Source: an uncultured Actinomycetota bacterium
GTDB lineage: Bacteria; Actinomycetota; Thermoleophilia; Solirubrobacterales; Solirubrobacteraceae
Assembly (NCBI GenBank): GCA_963771675.1
Contig: CAVYUJ010000008.1
Location: 311,855-335,854 of the forward strand
Reading direction: 5' to 3'
DNA length: 24,000 nucleotides
Shown here: piece by piece, positions 1-24,000 of the stretch
Layout of the letters: every line of letters starts with the position of its first letter
How positions within the stretch are numbered: position 1 is the stretch's first letter
Translations under genes and position numbers: made by a program
Notes under the pieces: generated by a model
Database searches by the model: none
Seen by the model: the letters and a program-made list of their open reading frames with translations, nothing else
What the model was told of the DNA's origin: nothing

Positions 1-23
1 GCTCGCCACGGCTGAGGCTTCCA

Positions 24-260
24 TCAGGCTTCCATGCTGTCGACCCAGCCCGTGCGGTGGCTCCAGCGAAGCTCGAGCAGCTCAAACGGGACGTCGAACA
101 TATCGAAGGCCTCTCCGGTTTCCTTGTCTGAGACCTCAACCAGAGCACCATCAGCGGACACGCTGACAGCGGTGCCGACGGTGCCAGCCTTCCACGGCCC
201 GACGCGCTCTCGCAGTGCGACGAGGTCGTGCTCCTCGATGGTGTGTTTCACGACGGCCAT
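24..260 (-). CDS. DUF4926-like small protein (putative antitoxin-like partner of the upstream DUF6883 gene)
   Basis: 78-aa ORF. The motif 'EHDLVALRERVGPWKAGTVGTAV..DGALVEV' resembles the DUF4926 family as I remember it. The start overlaps the stop of the upstream ORF by 13 nt, a two-gene arrangement typical for this pair. Confidence 0.55.
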   Translation of the reverse strand: MAVVKHTIEEHDLVALRERVGPWKAGTVGTAVSVSADGALVEVSDKETGEAFDMFDVPFELLELRWSHRTGWVDSMEA

Positions 261-646
261 CGTGGCCCGATTCTAGTTGTGATAAATGCCGTCACCAACC
301 GCGGCGGATCCTGCTCCCACCGGATGTGCCAGGACGTCAGCACCGCGCCCACCCGGTCAGCGCAACCGCGCAGGCCGCGGACCGGGACGATCACCTCGCA
401 CAGCACGCTGCCATCGTCTCGATCACGAACCGCAGAGACGGGGATCTCCCGGAGTCCCGCCAGCAGGGAGCTGGCCAGGTAGTCGAGATCCTCACTCGTG
501 ATCGCAAGTACGCGAGCGAAACCCGCAGCCTTGGTGGCGCCGCTCGGGTGATCCGGCTTGAGCGAGTAGCCCGCAAGCTTCTCCTCGACACCATGGGCGT
601 CGTCGGCCCGCGGGAGCAACTCGCCGATCTGCGGTGGCCACGACAC
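248..646 (-). CDS. DUF6883-like protein
   Basis: 132-aa ORF. 'KLAGYSLKPDHPSGATKAAGFARVLAITSEDLDYL' and the C-terminal 'PPRLVTAFI' resemble the DUF6883 family, which is commonly paired with DUF4926. Confidence 0.5.
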   Translation of the reverse strand: MSWPPQIGELLPRADDAHGVEEKLAGYSLKPDHPSGATKAAGFARVLAITSEDLDYLASSLLAGLREIPVSAVRDRDDGSVLCEVIVPVRGLRGCADRVGAVLTSWHIRWEQDPPRLVTAFITTRIGPRWPS

Positions 647-670
647 GGCTCGATCGTGTCAGCGCGAACG

Positions 671-692
671 GACGCCCGCCGTGGCGGGCGTC
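671..692. terminator. GC-rich palindromic hairpin downstream of the integrase
   Basis: GACGCCCGCC-GT-GGCGGGCGTC forms a perfect 10-bp stem. It lies between the integrase stop (699) and the DUF6883 start (646). There is no U-tract. Confidence 0.45.
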
Positions 693-698
693 ACCGGC

Positions 699-1926
699 TC
701 AGGCTTCGTCCTGGGCGCCGAGGAGGTCGTCGAACTCGGCGACCATTCGGGAGCGACGCATGGTGCGTCGGCGCGCGTCGGACAGCTCTCGCACGTAGAC
801 CGCGCGGGTCACATTGGCATCGCGGTGTCCAAGCATGAACGCGACCTCGTCCACGCTTTCGCCAGCAAGCAGCGCGCGGCTTACAACGGTGTGACGGAAG
901 CTGTGCATCGAGGGCAGCGCTCCATGAGGAACCGGCACGGGATTCCCGCGCTCATCCAGGATGTGCAGGACTGGGAAGGTCGGATTCCCATCGTCATCGA
1001 CGGCTTTGACCTGAGCAGCACGCAAGGCCCGAGCGATGTTGCGCTGACTGAAAGGGCGGCCCGAACACGAAGCTGTCCGGGCGAACGAAGGCCGACGTCT
1101 GCCGGTGCGCAGCGAGAAGCCGTGCCAGCTGCGGCGGAATGGGGATCGTTCGCGCCGAGCCGTCAGTCTTGGTCGGGGCGAGGTTTCCGCGTCGATCAAC
1201 CTGATGTGCGAACTCGATCTGGGCGTCGTCGACGTCGTCGACGCGGAGGTTCGCCCAGGTGAGAGCCAGAAGCTCGGAGAGCCGCGCACCCGTCAGAGCA
1301 GCCACGGTGAACAGCGTGCGATACGGCTCGCCGGCGGCCGAGACGGTCTGCTCGAGTTCGCCGCGCTCGAAGATGCGGCGGCGCTTGCCCTTCGACGGCT
1401 TCGGTCGCTCCGAGGAGAGCATCATTGAGACCGGGTTCGTACCGACCCAGCCAAGCCGGCGGGCGGCGTACCGGTAGATCCGGTTCGTCACGCCGATGAC
1501 GATCACGATCGTGGACTCGGCGAGTCCATCCGCGCAAAGGTCGCGGACCAGCTTGGCGAGATCGTCCGGCGTGATCGTGTCGAGGCGACGTGCCCCGAAG
1601 CGGTCGAGCAGATGCTGCTCGACCGCGGTGCGGTAGCAAGACTCCGTCGCGGGCCTGAGGTCAAGCACCGGCCCCTGCAACCAATTCTCGGCAGCATCGG
1701 CTAAGCGGAGCCGGCTGTTATTAGCGACTTGCTCACCTCGAGCGCGCTGCGACAGGATCGTGTCTCGTGCCGCTCGAGCGGCGGTGATGCCTCCATCGAC
1801 CGTGCGCCAGCGCTGCTTGCCACCTCCGTCCTTGAAGCCCACCTCGTACACGCCGGTCGCCCGACGATAGATATTGCGCTCGACTCTGACCCGACGCGGC
1901 TGATTGCCTTCGCTCATCGCCGGCAC
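699..1926 (-). pseudogene. Tyrosine site-specific recombinase (phage-type integrase), frameshifted
   Basis: The N-terminal part is in ORF 994..1926 (SAM-like and core domains, 'ALTGARLSELLAL'). The C-terminal catalytic part is in ORF 699..1289 ('HSFRHTVVSRALLAGESVDEVAFMLGHRDANVTRAVY', i.e. HxxR..H..Y). The frames switch within 'gggcggccc' at about 1055-1066 ('PDSFVF|GRPFSQRNIARAL'). Confidence 0.85.
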
Positions 1927-2337
1927 CTACGCTGCGTGCGGGACGGTCGCAGCCAGATGCCGGGGCCGTCCGCCGCTCCGGCGCCAAGCGTCAAGATCTG
2001 CGCGACGGAAGTAGAGCTTGCAGTTCGGCCCGTCCTGCTCAGACGGAATTGCCCGTTCAGCGGCAAGCTTCCGGAGCGTGTCGCGATGGATCCCCAGGTA
2101 GTCAGCGGCGTGCCGTGAGTCGAACCACTCGTCCGCGCTACTCAGATCCCGGCTGGGGAATTGAGGGGCCACGGTTGCGAGCCGTTCGATCAGGCGCTCG
2201 GCAATCCGATCGATCAGAACGTCGAAGAGCGAGCTCGCGTCGACGGAGTCGATATCGCTGGCCGCATCGGGCCGGCTGCTCCGCATGCGAGGCGCCATGC
2301 TCGCGAGCTCGAGCCGGGGTGAGGCGTACGCTGCCAT
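1927..2337 (-). CDS. Excisionase/MerR-superfamily HTH DNA-binding protein (Xis-like)
   Basis: The C-terminal 'SRHAADYLGIHRDTLRKLAAERAIPSEQDGPNCKLYFRRADLDAW' is an excisionase-type winged HTH. The stop abuts the integrase ATG (1927/1926). The ATG at 2337 is preceded by AAGGAGG 8 nt upstream. Confidence 0.6.
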   Translation of the reverse strand: MAAYASPRLELASMAPRMRSSRPDAASDIDSVDASSLFDVLIDRIAERLIERLATVAPQFPSRDLSSADEWFDSRHAADYLGIHRDTLRKLAAERAIPSEQDGPNCKLYFRRADLDAWRRSGGRPRHLAATVPHAA

Positions 2338-2469
2338 CGTCGGGACCTCCTTCATAGGTCTCGGCCAGGCCCCGGGGTGTTCGCGCACCGCCGGGGCCAC
2401 GTCTTTGCTTATATCTAGAAGCTAGCAAGCGTGGCGGACGGACCCGCTTCCATCTGTAAGCTAGGTGCT

Positions 2470-2709
2470 ATGACGAGACGCGTGGCCATTGACGATCTCA
2501 TCGATGCTCAGGGCGTCGCGGACATCCTGCACCTCACCCATCGCAATACCGTCAGCCAGTACCAGCGGCGCTACAGCGACATGCCGAGTCCGGCCGTCGA
2601 TCTTGGCGCGGGCCGCGTCAAGCTGTGGCTGCGCTCCGAGATGACTCAATGGGCTGCAAAGCTCGACGCGACCGGCCGTACTCGTCCGGCTCGTCGGCTT
2701 CCTCGCTGA
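2470..2709 (+). CDS. Small HTH DNA-binding protein (AlpA/Xis-like), divergent from the xis-int genes
   Basis: 'IDAQGVADILHLTHRNTVSQYQRRY..MPSPAVDLGAGRVKLWLRSEMTQWA' has an HTH pattern. The ATG at 2470 is preceded by AGGTG. The longer GTG start at 2431 is less likely. Confidence 0.5.
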   Translation: MTRRVAIDDLIDAQGVADILHLTHRNTVSQYQRRYSDMPSPAVDLGAGRVKLWLRSEMTQWAAKLDATGRTRPARRLPR

Positions 2710-2800
2710 CCGCGCCTGAGGCGGCCACCGCCTCAACGAGGTAGCCGTTCAGGAAGAGAAGGTCTTGTGTGAGTGAGCCCTCTGACCCGGGGTGCATCCA

Positions 2801-2847
2801 CTCCTCGGCGGGAGACGGGTCCGGAAGACCCGTCTTCCGCCGAGGAG
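2801..2847 (+). other. 47-nt near-perfect hairpin (21-bp stem, CGGAA loop), the core of a larger structured non-coding stretch
   Basis: CTCCTCGGCGGGAGACGGGTC-CGGAA-GACCCGTCTTCCGCCGAGGAG. The single imperfection is a G.U pair on the plus strand (C.A on minus), which favours a plus-strand RNA. It is extended by GGGG(2789-2792)/CCCC(2851-2854). Confidence 0.45.
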
Positions 2848-3650
2848 TAACCCCCGCGGAGCGGACGCCGGAGCCGCGGGCAGGTCTTGCGAACTGCGGC
2901 AGGCTGTGACCCGCTAAGACGAGCCGGACGAGCCCCTCTGACCGGCTGACGGAGAACACCAGCGATCACCGACGATGCCGCACAACCAGCGTCCAGCGTG
3001 AGCTGCACACGCGGCACCTCATAGCCGGGGTCGATGCTGGTGGAGGCCGACGGCACGGGCCCGGTCGCTAACCATCGAAACCGTGGCGTTGCAATCGTGG
3101 GCGATTCTGGCCGCTGGCGAGCGCTCCCACGCGAAAGCGCATCCGCTGCCGGAGCCGCTTGTCGCCGCGGTCTGCCTATGCAGAGCCGGTCGCGCCGTGG
3201 CAACGGTCCGGCCCTGAGTTCCGCGCTAAGCAGGTTTCTGCCGCGAACCGGGAGGAGACCCGCTCTTAGCTACTCCGGGGCCCTGGGTCGCGCGCCCTGC
3301 TTTGGAGGAAACGCGGTACTCCCAACCGGTCGAGGTCGGCGACCGGCGAGAGCAGGTCGCGCTAGGCCCCGCAGGTGGCGAATATGAGGGGCGTTGCTTC
3401 GCGCGCGAACGGACTGGCTTTCATGTCCGCGCGAGCATCCTGCAACCAGCACGGCGTCGTCACCGCCTGCTGCTGTGGCGTGAGCTAGATCCTCGAGCGC
3501 CGCGGCTGCGGTGATCGGGGCGCCGGCGACCACGGTGCCTCGATCTGCTGCGCCAGCCGATCGTTGACTGCCGGACCAGCGAGCAGCAGGCGCCGGGACG
3601 ACGCGAGCGCGAGCATCTGGACAAGGATCTCGACAGCTCGCGCGAGCAGC

Positions 3651-3683
3651 GTGAGCCCCGTCTCGCGGCGATCCGGGGCTCAC
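3651..3683 (-). terminator. Hairpin just downstream of the fasciclin gene stop
   Basis: GTGAGCCCCG ... CGGGGCTCAC forms a 10-bp stem beginning 13 nt after the stop at 3696. There is no U-tract, which is common in high-GC genomes. Confidence 0.45.
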
Positions 3684-3695
3684 GCACCGCGTCGT

Positions 3696-4238
3696 TCAAC
3701 TTGCCGGAATCAACACCCGGTTGATGACGTGAATGACGCCGTTGGAGGTCATGACGTTCGTCTTCGTCACCTGCGCGTCCCCGACGTACACCTTGCCGGA
3801 GGAAACGCGGATGGGAACCGAGCCGCCCTCCAGCGTCTTTGCGGACTTCAGCTTGGTCACCTGCGCCGCGGTGACATCGCCCTTGACGACGTGATACAGA
3901 AGCACCGCCTTGAGCTTCGCGGGGTCCTTGGCGAGCTCGGCCAGCGTCGCCTTCGGAACCGCGGCGAAGGCGGCGTCGGTCGGGGCGAATACCGTCAACG
4001 GGCCGGGCCCCGACAGCGCACCCGCGAGGCCCGCCTGCTTGACGAGCGAAACGAGCGTCTTGAACTCGCCGGCGGCAACGGCCGTCTGGACGATGTTCGA
4101 CTGAGCCGGCGCAGCCGCCGTGCTCGACGTCGATGAGGTTGAGGCGGTGGTAGTCGAACTCGAGGACGAGCCGCCGCATGCGGCCAGCGTCGCGGCCAGC
4201 GCGACGCCGGCCAGAGTGGTGGCAAACAACTTCTTCAT
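3696..4238 (-). CDS. Fasciclin (FAS1) domain lipoprotein, paralog 1
   Basis: Signal peptide plus lipobox 'LAAC'. FAS1 motifs: 'FKTLVSLVKQAGLAGALSGPGPLTVFAPTDAAF', 'LLYHVV', 'NGVIHVINRVLIP'. Most aligned positions over the FAS1 domain match the ORF at 10879-11382. Confidence 0.9.
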   Translation of the reverse strand: MKKLFATTLAGVALAATLAACGGSSSSSTTTASTSSTSSTAAAPAQSNIVQTAVAAGEFKTLVSLVKQAGLAGALSGPGPLTVFAPTDAAFAAVPKATLAELAKDPAKLKAVLLYHVVKGDVTAAQVTKLKSAKTLEGGSVPIRVSSGKVYVGDAQVTKTNVMTSNGVIHVINRVLIPAS

Positions 4239-4274
4239 GGCTATCGGACTCCTTGTAGATACATCACGCGACGA

Positions 4275-4439
4275 TCAGCTCGTCGCGCTGGTTTCACGGA
4301 TACGAGGCGGCTCCGGCGCTGCCCTCCGTGCGGCGTCCTCGCGGCCGTCGAGCACGGCTGCGTAGATGAGCAGCGCGAGTGCCGCGGCGACGATCAACGT
4401 GACTAGCACGCCGACGACGAACAGGCCCGGGGTACTCAT
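4275..4439 (-). CDS. Small single-pass membrane protein (54 aa), absent from the supplied ORF track because it is under 60 aa
   Basis: My own translation: MSTPGLFVVGVLVTLIVAAALALLIYAAVLDGREDAARRAAPEPPRIRETSATS. The ATG overlaps the upstream stop as ATGA (4436-4439). It has one clear TM helix. Confidence 0.4.
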   Translation of the reverse strand: MSTPGLFVVGVLVTLIVAAALALLIYAAVLDGREDAARRAAPEPPRIRETSATS

Positions 4440-4654
4440 CGCTCGCCTCGCCGAAGCACGATTCCCCCGAGGGAGAGGATCGACGGCACCCAGATGCCCA
4501 CGAAGATCCCCTCCTGCCTATGCCCTCCGAACCACAGCACCACGGAGATCACGAACGACACGAACGCGGCGAACAGGATCAACGCCCGGGCACTCGCCTC
4601 GGGACGGGTCTTGACCAGCGTCTGCACTTTCTCCATCGATCGACCTTGACGCAC
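4436..4654 (-). CDS. Small two-TM membrane protein, unknown family
   Basis: 72-aa ORF with two hydrophobic helices ('ALILFAAFVSFVISVVLWF', 'GIFVGIWVPSILSLGGIVL'). It starts at the GTG at 4654 or the ATG at 4636 (MEKVQ..). Confidence 0.5.
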   Translation of the reverse strand: MRQGRSMEKVQTLVKTRPEASARALILFAAFVSFVISVVLWFGGHRQEGIFVGIWVPSILSLGGIVLRRGER

Positions 4655-4663
4655 GGCCGGCGA

Positions 4664-4888
4664 TCAGCCAGCGCAGCCGTGAGCCGCCAGGACCGCCGGA
4701 TCGGCGAACGCGGCAGCACCGCCCTGCGCATGCTGACCGAGCCGGAATCCGGGCTCAAAGCTCGACACGATCTGCCCGAAGGACGCACCACAGGACGACT
4801 TGATGGCCTGGCCCGGTCCTTGCGCGCTGGCCAGCGAAGGGACGGCGAGGCCTGTTATGGCAAGAGAAGCGGTGAGAAACCTCTTCAT
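4664..4888 (-). CDS. Small secreted protein (74 aa, signal peptide, two Cys), unknown family
   Basis: 'MKRFLTASLAITGLAVPSLASAQG' looks like a Sec signal peptide. AAGGAG sits upstream of the ATG. This is the first gene of a four-gene minus-strand operon ending in fasciclin. Confidence 0.5.
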   Translation of the reverse strand: MKRFLTASLAITGLAVPSLASAQGPGQAIKSSCGASFGQIVSSFEPGFRLGQHAQGGAAAFADPAVLAAHGCAG

Positions 4889-4942
4889 GAGGACTCCTTG
4901 GGTCGGGGTTGTTCTCGGCCCGCCGTGAGCCGTCTCCGTTTC

Positions 4943-5035
4943 CTAGACTAGACAGACTCTCTACGGACTTTGGACAGCGTATCTAGTCGGGCCACTGCTG
5001 TCAAGCTTTCGTCGATAGTCTGTCGAAGGTGTCGG
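4943..5035 (-). promoter_or_regulatory. Candidate sigma-70-type promoter overlapped by 11-bp-periodic ACA repeats (LitR/CarH-like operator module, copy 1)
   Basis: On the minus strand: TTGACA (plus 4999-5004), 17 nt, TACGCT (plus 4976-4981). Repeats upstream are ACAGACTATCG/ACGAAAGCTTG/ACAGCAGTGGC. Repeats downstream on the opposite strand are ACAGACTCTCT/ACGGACTTTGG/ACAGCGTATCT. It aligns with the module at 19598-19672 (shared 'ACTCTCTAC(A/G)GAACTT', 'CTAGA'). Confidence 0.45.
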
Positions 5036-5477
5036 TGGCGGGGCTGACGCCGATGCCGGCGGTCCCCGGACGGACATCACGGACGGGCGGAGTCGCCGGT
5101 GCGTTGTCAAGCCGGGTTATGAGCGCTCCGCGTGGACGACTTGAATCGCATGATGCGCGCGCACGCCTGGCCTCGCATCGCGGCCGACTACTGTCGCCGG
5201 TCGGCGAAGACCCCCATTCCCGTGCCGGCGTTTGTGGGACCGGCGCTCTCGTTGTTCGGTGGGTAGGTGTGCCCCATCTCTTGGCTGGCTCCCGCTCCTC
5301 GGCGACGAAACGGGACCTGGCCGAGGTGAGCGGGATCCGACAGCCGCCGAGGGGATCCCGCGAGTCTCCGGTGGCCGGCTGACATGCCCCCCCGGCACGC
5401 GGAGTTCACAGGATCCCGTGAAACCCCGGTCACAGGGGCCCAGCCGCCTTGGCCGCGGAGGCGCACAAGGCGGCGGG

Positions 5478-5726
5478 ATGTCATTGCGGAGCCCCACCGG
5501 AGGGCAAGTGCGGCCGCCGAAGTTCTATGCGCTGCGCGTCTCCCGTTGCGGCGCGACTGCGGTGACGGTTGATGGCCGGTTCGCGGCGTTGGAGCCCGAC
5601 CGGGGCCATCCGACGGGGCGGGCGCGGTGCGTGAGGGGCAAGGCTGCTCCGGCGATCGTGGGTCATGACGATCAGGTGTTGTCTCCGCTGCGGAGGACGG
5701 CGCCGAAAGGAGCGGATGACGCGTTG
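5478..5726 (+). pseudogene. Possible N-terminal remnant of a molybdopterin (MopB-type) oxidoreductase, cut off by the htrA 3' end
   Basis: 'VTVDGRFAALEPDRGHPTGRARCVRGKAAPAIVGHDDQVLSPLRR' follows the pattern V.DGR...GD..HP...G..C.KG......PDRL..PL.R of MopB N-termini. The Cys cluster is not intact, and the ORF runs antisense into htrA. Confidence 0.3.
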
Positions 5727-6770
5727 TTAGCCGCTGGGGAGTTCGCCGAGGGTGACGGTTGTGGTCCGGCGGGTTCCGTTGGTGTTCTCGGCCGTGATGG
5801 TGACTTTGTCGCCGGGGCGGTGGTCGGCGAGTGCGGTCGCGAGGTCGCTGGCATCGGCGATGCCGGTGCCGTTGAGTTTGATGATGGCGTCGCCGGCTGT
5901 GATCCCGGCTTCGGCGGCTGGGCCGTTTGGCTGCACGGTGACGACGAGCGCGCCTGACCGGATGGGGGTGTCGGCGACGCTGACCGCGAGTGACGCTCGG
6001 CGGGAGTTGACCACGCGGCCGTAGCGGATGATCTGCCCGGCGATGTCGGTCACGGTGTTGCTGGGGATGGCGAAGCCGATGCCGGCGGCGGGACTGCCGA
6101 GCTGGGGGTTTGCCGCGGCCAGGGTGGGAATGCCGATCACCTGGGCTTGGAGGTTGATCAGTGCGCCACCGCTGTTGCCCGGGTTGATCGCGGCGCTGGT
6201 TTGGATGGTGTTGGGCAGCACGACGCCGCGCCCCTCGCTGACATCGCGGCCGAGGGCGCTGACGATCCCGTCGGTGACGCTGCTCTGCAGGCCGAGCGGG
6301 TTGCCGACCGCGAGGACGATTTCGCCCACGGCCAGTGTTGAGGAGTCGGCGAAGCGGGCCGGCTTGATGCCCTTACCGGCGCCGATCGTGACGACGGCGA
6401 GGTCGTCGGGCGGGTAGGCGCCGACGAGTCGCGCGGGGAACCGCCGCCCGTCGGCCAGCGTGACCTGCATCCTGGTAGCGCCCTGCAGAACGTGCGCGTT
6501 GGTGACAACGTTGCCCCTCGCGTCGAAGATCACGCCCGATCCCAGACCGGCGTCGGTGGCGATCTGCACGACCTGCGGCTGGGTGGCTTTGACGACCGCG
6601 ACGTACTGCGCCTGGAGCGCCGCCGCGGATGGCTGTGCCGCCGGCTGCGCCACTCCCTGTTGGCTGGTGGAGGTGCCGCTACCGCCGCCTCCGCAGCCGG
6701 CGAGCAAGATCGTCGCCGCGATCAGTGGCGCAAGCCAGCGCGGAGAACGAAGGGGTGCCCGACTGGTCAT
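5727..6770 (-). CDS. htrA: HtrA/DegP-family S1C serine protease with C-terminal PDZ domain, lipoprotein
   Basis: Catalytic motifs are 'TNAHV', 'DDLAVV' and 'GNSGGAL'. The PDZ domain contains 'GALVVTVQPNGPAAEAGITAGDAI'. The lipobox is 'LLAGC'. The ATG at 6770 is preceded by GGAGGTG. The track ORF start at 7112 is an upstream extension overlapping ftsH. Confidence 0.9.
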   Translation of the reverse strand: MTSRAPLRSPRWLAPLIAATILLAGCGGGGSGTSTSQQGVAQPAAQPSAAALQAQYVAVVKATQPQVVQIATDAGLGSGVIFDARGNVVTNAHVLQGATRMQVTLADGRRFPARLVGAYPPDDLAVVTIGAGKGIKPARFADSSTLAVGEIVLAVGNPLGLQSSVTDGIVSALGRDVSEGRGVVLPNTIQTSAAINPGNSGGALINLQAQVIGIPTLAAANPQLGSPAAGIGFAIPSNTVTDIAGQIIRYGRVVNSRRASLAVSVADTPIRSGALVVTVQPNGPAAEAGITAGDAIIKLNGTGIADASDLATALADHRPGDKVTITAENTNGTRRTTTVTLGELPSG

Positions 6771-6774
6771 TCGC

Positions 6775-9039
<2,265 letters not shown>

Positions 9040-9187
9040 GCTCTCGAGTCTCCTTTCGACTGAGCGCCGGAAATGTGTCGTTCAGCCGAAGGCCTCTCCC
9101 GCCCCAAAGGGCCGGCGTGCCCGGGCCACGTGGGCCGTACTGACGAGCGACGCCCGTTCGGGGATACTGCCCCCCGGCACCGCTCAG
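9040..9187 (-). promoter_or_regulatory. Conserved structured 5' leader of ftsH (copy A of a two-copy cis-regulatory RNA candidate)
   Basis: About 85% nucleotide identity with the region upstream of htpX (22472-22623). The closing helix is CUGAGCG..GCCGG / CCGGCGCUCAG, and its 3' strand ends 3 nt before the SD GAAAGGAG. The internal hairpins keep their stems but differ in their loops. Confidence 0.6.
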
Positions 9188-9271
9188 TGCAGCGTCGGGC
9201 CAACCGTCGCCACGAACTCCTGCGACCTGCAGGCCCGCGGCAGTTCGAGAGCCAAGGCGTCATCCTCCGGG

Positions 9272-10018
9272 TCATCGGGCCAGCTCCAGCGTGTTGAGCA
9301 TCTGGCCAAGGCGCTGGTCAAGCCCGGCTGACGACACGCCCAGCGTGCTGGCGATCCTGCCGCGGGGGATCCCGGCGATCATCATCGCGAGCACTGCCTG
9401 CTCCTCGCCGTCAAATACCTGGTGCATCCTGACCGCCACCGCGGGCGGGATCGTCGGCAATATCTGTCGGCCGGCGAGTGTGCTGCGGATCGTTTGGCAC
9501 AGCTCCGCGCCGGTGGCGGCTGTGCTGACGAGCGCGTCGGCCTCAGCGAGGACCGCCGCGGCGGCGAGCAGGCCGTTGGGATAGTCGCAGCGGAGCACGA
9601 CCCGGGGCGGTCGGGATAGGCGTTGGAGCGCCCTGCTGACCCACAGGCCATCGTGATCGCGGAGCTTGTAGTCGACGACGGCGGCGTCGATCCGCTCGCG
9701 CTCAGCAGTGGCGAGCGTCTCCTCGGCGGACGAGACCGCGGCGATGACGCGAAGGTTCGCCTGAGCGTCGAGCAGCTCTGATAATTCTCGGCGTGGCGCC
9801 AGATGATCGCCAGCGACGAGCACGCATGCCGGGCGCTCAGGCGCGGCATCAGCGAGCTCGGCAGGCGCAATAAAGACCCCGGTGTGCCGCCCGAGCGGCT
9901 GGAGCGCTGCGAGCAGACCGTGGTGCGCCGGCTTGGTGGGTGGCCCGCCGGCAAGACCGGGCACACCGGTTGTGGGTCGCGATCGGGGGATGCGTGATTG
10001 TGGGAGCGGGTAGGGCAT
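9272..10018 (-). CDS. Orphan response regulator, atypical receiver domain plus LuxR/FixJ-type HTH
   Basis: REC-like region: 'VLVAGDH...IDAAVVDYKLRDHDG...RVVLRCD...ADALVSTA'. The phospho-acceptor Asp is retained, but the first acidic pair is GD and the conserved T/S and K positions are not canonical. C-terminal LuxR-type HTH: 'EEQAVLAMMIAGIPRGRIASTLGVSSAGLDQRLGQMLNTL'. A Pro-rich N-terminal extension of about 60 aa is present if the ATG at 10018 is used. No histidine kinase is present in the window. Confidence 0.75.
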   Translation of the reverse strand: MPYPLPQSRIPRSRPTTGVPGLAGGPPTKPAHHGLLAALQPLGRHTGVFIAPAELADAAPERPACVLVAGDHLAPRRELSELLDAQANLRVIAAVSSAEETLATAERERIDAAVVDYKLRDHDGLWVSRALQRLSRPPRVVLRCDYPNGLLAAAAVLAEADALVSTAATGAELCQTIRSTLAGRQILPTIPPAVAVRMHQVFDGEEQAVLAMMIAGIPRGRIASTLGVSSAGLDQRLGQMLNTLELAR

Positions 10019-10025
10019 CGTCGGG

Positions 10026-10808
10026 TCAGGCGGGTTGGAGGGTTCCGGCGAACACTTGCCAGGCGAGGGCGGATTTGGCGAATAGGCTGAGCAGCATGTA
10101 GACGCGCTCGCCGTACAGGTAGTCGCGCCAGCGGCCGGCGCGGCGGTACTGCAGGGCCATGTTGAGGGCGAAGATGTTGAAGAAGGCGAAGATCGAGGCG
10201 TAGATCGCGTACACGAACGCGGGCGGGTCCTGGGCGCCGATCAGGTAGATCACCACGGCGATCCAGGGCACGATCCCGGCGAGGCAGCCGAACCAGTAGG
10301 CGGTCCAGTTGGTGCGTTTGGTGGTCTGGTTGTGCAGCTCCATGATCCAGCCGAACAGGATCATCGTGGCGTTGAGGGCGAAGATGAGGATCAGGCTGGC
10401 GATGTCGTAGATGCCGACGAGCATCGCGATCACGACCATCATCAGCGAGGAGGACAGGGAGTATTCGATCCAGCGGGCGGGCTGGATCCCGCGGGTGAGG
10501 TTGCGCTCATACCAGGCGTGCAGGCGCGGTGAGGCCAGCGCGGCGTGCGCGATTGCGGAGATGAGCAGGAACGCGGCGACCAGCGGGCCGATCCGCACCC
10601 GGAGCAGCTCGTCGGGGACGGCGACGAGCTTGTTCGTGGCGCTGTCCATGCGCAGGAACGCGCTGGTCACCGGCAGCGAGAACGAGCTGGCCAGCGCCAG
10701 GATCGCCAGCGCCTGGGTGAGGTGAAGGACCGAGAGTCCGGCGTTCCAGCGGCGCAGGCTGTGCAGCCGATCGGCGGCGGTGGGGGGAGAAGTGGTGAGC
10801 GTCGTCAT
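10026..10808 (-). CDS. Heliorhodopsin (HeR), 7-TM retinal protein
   Basis: Long stretches match heliorhodopsin 48C12 as I remember it. 'RWIEYSLSSSLMMVVIAMLVGIYDIASLILIFALNATMILFGW' vs 'RWVEYSLSSSVMIVLIAQICGIADIVALLAIFGVNASMILFGW'. 'WFGCLAGIVPWIAVVIYLIG' vs 'WFGCIAGIVPWIGLLIYVIA'. 'GERVYMLLSLFAKSALAWQVFAGTLQPA' vs 'GERAYIVLSLVAKSALAWQIFSGTLIPA'. The Schiff-base Lys (..FAKSALAWQ), counterion Glu (RWIEY) and both His positions are present. Confidence 0.9.
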   Translation of the reverse strand: MTTLTTSPPTAADRLHSLRRWNAGLSVLHLTQALAILALASSFSLPVTSAFLRMDSATNKLVAVPDELLRVRIGPLVAAFLLISAIAHAALASPRLHAWYERNLTRGIQPARWIEYSLSSSLMMVVIAMLVGIYDIASLILIFALNATMILFGWIMELHNQTTKRTNWTAYWFGCLAGIVPWIAVVIYLIGAQDPPAFVYAIYASIFAFFNIFALNMALQYRRAGRWRDYLYGERVYMLLSLFAKSALAWQVFAGTLQPA

Positions 10809-10830
10809 TGAAGCGGGCGGTAGACGGTCT

Positions 10831-10859
10831 GCAGGCCGCCGCGCGAAGCGGCGGCCTGC
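10831..10859 (-). terminator. 12-bp GC hairpin between the fasciclin-2 stop and the heliorhodopsin start (terminator/attenuator candidate)
   Basis: GCAGGCCGCCGC-GCGAA-GCGGCGGCCTGC (plus-strand reading). It lies in the 70-nt gap between 10879 and 10808. There is no U-tract. Confidence 0.45.
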
Positions 10860-10878
10860 CGAAGGGAGGGAGTGAGCG

Positions 10879-11382
10879 TCAGCGGGGGATCAGCACCTGG
10901 TTGATGACGTGGATCACGCCGTTGGAGGCGCCGATGTCGGCCTTGATGACGCGTGCGCCGCCGACCGTGACCGTGCCGTGGTTGACGCGAACCTTCAGCG
11001 ACTGGCCGTTGAGCGTCTTGATCGAGCGCAGCTTGACGACCTTCGCGGCGGTCAGCTTGCCCTTGGCCACGTGGTAGAGCAGGACCGCGCGCAGCTTCGC
11101 CTTGTCTTTGGCCAGCGCCTTCAGGGTCGCCTTGGGCACCTTCGCGAACGCCGCGTCGGTTGGGGCGAACACGGTGAGCGGCCCCTTGCCTTCAAGCGCG
11201 CCGGCCAGCCCCGCCTGCTTGACCAGCTTGACGAGCGTCTTGAACTGCCCGGCCGCGACGGCGGTCTGGACGATGTTGGGCTTGGCGGGCTTCGCCGACG
11301 CCATCGACACCACGGGCGCGATGGCCGAGAGTGACAACGCGCCGACGGCAGCCAGCGCTACGAACTGATGTTTGAACCTCAT
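10879..11382 (-). CDS. Fasciclin (FAS1) domain secreted protein, paralog 2
   Basis: The ATG at 11382 (MRFKHQF..) is preceded by AAGGAGA. It has a signal peptide and the same FAS1 motifs as 3696-4238 ('FKTLVKLVKQAGLAGALEGKGPLTVFAPTDAAF', 'NGVIHVINQVLIP'). The track ORF start at 11487 is an extension. Confidence 0.9.
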   Translation of the reverse strand: MRFKHQFVALAAVGALSLSAIAPVVSMASAKPAKPNIVQTAVAAGQFKTLVKLVKQAGLAGALEGKGPLTVFAPTDAAFAKVPKATLKALAKDKAKLRAVLLYHVAKGKLTAAKVVKLRSIKTLNGQSLKVRVNHGTVTVGGARVIKADIGASNGVIHVINQVLIPR

Positions 11383-11392
11383 CCCGGTCTCC

Positions 11393-11474
11393 TTAGACAG
11401 AGGTTTGACAATGATTGAACGAATGTACCCTCGTGGGCCGTCACTGTCAAGGTTCTGTCTAACGTGGGTATAAT
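11393..11474. promoter_or_regulatory. Divergent promoter region with a large inverted repeat and 11-bp-periodic ACA repeats (LitR/CarH-like operator module, copy 2)
   Basis: The inverted-repeat arms are TTAGACAGAGGTTTGACA (11393-11410) and TGTCAAGGTTCTGTCTAA (11445-11462). The minus-strand promoter is TTGACA (11445-11450), 17 nt, TACATT (11422-11427) for fasciclin-2. The plus-strand TATAAT (11469-11474) lies 6 nt before the litR GTG. The 14-mer TGTCAAGGTTCTGT is identical at 19647-19660. Confidence 0.5.
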
Positions 11475-11480
11475 GATTTC

Positions 11481-12347
11481 GTGTCATTTCCCGCAGAGGG
11501 TCTTCGGATCGGCGAGTTCGCCCGCCGGGTCGGTGTCAGCGCCGCGGTGCTGCGCGCCTGGGAGCGCCGGTACGGGCTGCTCGATCCGGTGCGATCGCCC
11601 GGTGGCTTTCGGCTCTACACCGCGCAGGACGCCGAGCGCGTCGGGCGGATGCAGCAGGGTCTCGATCAGGGCCTCTCGGCGGCCGAGGCAGCGCGCGCGG
11701 CGCGAGCGAGCGCCAGGCCCTCAGAAGGCCGCCTGCTCGAAGACGCAGCTGAACGCCTGCTGGCGGCGATCCGCGCCTACGACGAGCCCGGCGTGCACGA
11801 GGTCCTGGACGAGAGCTTCGCGGCGTTCGGCCTGGAAGCCGTGCTGCGCCAGCTCATCCTTCCCGCCCTCACGCAGGTCGGGGCCGAGTGGGAGCAGGAG
11901 ACGCTCGCGGTCAGCCAGGAGCACTTCGCCAGCAACGTGATCCGCGCCCGGCTGCTGTCCCTGGCCCGCTTATGGGGCCGCGGCGGGGGACCGGTGGCGG
12001 TCCTGGCCTGCGCCCCCGGCGAGCAGCACGACATCAGCCTGCTGGCCTTCGGACTGGTGCTGCGATCGCACGGCTGGCGCATCATCTTCCTGGGCGCCGA
12101 CACGCCGATCACCACGCTGGCGCAAGCCGCCGAGGGCACACGGCCCACGCTGACCGTCCTGGCCAGCTTTGACCCGGCGCTCCTGGAGGTGGAGTCAACC
12201 GCCATCCGCCGCCTCGCGAGAGAGCTCCCGCTCGTGCTGAGCGGTCCCGGGGCAACCGAGCAGCTGTGCAAGAGGCTTCGCGTGCCGCGGCTCGACGGCG
12301 ACCTGATCATCGCAGCCCATGAGATCGCCCGCAGCACAACGGCCTGA
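11481..12347 (+). CDS. litR: MerR-family, B12-binding-domain transcriptional regulator (LitR/CarH-type light-responsive regulator)
   Basis: The N-terminal MerR HTH is 'LRIGEFARRVGVSAAVLRAWERRYGLLDPVRSPGGFRLY'. The Wx9EH signature 'WEQETLAVSQEH' of AdoCbl-CarH-type photoreceptors is present. The B12-binding-domain His motif is 'GEQHDIS', followed by a Rossmann-like 'RIIFLGADTP'. The GTG start lies 6 nt after TATAAT, which suggests a leaderless mRNA. Confidence 0.85.
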   Translation: MSFPAEGLRIGEFARRVGVSAAVLRAWERRYGLLDPVRSPGGFRLYTAQDAERVGRMQQGLDQGLSAAEAARAARASARPSEGRLLEDAAERLLAAIRAYDEPGVHEVLDESFAAFGLEAVLRQLILPALTQVGAEWEQETLAVSQEHFASNVIRARLLSLARLWGRGGGPVAVLACAPGEQHDISLLAFGLVLRSHGWRIIFLGADTPITTLAQAAEGTRPTLTVLASFDPALLEVESTAIRRLARELPLVLSGPGATEQLCKRLRVPRLDGDLIIAAHEIARSTTA

Positions 12348-12843
12348 CGCGTCCTGGGCCAGGCGGATTATCGCGCTGGTCCTCGAGAACCCCGGGGACG
12401 CGGTTTACGGGGCGATCGCCGTGGGCGCTCTGCTCGCGGCCGAGACTCCGCGGCAGGAGACGTACGCCAAGACCGTCGCGGCAGTGATCATCACGCTCTT
12501 GCTCTACTGGCTGGCGCACTCCTACGCCGACCTGGCCGGAGAACGGCTGCGATCGGGCGCGAGGCTGACCGCCCAAGGGCTGTTGGCGAGGATGCTGCGC
12601 GAGCTGCCGATCCTCATCGGCGCGGCAATCCCGCTGGGCACGCTGCTGATCTGCTGGATCGCCGGAACCGGCCTGTCCGCCGCCGTCCTCGCGGCGGTGT
12701 GGACCTCGGCCGGGATCATCCTGGTCATCGAGCTGGCCGCCGGACTCCGCGGCCGCCTCAGGGGCCGGCAGCTGCTCTCCCAAGCCCTCGTCGGCGCGTC
12801 GCTCGGATCGCTGATCATCCTCCTCAGGGCGCTGCTCCACTGA
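12319..12843 (+). CDS. Integral membrane protein, unknown family (about 4-5 TM)
   Basis: 174-aa ORF with hydrophobic helices ('AVYGAIAVGALLAA', 'VAAVIITLLLYWLAH', 'LPILIGAAIPLGTLLICWIAG', 'AAVLAAVWTSAGIILVIELAA'). It overlaps the litR 3' end by 29 nt. Confidence 0.55.
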   Translation: MRSPAAQRPDASWARRIIALVLENPGDAVYGAIAVGALLAAETPRQETYAKTVAAVIITLLLYWLAHSYADLAGERLRSGARLTAQGLLARMLRELPILIGAAIPLGTLLICWIAGTGLSAAVLAAVWTSAGIILVIELAAGLRGRLRGRQLLSQALVGASLGSLIILLRALLH

Positions 12844-12885
12844 TACGCCAGTGCCGGAACTGCGGGCCACCGCCGACTTCGCCCG

Positions 12886-12935
12886 CCCGGCTCGACGGCG
12901 ACCTCGTCAGCACCGCACACGGCGCGGTCCCCTGA
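12886..12935 (+). repeat. Second, diverged copy of the litR 3' end (orphan gene fragment)
   Basis: The 16-mer GGCTCGACGGCGACCT is identical at 12288-12303 and 12888-12903. The in-frame translation 'RLDGDLVSTAHGAVP*' parallels the litR C-terminus 'RLDGDLIIAAHEIARSTTA*'. Weaker similarity extends about 40 nt upstream. Confidence 0.5.
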
Positions 12936-12950
12936 CCGCGCGTCTCCCGG

Positions 12951-13416
12951 TTACCAGCCGAGCGTGCCGGGTGGTCCTTTGAACGGGCCGGTCAGGTCGG
13001 AGGTGATCCAGCCTCCGTAGAAGTCGCTCTCCTGCGCGTGAACGCGCTCGTCGTCCAGCCAGGCCGCGTCGACGCGTCCGGGGTAGAAGGCGACGTGATC
13101 GCGCAGCGCCTCATACTCGGGCGCCGGGTTCGGGTAGCACCAGCCCACCGCGATGCATCGCCGTCCGTCGACGATCGCGTCGAGATACCGTGCGGCGCCC
13201 TTGAACTCGCACCTGGTCGGGCGTGTCCGGCTCTCGGTCAGGAACGTCGCGGCGAACGTCTGCCGGTGGGATGTAGATCGTCGGTGGATGGCTGGTCTCG
13301 AGCACCCGCAGAGCATGGGTGGACTCGGCGAGCACTTCCCCGGCCAGCTCGACTCGGACCCGACGCCGGCAGGGCACGACCGCGGGTGGCCGCGGGTACT
13401 CCCAGACGCGCTCCAT
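12951..13416 (-). pseudogene. DUF427 domain protein, frameshifted
   Basis: The N-terminal part 'MERVWEYPRPPAVVP..RVRVELAGEVLAEST..LRVLETSHPPTIYIPPADV' is in ORF 13111..13647. The C-terminal part 'TRCEFKGAARYLD...VAFYPGRVDAAWLDDERV..QESDFYGGWIT' is in ORF 12951..13316. The frames switch at about 13255-13270. Confidence 0.8.
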
Positions 13417-13427
13417 CCTCCGCTCGC

Positions 13428-14376
13428 CTAGCCCGCGCCCGCCGGCGTGGCAGCGAGGCGGCGGAGCTCGGCGTCCTCGGCGACCGCGCGGCGGAGCGCT
13501 TCGTCGAAGCTGACCGGTTGGATCTCGAACAGCTCCATCCCGGAGCGGTCGGTGACAACGGTCGGGACCGCCAGTCCCTCGATCAGCGGCCGTGCCACAC
13601 CGGCGTCGACCGGGGTGACGAGCCCGATCCACAGCGATGACAGCCACGGGGTGATCAGCGGCACGGGGATCCGCGGGCGGTGCGCGATGCCGAGCACCGC
13701 GGCCATCCGGTCGAGCATCTCGCCGTAGGACAGGACGTCCGGGCCGCCGATCTGAATCTCCCTGCCGGCCGACTCCTCAATGTCCAGCGCCTGCGCCAGG
13801 TAGCTCAGGGTGTCCTCGATCGCGATCGGCTGGGTGGGGTTCTGCAGCCAGGCGGGTGCGATCATCGCGGGCAGTCGCTGGACCAGGTAGCGCAGCGTGC
13901 GGTAGGACTCGCTCTCCGGGCCGACGACCATCCCCGCCCGGAAGTACGTCAGTGGCGGCCCGTGCTCGCGCAGCAGTCAGCGCCGTCTCGTGGCGGCTGC
14001 GCAGGTGCCGGAGTGCGGGCGCTCACCGAGACCGCCCAGGTAGAGCACGCGCCCGATTCCCTCCTCGTACGCCATGCGAGCGAAGGCGGTCGCGCCGGCG
14101 CGCTCGCGGGCCTCGAACTCCGCGCGTCCGCCGCGGCCCATCGAGTGGATCAGGTAATAGGCCGCGTCGATCCCGCGGCCGGCGCCACGGAGCGTCTCCG
14201 GGCGCAGGACATCCCCCTCGCGCAGGTCGAGTCCGTCGTCTTCGAGCGCGCGCCGCCCGGCTCCCGTGGCGGTCGCGGACGAGGCATCGCACCTCGTGCC
14301 CGGACGCGGCGAGGGTTCGCGCGAGACGGCCGCCGATGAACCCGGTCGCGCCGGTGACCAGCACGCGCTGACTCAT
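13428..14376 (-). pseudogene. NAD(P)-binding NmrA/atypical-SDR-like protein, multiple frameshifts
   Basis: The N-terminus 'MSQRVLVTGATGFIGGRLARTLAASGHEVRCLVRD' is in ORF 14023..14376 and then becomes garbled. The middle part ('IDAAYYLIHSMGRGG..', 'VLYLGGLGE') is in other frames, with an in-frame TGA near 13978. The C-terminus 'YFRAGMVVGPESESYRTLRYLVQRLP...' is in ORF 13428..13931. There are at least 3 shifts. The start overlaps the SRPBCC stop as ATGA (14373-14376). Confidence 0.8.
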
Positions 14377-15287
14377 GCCGCGGCCGCTTCCGCGGGGGGT
14401 TCGGGCCTGAGCGCGGTCGCCAGGCGCTCGGCCTTCTCCTGCTCAAAGCCGCCGAGCTCGCAGGCCAGGATCCGGCCGGAGCGCTCAACGACCAGGACGG
14501 CGATCGTGCCGGTGCCGGCGAGCCCCAGGTTCTCGACGACCTTCGGGACGTCGGTGTAAACGGTGACGGTGCGGGCGCGCGCGGCGGGATCCGGGATGCC
14601 GCGGGTCATGCCGCCGTCGATGAACCACCGGACGGGGCTGTAGGTCGACGAGAGCACGGGCAGCTCGTACACCGCGACGTCCGTGCGGCGCTGCTCGAGC
14701 CGGGTCAGCCACGGCAGCCACCGATCGACGAGCCCCTGCTGCTCGCGGCGGAAGGCAACCACAAGGAGGTTGTAGGGCTTGGCTAGATCGCCCGGCAGCT
14801 CATAGCTGCGGCCGTCGAGCGAGCGACCGCTCAAAGCGCTCAGCGCCTCCGGCTGCACTGGCGCCAGCTTGTGCTTGAGACCTGCGAGGGCGCGGTCGCC
14901 GACGCGATGGAACACGAGCCCCAGGAGCGGGTCGGCGAGCCGCAACGGTCCCTTGAGCAGGAGCTCGGCGTCGTAGGTGATCCGGGTGCCCTCGCCGAGT
15001 GCTTCGAAGGTGATCCTGTCGTTTGAGATCACGCTGGCGTTCTCGCCGCGGAAGGTCACCGCGCGTGGCGGGTCGTACTCGACGATCCGGTAGGTGATCG
15101 GCGTCTTGCGGCCGAGGAACTCGGCGACCAACCGGAACTCGGTCCCCTCCCCGACGGCGGCTTCGCTGCACCGTTCGGCCTCGACCACCCCCGGGTCCCA
15201 TTCCTGGGTGCTCGAGAAATCGCTGATGTAGGCGAACACGTCCTCGCGTTCGCGCGGTGTGTCAATCGTTGCTCGGTAGCGAGCCAT
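14373..15287 (-). CDS. SRPBCC (polyketide cyclase/START-like) domain protein fused to a C-terminal domain of about 150 aa with unknown fold; intact
   Basis: The ATG at 15287 (MARYRATIDTPREREDVFAYISDFSSTQEWDPGV..) is preceded by AAGGAGA. The 304 aa contain no interruption. The C-terminal half ('LPGDLAKPYNLLVVAFRREQQ..WLPWL..') looks redoxin-like but has no CxxC. The track ORF start at 15458 is an extension. Confidence 0.75.
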   Translation of the reverse strand: MARYRATIDTPREREDVFAYISDFSSTQEWDPGVVEAERCSEAAVGEGTEFRLVAEFLGRKTPITYRIVEYDPPRAVTFRGENASVISNDRITFEALGEGTRITYDAELLLKGPLRLADPLLGLVFHRVGDRALAGLKHKLAPVQPEALSALSGRSLDGRSYELPGDLAKPYNLLVVAFRREQQGLVDRWLPWLTRLEQRRTDVAVYELPVLSSTYSPVRWFIDGGMTRGIPDPAARARTVTVYTDVPKVVENLGLAGTGTIAVLVVERSGRILACELGGFEQEKAERLATALRPEPPAEAAAA

Positions 15288-16275
15288 CGTGTTTCTCCTT
15301 CTCTGAGGTGGTGGTGTGCTGCGCCCAGCCGCTGAGCTGGGCGCACCGCGCCCAGAGCTGCTCGCGCTCCTGCTGGGTCTCTCGTGTCCACGGGAGCAGG
15401 TGCGTGGGCCGCGGCCGGCGGTCGTGCCAGAACCGGCCCGTGCTGCGGCCGGGCTCATCCGCGGCGCCGAGCCAGACGATCGTGTCGGCGCCCTGCTCGG
15501 GCGTCCTCAGCAGCGGTCGCGTCGGCCTGTAGAACCGCGGCAGGGAGGTCTGCACGCCCGGGGTGTCGACCCATCCGGGGTGCATCGAGTGCACGACGAC
15601 GCCGCGAGCTCGCGCAGCCGCTGCGCCCACAGTTCGGTGAGGATCACCTGCGCGCGCTTGGTCCGCGCGTACGCCGCCGGCCCGTCGAACTCTCCGCGCT
15701 CGCTCTGCAGGTCATCGGCCCTGATCCGCTGCGTGTACATGCCGCCGGAGGAGACGTTGACGATCCGCGCCGGAGCGCTGCGCTCCAGCAGCGGCAGCAG
15801 CAGAGCCGTGAGCAGGAACGGGCCGAGCACGTTGGTCGCGAACGTCACCTCGATCCCGTCCGGCGACAGCGCGCGGGTCGGGGGCAGGACGCCGGCGTTG
15901 TTGACCAGCACGTCGAGGCGGTCTGCCTGCGCTGTGAAGCGCTCGGCGAACTGCCTGACCGACTGAAGATCGCTCAGATCACACAGCCCGACATGCACGT
16001 CGCGGTTGCCGGACCGCTCCGCGATCCCCGCGCGCGCCCGCTGGCCGCGTTCCGCGCTGCGGACGACCAGCCACACGGTCGCGCCGAGGCGCGCGAACCC
16101 CTCCGCGGCCGCGAGCCCGAGCCCCGAGCTGGCGCCCGTCGACCATCACCACCCCGCCGTCCAGCGACGGGAGCTCCGAGGCGCTCCAGCCGCGACGGCG
16201 GATCCGGTAGCCCACGTTCGTGTAGCCACCGATCACGCTGCGGTCAAGCACGCTGTCGAGCACGGAACCCGTCAT
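15262..16275 (-). pseudogene. Short-chain dehydrogenase/reductase (SDR), two frameshifts
   Basis: There are three frame pieces. The first is 'MTGSVLDSV...GGVVMV' followed by an extra base in GTCGACGGG (about 16139-16142). This restores 'TGASSGLGLAAAEGFARLGATVWLVVRSAERG...NNAG...SSGGMY...YARTKRAQV' (ORF 15507..16076). A second shift near 15600-15615 leads to 'VVVHSMHPGWVDTPG...' (ORF 15262..15630). Confidence 0.8.
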
Positions 16276-17531
16276 GCGCTCGCCGCCAGATCGTGCGGCC
16301 CGCTCCGACCCGGCCGTCCACGCGCTGGGCGGAGGGGAGTTGAGAGTGGGGCTTGGTCAGCAGCAGCTGGACGTCGCAGATCCGCCGCTCGGCGAATCCG
16401 GCCTCGCAGTAGGCGAGGTAGAGCGTCCAGAGCCGGCGGAAGCGCTCGTCGTAGCCCGAGCTCCGCGAGCCGTCGGCGTGGGCGCTGAAGTTCGTCGCGC
16501 CAGCGCCGCAGCGTCTCGACGTAGTGGGCGGTGATGTCCTCGAGACCAGCGACCTGCATGTCGGTTCGCCGGGCGACGTCGCGGGTGATGCACCTCGAGC
16601 GAGGGCAGGCACCCGCCCGGGAAGATGTAGGTGTTGATGAACGACTTCGCTGCCTTCTCGACCTCGTAGGCGCGGTCATCGATCGTGATCGCCTGCAGCA
16701 GCATCGCCCCGTCGGGCGCGAGCAGCTCCGAGCACTTGGCGAAGAACGTGCCGAACTGCGCGCCAGCCGACCGCCTCGATCATCTCGATCGAGACGAGCT
16801 TGTCGTAGCGGCCGCGCAGGTCGCGGTAGTCCTCCATCAGCACGGTGACCCGGTCCTCCAGTCCGGCCCGCCGCACCTGCTCGAGCGCGTAGTCGTGCTG
16901 CTCGCGCGAGATCGTCGTCGTGGTGACGTGGCAGCCGCGGGTCGCTGGCGGCGTAGAGCGCGAACGCTCCCCAGCCGGTTCCGATCTCGAGCACGCGATC
17001 CCGCGGACCGAGCTCGAGCGTCTCGCAGATCCGCTCGAGCTTTGCGACCTGAGCCTGCTCGAGCGTCATCCCGTGGTGCTCGAACACCGCGCACGAGTAG
17101 CTCATCGTCGGATCGAGCATCCGCGCGAACAGCTCGTTGCCGAGGTCGTAGTGGGCGGCGATGTCGCGCCGGCGCGCGCCGCCGCGTGGCGCGGACGCAG
17201 CGAGCGCGCGGCGCGCTGCAGCGGCCAGCCGCACCGGCGCCAGCCGCGCGCGAAGGCGGTCGAGGCCGCCGGCGTTGCGCGCCGCGAGCCTGATCACCGC
17301 GACCAGGTCCGGCGAGTCCCACAGGCCCTCGAGCGTACGCCTCCGCCAGTCCGCGGCTGCCGCGCAGCAGCATCGGCCAGACTCGCGAGGAGTGCAGATC
17401 GAACCGTCGCGACCGGGGGCCCGGAGCCGTACGCGTGCCGCTCGCCGTCCTCGACGACGACCAGGCGTGCCGACACTCGATCCGCCGCAGCAGGATCGAC
17501 ACGATCCAGCGGGACGCGCGTCGACGGTCAT
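16272..17531 (-). pseudogene. Cyclopropane-fatty-acyl-phospholipid-synthase-like SAM-dependent methyltransferase, at least 5 frameshifts
   Basis: Family-typical pieces are scattered over three frames: 'RLVVVEDGERHAYGSGPPVATVR', 'LLRGSRGLAEAY', 'LWDSPDLVAVIRL...DIAAHYDLGNELFARMLDPTMSYSCAVFE...VLEIGTGWGAFALYAA', 'TTISREQHDYA..RVTVLMEDYRDLRGRYDKLVSIEMIEAVG', 'LLQAITIDDRAYEVEKAAKSFINTYIFPGGCLPSL', 'DITAHYVETLRRWR', 'RFRRLWTLYLAYCEAGFAERRICDVQLLLTKP'. The stop of one frame overlaps the SDR ATG as ATGA (16272-16275). Confidence 0.85.
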
Positions 17532-18283
17532 GCGCCGACCGCCTTCGGGTGCGGGTGGACGCGGCACGCCGGCGAGCTTCAGCGCCAGCGCGTGCGCGTA
17601 GATCAGCGCCAGCACGCGCACCGTGCGCGAGCGGGTAGCGCGCGGTCATCCGCGCCATCGACGCACGGGTCAGCTCCCGGCGGCGCAGCGACGAGCGTCG
17701 CGTCGAACACGGCGCGTCGCCCGCGCGGCTCGAGTCGATGTGGACCGACAGCGTCCGGCCCGGCGCGGTCGCCCGCGCGTCGTAGCGGTGATCCATGCCC
17801 ATGAACGGCGACACGTGCATCGCCTTCTCGAACTGCGCCGTGAGCACGCCGCCAGTCCGGCGCCGGCCGCAGCACGTAGGCGTGCCGCTCCCCCCAGGGC
17901 GTGTTCGTCACCTCCGCGACCACCGCCTCGCACGCGCTCGCCGGCCGGGTCGAAGCAGTAGTAGAAGCTGACCGGGTTGAAGCAGTGCCCGAACGAGCGC
18001 AGCTGGGTCAGCACGCGGATCGGGCCCGCCGGGCCGCTCGCCGGTCGTGCTCGCTGCACCGCTCGCGCACCGCGCGGTCGAGCGGCACGCGCGGGATCGC
18101 CGAGGTAGTCGCGGCGGCGAAAGCGGACCAGCCCCGGGACGCGGGCGACGAGCCGGCCGCCCAGCAGCCGCGGCAGCTCGTCGAGGTCGATGTAGGCGAG
18201 CGCCAGCCGATGGCGTGAACTCGCGCCGCGGCTCGCGAGCGCCGGTGGCGAATCGTGCCCTCGTAGATGCAGCTCGCGCTCAC
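17532..18283 (-). pseudogene. DUF1365 family protein, multiple frameshifts
   Basis: Pieces: 'SCIYEGTIRHRR', 'LAYIDLDELPRLLGGRLVARVPGLVRFRRRDYLGDP', 'IRVLTQLRSFGHCFNPVSFYYCFD', 'VAEVTNTPWGERHAYVL', 'KAMHVSPFMGMDHRYDARATAPGRTLSVHID', 'RVLALIYAHALALKLAG'. They lie in different frames. The boundaries are approximate. Confidence 0.8.
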
Positions 18284-19534
18284 AGCCGTGCTCCGAAGCG
18301 CTCGGCCGACGCGCAGCGCGCTCGCCACGCCGTCCTCGTGGAACCCCCAGCCCCAGTACGCGCCGCAGAAGTGCGTGCGGTTGCGCCCGTCTGATCTCGT
18401 GCGACCCGCGCCTGCGCCTGCACCCCGCCGTCCGTGTACACCGGATGCGCGTAGGGGATCGTGCGGATGACCCGAGCCGGGATCGATCGCCTCGGTGCGG
18501 TTGAGCGTCACGCAGAACTCGCGCTCGGCGCGCAGCGACTGCAGGCGGTTCATGTGGTAGGTGACCGTGCGTCGCCGCCTTGGGCTCGGCGAGCAGGTGG
18601 TAGTTCCAGCTCGCCCACGCCCGCCGGCGACGGGGCAGCATCCGCGCATCGGTGTGCAGCACGGCCTCGTTGGGCTGATACGGGATCGCGCCGAGGATCT
18701 CGCGCTCGCGGCCGCTGGCGTCGGCCAGCAGCGCCAGCGCCTGGTCCGAATGGGTCGCCAGCACCACCTCGTCGAACCGCTCCGCCTCGCCGCCCGCGCG
18801 GCGTCACCAGGACGTGATCATGATGGCGGGTGACCGCCTGAACCGGGGTGCGCAGCCGCAGCCGGTCGCGAGAACGGAGCCGTCAGCGCCTCGACGTACC
18901 GAGCCGAGCCCCCGCGAATCGTCCGCCAGCGACGGCCGGCCGCGGAACGACAGCATCCCGTGATTGTCGAAGAACTCGGCCAAGAAACGAGCCGGGAAGC
19001 TCCACATCTGCCGCGGCGTCCGCCGACCACACCGCCGAGGCCTGCGGCACGATCAGCCGCTCGATGAACGCATGTGAGAACCGATGCTGCTCCAGCCACT
19101 CGCGCAGCGAGAGCATCGGGCGCACGATCATCGAGCAGCTCACGCGCGGCACGGTTGAACCGCGCCAGGTCGGCGACCATGCGGTGAAACCAGGGGGTGA
19201 CGAGATGTGCTCGTTTGGCGAACAGGGCGTTCGGTGAGCCGCTGCCGTACTCGAAATCGCCGATGCCGTCGCTGACGCTGAAGCTCATCGTCGACGGCTG
19301 CCACGCGACGCCCAGCCGCCGGAGCAGCCGCTCGAAGTTCGGGTAGTTGCGATCGTTGAACACGATGAACCCCGTGTCGACCTCGTGCGTCTCGTCCGCC
19401 GTGTCGACCCGGATCGTGTTCGTGTGACCTCCGGCATACCCGGCTGCCTCGAACACCGTGACCTCGTGCGCCGGGTGCAGCAGATGGGCGACCACCAGTC
19501 CGGAAACACCTGCGCCAACCACAGCGATCTTCAT
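18284..19534 (-). pseudogene. FAD/NAD(P)-binding amine-oxidase-like oxidoreductase, at least 6 frameshifts
   Basis: The N-terminus 'MKIAVVGAGVSGLVVAHLL..VTVFEAAGYAGGHTNT' (GxGxxG) is intact to 'FNRAARELLDD' (shift at about 19115-19125 in 'catcgggcgc'). The following pieces are each in a new frame: 'MLSLREWLEQHRFSHAFIERLIVPQASAVWSAD', 'MWSFPARFLAEFFDNHGMLSFRGRP', 'WRTIRGGSARYVEALTAPF', 'DRLRLRTPVQAVTRHHDHVLVTPRG', 'FDEVVLATHSDQALALL...AIPYQPNEAVLHTDARMLPRRR.AWASWNY', 'TVTYHMNRLQSL..', 'HFCGAYWGWGFHEDG'. Confidence 0.85.
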
Positions 19535-19597
19535 GCCCCACCTACCGCGACGGCGCTAACGACCATACGAATCTCTTGCAACCCGACCACACTCTCT

Positions 19598-19672
19598 ACA
19601 GAACTTCGACAACCTTGTGCCGAGTCTAGCGACATGGCCCTCCTTTTGTCAAGGTTCTGTTCAAGGTTTGTA
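19598..19672 (-). promoter_or_regulatory. Candidate promoter of the 7-gene operon, overlapped by 11-bp-periodic ACA repeats (LitR/CarH-like operator module, copy 3)
   Basis: On the minus strand: ACAAACCTTGA/ACAGAACCTTG/ACAAAAGGAGG, with ACA every 11 nt. TTGACA is at plus 19647-19652, followed by 18 nt and TAGACT at plus 19623-19628. On the opposite strand downstream are ACAGAACTTCG/ACAACCTTGTG (19598-19619). 'AACCTTGACAA' fits the published CarH half-site pattern nAnnTnnACAn. Confidence 0.5.
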
Positions 19673-20840
19673 CCGGCTGTGCGCTCGGGCCCGGATGCCC
19701 GGGCTCTGGCCAATTCGTGGCTGCTCGACCAAGCGGTTGAAGGTGCGGCGGTGCCGCTTCGTGGGAGATGGGTCGCTCGTCCGGAGAACCTGGCGCGAGG
19801 CTCTCGCTGGGGTGACGCGGCGCGCGGGTCTGCTCTGGCAGGCGGGTTGTTGGGGTGGCGTCGTGGTGGTGCTGTCGTAGCGCTCCGGCGTGGGCGTGAG
19901 CGGTCGGATCGCGTCGGGCCTTGATCAGGCTGGCGACGGTGGTCGCCGCGAGCACCGCCGCGATGAGCGCAAGGGACGGTCCGGTGGGTATCTCGGGGAT
20001 GGAGTGATGTTGCTGGTGGGCGAATTCGAGGACGAGCTTGGCGCCGATGAAGGCGAGGATCGCGGCGAGGCCGGTTGAGAGGTAGATGAGCCGGCCCAGC
20101 AGGCCGGAGATCAGGAAGAAGAGGGCGCGCAGGCCGAGCAGCGCGAAGGCGTTGGCGGCGAAGACGATGTAGGCGTGATCGGTGACGCCGAACACGGCGG
20201 GGATCGAGTCGAAGGCGAAGAGGAGGTCGGTAGTGCCGATCGCCAGCAGCGCGAGGAGCAGCGGCGTGAACGCCCGGCGGCCGTGGCGGCGGGTGATGAT
20301 TCGACCGTGGTCGTAGGTGTCGGTGATCGGCAGCTTCCGCCGGGCGGCTGCGACGAGCGCGTTGTCTTCGACGCTCGGGTCGTGGTTACGGTGGCGGTAG
20401 AGCTGGACGGCGGTCGCGAGCAGCGTCAGCCCGAAGATGAGGAACATGAACGAGAAGGTGGCCAGCAGCGCGGCGCCGAGCGCGATGAACACCGCCCGCA
20501 GCGCGAGCGCGATCACGATCCCGATCGTCAGCACCTTGGGCTGCTGCTCGGCCGGGACGGCGAACGCGCCGAGGATGATCACGAACACGAACAGGTTGTC
20601 GACCGACAGGCTCTTCTCGACCAGGTAACCGGCGAAGTACTGGGTGGCGAGATCCCAGCCGGCGATCGCGCCGATCCCGAGGCCGAACAGCACCGCGACC
20701 GCGATGTAGAACAGCGACCAGCGGAGCGCCTCACCAAGCGAAACCCTGCGTGATCGACGGCCGAGCAGCAGCCAATCGAGCGCAAGCAGCCCCGTGATCA
20801 GCGCCAGCGTGAGGACCCAGACCGCAGCGCTGAAATGCAC
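19626..20840 (-). CDS. terC: TerC-family integral membrane protein
   Basis: The TerC core is 'YFAGYLVEKSLSVDNLFVFVIILG..' and '..GTTDLLFAFDSIPAVFGVTDHAYIVFAANAFALLGLRALFF'. The likely GTG start at 20840 is preceded by AAGGGAAG. The track ORF start at 21215 overlaps exoD. The unusually long hydrophilic C-terminal tail (about 90 aa) runs into the promoter module at 19626-19672. Confidence 0.8.
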   Translation of the reverse strand: MHFSAAVWVLTLALITGLLALDWLLLGRRSRRVSLGEALRWSLFYIAVAVLFGLGIGAIAGWDLATQYFAGYLVEKSLSVDNLFVFVIILGAFAVPAEQQPKVLTIGIVIALALRAVFIALGAALLATFSFMFLIFGLTLLATAVQLYRHRNHDPSVEDNALVAAARRKLPITDTYDHGRIITRRHGRRAFTPLLLALLAIGTTDLLFAFDSIPAVFGVTDHAYIVFAANAFALLGLRALFFLISGLLGRLIYLSTGLAAILAFIGAKLVLEFAHQQHHSIPEIPTGPSLALIAAVLAATTVASLIKARRDPTAHAHAGALRQHHHDATPTTRLPEQTRAPRHPSESLAPGSPDERPISHEAAPPHLQPLGRAATNWPEPGHPGPSAQPVQTLNRTLTKGGPCR

Positions 20841-20857
20841 GTCGAGCTTCCCTTGCC

Positions 20858-21547
20858 TCAGAGGATCGAGGAGATGCCGTGGAAGGCGGCGGCCCCGAGC
20901 GCGATCTCGAGCGAAATTCCCACCGTTCCGAGGAGCACCCCGACCAGTGCGATCAAGGCGTCTTCGAGGAGCACGCCTAGCGAGAGCACGACCACGCCCA
21001 GGGCCGGGAGCGTGTCCAGTCCGCTGAACGGTGGGGCGAGGAACGCAGCCGCCGTCCCGACGATCGCCAGCAGGCCGAACACGATGTCGGTGAAACGCCG
21101 GTGAAAGAGGAACCTGAGTCGGGGGCGTGAGTAGCGCTCGAGCCGGCGGATCAGCCGCATCAGGCCGGCGATGAACCGCTGCTGGCGTGGGCCGGCGAGC
21201 TCGAGCGCCCGCCACCGCTCCGGCAGCCAGACCTCATGGCGGCCGGCGATCAGCTCAAGCGCGATCAGTGCCGCGATCAGCTCGAAGACGTGCGTGACGC
21301 CACCGGTCGGCAGCGGCAGGGCGGGCACCCCGAGCAGCAGCACGAGCAGGATCGCAAAGCTCTTGTCGCCGAACGCGTGGACGAGGCTCCCGAGCGTCCT
21401 GTCTCCCTCGCCGGTCAGCCAACGCTCGAGCTGAGCGCTCAGCGCAAGCGGTTCGGCGTGTGCGGTAGCCGGCTTGCTGCGAAGCCTTCGTGTGGGTATG
21501 GGTTGTGCTTTCAAAGTCATTCGACTCCGGGGGGCGACCCCAGGCAC
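20858..21547 (-). CDS. exoD: ExoD-family (exopolysaccharide synthesis) membrane protein
   Basis: 'LGSLVHAFGDKSFAILLVLLLGVPALPLPTGGVTHVFELIA..' and 'GRHEVWLPERW' match the ExoD family pattern. The start could instead be the internal ATG at 21520. Confidence 0.75.
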   Translation of the reverse strand: MPGVAPRSRMTLKAQPIPTRRLRSKPATAHAEPLALSAQLERWLTGEGDRTLGSLVHAFGDKSFAILLVLLLGVPALPLPTGGVTHVFELIAALIALELIAGRHEVWLPERWRALELAGPRQQRFIAGLMRLIRRLERYSRPRLRFLFHRRFTDIVFGLLAIVGTAAAFLAPPFSGLDTLPALGVVVLSLGVLLEDALIALVGVLLGTVGISLEIALGAAAFHGISSIL

Positions 21548-21586
21548 GGCTCGGGGGAGCCGTGCCTGGGCTTGGTGGCGTGCGGG

Positions 21587-22471
21587 TTATGCGGCGAGGG
21601 CGACGACGCGGCCGCCGTCAAGCGCACGCAGCCGCCGGACCCGCTCAGCGATTGGCGGGTGGGTCATGAACAGCGTCGCGAGTCCCTTGCGGGGGAGCGG
21701 GTTGACCGCGTATAGCGACGCCAGCGCGGGATTGACGTTCATCGGGACCGTCTGTGGCCCGCGCTCGAGGCTCTCCAGCGCGTCCGCGAGCGGCGCCGCA
21801 CGGCCGAGCAGCTGCGCGCCGGTCGCGTCGGCCAGGTACTCCCGCTGGCGCGACACGGCGAGCTGCAGCAGCATCGCCGCGATCGGCGCGACGATGATCG
21901 CCCCCAGCGTCCCGATCAGACCGAGCGGCGAGTCCTCCTCGTCAGAGCCGCCGAACAGCATCGAGAACTGAAGGACGGTTGCGATCGCCGAGATCGCCCC
22001 GGCGACCATCGCCGCGATCGAGGAGATCAGGATGTCGTGGTTCTTGATGTGGGCGAACTCGTGCGCGAGCACGCCCTTGACCTGATCGGCCGGGAGCTGC
22101 TCGAGCAGCCCCTCGGTCACCGCGACCGCCGCGTGCTGCGGGTTGCGGCCGGTCGCGAACGCGTTCGGCTGCTCGGACGGGATCAGATAGAGCCGCGGCA
22201 CCGGCACGCCGGCGCGGTGCGCGAGGTCCTCGACCACCTGCTGAAGCCAGACCGCCTGATCGGGCTCGAGCGGCTTGGCCCGGCTGGCCGCCAGCGCGAT
22301 CCGGTCAGAGAACCAGTAGCCAACCAGGTTCATCCCAACCGCCAGGATCACGAACAGGTACAGGGCACCGCCGCCGATCGCGGCACCGATCGCGATCAGC
22401 AGACCGGTCAGGGCCGCGATCAGCAGCCAGGTACGGATATGGGTAGCGAAACGGGTCGCTGTGATGCTCAT
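21587..22471 (-). CDS. htpX: M48-family zinc metalloprotease HtpX
   Basis: 'NAFATGRNPQHAAVAVTEGLL', HExxH 'HEFAHIKNHD', and 'REYLADATGAQL..' with C-terminal 'THPPIAERVRRL'. The start at 22471 (MSITATRFAT..) is preceded by GAAAGGAG. The 131-codon upstream extension in the track ORF covers the conserved leader and is not credible as coding. Confidence 0.9.
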   Translation of the reverse strand: MSITATRFATHIRTWLLIAALTGLLIAIGAAIGGGALYLFVILAVGMNLVGYWFSDRIALAASRAKPLEPDQAVWLQQVVEDLAHRAGVPVPRLYLIPSEQPNAFATGRNPQHAAVAVTEGLLEQLPADQVKGVLAHEFAHIKNHDILISSIAAMVAGAISAIATVLQFSMLFGGSDEEDSPLGLIGTLGAIIVAPIAAMLLQLAVSRQREYLADATGAQLLGRAAPLADALESLERGPQTVPMNVNPALASLYAVNPLPRKGLATLFMTHPPIAERVRRLRALDGGRVVALAA

Positions 22472-22623
22472 GGTCTCGAGTCTCCTTTCGACTGAGCGCC
22501 GTTGAATATGACGTTCAGCCGAAGGTTTCTCCCGCCCCACATGGGGCCGGCGCGCCCGGGCCCGTAGGCCGTACTGACGAGCAACGCCCGTTCGGGGATA
22601 CTGCCCCCCGGCACACATCAGAG
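22472..22623 (-). promoter_or_regulatory. Conserved structured 5' leader of htpX (copy B of the ftsH/htpX leader)
   Basis: It aligns with 9040-9187 and has the same SD context (CGCUCAGUCGAAAGGAGACUCGAGA). Block GUGCCGGGGGGCAGUAUCCCCGAACGGGCGU(U/C)GCUCGUCAGUACGGCC is identical except for 1 nt. The differences concentrate in hairpin loops. Confidence 0.6.
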
Positions 22624-23001
22624 TACCGCGCGCTGTCCCGATCACCCCCTGGCGCGCGGGATTCAGAGCGAATTCTTCGAAACGGCGACAATGCACCGAC
22701 GGGCTCTCGCGACCCGCGGGAGCTGCTCTCGCTATCGCCTTCGCGGGTCCGACTCTGTAGCGGAGCGCCTCATCTCGGTCCGCGAGCACCTCGATCGACC
22801 AGCCGTCCTGCGCGAACGCCGCCCGCAGACAGGCATCGAGCGTCAGCGCATTACGGTGCCGCATCCACTCTGGTGCCGCATCGGAGGGTGGTGCGATGCT
22901 TGGAGCATGACAGAGGACGTGTCGGCGAGTGGCACGGCGCAGGGAGCGCTCGGCGATGATGAGATGCCGCCTGCATGTGGCCGCCGGAGGGAGGCGTCAG
23001 G

Positions 23002-24000
23002 ATGACGGCCGTGCTGCTTGCCGGCATGCTCGTGTTGATCTTCGTCAACGCGTTCTTCGTGGCGGCCGAGTTCTCGCTCGTTCGCGCCCGCCGCACTCGC
23101 CTGGAGCGGGTCGCGGACGGTGACCCGCGGGCGCGGCTTGCGCTGCGTGAAATCGCCGAGATCACCGAGTACCTCTCGGCGTGCCAGCTCGGGGTGACGT
23201 TCGCCTCGATCGGGATCGGGTTCCTGGGCGAGCCGGCGGTAGCCGAGCTGATCCACCCGTGGCTGCACGGGGCGCTCTCGCACGGGCTGGCGCTGGCGAT
23301 CAGCCTGACGATCGCGTATGTCCTGACGACTGCCTTGCACATCACGATCGGCGAGCAGGTCCCGAAAATCTTCGCGATCTCGCGCGCCGAGGAGATGGCT
23401 CGGAGGGTTGCCCGACCGCTGTACTGGTTCACAAGAGCGTTTCGCCCGTTCGTCGCAGCGCTCAACCACGCCTCCAACGCGGTCCTGCGCCTGATGCGGG
23501 TCGAGCCATCGGTCGTCTTCGAGGAAGGCGGGACGCCCGAGGACCTGAAACTGCTGATCACGCAGTCGCTCGAGGGCGGTCAGCTCGCGCCCGACGAGGC
23601 GCTGATGCTCTCAGGTGTGTTCGAGCTGCACGAGCTCCAGGCTCGCCAGGTGATGACACCCACACCGCACCTGGCGACGGTCGACCTCTCCCAGGACGCC
23701 GAGACGGCGTCCAAGCTCTGCGTCGATTCCGGGCACACGCGGCTGGTCGTGACCGAGGACTTCAGTCCCGACCGAGTCAAGGGCGTACTCCACGCGAACT
23801 CACTTCTGCGACTGATCATCACCGAGGGACCGAACGCGAGCATCGCCGGCGTCGTGCGCGACGCGCTGATTGTGCCCGAGTCAAAGCCGCTCGACGTGCT
23901 GTTGGCCGAGTTGCGACGAACCCGCAACTCGATCGCGGTGATCGTGGATGAGTACGGACGCACCGCCGGGATCGTTGCGATCGAAGACATCGTGGAGGAA
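23002..24000 (+). CDS. CNNM/TlyC-family membrane protein (DUF21 transmembrane domain plus CBS pair), 3'-truncated by the window end
   Basis: My own translation from the ATG at 23002 (GGAGGGAGG upstream): 'MTAVLLAGMLVLIFVNAFFVAAEFSLVRARRTRLE...LSACQLGVTFASIGIGFLGEP...' is the DUF21 domain. 'LSGVFELHELQARQVMTPT' and '...RNSIAVIVDEYGRTAGIVAIEDIVEE' form the CBS pair. The frame is open to the window end, so it is missing from the track. Confidence 0.85.
   Translation, partial: MTAVLLAGMLVLIFVNAFFVAAEFSLVRARRTRLERVADGDPRARLALREIAEITEYLSACQLGVTFASIGIGFLGEPAVAELIHPWLHGALSHGLALAISLTIAYVLTTALHITIGEQVPKIFAISRAEEMARRVARPLYWFTRAFRPFVAALNHASNAVLRLMRVEPSVVFEEGGTPEDLKLLITQSLEGGQLAPDEALMLSGVFELHELQARQVMTPTPHLATVDLSQDAETASKLCVDSGHTRLVVTEDFSPDRVKGVLHANSLLRLIITEGPNASIAGVVRDALIVPESKPLDVLLAELRRTRNSIAVIVDEYGRTAGIVAIEDIVEE

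Follow-up and report, generated by a model that had tools for sequence, protein, structure and literature searches.

Within the 24-kb soil-actinobacterial window (the whole stretch of DNA that was analysed), three minus-strand promoters share an arrangement of short repeats, which a sequence-only reading took to be operators of an adjacent LitR/CarH-type regulator controlling both fasciclin operons, its own gene litR and a lipid-modification operon. Do these repeats belong to such a regulator, and which genes would it then switch on in the light? We consider it likely that the three sites, as predicted, are operators of an AdoCbl-dependent class I LitR/CarH repressor encoded on the plus strand (litR, 11481-12347) and derepressed by light. 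The CarH consensus, an independent matrix and gene linkage in relatives agree on this assignment, and the proposed regulon is likewise supported by these three independent lines.

All three promoters were found as originally described: TTGACA (5004-4999), 17 nt and TACGCT (4981-4976) at site 1; TTGACA (11450-11445), 17 nt and TACATT (11427-11422) at site 2, here called P_fas2; and TTGACA (19652-19647), 18 nt and TAGACT (19628-19623) at site 3. A generic sigma-70 scan over positions 3400-12500 recovered P_fas2 alone of the sites. The tandem 11-nt units said to run into the -35 element, and the opposite units downstream of the -10 element, could be mapped in register at all sites: each has three 11-bp units (nnnnTnnACAn) on the minus strand that end in the -35 element, and an opposite array of two or three units that spans the -10 element, the start site and the first part of the transcript. 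Below, full repeats match this pattern completely and pseudo-repeats carry three of its four specified bases.

This register defines three predicted composite operators, each occupying both strands. In site 1 (4945-5030), the minus-strand units are a full repeat (5030-5020), a pseudo-repeat (5019-5009, with ACG) and a full repeat containing the -35 element (5008-4998), and the plus-strand units are a full repeat (4945-4955), a pseudo-repeat (4956-4966) and a full repeat (4967-4977). Site 2 (11390-11476), in the litR/fasciclin-2 intergenic region, consists of a minus-strand pseudo-repeat (dr1, 11476-11466, with ACC) and two full repeats (11465-11455 and 11454-11444, the latter, DR3, containing the -35 element), with opposite full repeats at 11390-11400 and 11401-11411 and a pseudo-repeat at 11412-11422; the P_fas2 start is predicted at about 11415, giving a 33-nt leader that bears this opposite array. 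Site 3 (19591-19678) has a minus-strand pseudo-repeat (19678-19668), full repeats at 19667-19657 and 19656-19646 (the latter containing the -35 element), two opposite full repeats (19591-19601 and 19602-19612) and a degenerate third opposite unit, and lies within the non-conserved 3' tail of the terC ORF, where terC homology stops at about 19721. The opposite units lie 25, 36 and 47 bp from the -35 unit at site 1, 26, 37 and 48 bp at site 2, and 27, 38 and 49 bp at site 3, and the architecture is therefore equal within 2 bp across the three sites. As had been noted, positions 11445-11458 and 19647-19660 carry the same 14-mer, TGTCAAGGTTCTGT, which is found nowhere else. The other similarities claimed between sites 1 and 3 held in part: ACTCTCTAC(A/G)GAACTT is exact at 19591, while site 1 has ACTCTCTACGGACTTT, which is shorter by one base, and CTAGA is indeed shared but trivially so.

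Judged by its sequence, the regulator adjoining these operators is a class I LitR/CarH protein, combining a MerR helix-turn-helix with a B12-binding module (Pfam MerR_1, B12-binding_2 and B12-binding). It matches the NCBIfam CarH model at E 5.5e-44, with 150 bits against an equivalog cutoff of 400, which it does not reach, and its alignment with the Thermus thermophilus CarH structures 3whp and 5c8d (E about 1e-33) runs from end to end, over residues 9-268. The protein keeps W-x9-EH (WEQETLAVSQEH), and the His of its GEQHD aligns to GERHE of CarH_Tt. In the structures of Jost et al. (2015), Wx9EH and the His of the ExH motif reportedly mark AdoCbl-dependent photosensitivity. The explanation that best survives beside light-responsive repression, improbable as it seems to us, is that LitR binds these sites but senses no light, being constitutive or ligand-independent like CarA, or reporting B12 availability or redox state. 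B12-independent CarH paralogues (CarA) and LitR classes II-V exist, and the Rossmann B12-binding domain scores 30.8, slightly under the Pfam cutoff of 32.1; but the aligned photosensitivity residues argue against this reading, as do the furan-fatty-acid-type operon, fasciclin and rhodopsin, which are typical of light or singlet-oxygen responses.

The light-responsive CarH reading also fits the DNA. CarH operators, as defined by experiment, comprise three or four tandem 11-bp nnnnTnnACAn units that overlap the -35 or -10 element (PMC9304148), and characterised class I systems (T. thermophilus, Bacillus megaterium, Myxococcales) share with this locus the MerR domain, a four-helix bundle with Wx9EH, a Rossmann B12 domain with its His ligand, a repeat unit containing the -35 TTGACA, and a divergent intergenic region from which the regulator's own gene is also controlled (here a prediction). 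In those systems an operator is one array of three to five units, all on the same strand, whereas here each promoter has two convergent arrays about 26 bp apart; because this layout is undescribed for characterised CarH, one can only guess at the stoichiometry and at what the downstream array does. The regulator's own promoter, P_litR (11469-11483, plus strand), was read from the sequence as a -10 element, TATAAT (11469-11474), that overlaps the minus-strand dr1 and lies 6 nt ahead of the GTG start (11481), which predicts a leaderless, autoregulated litR mRNA. The distance from -10 to start codon is exactly 6 nt in 42 of 62 distinct relatives. The litR stop codon lies within a gene for a 174-aa membrane protein of no known family (12319-12843, plus strand), and the two genes are probably co-transcribed; the second is kept 3' of litR in the closest relatives only (L002-L004, L083 and L085).

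How specific is the motif? Searching the window for TNNACA(N5)TNNACA(N5)TNNACA with at most one mismatch gave five matches, every one at sites 1-3 (both arrays at sites 1 and 2, the upstream array at site 3), against a mean of 0.02 in 100 shuffles. A 36-nt weight matrix was trained solely on litR-upstream sites from 49 other genomes (LitR identity 46-80%, closest relatives left out). Their information profile shows that T5 and A8C9A10 of each unit are kept at 11-bp spacing, while spacer positions vary. Scanned across the window, this matrix picks exactly the three sites, scoring 29.7 and 26.8 at site 1, 44.8 (11443-11478) and 7.1 at site 2, and 33.8 and 19.0 at site 3, with 11.6 as the remaining score at the three sites. 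The best scores there, 19-45 bits, compare with a null maximum of 9.7 (null maximum per 24 kb: mean -5.4, 95th percentile 1.4). The sole further positive score, 0.7, is an 11-nt-shifted match within site 3; the remaining distinct loci in the window all fall below 0, leaving no fourth site.

In relatives, the motif tracks litR and precedes fasciclin, membrane-protein and Ufa-like genes, bearing out the comparative check that had been proposed. About 70 of 80 relatives retain a counterpart of site 2 in front of litR. In about 45 of the 80 loci the immediate divergent neighbours of litR are fasciclin-type genes, and in others that place is taken by the lipid operon. Across 927 kb of litR loci, matrix matches that score 14 bits or more and are not at litR itself lie upstream of genes for fasciclins and the small membrane proteins TMa and TMb, of the SDR/SRPBCC/amine-oxidase operon, of fasciclin genes, and of litR paralogues, with a single outlier upstream of one uncharacterised secreted protein. 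That these are the same gene families supports a conserved regulon; the basis from which regulon-wide specificity is extrapolated is about 0.95 Mb of DNA in which litR neighbourhoods are over-represented. The convergent geometry is also kept: 20-23 of 32 relatives have opposite units at 37/38 and 48/49 bp.

These comparisons bear on a second explanation, in which the repeats are real regulatory sites read by another protein, a response regulator or a LitR paralogue, and LitR is a mere neighbour. Next to fasciclin-1, relatives do encode another LitR-like protein (41% identity), whose gene is accompanied by an operator-like site, and a response regulator probably belongs to the fasciclin-2/heliorhodopsin transcript. 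Yet the motif accompanies litR in most of the genomes, always over the litR -10 element, and equals the CarH repeat consensus unit by unit; the window retains just a 3' remnant of the paralogue (3536-3655), although its three sites are intact, and the response regulator is missing from most motif-bearing litR loci. We regard this explanation as very unlikely. Least probable of all is shared ancestry of promoter DNA duplicated with the fasciclin paralogues, with a strong housekeeping -35 element and no operator function: the fasciclin genes are indeed paralogous (69% identity over 300 nt) and sites 2 and 3 share their 14-mer, but the conservation across 49 genomes is position-specific, site 3 drives a non-paralogous operon, a matrix from distant genomes finds these sites only, the TTGACA elements at 5105, 7446 and 15260 have no repeats, and the orthologous TMa promoter of the closest relative (L004) has an operator of another layout, four same-strand repeats spanning -35 to -10, which argues for functional selection rather than inherited sequence and makes the architecture plastic.

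Taking the sites as LitR operators, we turn to the genes behind them. Site 1 precedes a minus-strand operon of four called ORFs (3696-4888), encoding a 74-aa secreted peptide (4664-4888), TMa (4436-4654), TMb (4275-4439) and the fasciclin-1 lipoprotein (3696-4238; Fasciclin E 1e-39, with the lipobox LAAC seen in the translation). The 74-aa ORF has a GC3 of 0.72 and no homologue in any fetched locus. In 14 relatives, genes in the order TMa-TMb-fasciclin adjoin litR with its operator; in L004 and L083 this group has an operator to itself.

From P_fas2, the first minus-strand gene is fasciclin-2 (10879-11382), a Sec-secreted protein with a single FAS1 domain (Pfam Fasciclin E 4e-41; signal peptide seen in the translation), whose PDB relatives are Rhodobacter sphaeroides FAS1 (1w7d, 4e-28), MPT70 (1nyo, 5e-16) and astaxanthin-binding FAS1 proteins. 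Heliorhodopsin (10026-10808, minus strand; Pfam Heliorhodopsin E 8e-100) is the predicted distal member of this transcript, and read-through into it had been suggested. This is plausible given the 70-nt gap, without room for a promoter, and the conserved synteny: among 13 metagenome loci whose heliorhodopsin is at least 77% identical, all 11 with upstream sequence have fasciclin followed by heliorhodopsin, and litR with its operator lies upstream in all six contigs reaching that far. The gap also holds a GC hairpin (10828-10862, minus strand; fold energy -34.5 kcal/mol, z = -2.8) that lacks a U tract and whose 12-bp core stem is perfectly paired around a loop of 5 nt, and a hairpin of different sequence occupies the same position in 11 of 12 fasciclin-heliorhodopsin junctions. 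The hairpin of the window probably acts either as a terminator that attenuates transcription or by stabilising the fasciclin mRNA at its 3' end, and because it is strong and conserved, read-through is probably attenuated and heliorhodopsin induction may be partial. Seven nt 3' of heliorhodopsin, a response regulator (9272-10018, minus strand; Pfam Response_reg, NarL-like NCBIfam matches) is likely the last gene of the transcript; its start codon is probably internal to this ORF, which is called at 183 aa on a Logan contig, and the heliorhodopsin-response regulator pair is kept in L004, L082 and L083.

Site 3 precedes a seven-gene minus-strand operon (12951-19534) that, from its Pfam assignments, is likely of furan-fatty-acid type: an amine-oxidase/UfaD-like gene (about 18302-19534), DUF1365/UfaO-like (about 17626-18212), CMAS/UfaM-like (about 16313-17514), SDR (about 15325-16293), SRPBCC (14373-15458), NmrA-like (13428-14382) and DUF427 (12951-13316). 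The functions of UfaD, UfaO (DUF1365) and UfaM are described in PMC7380195. In L010, L015 and L018 this operon and litR are immediate divergent neighbours; L006, L007, L030, L031 and L084 carry a separate operator for it. Several of its genes are frameshifted in the assembly (frame maps against intact homologues, L010 and L020), with about 30 single-base insertions relative to L004; if these are real, this organism no longer has a working lipid branch of the regulon.

How might these parts work together? We infer binding, repression, light response and read-through as follows. In the dark, B12-loaded LitR oligomers would bind the tandem 11-bp TnnACA repeats, the three-unit array ending in the -35 TTGACA of every minus-strand promoter, its distal unit at site 2 additionally covering the -10 element of the leaderless litR promoter, and the second, opposite array lying over the -10 element, start site and early transcribed region, so that the two arrays would together keep RNA polymerase off four promoters. 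In the light, by analogy with the family, photolysis of the Co-C bond would make the LitR oligomer fall apart and the promoters fire. Four transcripts would result: the secreted peptide, TMa, TMb and fasciclin-1; fasciclin-2, with attenuated read-through past the hairpin into heliorhodopsin and the response regulator; litR with the membrane protein; and the UfaD/UfaO/UfaM-like lipid operon. The predicted output is an envelope response to photo-oxidative stress.

This would be a known kind of mechanism with new targets. Known CarH targets are mainly carotenoid genes, none of which occurs in the window, whereas here fasciclins, small membrane proteins, the heliorhodopsin transcript and a ufa-like lipid operon are predicted. 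Since their promoters bear B12-repressor-type sites, the fasciclins, litR, the protective-lipid operon and probably heliorhodopsin are predicted to turn on jointly in light. To call light control of bacterial FAS1 proteins undescribed was too strong: the R. sphaeroides fasciclin RSP_1409 is singlet-oxygen-induced in the RpoE-ChrR regulon, with the RSP_1087-1091 operon (PMC7074977), and in Azospirillum a fasciclin controlled by RpoE-ChrR has a role in photo-oxidative stress, according to work cited in PMC10949492. Fasciclin and furan-fatty-acid genes are thus already known in photo-oxidative regulons (RpoE-ChrR; SigK of Mycobacterium tuberculosis). What appears new is their predicted control by a B12 photoreceptor, apparently undescribed for fasciclin: literature searches for fasciclin with LitR or with CarH yielded nothing but papers on unrelated eukaryotic subjects.

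Part of this output has a precedent in Pseudomonas, where control of ufaM-type genes by a LitR-family repressor, class II LitR (PplR/PmlR; P. putida, P. mendocina), is known experimentally (PMC9758184): light induces ufaM and neighbouring FAD-oxidoreductase and SDR genes, the same module as at site 3, but the regulator has no B12 Rossmann domain and the photoreceptor is a short LOV protein; the accessible text of PMC9758184 mentions no fasciclin or rhodopsin targets. In R. sphaeroides and Azospirillum brasilense, the RpoE-ChrR outputs match those predicted here (RSP_1409, RSP_1087-1091 with UfaD, UfaO and SDR, and ufaM, with photo-oxidative induction), but control lies with a singlet-oxygen-sensing ECF sigma/anti-sigma pair and not with a repressor that is a B12 photoreceptor. 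The window ORFs that were scanned include neither a sigma nor an anti-sigma gene. The gene content is also that of the SigK regulon, here predicted to be wired to a B12 photoreceptor.

In M. tuberculosis the FAS1 pair consists of the lipoprotein MPT83 and secreted MPT70, and Rv0447c-0449c encode ufaA1, a DUF1365 protein and an amine oxidase. The window repeats this pairing, with Fas1 a lipoprotein and Fas2 secreted, alongside the same lipid operon, and MPT70 is itself detectable as a structural relative of fasciclin-2. The SigK-RskA system differs in being controlled by an ECF sigma factor of still unknown inducing signal, without LitR; its regulon comprises the mpt70/mpt83 locus and the sigK locus transcribed from the Rv0449c promoter (PMC7509140).

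Three minus-strand promoters in the window are embedded in composite operators, at 4945-5030 (site 1), 11390-11476 (site 2) and 19591-19678 (site 3). Site 1 precedes an operon for a secreted peptide, two small membrane proteins (TMa, 4436-4654, and TMb, 4275-4439) and fasciclin-1; site 2 is predicted to serve the fasciclin-2, heliorhodopsin (HeR, 10026-10808) and response-regulator genes together with litR; and site 3 precedes a lipid operon. The three pairs of hexamers and their spacers are exactly as a sequence-only reading had described them, and the 14-mer which that reading picked out is the same in sites 2 and 3 and found at no other place; of the string it took to be common to sites 1 and 3, the copy at site 3 is exact but that at site 1 is shorter by one base. 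On the minus strand, each promoter has three units in 11-bp register, the last of which contains the -35 TTGACA, and on the plus strand two or three units span the -10 and extend into the early transcript. These opposite arrays abut or overlap the -10 of the predicted promoters, and the spacing between the -35 unit and the opposite units varies by just 1-2 bp across the three sites. A generic sigma-70 scan called only P_fas2, the minus-strand promoter of site 2, and the -10 hexamers are weaker at sites 1 and 3.

The experimentally derived CarH repeat is an 11-bp unit, nnnnTnnACAn, present in three or four tandem copies that overlap the -35 or -10 (PMC9304148). When the window was searched for three TnnACA units at 11-bp spacing, with at most one mismatch in the 12 specified positions, five matches were found, all of them within the three sites (0.02 expected). 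A 36-nt weight matrix was trained on the sequence upstream of litR in 49 other genomes, with the three closest relatives left out. It scored site 2 at 44.8 plus 7.1 (a weaker opposite array), site 3 at 33.8 plus 19.0 and site 1 at 29.7 plus 26.8; no other distinct locus in the window scored above zero, and 200 Markov shuffles gave a mean maximum of -5.4 and a highest score of 9.7. The features of a CarH-type operator are present: at least three tandem 11-bp repeats, counting tolerated pseudo-repeats (in five arrays), overlap with the -35 and/or -10 of the predicted promoters, and occurrence at the regulator's own gene with conservation across genomes.

The output of RpoE-ChrR/SigK-type regulons is like that predicted for the window, which might suggest ECF-sigma promoters, but their regulator, an ECF sigma factor with a ChrR/RskA-type anti-sigma, has no counterpart here, and the window system is no member of that group: the hexamers are of the housekeeping TTGACA/TAnnnT type, and none of the 30 main window ORFs scanned gave a sigma or anti-sigma domain. 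The other possibility, a generic housekeeping -35 context, which the sequence-only reading had itself named as fatal to its proposal, fails within the window, as the remaining TTGACA copies (5105, 7446, 15260) lack repeats and receive no matrix score, and the matrix finds nothing else. We therefore read the three sites as LitR operators that define a regulon, an interpretation well supported at the level of sequence by the CarH consensus, the 49-genome matrix and conserved linkage. For the three promoters themselves, we infer a mechanism of repression and a response to light.

Judged by its domains and key residues, the window regulator (litR, 11481-12347, plus strand) is a class I LitR/CarH protein, of the AdoCbl photoreceptor repressor family. 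Residues 9-75 form a MerR-type HTH (Pfam MerR_1, E 2.9e-14; MerR, E 1.9e-12), and residues 9-268 align with the CarH_Tt (Thermus thermophilus CarH) crystal structures 3whp/5c8d at E ~1e-33. The C-terminal B12 module, a four-helix bundle followed by a Rossmann B12-binding domain, is present, with B12-binding_2 at 50.9 bits (cutoff 23) and B12-binding at 30.8 bits, slightly under its 32.1 cutoff. In CarH structures, the Wx9EH motif covers the cofactor's upper face, while a histidine provides the lower axial cobalt ligand. By alignment, WEQETLAVSQEH in LitR matches the W..EH of CarH_Tt, and GEQHD the His-ligand motif GERHE; the Gly after the His motif (ExHxxG-like) is replaced by Ser. The NCBIfam CarH model NF052513 is the best match by far (E 5.5e-44), and because its 150.5 bits fall under the equivalog cutoff of 400, LitR is best regarded as a divergent family member. 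An identical LitR protein is present on a short Logan contig. Proteins at 62-93% identity come from Solirubrobacterales, Solirubrobacteraceae and Conexibacteraceae MAGs, and those at 46-53% from Gaiellales and other actinobacterial MAGs.

The litR GTG has a TATAAT (11469-11474, plus strand) 6 nt 5' of it, and the distal minus-strand unit of site 2 overlaps this -10. Of 62 distinct relatives, 42 show the same 6-nt gap between -10 and start codon, so the litR mRNA is probably leaderless. In many of these TGTATAAT is found, where the extended -10 is the third repeat unit itself, and about 70 of 80 related loci have an operator equivalent to site 2 upstream of litR. In this arrangement, a single site 2 array would repress both divergent promoters.

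Across 80 litR loci, the direct divergent neighbour is one of four kinds: one to three fasciclin genes, a TMa-TMb-fasciclin group, a small DUF378-like gene with a fasciclin, or the amine-oxidase to DUF427 operon. Each of the three target groups of the window therefore adjoins litR and its operator in some genome. Within 927 kb of litR loci, only a few matrix matches away from litR reach 14 bits, and with one exception they lie 5' of the same families as in the window: TMa/TMb/fasciclin in the closest relative, L004; the SDR/SRPBCC/amine-oxidase operon at loci L006, L007, L030 and L031; a fasciclin at L068; and litR paralogues at L004 and L050. The exception is a convergent double array at L010 (7159-7260), 5' of an ORF (7270-8379) for a 369-aa secreted, repeat-rich protein, a further candidate for regulon membership in that genome. 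In the comparison that the sequence-only reading had proposed as a check, the motif accompanies litR orthologues and precedes fasciclin genes in relatives. Convergent geometry is kept within the window's own lineage. Where LitR identity falls below 60%, as many as seven units instead stand in register on one strand, and at the orthologous TMa promoter in L004 four same-strand units run from -35 through -10. Since membership of the regulon is conserved and operator layout is plastic, function is favoured over inherited sequence.

The heliorhodopsin gene is separated from fasciclin-2 by 70 nt, which are mostly taken up by a perfect GC stem (-34.5 kcal/mol) lacking a U tract. With no space for a promoter in this gap, HeR transcription would have to pass the hairpin, which probably reduces expression of HeR and the response regulator relative to fasciclin. 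In 13 metagenome loci whose HeR is at least 77% identical, fasciclin genes lie 5' of HeR in 11/11 with upstream sequence, and litR with its operator lies upstream in 6/6 whose contig is long enough; L084 has an additional operator between HeR and the amine-oxidase operon. A strong hairpin of differing sequence occupies 11 of 12 fasciclin-HeR junctions, often with an GAAGGAGG ribosome-binding site 3' of it. The stem is thus conserved and a U tract is present in 0/11 loci, unlike an intrinsic terminator, and a consensus scan did not call the fasciclin-2-HeR hairpin, which could be a U-tract-less actinobacterial terminator or a stabiliser. Below 70% HeR identity, no link to litR or fasciclin was seen, so the association is specific to this clade. 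A survey of HeR neighbours found MerR-family, TerC and SDR genes to be frequent, and did not read the MerR genes as LitR controlling HeR (PMC11109279). On the metagenome contigs L088, L092 and L093, three fasciclin paralogues stand in tandem between HeR and the litR operator, pointing to repeated local duplication of FAS1 genes within the regulon.

By Pfam, the window (69% G+C) opens at its left end with an integrase fragment and an HTH gene. Next comes the minus-strand fasciclin-1 gene (3696-4238), with the two genes for small membrane proteins and an ORF for a 74-aa secreted peptide 5' of it. HtrA and FtsH follow, then three minus-strand genes (response regulator, heliorhodopsin and fasciclin-2), litR with a membrane-protein gene 3' of it, and a long operon on the minus strand of amine oxidase, DUF1365, CMAS, SDR, SRPBCC, NmrA-like and DUF427 genes; terC, exoD and an M48 protease complete the order. 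The 74-aa peptide, TMa, TMb and the 174-aa membrane protein match no family in Pfam or NCBIfam, and the window gave neither an Rfam match at gathering threshold nor a tRNA. The predicted output comprises two Pfam Fasciclin genes plus Amino_oxidase/NAD_binding_8, DUF1365 and CMAS. DUF1365 corresponds to UfaO and the amine-oxidase-like enzyme to UfaD, which with the CMAS-like UfaM make furan fatty acids, scavengers of singlet oxygen (PMC7380195). Compared with L004, which is 90% identical, the lipid operon has about 30 inserted single bases (15608-19534, densest at 16140-18304), 27 of them within 2.2 kb and outside homopolymers. They split the amine-oxidase, DUF1365, CMAS, SDR and NmrA-like genes into several frames, so that the gene calls are fragments; a 167-aa ORF (13428-13931) was rejected as a separate protein, being the C-terminal part of the frameshift-split NmrA-like gene. 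These genes are intact in L002, L004, L010 and L020, as are FtsH, HtrA, HeR, LitR and the fasciclins in the window, and the one-sided bias towards insertion suggests an error in the local consensus and not natural decay. The spacing at site 3, longer by one base, could be affected too. Among the PDB relatives of fasciclin-2 are MPT70, the FAS1 protein of R. sphaeroides and astaxanthin-binding FAS1 proteins from algae, the last of which suggest a possible carotenoid- or lipid-binding role.

In M. tuberculosis, MPT83 has a lipobox and MPT70 a Sec signal, a pairing that the window repeats with a lipobox in fasciclin-1 and a Sec signal in fasciclin-2. The SigK regulon of this species is made up of two loci, mpt70/mpt83 and sigK, the latter driven from the Rv0449c promoter, and its inducing signal is unknown (PMC7509140). 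The RpoE-ChrR singlet-oxygen regulon of R. sphaeroides includes ufa-type genes and the fasciclin RSP_1409 (PMC7074977), so the earlier suggestion that light-linked regulation of bacterial fasciclins was undescribed is wrong in general. An Azospirillum fasciclin under RpoE-ChrR has a role in photo-oxidative stress, according to a paper citing that work (PMC10949492), and ufaM-type genes are under class II LitR proteins in Pseudomonas (PMC9758184). Literature searches for fasciclin with LitR or CarH returned unrelated eukaryotic topics only, and for fasciclin with heliorhodopsin nothing; control of fasciclins by a B12 photoreceptor, with a heliorhodopsin transcript as a member, appears to be undescribed. 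The system is of the CarH/LitR kind and its presumed mechanism ordinary for that family; what is unusual, and of value, is the double convergent operator and the set of targets.

This gives a predicted, sequence-level B12-photoreceptor regulon for Solirubrobacterales (Thermoleophilia), represented here by uncultured soil and sediment MAGs only, and adds secreted fasciclins, small membrane proteins and a heliorhodopsin transcript, as predicted targets, to the carotenoid genes under CarH/LitR. Heliorhodopsin, whose function is debated, gains a predicted transcriptional setting, in which light induces it, a response regulator shares its transcript and a preceding hairpin attenuates its expression. 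The pairing of fasciclin and ufa-type genes under three unrelated regulators also offers a hypothesis for bacterial FAS1 function and for the mycobacterial SigK signal. It is conceivable, if rather doubtful, that the fasciclins and the furan-fatty-acid-type operon form one ancient photo-oxidative envelope module whose sensor differs by lineage: a B12 photoreceptor here, RpoE-ChrR in alphaproteobacteria and SigK-RskA in mycobacteria. Were this so, the SigK signal for MPT70/MPT83 would descend from a response to light or singlet oxygen, secreted FAS1 proteins would carry carotenoids or oxidised lipids in the manner of the astaxanthin-binding FAS1 proteins of algae, and a B12 photoreceptor would gate a second photoreceptor (HeR with its response regulator) in a two-tier light cascade.

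Several further features of the window were observed. The terC ORF extends about 30 codons (19626-19721) past the end of its TerC homology, through site 3, to a stop formed by the TAG of the -10 hexamer TAGACT; the ORF has probably gained this tail by chance, and the terC/amine-oxidase junction was present in none of the fetched loci. Between site 1 and the end of htrA, about 690 bp (5035-5727) are without a convincing ORF, Rfam match or tRNA, and include the repeat-less minus-strand TTGACA at 5105. A repeat of about 185 bp, 85-93% identical and without an Rfam match, occurs at 9010-9194 and 22442-22628. It covers the upstream region, ribosome-binding site and first ten or so codons (MSITATR...) of ftsH and of the M48/HtpX-like protease gene, and may be a common regulatory leader of these two membrane-protease genes. 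The breakpoint in synteny between the window and L004 (9058/9059) falls within this repeat. In L004 and L083, window positions 4647-9058 (74-aa peptide ORF, site 1, gene-free stretch, htrA and ftsH) are replaced by about 530 bp (3038-3566 in L004), with a different, four-unit same-strand operator immediately 5' of TMa. The window arrangement is real, since the order HeR-response regulator-FtsH-HtrA recurs on the metagenome contig L082. L004 (1070-1986) and L083 also encode, just 3' of fasciclin-1, a second LitR-like regulator (41% identity, Wx9EH kept) with an operator-like site of its own. The window keeps only a 40-codon 3' remnant of this gene (3536-3655), beside the HTH/integrase-fragment region, and most of the gene and its promoter have therefore been deleted.

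Follow-up and report, generated by a model that had tools for sequence, protein, structure and literature searches.

The leader RNA that precedes both the htpX and the ftsH operon of this actinobacterial genome is probably a divergent member of the yybP-ykoY class of Mn2+ riboswitches, of the alx-like kind with a three-way junction, and would act as a translational ON switch, its ligand and polarity being assigned by analogy with known members. The riboswitch class itself is already known, and the leader is, judging by its sequence, a divergent member that is invisible to the databases. What appear to be new are the target set, namely proteases of membrane and secretory quality control alongside TerC, and the spread of the element to ftsH by way of a cassette made up of the leader, the Shine-Dalgarno (SD) sequence and ten codons. 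The original prediction had treated the two copies as one shared leader; this holds for their similarity and fails for their equal standing, since sequence comparison makes the htpX copy the ancestral one and the ftsH copy a duplicate with a lineage-restricted distribution.

The two copies lie at 9011-9187 (upstream of ftsH) and 22443-22623 (upstream of htpX) of the window, by which is meant the whole 24,000-nt stretch of DNA that was analysed. Both leaders and both genes are on the minus strand, as are all of the features given below. The copies had been described as leaders of about 175 nt with some 85% identity, and a global alignment agrees well with this, giving 160 identities in 183 columns (87.4%). 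As was also noted originally, the similarity sets in about 150 nt 5' of the start codons and continues through the SD into the first codons; more exactly, it runs from a -10-like box, via the SD (AAGGAG), into codon 10 (MSITATR[L/F]AT), and there it ends abruptly. A repeat comparison of the two loci found no long repeats joining them beyond the leader copies. When the window was searched with R1, a covariance model built from 148 leader-family sequences alone (alignment A5), exactly two matches were obtained, a full-length match to the htpX copy (22516..22614, 108.9 bits) and one to the ftsH copy (9083..9180, 104.8 bits), with the third-ranked match at 14.9 bits. The aptamer of the htpX copy is thus delimited by the model match as well as by structure and covariation.

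The htpX copy stands above an operon (19626..22471) of htpX (21587-22471; Pfam Peptidase_M48), exoD (20858-21547; Pfam ExoD) and terC (19626-20840; Pfam TerC, with a GTG start), the genes being separated by gaps of 39 and 17 nt, and the htpX-exoD(-terC) gene order recurs in relatives. The ftsH copy stands above a second operon (5727..9039), in which ftsH (6775-9039; Pfam M41/AAA) is followed by the gene for an HtrA/DegP-like serine protease with a PDZ domain (5727-6770; Pfam Trypsin_2+PDZ), whose ATG lies 4 nt past the ftsH stop; an overlap of ftsH with the next gene is likewise found in L001. No gene for Mn2+ export or metalation is present in the ftsH-htrA operon of the window. The proposed co-regulation of FtsH and HtpX gains support from this arrangement, with both operons behind one leader type in which the SD is predicted to be sequestered. 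A putative -10-like box, TACTCT (22620..22625), lies 5' of the htpX leader within a conserved GCTACnnT block that directly precedes the conserved RNA at 57 loci, and the sequence suggests that transcription of the leader starts about 7 nt 3' of this box, near GUGCC. A promoter scan detected no E. coli-consensus promoter in either leader, and both leaders lack an intrinsic terminator.

A covariance-model search of related genomes had been proposed along with the original prediction, and further copies were indeed found in number. A first pattern scan of 185,579 species genomes returned 56 loci, 54 of them genuine, all in MAGs carrying the label Solirubrobacterales, Gaiellales or just Actinomycetota. 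With other blocks as its anchors, a second pattern gave at least 120 metagenome loci (114 genuine among the matches listed) and revealed relatives directly 5' of genes for TerC-family proteins and P-type cation ATPases. Both scans fixed parts of the motif, which biases the apparent conservation, and each left free the blocks that the other had fixed. The htpX copy has a wide distribution among MAGs of Solirubrobacterales and Gaiellales, and at the loci of htpX orthologues the leader of about 145 nt is almost invariant while the synonymous sites of the adjoining codons vary. Gene contexts were counted over 149 unique leaders. The first gene downstream is htpX in 113, with exoD and/or terC further downstream on the contig in 38 of these, and terC in 17; exoD comes first in three cases (two of them after an htpX stump of 19 or 23 codons), and a P-type cation ATPase gene, ftsH and a gene for an unknown 445-aa protein each come first in two, with L001 as an additional case for ftsH.

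The aptamer is composed, in the 5' to 3' direction, of P1.1, L1, P1.2, P3.1, L3, P3.2, P4 and the 3' strands of P1.2, L1 and P1.1. Helix P1.1 (GCCGGGGG:CCUUCGGC) has 8 bp in the htpX type and is kept in relatives through changes of G.U to A-U and of G-C to A-U; its 3' strand lies at 22518-22525 in the htpX copy and at 9085-9092 in the ftsH copy. P1.2 is UCCC/GGGA, and P3.1 consists of two 5-bp segments separated by a 1-nt bulge (GCUCG/CGGGC), with a conserved U.G wobble beside L3. L1 is an asymmetric internal loop of the sarcin-ricin-like type, with GCAGUA as the 5' strand in both window copies (9165-9170 in the ftsH copy) and GA(A/G)A as the 3' strand, GAAA in the htpX copy; AGUA is invariant, and the 5' strand is GGAGUA in 12 relatives. 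The L1 adenosine is at 9168 in the ftsH copy and at 22602 in the htpX copy. L3 is a one-sided bulge of 7 nt, UCAGUAC (9137-9143 and 22571-22577), with its invariant adenosine at 9141 and 22575, respectively. UCA is present in every one of the 148 sequences, more than 80 of which were collected by the pattern that left L3 free, and the full UCAGUAC, with G at position 4, occurs in 61 of 67 unbiased cases. A P2 hairpin is absent, and the 5-6 unpaired nucleotides (CGAAC) between P1.2 and P3.1 complete a three-way junction.

Covariation supports this structure. Across the alignment 96.4% of cells are paired and 16 of the 31 pairs show double-sided changes; none of 500 shuffles equalled the observed values, and slid controls were only 34-55% paired. 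Double-sided changes affect 7 of the 10 pairs of P3.1, 3 of the 4 pairs of P3.2 and 4 of the 5 pairs of P4, so that on comparative sequence evidence support is strong for these three helices and modest for P1.1. P1.2 does not vary, nor do most of P1.1 and L1, and these parts are hence beyond the reach of covariation. The most conserved positions of all are the unpaired nucleotides of L1 and L3. The three hairpins picked out originally from a comparison of the two window copies are real and covary in relatives, where they correspond to P3.2 (GGCC-loop-GGCC), P4 (GCCC(C)-loop-GGGGC) and P3.1 (GGCGU/(A|G)CGCC). The accompanying claim that the differences between the copies preserve structure rather than coding capacity also stands. 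Indels fall in hairpin loops and are not multiples of three, and a whole hairpin is swapped in L008, L054 and L113, both of which speak against a coding role. An earlier candidate, a P1 hairpin of the form GGGG-CAGUAU-CCCC, was dropped in favour of P1.1/L1/P1.2 after comparison with alx; it is invariant and thus untestable by covariation, and on structural modelling it may represent a transient or OFF-state fold. Tertiary covariation between L1 (G to C) and L3 (U to G) was also considered and rejected, as the changes do not co-occur consistently. Single-sequence folding z-scores of the two leaders are unremarkable (+0.28 and -1.55), and in a genome of about 70% GC such scores are uninformative.

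Genes for TerC proteins and P-type ATPases are hallmark associations of yybP-ykoY riboswitches, and the leader was re-read against the published architecture of this class. R1 matches the alx leader of E. coli K-12 (ygjT; also PRE or SraF) over its full length with 34.5 bits (E 4.3e-6, a rough value from a shortened calibration) against a background of at most 14.9 bits; the match stops 79 nt short of the alx start. In the E. coli mntP locus, the mntP leader ranked first with R1, at a non-significant 12.1 bits. The alx junction is three-way and has no P2 (PMC12153347), and the same is true here; because alx is a bona fide member, the three-way junction points to the alx subtype rather than excluding the leader from the class. 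Element by element, alx has GCAAAGG/CCUUGC for P1.1 where the leader has GCCGGGGG/CCUUCGGC, GGAGUA for the 5' strand of L1 where the leader has GCAGUA (GGAGUA being found in many terC-type relatives), GAGA for the 3' strand of L1 where the leader family has GA(A/G)A, and ACUU/AAGU for P1.2 where the leader has UCCC/GGGA. P3.1 is GAUCG/CGGUC in alx and GCUCG/CGGGC here, in both cases with 5 bp, a 1-nt bulge and another 5 bp and with a U.G pair beside L3. The L3 of alx, UCAUUAC, differs from UCAGUAC at position 4, and both are 7-nt loops of the form UCAnnAC. The P3.2 and P4 hairpins and a 3' GAGACCUU are common to alx and the leader family. In both systems the 3' strand of P1.1 can alternatively pair with the ribosome-binding region, as for a translational ON switch, and a TerC-family gene lies downstream, although here terC is the third gene of an operon that begins with a protease gene, htpX. 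The leader family further differs from alx in being GC-rich and in having a much shorter platform, a single helix with no terminator or pause hairpins.

The canonical four-way members of the class (L. lactis yoaB, the X. oryzae riboswitch, B. subtilis yybP and ykoY, and E. coli mntP) possess the P2 that is absent here, and many of them work by transcription antitermination, whereas the platform here is predicted to be translational. They share with the leader the L1-L3 docking architecture, the invariant L3 adenosine and a switch helix, P1.1, as well as the association with TerC and P-type ATPase genes, which is seen here with terC in the htpX operon of the window, with 17 relatives that have terC as the gene directly downstream and with 2 that have a P-type ATPase gene there. 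In yybP-ykoY riboswitches the adenosine at the third position of L3 contacts the metal, and L1 is sarcin-ricin-like with an extruded A (PMC6754395); the L1 of the leader conforms to this, one base off the canonical GGAGUA. The class consensus for L3 is ACAUACU, as compared with UCAUUAC for alx-like members (PMC12153347), and the U-first loop found here (UCA...) departs from the former. The original prediction had taken the RNA for a motif not described before, and this part of it falls to the alx match and the L1 and L3 signatures, which probably place the leader in the yybP-ykoY class.

The comparison with Rfam, also suggested at the outset, would by itself have pointed the other way. The yybP-ykoY model RF00080 (Rfam 15) gives no match to either window copy, even at E<=10, and scans of the window and of relatives with Rfam models gave no usable match at the gathering or E-value thresholds. 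The same model misses E. coli alx, however, and gives E. coli mntP 44.9 bits, slightly under the gathering score of 45, so that a negative result with it is uninformative on alx-type members. A weak match (19.4 bits, E 0.086) was seen with the terC-linked relative L067. A branch of alx-type Mn2+ riboswitches that is abundant in soil Solirubrobacterales and Gaiellales would thus be invisible to RF00080, and because even the E. coli alx prototype falls into this gap, genome annotations under-call the yybP-ykoY class.

The expression platform can be modelled as a competition between P1.1 and a helix that buries the SD. In the htpX copy the platform occupies 22472..22525, with the SD at 22482-22487 and the start codon at 22469-22471, and MFE folds pair CCUUC, within the switch strand, with the SD; the helix from the anti-SD to UCAGUCGAAAGG spans 22484-22525. 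The corresponding features of the ftsH copy are the platform (9040..9092), the anti-SD:SD helix (9052-9092), the SD (9050-9055) and the start codon (9037-9039). Folds of single sequences and of the consensus alike pair CCUUCGGCUGA with UCAGUCGAAAGG and add an inner stem CGUC/GGCG, and the masking helix includes a G.U pair and a bulged A. The arrangement is general: of 113 distinct platforms, 108 have CCUUC paired 3-22 nt before the start codon, even though the 3' strands of terC-type platforms are unrelated in sequence (e.g. UCAGCCGGAGG, CGACGAAGG and GCGAAGG). Computationally, then, the 3' half of P1.1 doubles as the anti-SD, as in a switch helix of this class. The masking hairpin alone has a predicted stability of -22.3 kcal/mol (htpX) or -19.5 kcal/mol (ftsH) at 37 C, and the OFF fold with the SD masked is favoured over the fold in which P1.1 and P1.2 are enforced by 3.7 and 4.2 kcal/mol in the two window copies.

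Ligand-induced docking of L1 on L3 is known to stabilise P1.1 (PMC6754395), and a gap of about 4 kcal/mol would, by analogy, be of the kind that such docking bridges. In the favoured model, CCUUCGGCUGA would pair with UCAGUCGAAAGG when ligand is absent, leaving the SD buried; binding of the ligand, most probably Mn2+, would dock L1 on L3 and stabilise P1.1, and formation of P1.1 would free the SD and allow the operon to be translated. ON polarity in vivo and Mn2+ as the ligand are predicted by homology with the known members. An outer closing helix (CUGA/UCAG) that brings its 3' strand close to the SD had been put forward originally. This helix did not hold up: among 57 loci no more than 53.7% of its cells are paired, and on its 5' side it runs into the -10 box. 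Its inner GCCG/CGGC pairing is compatible with the sequences but competes with both of the better-supported helices, and natural variants with GGCG changed to GACG keep the platform stem (U.G to U-A) and break a C-G pair of the closing helix. Structural modelling instead favours P1.1 (GCCGGGGG:CCUUCGGC) in competition with the anti-SD:SD helix as the actual switch.

The same fold could in principle be used by the htpX/ftsH subtype to sense another signal, such as Zn2+, Fe2+, Co2+, Ca2+ or alkaline pH, which would suit the control of zinc metalloproteases rather than exporters. The first genes are indeed proteases and not exporters, the L1 5' strand is GCAGUA and not GGAGUA in all 116 of 116 htpX-type leaders, position 4 of L3 is G, and the alx riboswitch integrates pH with Mn (PMC12153347). 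We nevertheless regard a changed signal as unlikely, because the leaders retain both the AGUA/GAA motif and the metal-contacting A, terC shares the htpX operon in the window and in many relatives, and GCAGUA is also present in 13 of 21 terC-associated leaders, among which UCAGUAC is found too. The htpX subtype thus has no private L1/L3 signature that would set it apart from terC-linked relatives, and a changed ligand is less likely for that reason. The original prediction left the type of cis-regulatory RNA open between a riboswitch, a thermosensor and a protein-binding element, and the riboswitch reading stands in the form of a structured leader that would sequester the SD. An RNA thermometer, in which the SD hairpin melts on heat shock to turn on HtpX and FtsH and the upstream hairpins are scaffolds, has some initial appeal, since htpX and ftsH are classic heat-shock genes and the SD is paired in a helix with a G.U and a bulged A. 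The layout of a 5' UTR with multiple hairpins resembles ROSE elements; as in ROSE-type and other SD-masking thermometers, a heat-shock protease gene is preceded by several hairpins, the last of which masks the SD imperfectly. A thermometer relies on a marginally stable masking helix, whereas the masking hairpins here, at the stabilities given above, are far too stable, and the gap between the OFF and ON folds is almost insensitive to temperature (4.3, 3.7, 3.5 and 4.3 kcal/mol for the htpX copy at 25, 37, 45 and 55 C). The conserved unpaired nucleotides of L1 and L3, which have the signature of a ligand pocket, would be superfluous in a thermometer, and neither homology to the alx aptamer nor the presence of the same aptamer ahead of terC and P-type ATPase genes fits one; of the explanations weighed, this is the least credible.

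One further reading supposes that the leader binds a protein or sRNA, or contains a uORF or attenuator, that its likeness to yybP-ykoY RNAs is due to chance, and that the ftsH copy is a neutral by-product of segmental duplication. The confinement of the ftsH copy to a small clade, the unique substitution in the window ftsH copy and the lack of an Rfam match could all be cited for it. Protein-based control of htpX and ftsH is exerted by sigma32 and CpxR in E. coli and by YkrK and Rok in B. subtilis. These systems resemble the present one in the co-ordinated induction of membrane quality-control proteases, but they are transcription factors, whereas the genes here share an RNA element, an aptamer in the 5' UTR. 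A uORF or leader peptide was rejected on the loop indels and hairpin replacements described above, and the lack of an intrinsic terminator weighs against an attenuator. A full-length match to alx combined with common L1 and L3 elements is unlikely to arise by chance, and the history of the ftsH copy (see below) points to selection rather than neutrality, which together make this reading very improbable.

An alx-type Mn2+ riboswitch at these genes would fit published work on TerC function. In B. subtilis, the TerC proteins MeeF and MeeY (the latter encoded by ykoY) load metal onto exported proteins at the Sec translocon; they co-purify with HtpX and FtsH, and FtsH is essential in their absence (PMC10120614). 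The gene grouping found under the leader matches these results, providing independent comparative-genomic support for the TerC-HtpX-FtsH connection and making it testable, and it ties an RNA of a predicted metal-sensing class directly to HtpX, FtsH and HtrA. A literature search found no paper on a Mn riboswitch at htpX or ftsH, and nothing relevant on a riboswitch or thermometer at htpX. One can speculate that a Mn2+-type riboswitch was re-purposed in the Thermoleophilia, from the control of a metal exporter to that of an entire regulon for membrane and secretory protein quality control (HtpX, ExoD, TerC, FtsH and HtrA), that it spread as a cassette of leader and start codon, and that the effector of the htpX/ftsH subtype (L1 GCAGUA, L3 UCAGUAC) may have shifted from Mn2+ to another metal or to pH, thereby reporting mis-metalation or secretion stress; we consider this extended scenario, taken as a whole, unlikely.

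The origin of the ftsH copy can be read from the protein sequences. The N-terminus M[S/N/T]ITATR.A. is present in all 120 of the closest HtpX homologues (80-93% identity), which shows that the N-terminus shared by the two window proteins is native to HtpX. Among the best 120 FtsH homologues, by contrast, a start of MSITATR was found only in the window protein (P0121) and in one protein 89% identical to it (P0122). The other FtsH homologues in this set, all with at most 75% identity, have different starts, most with a conserved tail of 12 residues, and in the window protein this tail stands downstream of the graft. Since MSITATR is native to HtpX and rare in FtsH, the ftsH copy can be identified as a duplicated htpX 5' region fused after codon 10, the first ten ftsH codons (9010..9039) being htpX-derived and joined in frame to the FtsH N-terminal tail. 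The likely course of events is that a single Solirubrobacteraceae-like lineage duplicated the promoter-proximal leader together with the SD and ten htpX codons, and that the resulting cassette was fused in frame to an ftsH paralogue, which would have placed ftsH-htrA under the same signal.

A recent duplication restricted to one strain had been named with the original prediction as one outcome that would speak against a regulatory leader. It does not describe these data, as the leaders of htpX orthologues are conserved and the ftsH copy occurs in three related lineages, with one decayed remnant. On the contig of P0122 the final 29 nt of the leader are kept without change, and metagenome contig L094 has a complete ftsH-type leader in front of a third FtsH variant with an MSITATR start. 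In L082 the upstream synteny (a heliorhodopsin gene and a response-regulator-like gene) is kept but ftsH is gone, and the leader has decayed, with mutations in L3 and P1.1 and no SD. The more distant ftsH orthologues L187 and L188 (73% and 69% identity) have no leader element, and no ftsH-type copy was found among the GTDB species representatives matched in the genome scan. The ftsH-type leader is near-identical across lineages whose FtsH proteins have diverged by about 11% (the window compared with L094 and L001), and this retention, together with the decay of the leader where ftsH was lost, argues for selection. The transplant therefore looks, from these sequences, to be older than a strain-level event, to have been selected where ftsH is present and to be confined to a small clade. 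As an instance of regulon growth in nature it is a clean one, in which a riboswitch, an SD and the first codons were transplanted onto another gene, with intermediate and decayed states preserved in metagenomes.

The ftsH copy of the window may itself be somewhat impaired, judging by two of its features. Its L1 3' strand is GAGG, a unique A-to-G change where the other 147 sequences have GAAA or GAGA, and its -10-like box, TGCACT, is weaker; the ftsH-type leader of L094 has GAGA and a -10-like box of TACACT. Soil metagenomes and MAGs with the label Solirubrobacteraceae are the sources of the 120 HtpX homologues closest to that of the window.

The alx-type members of the yybP-ykoY class are systematically overlooked by the Rfam model RF00080, because in a scan of E. 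coli K-12 control loci (L185 1873-2002 and L186 1968-2058) with the Rfam 15 version the alx Mn2+ riboswitch was undetected at any E-value up to 10, and the mntP element reached 44.9 bits, just below the gathering score of 45.

Two of the related loci are natural intermediates in the re-targeting of the leader. In both of these (L043, leader at 2862-2960 on the minus strand, and L054, leader at 6526-6635) the body of htpX has been deleted, leaving remnants of 19 and 23 codons, MSITATRVATHTRTFAPAL and MSITATRFATEIRTCDRAMALAA, each ending in a stop, so that the order is riboswitch, htpX stump and exoD. The stumps are possibly translated uORFs. Two riboswitch copies were found in each of two MAGs, MFD01872.bin.2.183 (L034 and L047) and SMAG_U713 (L028 and L053). 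In one of these MAGs both htpX loci are identical and lie on separate contigs, which may reflect a duplication in the assembly; the other MAG has one copy upstream of htpX and one upstream of exoD-terC. A further target is marked by a riboswitch variant with L1 GGAGUA and L3 UCAGCAC (L095 8403-8496, minus strand, and L161 488-581, plus strand). The downstream gene, which adjoins a tRNA gene, encodes a 445-aa protein without a Pfam match; this regulon member is unexplained.

The ftsH-type riboswitch of the window is directly preceded, on the same strand, by a heliorhodopsin gene (10026-10808, minus strand; Pfam PF18761, E 8e-100) and, downstream of it, a response-regulator-like gene (9272-10018, minus strand). 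The same pair (4638-5420 and about 5669-6043) precedes an ftsH-type remnant in the related contig L082 (6276-6373, plus strand), which scores 101 bits with the covariance model R1. Its L3 is changed to UCAGCAC, its P1.1 reads CUUUCGG, and both the SD and the downstream ftsH are absent; the element looks to be decaying after the loss of its gene. The ftsH copy of the window may itself be of reduced function. The 3' strand of its L1 (9093-9096, minus strand) is GAGG, as against GAAA or GAGA in the other 147 sequences, and its -10-like box is TGCACT versus TACACT in L094, a contig with a complete ftsH-type leader.

In several genomes a conserved motif, TTCGAAGAA(n)TTCCGCAGAAT, and then a GC-rich hairpin precede the htpX-type leaders. 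The motif is found in the window at about 22665-22690 (minus strand) and, about 50-70 nt 5' of the -10 box, in the related loci L004, L006 and L008; the ftsH copy lacks it. The motif may represent an operator, or else the upstream gene may end here.

Elsewhere in the window, a 300-nt direct repeat of 69% identity (3706-4005 and 10886-11185) lies inside the minus-strand ORFs 3460-4179 and 10879-11487, which are probably paralogous genes. Immediately 3' of terC, adjoining the riboswitch operon, a minus-strand cluster (16272-19534) of cyclopropane-fatty-acid-synthase-like (CMAS), DUF1365 and amine-oxidase-like genes consists of membrane-lipid modification genes.

Follow-up and report, generated by a model that had tools for sequence, protein, structure and literature searches.

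A putative LitR-controlled heliorhodopsin operon with an eroding orphan response regulator in an uncultured Solirubrobacteraceae bacterium

The window analysed here is the whole 24,000-nt stretch at positions 311,855-335,854 of contig CAVYUJ010000008.1 (GCA_963771675.1), from an uncultured Actinomycetota bacterium of the Solirubrobacteraceae. It carries a heliorhodopsin (HeR) gene and the gene of an orphan regulator downstream of it, both on the minus strand, together with the following genes and parts of genes.

5727-7112, minus strand: HtrA-like gene, after FtsH (Pfam Trypsin_2 and PDZ)
6775..9039, minus strand: ftsH, protease gene 3' of the regulator (Pfam AAA and Peptidase_M41)
9272..9826, minus strand: orphan atypical NarL-family regulator, probable CDS, 183 aa plus stop from GTG 9826
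9275-9463, minus strand: three-helix HTH remnant of the regulator (AF2 model)
9464-9826, minus strand: receiver of the regulator (Response_reg, AF2, Foldseek)
9827..10025, minus strand: HeR 3' flank and spacer, readable as a 64-codon Pro-rich extension from ATG 10018
10026..10808, minus strand: HeR, 260 aa (Pfam PF18761, TaHeR match)
10879..11382, minus strand: first operon gene, encoding a secreted protein with a fasciclin domain (Pfam Fasciclin, 139.7 bits)
11481..12347, plus strand: LitR/CarH-type AdoB12 photoreceptor repressor, divergent from the fasciclin-HeR operon
12319..12843, plus strand: membrane protein of 174 aa whose gene overlaps the litR end and is conserved beside LitR

Sequence reading places the true start of the fasciclin gene at ATG 11382, with the Shine-Dalgarno sequence AAGGAGA upstream, and locus comparison found a fasciclin gene upstream of every HeR at least 77% identical. 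On the other side of HeR, the FtsH and HtrA-like genes are possibly on the same transcript as the regulator; the order regulator-FtsH-HtrA recurs at loci L004 and L087 and is not found at L002, L018 and L088. The short ORF79 (9036-9275) overlaps by ATGA with both its neighbours, at the regulator stop and at the FtsH start, and in P0003 and P0006 it appears as an extension of the C terminus. It was rejected as a gene on its codon log-odds of -0.54 and treated as the non-coding 5' leader of ftsH. The 174-aa membrane protein has no Pfam match and lies beside LitR at L001, L002, L018, L088 and L090. Elsewhere in the window are a second fasciclin gene (3696-4238) with a small membrane ORF nearby, TerC and SDR genes, and an amine-oxidase/DUF1365/cyclopropane-synthase cluster riddled with frameshifts. 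No riboswitch or sRNA was found by an Rfam scan of the whole window, the HeR-regulator spacer included.

That ORF 10026-10808 encodes a heliorhodopsin, as originally predicted, is confirmed by a match to PF18761 over the full length of the profile (333.7 bits against a cut-off of 26.7, positions 1-242 of 242) and by an end-to-end alignment with TaHeR (6is6, E 6.5e-77). In this alignment the counterion block RWIEYS is in register with RWFEYS of TaHeR, which holds the TM3 glutamate, and the segment SLFAKSALAWQ with the Schiff-base lysine is in register with SLVAKSALAWQ in TM7. The gene has a GC3 of 0.94 and a median dN/dS of 0.13.

The original prediction also placed a receiver-like domain downstream of HeR, and this domain is well supported. 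The regulator matches Pfam Response_reg at 36.1 bits (cut-off 30.2), its family profile aligns with DevR, ChrA, VraR and NarL, its AF2 model shows a beta5-alpha5 receiver fold in which residues 64-181 have a pLDDT above 90, and its top Foldseek matches are DesR, ChrA, LiaR, VraR, RcsB and NarL. Alignment to D8, D9, D54, T82 and K104 of DevR gives a pocket of G70-D71 / D116 / C144 / T166, while all 77 of the 77 relatives not linked to HeR have DD/D/S/K; the pocket is thus degenerate with the acceptor aspartate kept, in agreement with the prediction. The phospho-acceptor aspartate is retained in all copies. The HeR-linked copies carry Cys at the Thr/Ser site and G/E/D and T/K at the other pocket sites. 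Two of them (L004 and L167) keep the pocket lysine, and L167 also keeps both acidic residues.

The predicted LuxR-type HTH stood only in part. The AF2 model, confident for the HTH fold as for the receiver (pLDDT above 90), contains three helices (204-214, 219-226 and 230-247); the chain stops there, and the fourth helix is absent. The window regulator gave no GerE match even at E≤1, and 7 of 16 relatives reach GerE. Moreover, with DevR and ChrA as targets, the family profile aligns only through the recognition helix, and acidic or small residues stand in place of DevR positions that we take to be DNA-contacting lysines. No histidine kinase is encoded in the 24 kb, as had been noted, since both a Pfam search of all long ORFs and tblastn with the partner kinase of the family (best E 0.32) came back blank; a remnant kinase downstream of the regulator was likewise not detected by tblastn. 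The substituted pocket and the missing partner kinase suggest that the regulator belongs with the atypical orphan response regulators.

The junction between HeR and the regulator had been read as a 7-nt gap across which the two proteins would be co-translated, the second with a Pro-rich N-terminal extension of about 60 residues. As a reading frame this is correct: the TGA of HeR is followed by 7 nt (cccgacg) and by an ATG that opens a 248-codon ORF (9272-10018). As a translated junction it is not sustained. The extension has a codon log-odds of -0.06 compared with 0.25-0.60 in real coding sequence, a GC3 of 0.63-0.77, a dN/dS of 0.63-0.87 and an AF2 pLDDT of 33-52. Its indels are not multiples of three at L002, which has a 71-nt deletion within the region, and at L167, where ATG and receiver lie in different frames. 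The recorded gene call of P0002, 99% identical to the window regulator, starts at the GVG position, GTG 9826, and this start would leave a gap of ~199 nt after HeR. Furthermore, the first ~70 nt after HeR, the ATG included, are conserved at L090, where the regulator is absent, which suggests that ATG 10018 belongs to the 3' flank of HeR and not to the regulator. The Pro-rich extension is therefore probably not translated, and the 7-nt junction, as a consequence, probably not a coding one. Between HeR and the regulator, a scan of 8900-11600 gave neither a promoter-like site nor a conserved terminator. The only terminator-like match, a hairpin at 9878-9895, was rejected as weak and at chance level, its T-run not being conserved in relatives.

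Where the regulator came from is indicated by its family, which is specific to Solirubrobacterales. At ~75 of 80 family loci, a regulator-like gene with a canonical pocket is followed by a HisKA_3 kinase and a NarL regulator (the triad family loci being L003, L005 and L007-L086, with a kinase of HisKA_3/HAMP type), and among these ~80 loci HeR is found only at L018. The window regulator is 42-54% identical to triad members across receiver and HTH, and shares with them the three-helix C-terminal end and an Asp-Tyr motif at the acceptor site. Triad members have the DD/D/S/K pocket and a dN/dS of 0.10-0.23, and are followed directly by a kinase and a second regulator; the window regulator differs in having GD/D/C/T, no kinase, HeR upstream and a dN/dS of 0.4-0.8. 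In a neighbour-joining tree the HeR-linked copies are monophyletic and form one shallow clade. Genomes carry several triad paralogues: MFD01872.bin.2.90 has five family copies, and the HeR-linked L018 and the triad copy L033 come from the same MAG. Judged by these comparisons, the regulator is a recent duplicate of the triad family whose kinase was lost after relocation, and an ancestral independence of a kinase is not supported, the family being otherwise kinase-linked.

A kinase-less, atypical regulator does lie directly 3' of HeR on the same strand, and synteny upheld this adjacency in every clade member, across three different downstream contexts. The pairing is shallow. A regulator follows only those HeRs with at least 90% identity to that of the window (L001, L002, L004, L018, L087, L088 and L167-171) and is absent after HeRs at 77-86% identity (L089, L092, L095, L097 and L098, with 1.6-6 kb of downstream sequence), which still keep LitR and fasciclin. 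A conserved partnership of HeR and transducer is not what this distribution shows.

Selection on the HeR-linked regulator is also weak. Median dN/dS is 0.38 for the receiver (range 0.27-0.64, below 1 in all 18 pairs) and 0.62 for the HTH (up to 1.67), compared with about 0.18 in triad copies at similar dS, all these values coming from non-independent pairs with few codons. The gene is disrupted in four of ~11 sampled lineages at a dS of 0.2-0.5, with HeR intact in each. L018 and L088 have a 1-nt deletion and a 1-nt insertion in common, and as one is a GTDB MAG and the other a JGI metagenome contig, they are two independent records of the same disruption. L002 has lost the HTH, L004 has a 4-nt insertion in the recognition helix and P0007 (L171) has a C-terminal frameshift; sequencing errors could account for some of the frameshifts, which are known from one assembly each. 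The HTH alone is affected in three of the four cases, and the frame is intact in seven lineages, the window genome included. From these sequence comparisons, the HeR-linked regulator is under relaxed selection, with pocket and HTH eroding; its selective maintenance as a partner of HeR is doubtful, with the receiver dN/dS still below 1.

Upstream of the operon the comparison gave a different picture. LitR exceeds the Pfam cut-offs for MerR_1 (53.4 bits) and B12-binding_2 (50.9 bits), falls just under that for B12-binding (30.8 against 32.1 bits) and matches Thermus CarH/LitR (3whp, 5c8d) over its full length at 7e-34. Its Wx9EH motif, WEQETLAVSQEH, aligns to WHRGEIGVAEEH of Thermus CarH, and its E-x-H motif, PGEQHDIS, to PGERHEIG. 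The litR gene is apparently leaderless, with TATAAT 6 nt before its GTG. The divergent arrangement of LitR and fasciclin-HeR is kept down to 77% HeR and 66% LitR identity, and on this comparison it is a more deeply conserved unit than the HeR-regulator pair. The following elements lie in the intergenic region and at two further promoters of the window.

11422..11450, minus strand: promoter-like site of the fasciclin-HeR operon, TTGACA-17-TACATT
11393..11414, no strand assigned: operator-like box, arm 1 of a 22-nt inverted repeat, between the operon -10 and the Shine-Dalgarno sequence
11441..11462, no strand assigned: operator-like box arm 2, overlapping the operon -35 and the litR promoter
19647..19664, minus strand: second operator-like box, upstream of the amine-oxidase/DUF1365/cyclopropane-synthase cluster, two mismatches
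5010..5027, minus strand: weaker operator-like box beside TTGACA-17-TACGCT, three mismatches

The promoter-like site is the only sigma-70-like site in 8900-11600, where 0.2 are expected, and its -35 is invariant in footprint alignment A4. The two arms are an inverted repeat with 82% complementarity. The boxes are built of GACA units spaced by 11 bp and are conserved where LitR is only 66-75% identical. The motif occurs four times in the window against 0.12 expected and matches once in 1.13 Mb of unrelated control loci, and relatives have orthologous boxes. Operator-like boxes are thus present at three promoters of the window. That at 19647..19664 repeats the layout of the fasciclin promoter (left arm, -35, -10, right arm), and an identical box precedes the same cyclopropane-synthase cluster at L002; that at 5010..5027 lies upstream of the small membrane ORF and the second fasciclin gene, and L004 also has a box at its second fasciclin gene. 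Adjacency and co-conservation suggest that the boxes belong to LitR.

We consider it fairly probable that LitR controls the locus as a light-induced operon, with the regulator as a passenger or a second-tier factor and not an obligate transducer of HeR. The locus could serve a soil-living member of the Solirubrobacterales as a light-response island. In the dark, AdoB12-bound LitR would bind the boxes over the divergent promoters and repress the fasciclin-HeR operon, possibly extending through the regulator to FtsH/HtrA; light would relieve this repression, and the box upstream of the cyclopropane-synthase cluster points to a shared regulon. HeR would then most likely be an output of light-regulated transcription here rather than its input. 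The regulator, if active, could be a phosphorylation-independent regulator or a protein-binding module, whose level may be set by LitR-dependent co-transcription with HeR and which would form a second tier by the logic of LitR-LitS. Against this model, the receiver dN/dS below 1 and the clade-wide fixed Ser-to-Cys substitution could indicate new function rather than decay, and adjacency across three downstream contexts would also be expected of a functional pair.

It is possible, if rather unlikely, that the regulator is simply a functionless relic, a duplicated triad gene turning into a pseudogene whose frame in the window is open by chance. Disruptions in four of ~11 lineages at such low dS and an HTH dN/dS close to 1 would be expected of such a gene. 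Pocket residues appear to have been lost stepwise within the HeR-linked clade, from DD/D/C/K through DD/D/C/T to GD/D/C/T, the coding signal of the regulator (codon log-odds 0.25-0.33) is below that of the neighbouring genes (0.36-0.60), and the neighbouring cyclopropane-synthase cluster is likewise frameshifted. Speaking for a maintained protein are the receiver dN/dS, sub-neutral in 18 of 18 pairs, the intact frame in seven lineages and the confident AF2 fold of receiver and HTH.

The original prediction was that HeR is a sensory rhodopsin that contacts the kinase-less pseudo-receiver directly and so controls transcription through the HTH. This logic is that of Anabaena sensory rhodopsin and ASRT, a sensory rhodopsin with its soluble transducer, and of a Gloeobacter rhodopsin, in which a membrane rhodopsin signals to an adjacently encoded soluble DNA-binding protein. 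The Gloeobacter rhodopsin has been described with an HTH regulator (PMC11217422), and precedents for rhodopsins with soluble partners are available more widely (PMC9529153, PMC11109279, PMC11217422). At this locus, the same-strand position directly 3' of HeR, the lack of any intervening promoter-like site or conserved terminator, the adjacency in all clade members despite differing downstream genes, the degenerate pocket with no kinase and the receiver dN/dS below 1 are all in its favour. The comparative data do not favour it, and we consider it improbable. Unlike in the Anabaena and Gloeobacter systems, the rhodopsin is a heliorhodopsin of inverted topology and the regulator is not co-conserved with it and is decaying: it is missing from relatives at 77-86% identity, and frameshifted or HTH-less at L018/L088, L002, L004 and L171 beside a HeR that is intact and constrained. 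The near-neutral HTH without its fourth helix, the acidic or small residues at the presumed DNA-contacting positions, and a 7-nt junction and N-terminal extension that are probably not coding add to this. LitR, with its boxes at the operon promoter, would offer a simpler route from light to transcription.

A variant to which we give equally little weight is that the receiver, once its kinase was lost, has been co-opted as a soluble, phosphorylation-independent partner of the cytoplasmic face of HeR, with the HTH dispensable. It would fit because three of the four losses are confined to the HTH, purifying selection still acts to some degree on the receiver, and all of the clade has the Ser-to-Cys change at the switch position. 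Heliorhodopsins would thereby gain their first output module made of a receiver domain, seen while its evolution is still early and unstable. CheY-like receivers require the Lys, the Ser/Thr and the acidic pair for normal phosphorylation chemistry and switching. That the regulator is phosphorylated in trans by the HisKA_3 kinase of a paralogous triad, with no link to HeR, is very improbable: the acceptor Asp is present in all copies, the Lys at L004 and L167 and both acidic residues at L167, and there are several triad paralogues per genome (L018 and L033 in one MAG, five in MFD01872.bin.2.90), but in the window copy the conserved Lys and the Ser/Thr have been replaced, as has one member of the acidic pair, and relaxed selection speaks against a maintained kinase interface.

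Returning to the LitR-controlled operon, its parts can be compared with known systems. WhiI/BldM and JadR1 of Streptomyces belong to those orphan NarL-family response regulators of Actinomycetota that are atypical and act independently of phosphorylation. The window regulator resembles them in its receiver and LuxR-type C-terminal domain with no adjacent kinase, in its substituted Lys, Thr/Ser and acidic pocket positions and, by analogy, in an activity presumably set by expression level or partners. It differs in that it has arisen very recently from a kinase-linked family, has no fourth HTH helix, is under relaxed selection and is broken in sister lineages. The operon as a whole resembles the AdoB12 photoreceptor regulons of Thermus and Myxococcus CarH (PMC4557120, PMC8156234) and the LitR-LitS cascade of Streptomyces, in which the second-tier factor below LitR is an ECF sigma factor (PMC11519972). 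As in those regulons, a protein with a MerR HTH and a B12-binding domain with Wx9EH and E-x-H motifs is encoded divergently from a putatively light-induced operon, repeated operator-like units overlap the promoters and, by analogy, a second regulator may lie within the controlled operon. Unlike in those regulons, the predicted targets are not carotenoid genes but those of fasciclin, HeR, proteases and an atypical regulator, and the second-tier candidate is a degenerate response regulator and not an ECF sigma factor.

Heliorhodopsins have previously been linked to glutamine synthetase (PMC9529153), to photolyase (PMC9769723) and to an ABC transporter, the last in a study that sorted HeR neighbours into ten groups and found MerR-family genes, as a category only, and TerC and SDR genes to be frequent in HeR operons (PMC11109279). 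The locus agrees with these neighbourhoods in having HeR in an operon with candidate partners and MerR-type, TerC and SDR genes in the window. Two-component genes are already reported to be enriched near HeRs (PMC8612252), so that the general idea of a link between HeR and two-component systems had been published, and response regulators are already on record among HeR neighbours; an orphan REC-HTH gene directly 3' of HeR is not among the published groups. An explicit link of HeR with LitR, CarH or fasciclin was not found in the literature. The comparative data favour a MerR-type neighbour that here would regulate HeR, and not the reverse.

As the function of HeR is still largely open, any conserved partner is valuable. 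By the comparative evidence, the eye-catching degenerate regulator is a shallow, eroding add-on, and as such it is a clean natural case of the degeneration of a response regulator parted from its kinase. An operator-like box is common to fasciclin-HeR and the cyclopropane-synthase stress cluster. If the LitR model is true, the HeR of Solirubrobacterales would be a light-induced part of a B12-photoreceptor regulon and not a primary sensor, and the published 'MerR group' of HeR neighbours would be reinterpreted.

The heliorhodopsin (HeR) encoded in the window is genuine. The three motifs quoted in the original prediction were found in the translation, the Pfam Heliorhodopsin model was matched over its full length (333.7 bits), and the solved HeR of a Thermoplasmatales archaeon (6is6) aligns with it end to end (E 6.5e-77), with the RWIEYS counterion block and the SLFAKSALAWQ Schiff-base block in register. 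The genes under discussion are:

9272-10018, minus strand: orphan, atypical NarL-family regulator
10026-10808, minus strand: HeR, 260 aa, with a Pfam Heliorhodopsin match
11481-12347, plus strand: LitR/CarH, an AdoB12 photoreceptor repressor, with MerR, B12-binding_2 and B12-binding domains (Pfam)

Actinomycetota are known to have atypical orphan regulators of the NarL type. The receiver of the window regulator scores only slightly above the cut-off of its Pfam model (36.1 against 30.2 bits), and no Pfam match to GerE/LuxR was obtained even at E<=1. A profile of the regulator and its 15 closest relatives, seven of whose 16 members reach GerE individually, aligns across both domains with DevR, ChrA, VraR and NarL (E 4e-21 to 5e-18). 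An AlphaFold model built from the alignment of these proteins has a disordered stretch at residues 1-60 (pLDDT 33-52) and a confidently folded receiver at residues 64-181 (pLDDT above 90); a linker helix then leads to helices 204-214, 219-226 and 230-247, where the protein ends. Foldseek places the model among NarL-family regulators. Since the model ends after three further helices, the fourth LuxR-type helix is missing. The LuxR-type HTH predicted earlier is homologous but truncated. Ala and Asp/Glu occupy the positions aligned to DevR K179 and K182, which we take to be DNA-contacting lysines. The description of the receiver as degenerate was right, as its pocket reads G70-D71, D116, C144 and T166 where DevR has D8-D9, D54, T82 and K104 by alignment.

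Only 17 close homologues of the regulator were found among 5.8 billion proteins. A scan of one genome per species gave 80 loci of the family, nearly all in Solirubrobacterales soil MAGs, and in about 75 of the 80 the two genes directly after the family gene encode a HAMP/HisKA_3 kinase and a complete regulator of the NarL type. This triad is also present in metagenome contigs L003 and L005, and a HeR lies upstream at a single one of the 80 loci (L018). The canonical pocket DD/D/S/K (acidic pair, acceptor Asp, Thr-Ser position, Lys position) is kept in 77 of 77 alignable triad-type members. Neighbour-joining groups the HeR-linked copies in a single clade, and their pockets are:

Locus L167: DD/D/C/K
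Locus L004: ED/D/C/K
Loci L087 and L171: DD/D/C/T
The window: GD/D/C/T

The MAG that carries the HeR-linked L018 also carries an ordinary triad copy, L033. The window regulator is therefore a relocated paralogue whose kinase is gone and whose pocket is eroding stepwise. The three-gene module is itself Solirubrobacterales-specific (L003, L005, L007-L086), and its first gene has a three-helix HTH; a single genome frequently has several copies, with five in MAG MFD01872.bin.2.90, and tandem duplication occurs at loci such as L026, L038, L054 and L063.

Nei-Gojobori dN/dS was determined on overlapping pairs of 54-121 codons. The median is 0.13 for HeR, and FtsH gives 0.14-0.26; for the same genome pairs as HeR, the receiver of the regulator has a median of 0.38 (0.27-0.64), and its C-terminal domain has one of 0.62 (0.25-1.67). 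Triad copies at similar dS lie at 0.10-0.23, like their kinases. All related sequences are metagenomic and frameshifts in single assemblies may be errors; the independently replicated ones are those of the L018/L088 lineage. There the receiver is out of frame, with 1 nt missing from the acidic-pair codons and 1 nt gained about 370 nt further on; L018 and L088, one a GTDB MAG and the other a JGI metagenome contig, are independent records that share both changes. Elsewhere, the L002 regulator has lost all sequence beyond about residue 185, 4 inserted nt interrupt the recognition helix in L004 and its frame runs on to ftsH, and the recognition helix of the homologue P0007 (L171) is frameshifted. 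HeR is intact in all of these. In L167-L170 the regulator is intact, and HeR is 5'-truncated, without its first ~76 nt, and frameshifted early. As the regulator is broken beside an intact HeR and the reverse is seen in L167-L170, neither gene needs the other to persist. In L167-L170, moreover, an insertion with a serine recombinase and an integrase cuts ftsH after 287 codons, and the regulator between HeR and ftsH is intact.

Read at their most severe, the broken copies and the raised ratios would make the regulator a functionless relic. We regard this as unlikely while giving it some weight. The sequence of the window regulator is confirmed by the identical, separately assembled contig L001.

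Synteny of the regulator with HeR proved to be confined to close relatives. In a metagenome scan for HeR (80 loci, neighbours mapped by tblastn) the regulator follows only HeRs that are >=90% identical (L087, L088), and other searches added L001, L002, L004, L018 and L167-171, likewise at >=90%. It is absent after the 77-86%-identical HeRs with 1.6-6 kb of downstream sequence (L089, L092, L095, L097, L098), which are followed by unrelated genes (in L089, the amine oxidase of the cyclopropane-synthase cluster) and retain one to three upstream fasciclin genes and the divergent MerR/B12 gene. HeRs <=67% identical have none of the regulator, fasciclin or MerR/B12 neighbours. The comparisons show the regulator to be a shallow, kinase-less paralogue, apparently under relaxed selection. 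Several HeR-linked loci have no ftsH downstream: in L018 (10033-11460), L088 (8830-10250) and L171 (3078-4642) downstream of the regulator lie another fasciclin gene and a second, divergent LitR/B12-binding paralogue (41-43% identical), and in L002 (11169-12839) a fasciclin gene and a TspO/MBR tetrapyrrole-binding protein. These are more light- or oxidative-stress-themed genes.

The reported 7-nt spacing is literally correct, the HeR TGA being followed by cccgacg and the ATG that opens the 248-codon ORF 9272-10018 (minus strand). Nevertheless, neither this junction nor the N-terminal extension is probably a real gene feature. Regulator codons 1-64 show no coding signal, with codon log-odds of -0.06, whereas the remaining codons score 0.25-0.33 and HeR scores 0.60; the first 64 codons also have a low GC3 (0.63-0.77) and a near-neutral dN/dS (0.63-0.87). 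This stretch carries a 71-nt deletion in L002, and in L167 the receiver is read in a different frame from the conserved upstream ATG. The recorded gene call of the 99%-identical P0002 starts at GTG 9826, about 199 nt after HeR, and gives 183 aa. In L090, where HeR is 90% identical, no regulator lies within 300 nt 3' of HeR, and yet conservation covers the ~70 nt that start at the HeR stop, ATG included. The ATG therefore belongs to the 3' flank of HeR, and the proposed co-translation through translational coupling at 7 nt is unlikely. The conserved stretch (window 9950-10025; L090 3565-3640; L089 2578-2650) is not explained by any hairpin or Rfam family. Co-transcription of HeR and the regulator is plausible, because the promoter scan found no promoter-like site between them and the single weak terminator-like hairpin there is at chance level and not conserved. 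After the regulator, a 79-codon ORF (9036-9275, minus strand) has ATGA overlaps with the regulator stop and the ftsH start at its two ends, and is read in P0003 and P0006 as a C-terminal extension of the regulator; with a codon log-odds of -0.54, it was rejected as a coding sequence.

Direct transduction from HeR to the regulator has parallels, since HeRs have been shown to partner glutamine synthetase, a photolyase and an ABC transporter (PMC9529153, PMC9769723, PMC11109279) and Gloeobacter rhodopsin is reported to act on an HTH regulator (PMC11217422). Set against the narrow synteny and the independent loss of either gene, we consider it improbable here.

As originally stated, the 24 kb contain no histidine kinase: Pfam scans found neither HisKA nor HATPase_c in any long ORF, and tblastn with the partner kinase of the regulator family gave E 0.32 at best. 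Trans-phosphorylation by a triad kinase, for which L018 and L033 at least share a genome, is very hard to credit for a GD/D/C/T pocket. Pfam instead identified FtsH, an HtrA-like protease, two fasciclin proteins, the MerR/B12 protein, TerC, ExoD, an M48 peptidase, a CNNM/CBS protein, an integrase with an excisionase-like HTH protein, and a cluster of oxidoreductase and cyclopropane-synthase genes. The FtsH and HtrA-like (Trypsin_2 and PDZ) ORFs (5727-9039, minus strand) overlap by ~340 nt and are called as one 1104-aa fusion in L004 (1795-5109); either the HeR-regulator clade has an unusual fused protease or one record has a frameshift. The phage-integrase-like and HTH_17 (excisionase-type) ORFs at the left end (994-2400, minus strand) suggest a mobile element bordering the island. 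In the cluster at 12951-19534 (minus strand), the amine oxidase, DUF1365, cyclopropane-fatty-acid synthase (CMAS), SDR, NmrA-like and DUF427 genes are split over 2-5 frames and the polyketide cyclase is unsplit; the whole cluster is intact in L002, and frameshifts are absent from the adjacent 5.7-12.9 kb. Either a photo-oxidative-stress cluster has truly been pseudogenised here, or the assembly is locally wrong.

The match of LitR to Thermus CarH/LitR is full-length (7e-34), and the cofactor motifs Wx9EH and E-x-H fall in register. A 98-nt region separates litR from the divergent fasciclin-HeR operon. Promoters and operators are given here as pattern matches backed by conservation. The region holds a putative operon promoter, TTGACA-17-TACATT; a good Shine-Dalgarno sequence precedes ATG 11382, and TATAAT lies 6 nt upstream of the litR GTG, which implies a leaderless litR transcript. 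GACA units at 11-bp spacing make up an inverted repeat of 22 nt (11393-11414 and 11441-11462) that brackets the operon -10, and these units are invariant in orthologous regions where LitR is only 66-75% identical. The box TTAGACAGANNNTTGACA occurs in 4 copies in the window against 0.12 expected, including:

19647-19664, minus strand: third copy, 5' of the amine-oxidase/DUF1365/cyclopropane-synthase cluster; left arm, -35, -10 and right arm are arranged as at the operon promoter
5010-5027, minus strand: fourth, weaker copy, preceding a small membrane ORF and the second fasciclin gene

The fourth box adjoins TTGACA-17-TACGCT. The second fasciclin gene (3696-4420 region, minus strand) is 73% identical to the first, and the small ORF before it is hydrophobic; a similar small membrane ORF lies between the LitR and fasciclin genes in L097. 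Orthologous boxes are found in L002 (both promoters), L004, L018, L088-L091, L093 and L097, and 1.13 Mb of unrelated Solirubrobacterales loci gave one match only. Comparison of these loci shows the divergent litR and fasciclin-HeR genes, with their common putative boxes, to be a conserved unit. The box is conserved at loci that have no regulator and LitR accompanies it throughout, which makes LitR the obvious candidate for binding it. LitR would be a better-supported light-to-transcription route than the HeR-regulator pair. A predicted membrane protein of 174 aa (12319-12843, plus strand), for which Pfam gives no family, overlaps the litR end, is kept beside LitR in L001, L002, L018, L088 and L090, and may be a co-factor or a further light-regulon member.

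We argue that in the dark AdoB12-LitR would repress the fasciclin-HeR operon and the stress cluster. Light would lift this repression so that fasciclin and HeR are made and, in the HeR-regulator clade, the regulator and FtsH/HtrA as well. The regulator, if active, would be phosphorylation-independent, with its level set by LitR-controlled transcription. On the conserved boxes and gene order, such a LitR-controlled, light-induced operon is the reading that we favour with some confidence.

Two-component genes are enriched near HeRs (PMC8612252), the ten published groups of frequent HeR operon neighbours include MerR-family, TerC and SDR genes and do not include a response-regulator group (PMC11109279), and in Streptomyces LitR acts with a second-tier regulator, LitS (PMC11519972). 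With these two-component, MerR and LitR precedents and that of a rhodopsin acting on an HTH protein, the HeR-regulator finding belongs to known kinds. Our literature search found no paper linking HeR to a LitR/CarH operator or to fasciclin genes. A LitR-box regulon containing HeR would be a more useful lead than the HeR-regulator pair.

Follow-up and report, generated by a model that had tools for sequence, protein, structure and literature searches.

The regulator LitR, encoded within the 24,000-nucleotide stretch of DNA analyzed here (the window), is by every sequence criterion that could be tested a class-I (AdoCbl-dependent) CarH/LitR-type photoreceptor-repressor, in agreement with the B12 photoreceptor assignment made in an earlier note on this DNA. 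LitR adds a further member to a known family, and its regulon is unusual. Between litR and a divergent gene for a secreted fasciclin lie 98 bp (positions 11383-11480) that are predicted to form a pair of CarH-type operators on divergent promoters. We consider it likely that this B12 photoreceptor acts as a repressor on both operators and that litR and fasciclin are light-induced; transcriptional read-through into the heliorhodopsin gene following fasciclin is only somewhat favored. These findings extend the reach of the CarH/LitR family to uncultured soil Thermoleophilia and their relatives, here without control of carotenoid synthesis.

The litR gene (11481-12347, plus strand) was delineated as an open reading frame, by Pfam, and by a sequence match to solved CarH structures; it begins with GTG and encodes 288 residues. 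Pfam finds, in this order, MerR_1 (residues 9-75, 53 bits), B12-binding_2 (PF02607; residues 90-158, 51 bits), and the Rossmann-type B12-binding domain (PF02310; residues 173-259), the last scoring 30.8 bits, just under its cut-off of 32.1. LitR aligns over its full length with Thermus thermophilus CarH (TtCarH; 5c8d/3whp) at an E-value of about 1e-33 (9e-34). The MerR-type winged helix-turn-helix (11505-11705, plus strand), identified by Pfam and the family alignment, carries the recognition helix RAWERRY (Arg25 to Tyr31), the motif being defined as RxWERRY in PMC9304148. The Wx9EH motif (Trp137 to Glu147-His148, WEQETLAVSQEH; 11889-11924, plus strand) lies in the four-helix bundle, the subdomain covering the adenosyl group, and His183 (12027-12029, plus strand), inside the sequence GEQHDIS, is the predicted lower axial cobalt ligand. 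Trp137, Glu147, His148, and His183 pair with Trp131, Glu141, His142, and His177 of TtCarH. The helix-turn-helix, Wx9EH, and B12-domain His motifs that the earlier note had read from the sequence are borne out by Pfam and by this alignment.

In an alignment of seven family members sharing 47-75% identity, the Wx9EH motif, the ExH motif with its His ligand, Gly198 (equivalent to TtCarH Gly192), and Asp207 (TtCarH Asp201) are invariant. The recognition helix is nearly so: its Trp, Glu, Arg30, and Tyr do not vary, and residue 29 is Arg or, in one of the seven, Gln. The lower-axial-His motif expected for class I proteins is D/ExHxxG/P; LitR reads Glu181-x-His183-x-x-Ser, ending in Ser where TtCarH (E-x-H-x-x-G) has Gly. 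The residue equivalent to TtCarH Gly160 is Gly in LitR and Asp in its relatives. TtCarH Arg176, which forms a dimer salt bridge with Asp201, is replaced by Gln, and the residue after Trp137 is Glu, where TtCarH has a His that takes part in its bis-His photoproduct. Because of these two replacements, the oligomer details and photochemistry of LitR may differ from those of TtCarH. A second copy, LitR2, is encoded on contig C7 and is 68.6% identical.

The intergenic region had been described as holding a symmetric operator formed by an inverted repeat with 18-nt arms, with ACA triplets at 11-nt spacing on each strand. Both features are present, and the sequence statements of the earlier note hold throughout, one coordinate being off by 1 nt. 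The arms, TTAGACAGAGGTTTGACA (11393-11410) and TGTCAAGGTTCTGTCTAA (11445-11462), are complementary at 15 of 18 positions, and a repeat search extends them to 22 nt (11393-11414 and 11441-11462; 82%, with 26 nt between). The reading as a CarH-type operator on divergent promoters stands, but the palindrome itself resolves into two oppositely oriented operators, each of three 11-bp direct repeats. The CarH repeat, 5′-nnnnTnnACAn-3′, has been defined experimentally, and its tandem triplets overlap -35 or -10 elements (PMC9304148). The right operator (11444-11476, minus strand) comprises TCATTATACCC, ACGTTAGACAG, and AACCTTGACAG and matches three such units at 11 of 12 positions; TCATTATACCC is degenerate and holds the litR -10, and AACCTTGACAG holds the fasciclin -35. 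The left operator (11390-11422, plus strand), with the same score, comprises TCCTTAGACAG, AGGTTTGACAA, and the degenerate TGATTGAACGA (ACG), and spans the -10 and +1 of the fasciclin promoter plus the early transcribed region.

Operator sequence, position, and conservation were computed directly. The right operator is the top match in the genome to the position weight matrix (41.8 bits). Of 81 related upstream regions, 63 keep it, and the T and ACA positions are precisely where the information content is highest. A second repeat set is found in 55 of these 63 loci. In the near clade, 23 loci place it at a distance of 53-55 bp from the right set; in more distant relatives it is co-oriented with the first, all repeats keeping the 11-bp register, so what is conserved is not the symmetry. 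The window has one occurrence of the pattern TnnACA-N5-TnnACA-N5-TnnAC, for which 100 dinucleotide shuffles give an expectation of 0.00. When the whole genome was scanned for triplets of phased nnnnTnnACAn units, eight sites reached at least 11 of 12 matches, compared with two in each of three shuffles. Seven of the eight fall in operator-like intergenic loci, two of them beside a litR gene and three more inside the window.

The litR -10 element, TATAAT (11469-11474, plus strand), leaves 6 nt before the GTG at 11481, as had been noted, and the litR promoter has no recognizable -35. A single aligned locus departs from TAnnnT at this position, and in 56 of 59 loci the distance from the -10 to the start codon, ATG or GTG alike, is 6-8 nt. 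This directly computed spacing strongly supports the predicted leaderless start, until now only apparent from the single sequence; an in-frame TAA at 11460-11462 excludes an earlier one. The fasciclin promoter (11422-11450, minus strand) consists of TTGACA (11450-11445), a 17-bp spacer, and TACATT (11427-11422). It is the only sigma-70-like site between 9000 and 13000 (10 of 12 matches against 0.3 expected), and relatives carry equivalent -10 elements (TACCTT, TACGAT, and TATTCT). MerR-style activation of this promoter was rejected, its spacer being of the normal 17 bp. The locus defines a conserved dual-operator, leaderless design.

The gene predicted to be driven directly by the divergent promoter encodes a secreted fasciclin (FAS1) protein of 167 residues (10879-11382, minus strand, with its ATG at 11382; Pfam Fasciclin, E = 4e-41), which has a signal peptide; the ribosome-binding site is AAGGAG. 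A divergent fasciclin gene lies at most 1.1 kb from LitR in 47 of 80 loci and heliorhodopsin in 4 of 80; the evolutionarily conserved partner of LitR is fasciclin, not heliorhodopsin. LitR-type operators precede three of the four fasciclin genes in the genome, and the notion that all of them are LitR targets was rejected because the fourth copy (C7:196326-196919) lacks one. Secreted fasciclins are thereby indicated as the main light-induced output, for which the CarH literature searched offers no counterpart; nor did that search return any paper on fasciclin and LitR together.

Beyond fasciclin lies a 260-residue heliorhodopsin (10026-10808, minus strand), which matches the Pfam Heliorhodopsin profile (PF18761) over positions 1-242 of 242 (E = 8e-100) and TaHeR (6is6) at E = 6.5e-77. 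The retinal Schiff-base Lys (FAKSALAWQ) and the counterion Glu (RWIEYS; RW(I/F)EYS) align with those of 6is6. A receiver-domain protein (9272-10018, minus strand; Response_reg, 36 bits) follows 7 nt later, probably in the same transcription unit, and recurs at the locus only in the closest relative, L003. Of the heliorhodopsin loci sampled, 3 of 30 within the order and 0 of 29 across the phylum are near a LitR, and a general linkage of the two was rejected on these counts. Weak repeat matches near heliorhodopsin in two further loci (L116 and L138) turned out not to be LitR sites but ordinary promoters or stretches rich in A and T. No paper joining heliorhodopsin with LitR or CarH was found in the literature searched.

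By analogy with Thermus CarH, AdoCbl-loaded LitR would form tetramers in the dark and occupy both operators. The right one would lie across both the -10 of the leaderless litR promoter and the fasciclin -35, and the left one across the fasciclin -10, the start site, and the first ~25 transcribed bases. Photolysis of the Co-C bond by light would dissociate the oligomer and open both promoters, yielding autoregulated, light-induced litR and light-induced fasciclin. In this scheme, we infer B12 binding, the light response, repression, the oligomeric state, and read-through from the features described above. Expression of heliorhodopsin and the receiver gene by partial read-through of a GC hairpin after fasciclin is somewhat favored, since they have no visible promoter of their own. 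Heliorhodopsin would then be lower-level, light-induced cargo of the LitR regulon and not an upstream sensor. Its production under light as such cargo is plausible, and a signaling cascade between LitR and heliorhodopsin finds no support.

This hairpin (10831-10859, minus strand; a perfect 12-bp stem with a 5-nt loop) begins 20 nt past the fasciclin stop codon and is the sole element of the centroid fold; Rfam at gathering thresholds finds no RNA family in the window. Because such a stem, lacking a U-tract, precedes heliorhodopsin, light control of that gene is plausible but unproven. The hairpin may be a real terminator, since one of different sequence occupies the same position in relatives with and without heliorhodopsin (L007, L010, L011, L019, and L023 lack the gene), and L082 has two strong hairpins. 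If it terminates efficiently, heliorhodopsin and the receiver gene would be expressed from an unrecognized promoter of their own, in the fasciclin gene or the gap, and the adjacency of the photoreceptors would have no regulatory meaning, with LitR still controlling litR and fasciclin. We regard this as a real but less probable alternative. Consistent with it, related loci have lost heliorhodopsin down to a 5′ stub and kept fasciclin, and the majority of heliorhodopsins lack LitR linkage. Against it, no locus compared has a U-tract after the stem, and mycobacterial RNA polymerase terminates poorly without one. The 70-nt gap upstream of heliorhodopsin contains no Shine-Dalgarno sequence and no -10- or -35-like hexamers, none occurring elsewhere between 9000 and 13000 apart from the fasciclin promoter, and the heliorhodopsin ATG follows the stem by only 23 nt. 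The gene order is, moreover, common to two families: L082, from another family of the order, has litR divergent from fasciclin, hairpin, and heliorhodopsin, with both repeat sets, at 51% identity in LitR and 64% in heliorhodopsin. The earlier note had placed the heliorhodopsin operon behind a LitR-type promoter; the adjacency is confirmed, but the promoter drives fasciclin directly, and heliorhodopsin sits behind the U-less hairpin and is linked to LitR in only a minority of the genomes that carry it. For these reasons, its two-tier light circuit can still only be inferred.

Two other readings concern LitR itself. LitR might bind B12 and DNA without sensing light, either reporting cobalamin availability or acting independently of B12 like Myxococcus CarA. 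This reading fits the two departures from the best-studied photoreceptor, Glu following Trp137 and Gln in the Arg176 position, and also a genome without CobS, in which B12 supply could itself be a signal. We nevertheless judge it improbable: CarA-type proteins lack the Trp of Wx9EH, and an intact motif sets CarH apart from CarA (PMC9304148), whereas the LitR family keeps the whole motif and the His ligand invariant. Also in its regulon are a gene for a retinal photoreceptor and a cluster for lipid modification, the latter of a kind that we take to belong to photo-oxidative stress regulons. Less probable still, to the point of being hard to credit, is that the repeats serve only as promoter elements or are bound by some unrelated regulator, with LitR acting elsewhere. 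TTGACA and TATAAT are promoter hexamers, and part of the conservation is expected regardless; yet conservation with strict 11-bp phasing also takes in repeats that are not promoter elements, namely the TTAGACA units and the left set within transcribed sequence, the sites co-occur with litR in more than 60 loci, and 7 of the 8 best genome matches are in operator-like loci, where chance would give about two matches in all.

The predicted photoreceptor-repressor shares with T. thermophilus CarH/LitR (PDB 5C8D, 5C8E, and 3WHP) its three-part architecture, Wx9EH motif, His ligand, and RxWERRY helix, the divergence of the regulator gene from its target promoter, and an operator of three tandem nnnnTnnACAn repeats that includes the -35 TTGACA. 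Unlike the Thermus system, which has one triple-repeat operator and crtB as its target, the LitR locus has two, a predicted leaderless litR mRNA with an operator over its -10, fasciclin and heliorhodopsin as candidate targets, and the Glu-for-His and Gln-for-Arg176 replacements. The CarH proteins of Bacillus megaterium and the Myxococcales are likewise AdoCbl-dependent repressors with phased 11-bp repeats overlapping -35 or -10. Their operators have four or five repeats, and repeat number and degenerate "dr" units differ by species (PMC9304148); the LitR array is instead split 3 + 3 around a 21-bp gap, with the second half inverted in the near clade, and carotenoid genes are absent from its genome. 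A "MerR family transcriptional regulator" is among the ten frequent heliorhodopsin neighbors listed by Cho et al. 2024 (PMC11109279); their main text does not mention cobalamin, and a search of their supplements for MerR, B12, and fasciclin gave no match. The present work goes beyond those neighborhood groups in identifying the regulator as CarH-type, with an operator.

The genome has at least five operator loci of LitR type. Within the window, one lies at 4945-5030, upstream of a second fasciclin operon, and one at 19591-19678, upstream of an amine-oxidase/DUF1365/cyclopropane-fatty-acid-synthase (CMAS) cluster; another precedes the LitR2-fasciclin pair on contig C7. We take this amine-oxidase/DUF1365/CMAS set to be known from light, singlet-oxygen, and photo-oxidative stress regulons. 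Streptomyces coelicolor LitR is a class I protein encoded as litR-litS, and class II LitR regulons occur in Pseudomonas and Burkholderia; these light regulons include CMAS-type clusters and photolyase. The LitR described here resembles the S. coelicolor protein as an actinobacterial MerR-B12 regulator and resembles these regulons in having the CMAS cluster under an operator. It differs in that no sigma-factor gene adjoins it and in that the photolyase locus of the genome, on contig C10, lacks a LitR-type operator. The genome encodes a PduO-type adenosyltransferase able to make AdoCbl, and CobS was not found in this assembly (87% complete), so B12 is probably imported. Neither phytoene synthase nor other carotenoid genes were detected in the genome, and the Pfam BCD (Blh) profile for retinal synthesis gave no match, nor did it in control genomes.

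The arrangement described here predicts that, in this lineage, heliorhodopsin is made only once a B12 sensor has detected light. This favors a function in responding to light or to photo-oxidation over one as a primary light sensor. A much more speculative idea, which we think unlikely, is that secreted fasciclins, as core output of the LitR family, are chromophore or pigment carriers like algal AstaP; in an organism without detectable phytoene synthase, they might capture carotenoid or retinal from outside under light and pass it to the co-transcribed heliorhodopsin. AstaP (green algae; PDB 8C18) is a carotenoid-binding FAS1 protein induced by photo-oxidative stress, and the window fasciclin resembles it in being a secreted single-FAS1 protein. 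The match is at domain level (E = 2.4e-12), and the fasciclin is closer to adhesion-type FAS1 domains; carotenoid binding by AstaP is a neofunctionalization, a cyanobacterial homolog lacking it (PMC10147662). Were the idea correct, a B12 photoreceptor would be turning on the fasciclin-heliorhodopsin operon as a "chromophore-harvesting plus receptor" unit.

On the other side of the locus, an open reading frame for a 174-residue membrane protein of unknown family (12319-12843, plus strand; no Pfam match) overlaps the litR stop codon by 29 nt and is probably co-transcribed with litR, in which case it would share its light induction. The gene is flanked by a 32-nt duplicated copy of the litR 3′ end.

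The window has a G+C content of 69% and belongs to a 5.55-Mb host genome, 87% complete, whose nearest public relatives are uncultured Solirubrobacterales. litR, a 288-aa ORF with a GTG start (11481-12347, plus strand), is divergent from the gene for a secreted, 167-aa fasciclin-domain protein (10879-11382, minus strand), with 98 bp between them. Downstream of fasciclin, also on the minus strand, lie the heliorhodopsin gene (10026-10808), 70 nt past the fasciclin stop, a receiver-domain gene (9272-10018) 7 nt beyond it, and, across a 232-nt gap, ftsH (6775-9039). LitR displays the Pfam domain order MerR_1, B12-binding_2, and B12-binding, with the Rossmann-domain score slightly under the cut-off. 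Its best solved relatives are the Thermus thermophilus CarH/LitR structures (TtCarH; 3whp and 5c8d), which align over residues 9-268 (E ~1e-33). Trp137, Glu147, His148, and His183 align with TtCarH Trp131, Glu141, His142, and His177, respectively, the first three corresponding to the Wx9EH motif that caps the adenosyl group and the last to the lower ligand of the cobalt. In the recognition helix, RAWERRY fits the RxWERRY motif of CarH proteins (PMC9304148). A seven-member family alignment (47-75% identity) shows no variation at any of these residues, except for one Gln at the first Arg of ERRY. LitR departs from TtCarH in that Glu rather than His follows the Trp, Gln takes the place of Arg176, which forms a dimer salt bridge, and the ligand motif reads ExHxxS, not ExHxxG. 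Domains, alignment, and motifs agree with the LitR/CarH-type assignment of the earlier note, whose Wx9EH and His-ligand positions match those of TtCarH, and the prediction of a class-I, B12-type CarH/LitR is well supported. From sequence, LitR is predicted to have CarH-type photochemistry and oligomerization.

The inverted repeat previously noted in the intergenic region is present: its 18-nt arms are complementary at 15/18 positions and extend to 22 nt at 82%. When compared with the CarH repeat known from experiment (5'-nnnnTnnACAn-3', arrayed in tandem as 11-bp units; PMC9304148), it separates into two predicted operators of three repeats each. The left set (11390-11422, plus strand) comprises TCCTTAGACAG, AGGTTTGACAA (full), and TGATTGAACGA (degenerate, ACG), and the right set (11444-11476, minus strand) comprises TCATTATACCC (degenerate), ACGTTAGACAG, and AACCTTGACAG; each scores 11/12. 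The operator pattern occurs once in the window versus 0.00 expected, and genome-wide there are eight matches of at least 11/12 versus two in shuffles, seven of the eight in operator-like loci. Assignment of both sets as candidate CarH-type operators is well supported.

Between 9000 and 13000, a single sigma-70-like site was found: TTGACA-17-TACATT, reading from 11450 to 11422 on the minus strand, with 10/12 matches. The −35 element of this fasciclin promoter is the final repeat of the right set. Its −10 borders the left set, so that approximately +1 to +25 of the transcript fall within that set. A plus-strand TATAAT (11469-11474) sits within the right set, in its first repeat, with no recognizable −35. 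An in-frame TAA at 11460-11462 precludes a litR start upstream of the GTG at 11481, and a downstream start is precluded because the HTH begins at residue 8. Among 59 loci with a callable ORF, 56 place the −10 hexamer 6-8 nt upstream of the start codon (40 at 6, 9 at 7, 7 at 8), a spacing kept despite GTG/ATG switching and variable spacer sequence. This is the normal distance from −10 to +1. The comparison thus bears out the apparently leaderless start described earlier, with strong support for a predicted leaderless litR mRNA.

We scanned one genome per species, yielding 80 loci that encode LitR relatives (46-93% identity). The right set, with consensus cTGTCAAGnnTtTGTCcAAgGTcTGTAtAaT, is found in 63/81 upstream regions, and its information content is highest at TGT and A, which correspond to ACA and T of the repeat. 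A second triple-repeat set (at least 9/12) accompanies it in 55 of those 63. Near-clade loci (LitR at least 62% identical; L001-L035) have this second set in inverted orientation, with a distance of 53-55 bp between the right set and its start in 23 loci. Far-clade loci (46-53% identical; L036-L080), which frequently carry a palindromic TGTACA core, have it co-oriented, usually at 43-44 bp, so that both sets share one 11-bp register. Since the second set is so widely kept while its orientation flips between clades, two predicted operators are the family norm and palindromic symmetry is a clade feature. The spacing of the two sets follows the divergent-promoter geometry.

In 47/80 loci LitR has a divergent fasciclin gene no more than 1.1 kb away, directly adjacent in 12, separated by a conserved 72-aa membrane-protein gene in 13, and at other spacing in 22. 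Heliorhodopsin occurs at 4/80. It is present in 37/301 sampled genomes of the order and absent from the rest of the window's own genus (23 genomes). LitR lies within 1.5 kb in 3/30 fetched heliorhodopsin loci of the order: the window's own, L082 from another family, which has both repeat sets and the same order of litR divergent from fasciclin-hairpin-heliorhodopsin, and L093, where litR, a membrane-protein gene, and heliorhodopsin share one strand. A phylum sample contains heliorhodopsin in 111/400 genomes, and neither LitR nor fasciclin is near it in the 29 closest of these. Four heliorhodopsin-free loci (L007, L010, L011, and L019) contain, behind the hairpin and ~95 nt past the fasciclin stop, an ORF starting MTTLTLPHPPAGERLR that resembles the heliorhodopsin N-terminus (MTTLTTSPPTAADRLH in the window, MTTLTHPQSSDAERLR in the related locus L001), then diverges and stops after ~60 codons. 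This stub suggests the scar of a heliorhodopsin deletion. Given its rarity relative to fasciclin, its infrequent linkage to LitR, and the stubs, heliorhodopsin is an optional addition to a LitR-fasciclin module that is itself conserved.

The 70-nt gap upstream of heliorhodopsin holds a perfect 12-bp GC stem without a U-tract (10831-10859), and no Shine-Dalgarno sequence or promoter-like hexamers. Relatives carry a hairpin at the equivalent position (two in L082), differing in sequence, whether or not they have heliorhodopsin; the hairpin is therefore a conserved element of the 3' end of fasciclin, and could act as a leaky terminator or mRNA stabilizer. Alternatively, it could insulate heliorhodopsin from fasciclin transcription, as its persistence in heliorhodopsin-free loci would fit; however, the absence of any other visible heliorhodopsin promoter and a fasciclin-heliorhodopsin gene order common to two families favor read-through. 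Co-regulation of heliorhodopsin with fasciclin by LitR, via read-through of the hairpin, is in our estimate somewhat more likely than not. Given the hairpin and the rare linkage of heliorhodopsin to LitR, the two-tier light circuit proposed in the earlier note is only partly supported.

Sequence matches to the same operator type delineate a candidate regulon. A second dual operator (left 4945-4977, right 4998-5030; TTGACA-17-TACGCT on the minus strand) precedes genes at 3696-4888 (minus strand) that encode a secreted protein of 74 aa, two membrane proteins (72 and 54 aa), and a fasciclin lipoprotein (3696-4238). The two membrane proteins recur beside LitR2 on genome contig C7 and in 13 related loci. 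A third operator (19591-19678; two good repeats on the left, right set 11/12) precedes an amine-oxidase/DUF1365/cyclopropane-fatty-acid-synthase cluster (~16272-19534, minus strand). These genes match Pfam families only as fragments across different frames, which indicates many frameshifts, from decay or long-read indel errors; litR, fasciclin, and heliorhodopsin, in contrast, are intact. On C7, LitR2 (68.6% identical to LitR) and a membrane-protein/fasciclin operon are arranged divergently, separated by a dual operator of their own (C7:199372-200311; operator at C7:200226). A single set close by, a perfect 12/12 triple repeat (C7:198532-198564), falls in the leader of an uncharacterized 279-aa gene, between a TACTAT −10 and the ATG. 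The genome has four fasciclin genes, of which three lie behind such operators and one has none upstream.

PF00494 (phytoene/squalene synthase family) was not found in the 87%-complete genome, while control genomes were positive; carotenogenesis, the canonical CarH output, is therefore apparently absent, as is an obvious endogenous retinal route. The genome encodes a PduO adenosyltransferase, and CobS was not found in it, which suggests B12 salvage and a seeming lack of de novo synthesis. One photolyase is also encoded. The host thus has a retinal protein and predicted B12 photoreceptors, yet seemingly neither carotenoid nor de novo B12 synthesis.

The mechanism of LitR would be that of Thermus, Bacillus, and Myxococcus CarH, from which this system differs in its split 3+3 operator with clade-specific orientation, the predicted overlap of an operator with the −10 of an autoregulated, leaderless gene, and its regulon content. 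'MerR family transcriptional regulator' is among ten frequent heliorhodopsin neighbors (Cho et al. 2024, PMC11109279), and the literature searched held no link of heliorhodopsin with CarH or LitR, nor of fasciclin with LitR. The locus represents a known CarH/LitR family with an informative, unusual regulon.

The 3'-terminal 32 nt of litR (12288-12319) recur exactly 600 nt downstream (12888-12919; 81% identity). The two copies bracket a 174-aa membrane-protein gene that is present only in the closest relatives, while in other relatives DUF427 directly follows litR, suggesting that the membrane-protein gene is an insertion. At the left end of the window (994-2400, minus strand), two ORFs hint at a mobile-element remnant near the light-response gene cluster: one is phage-integrase-like, matching SAM-like and central domains weakly, and the other is HTH_17 excisionase-like.
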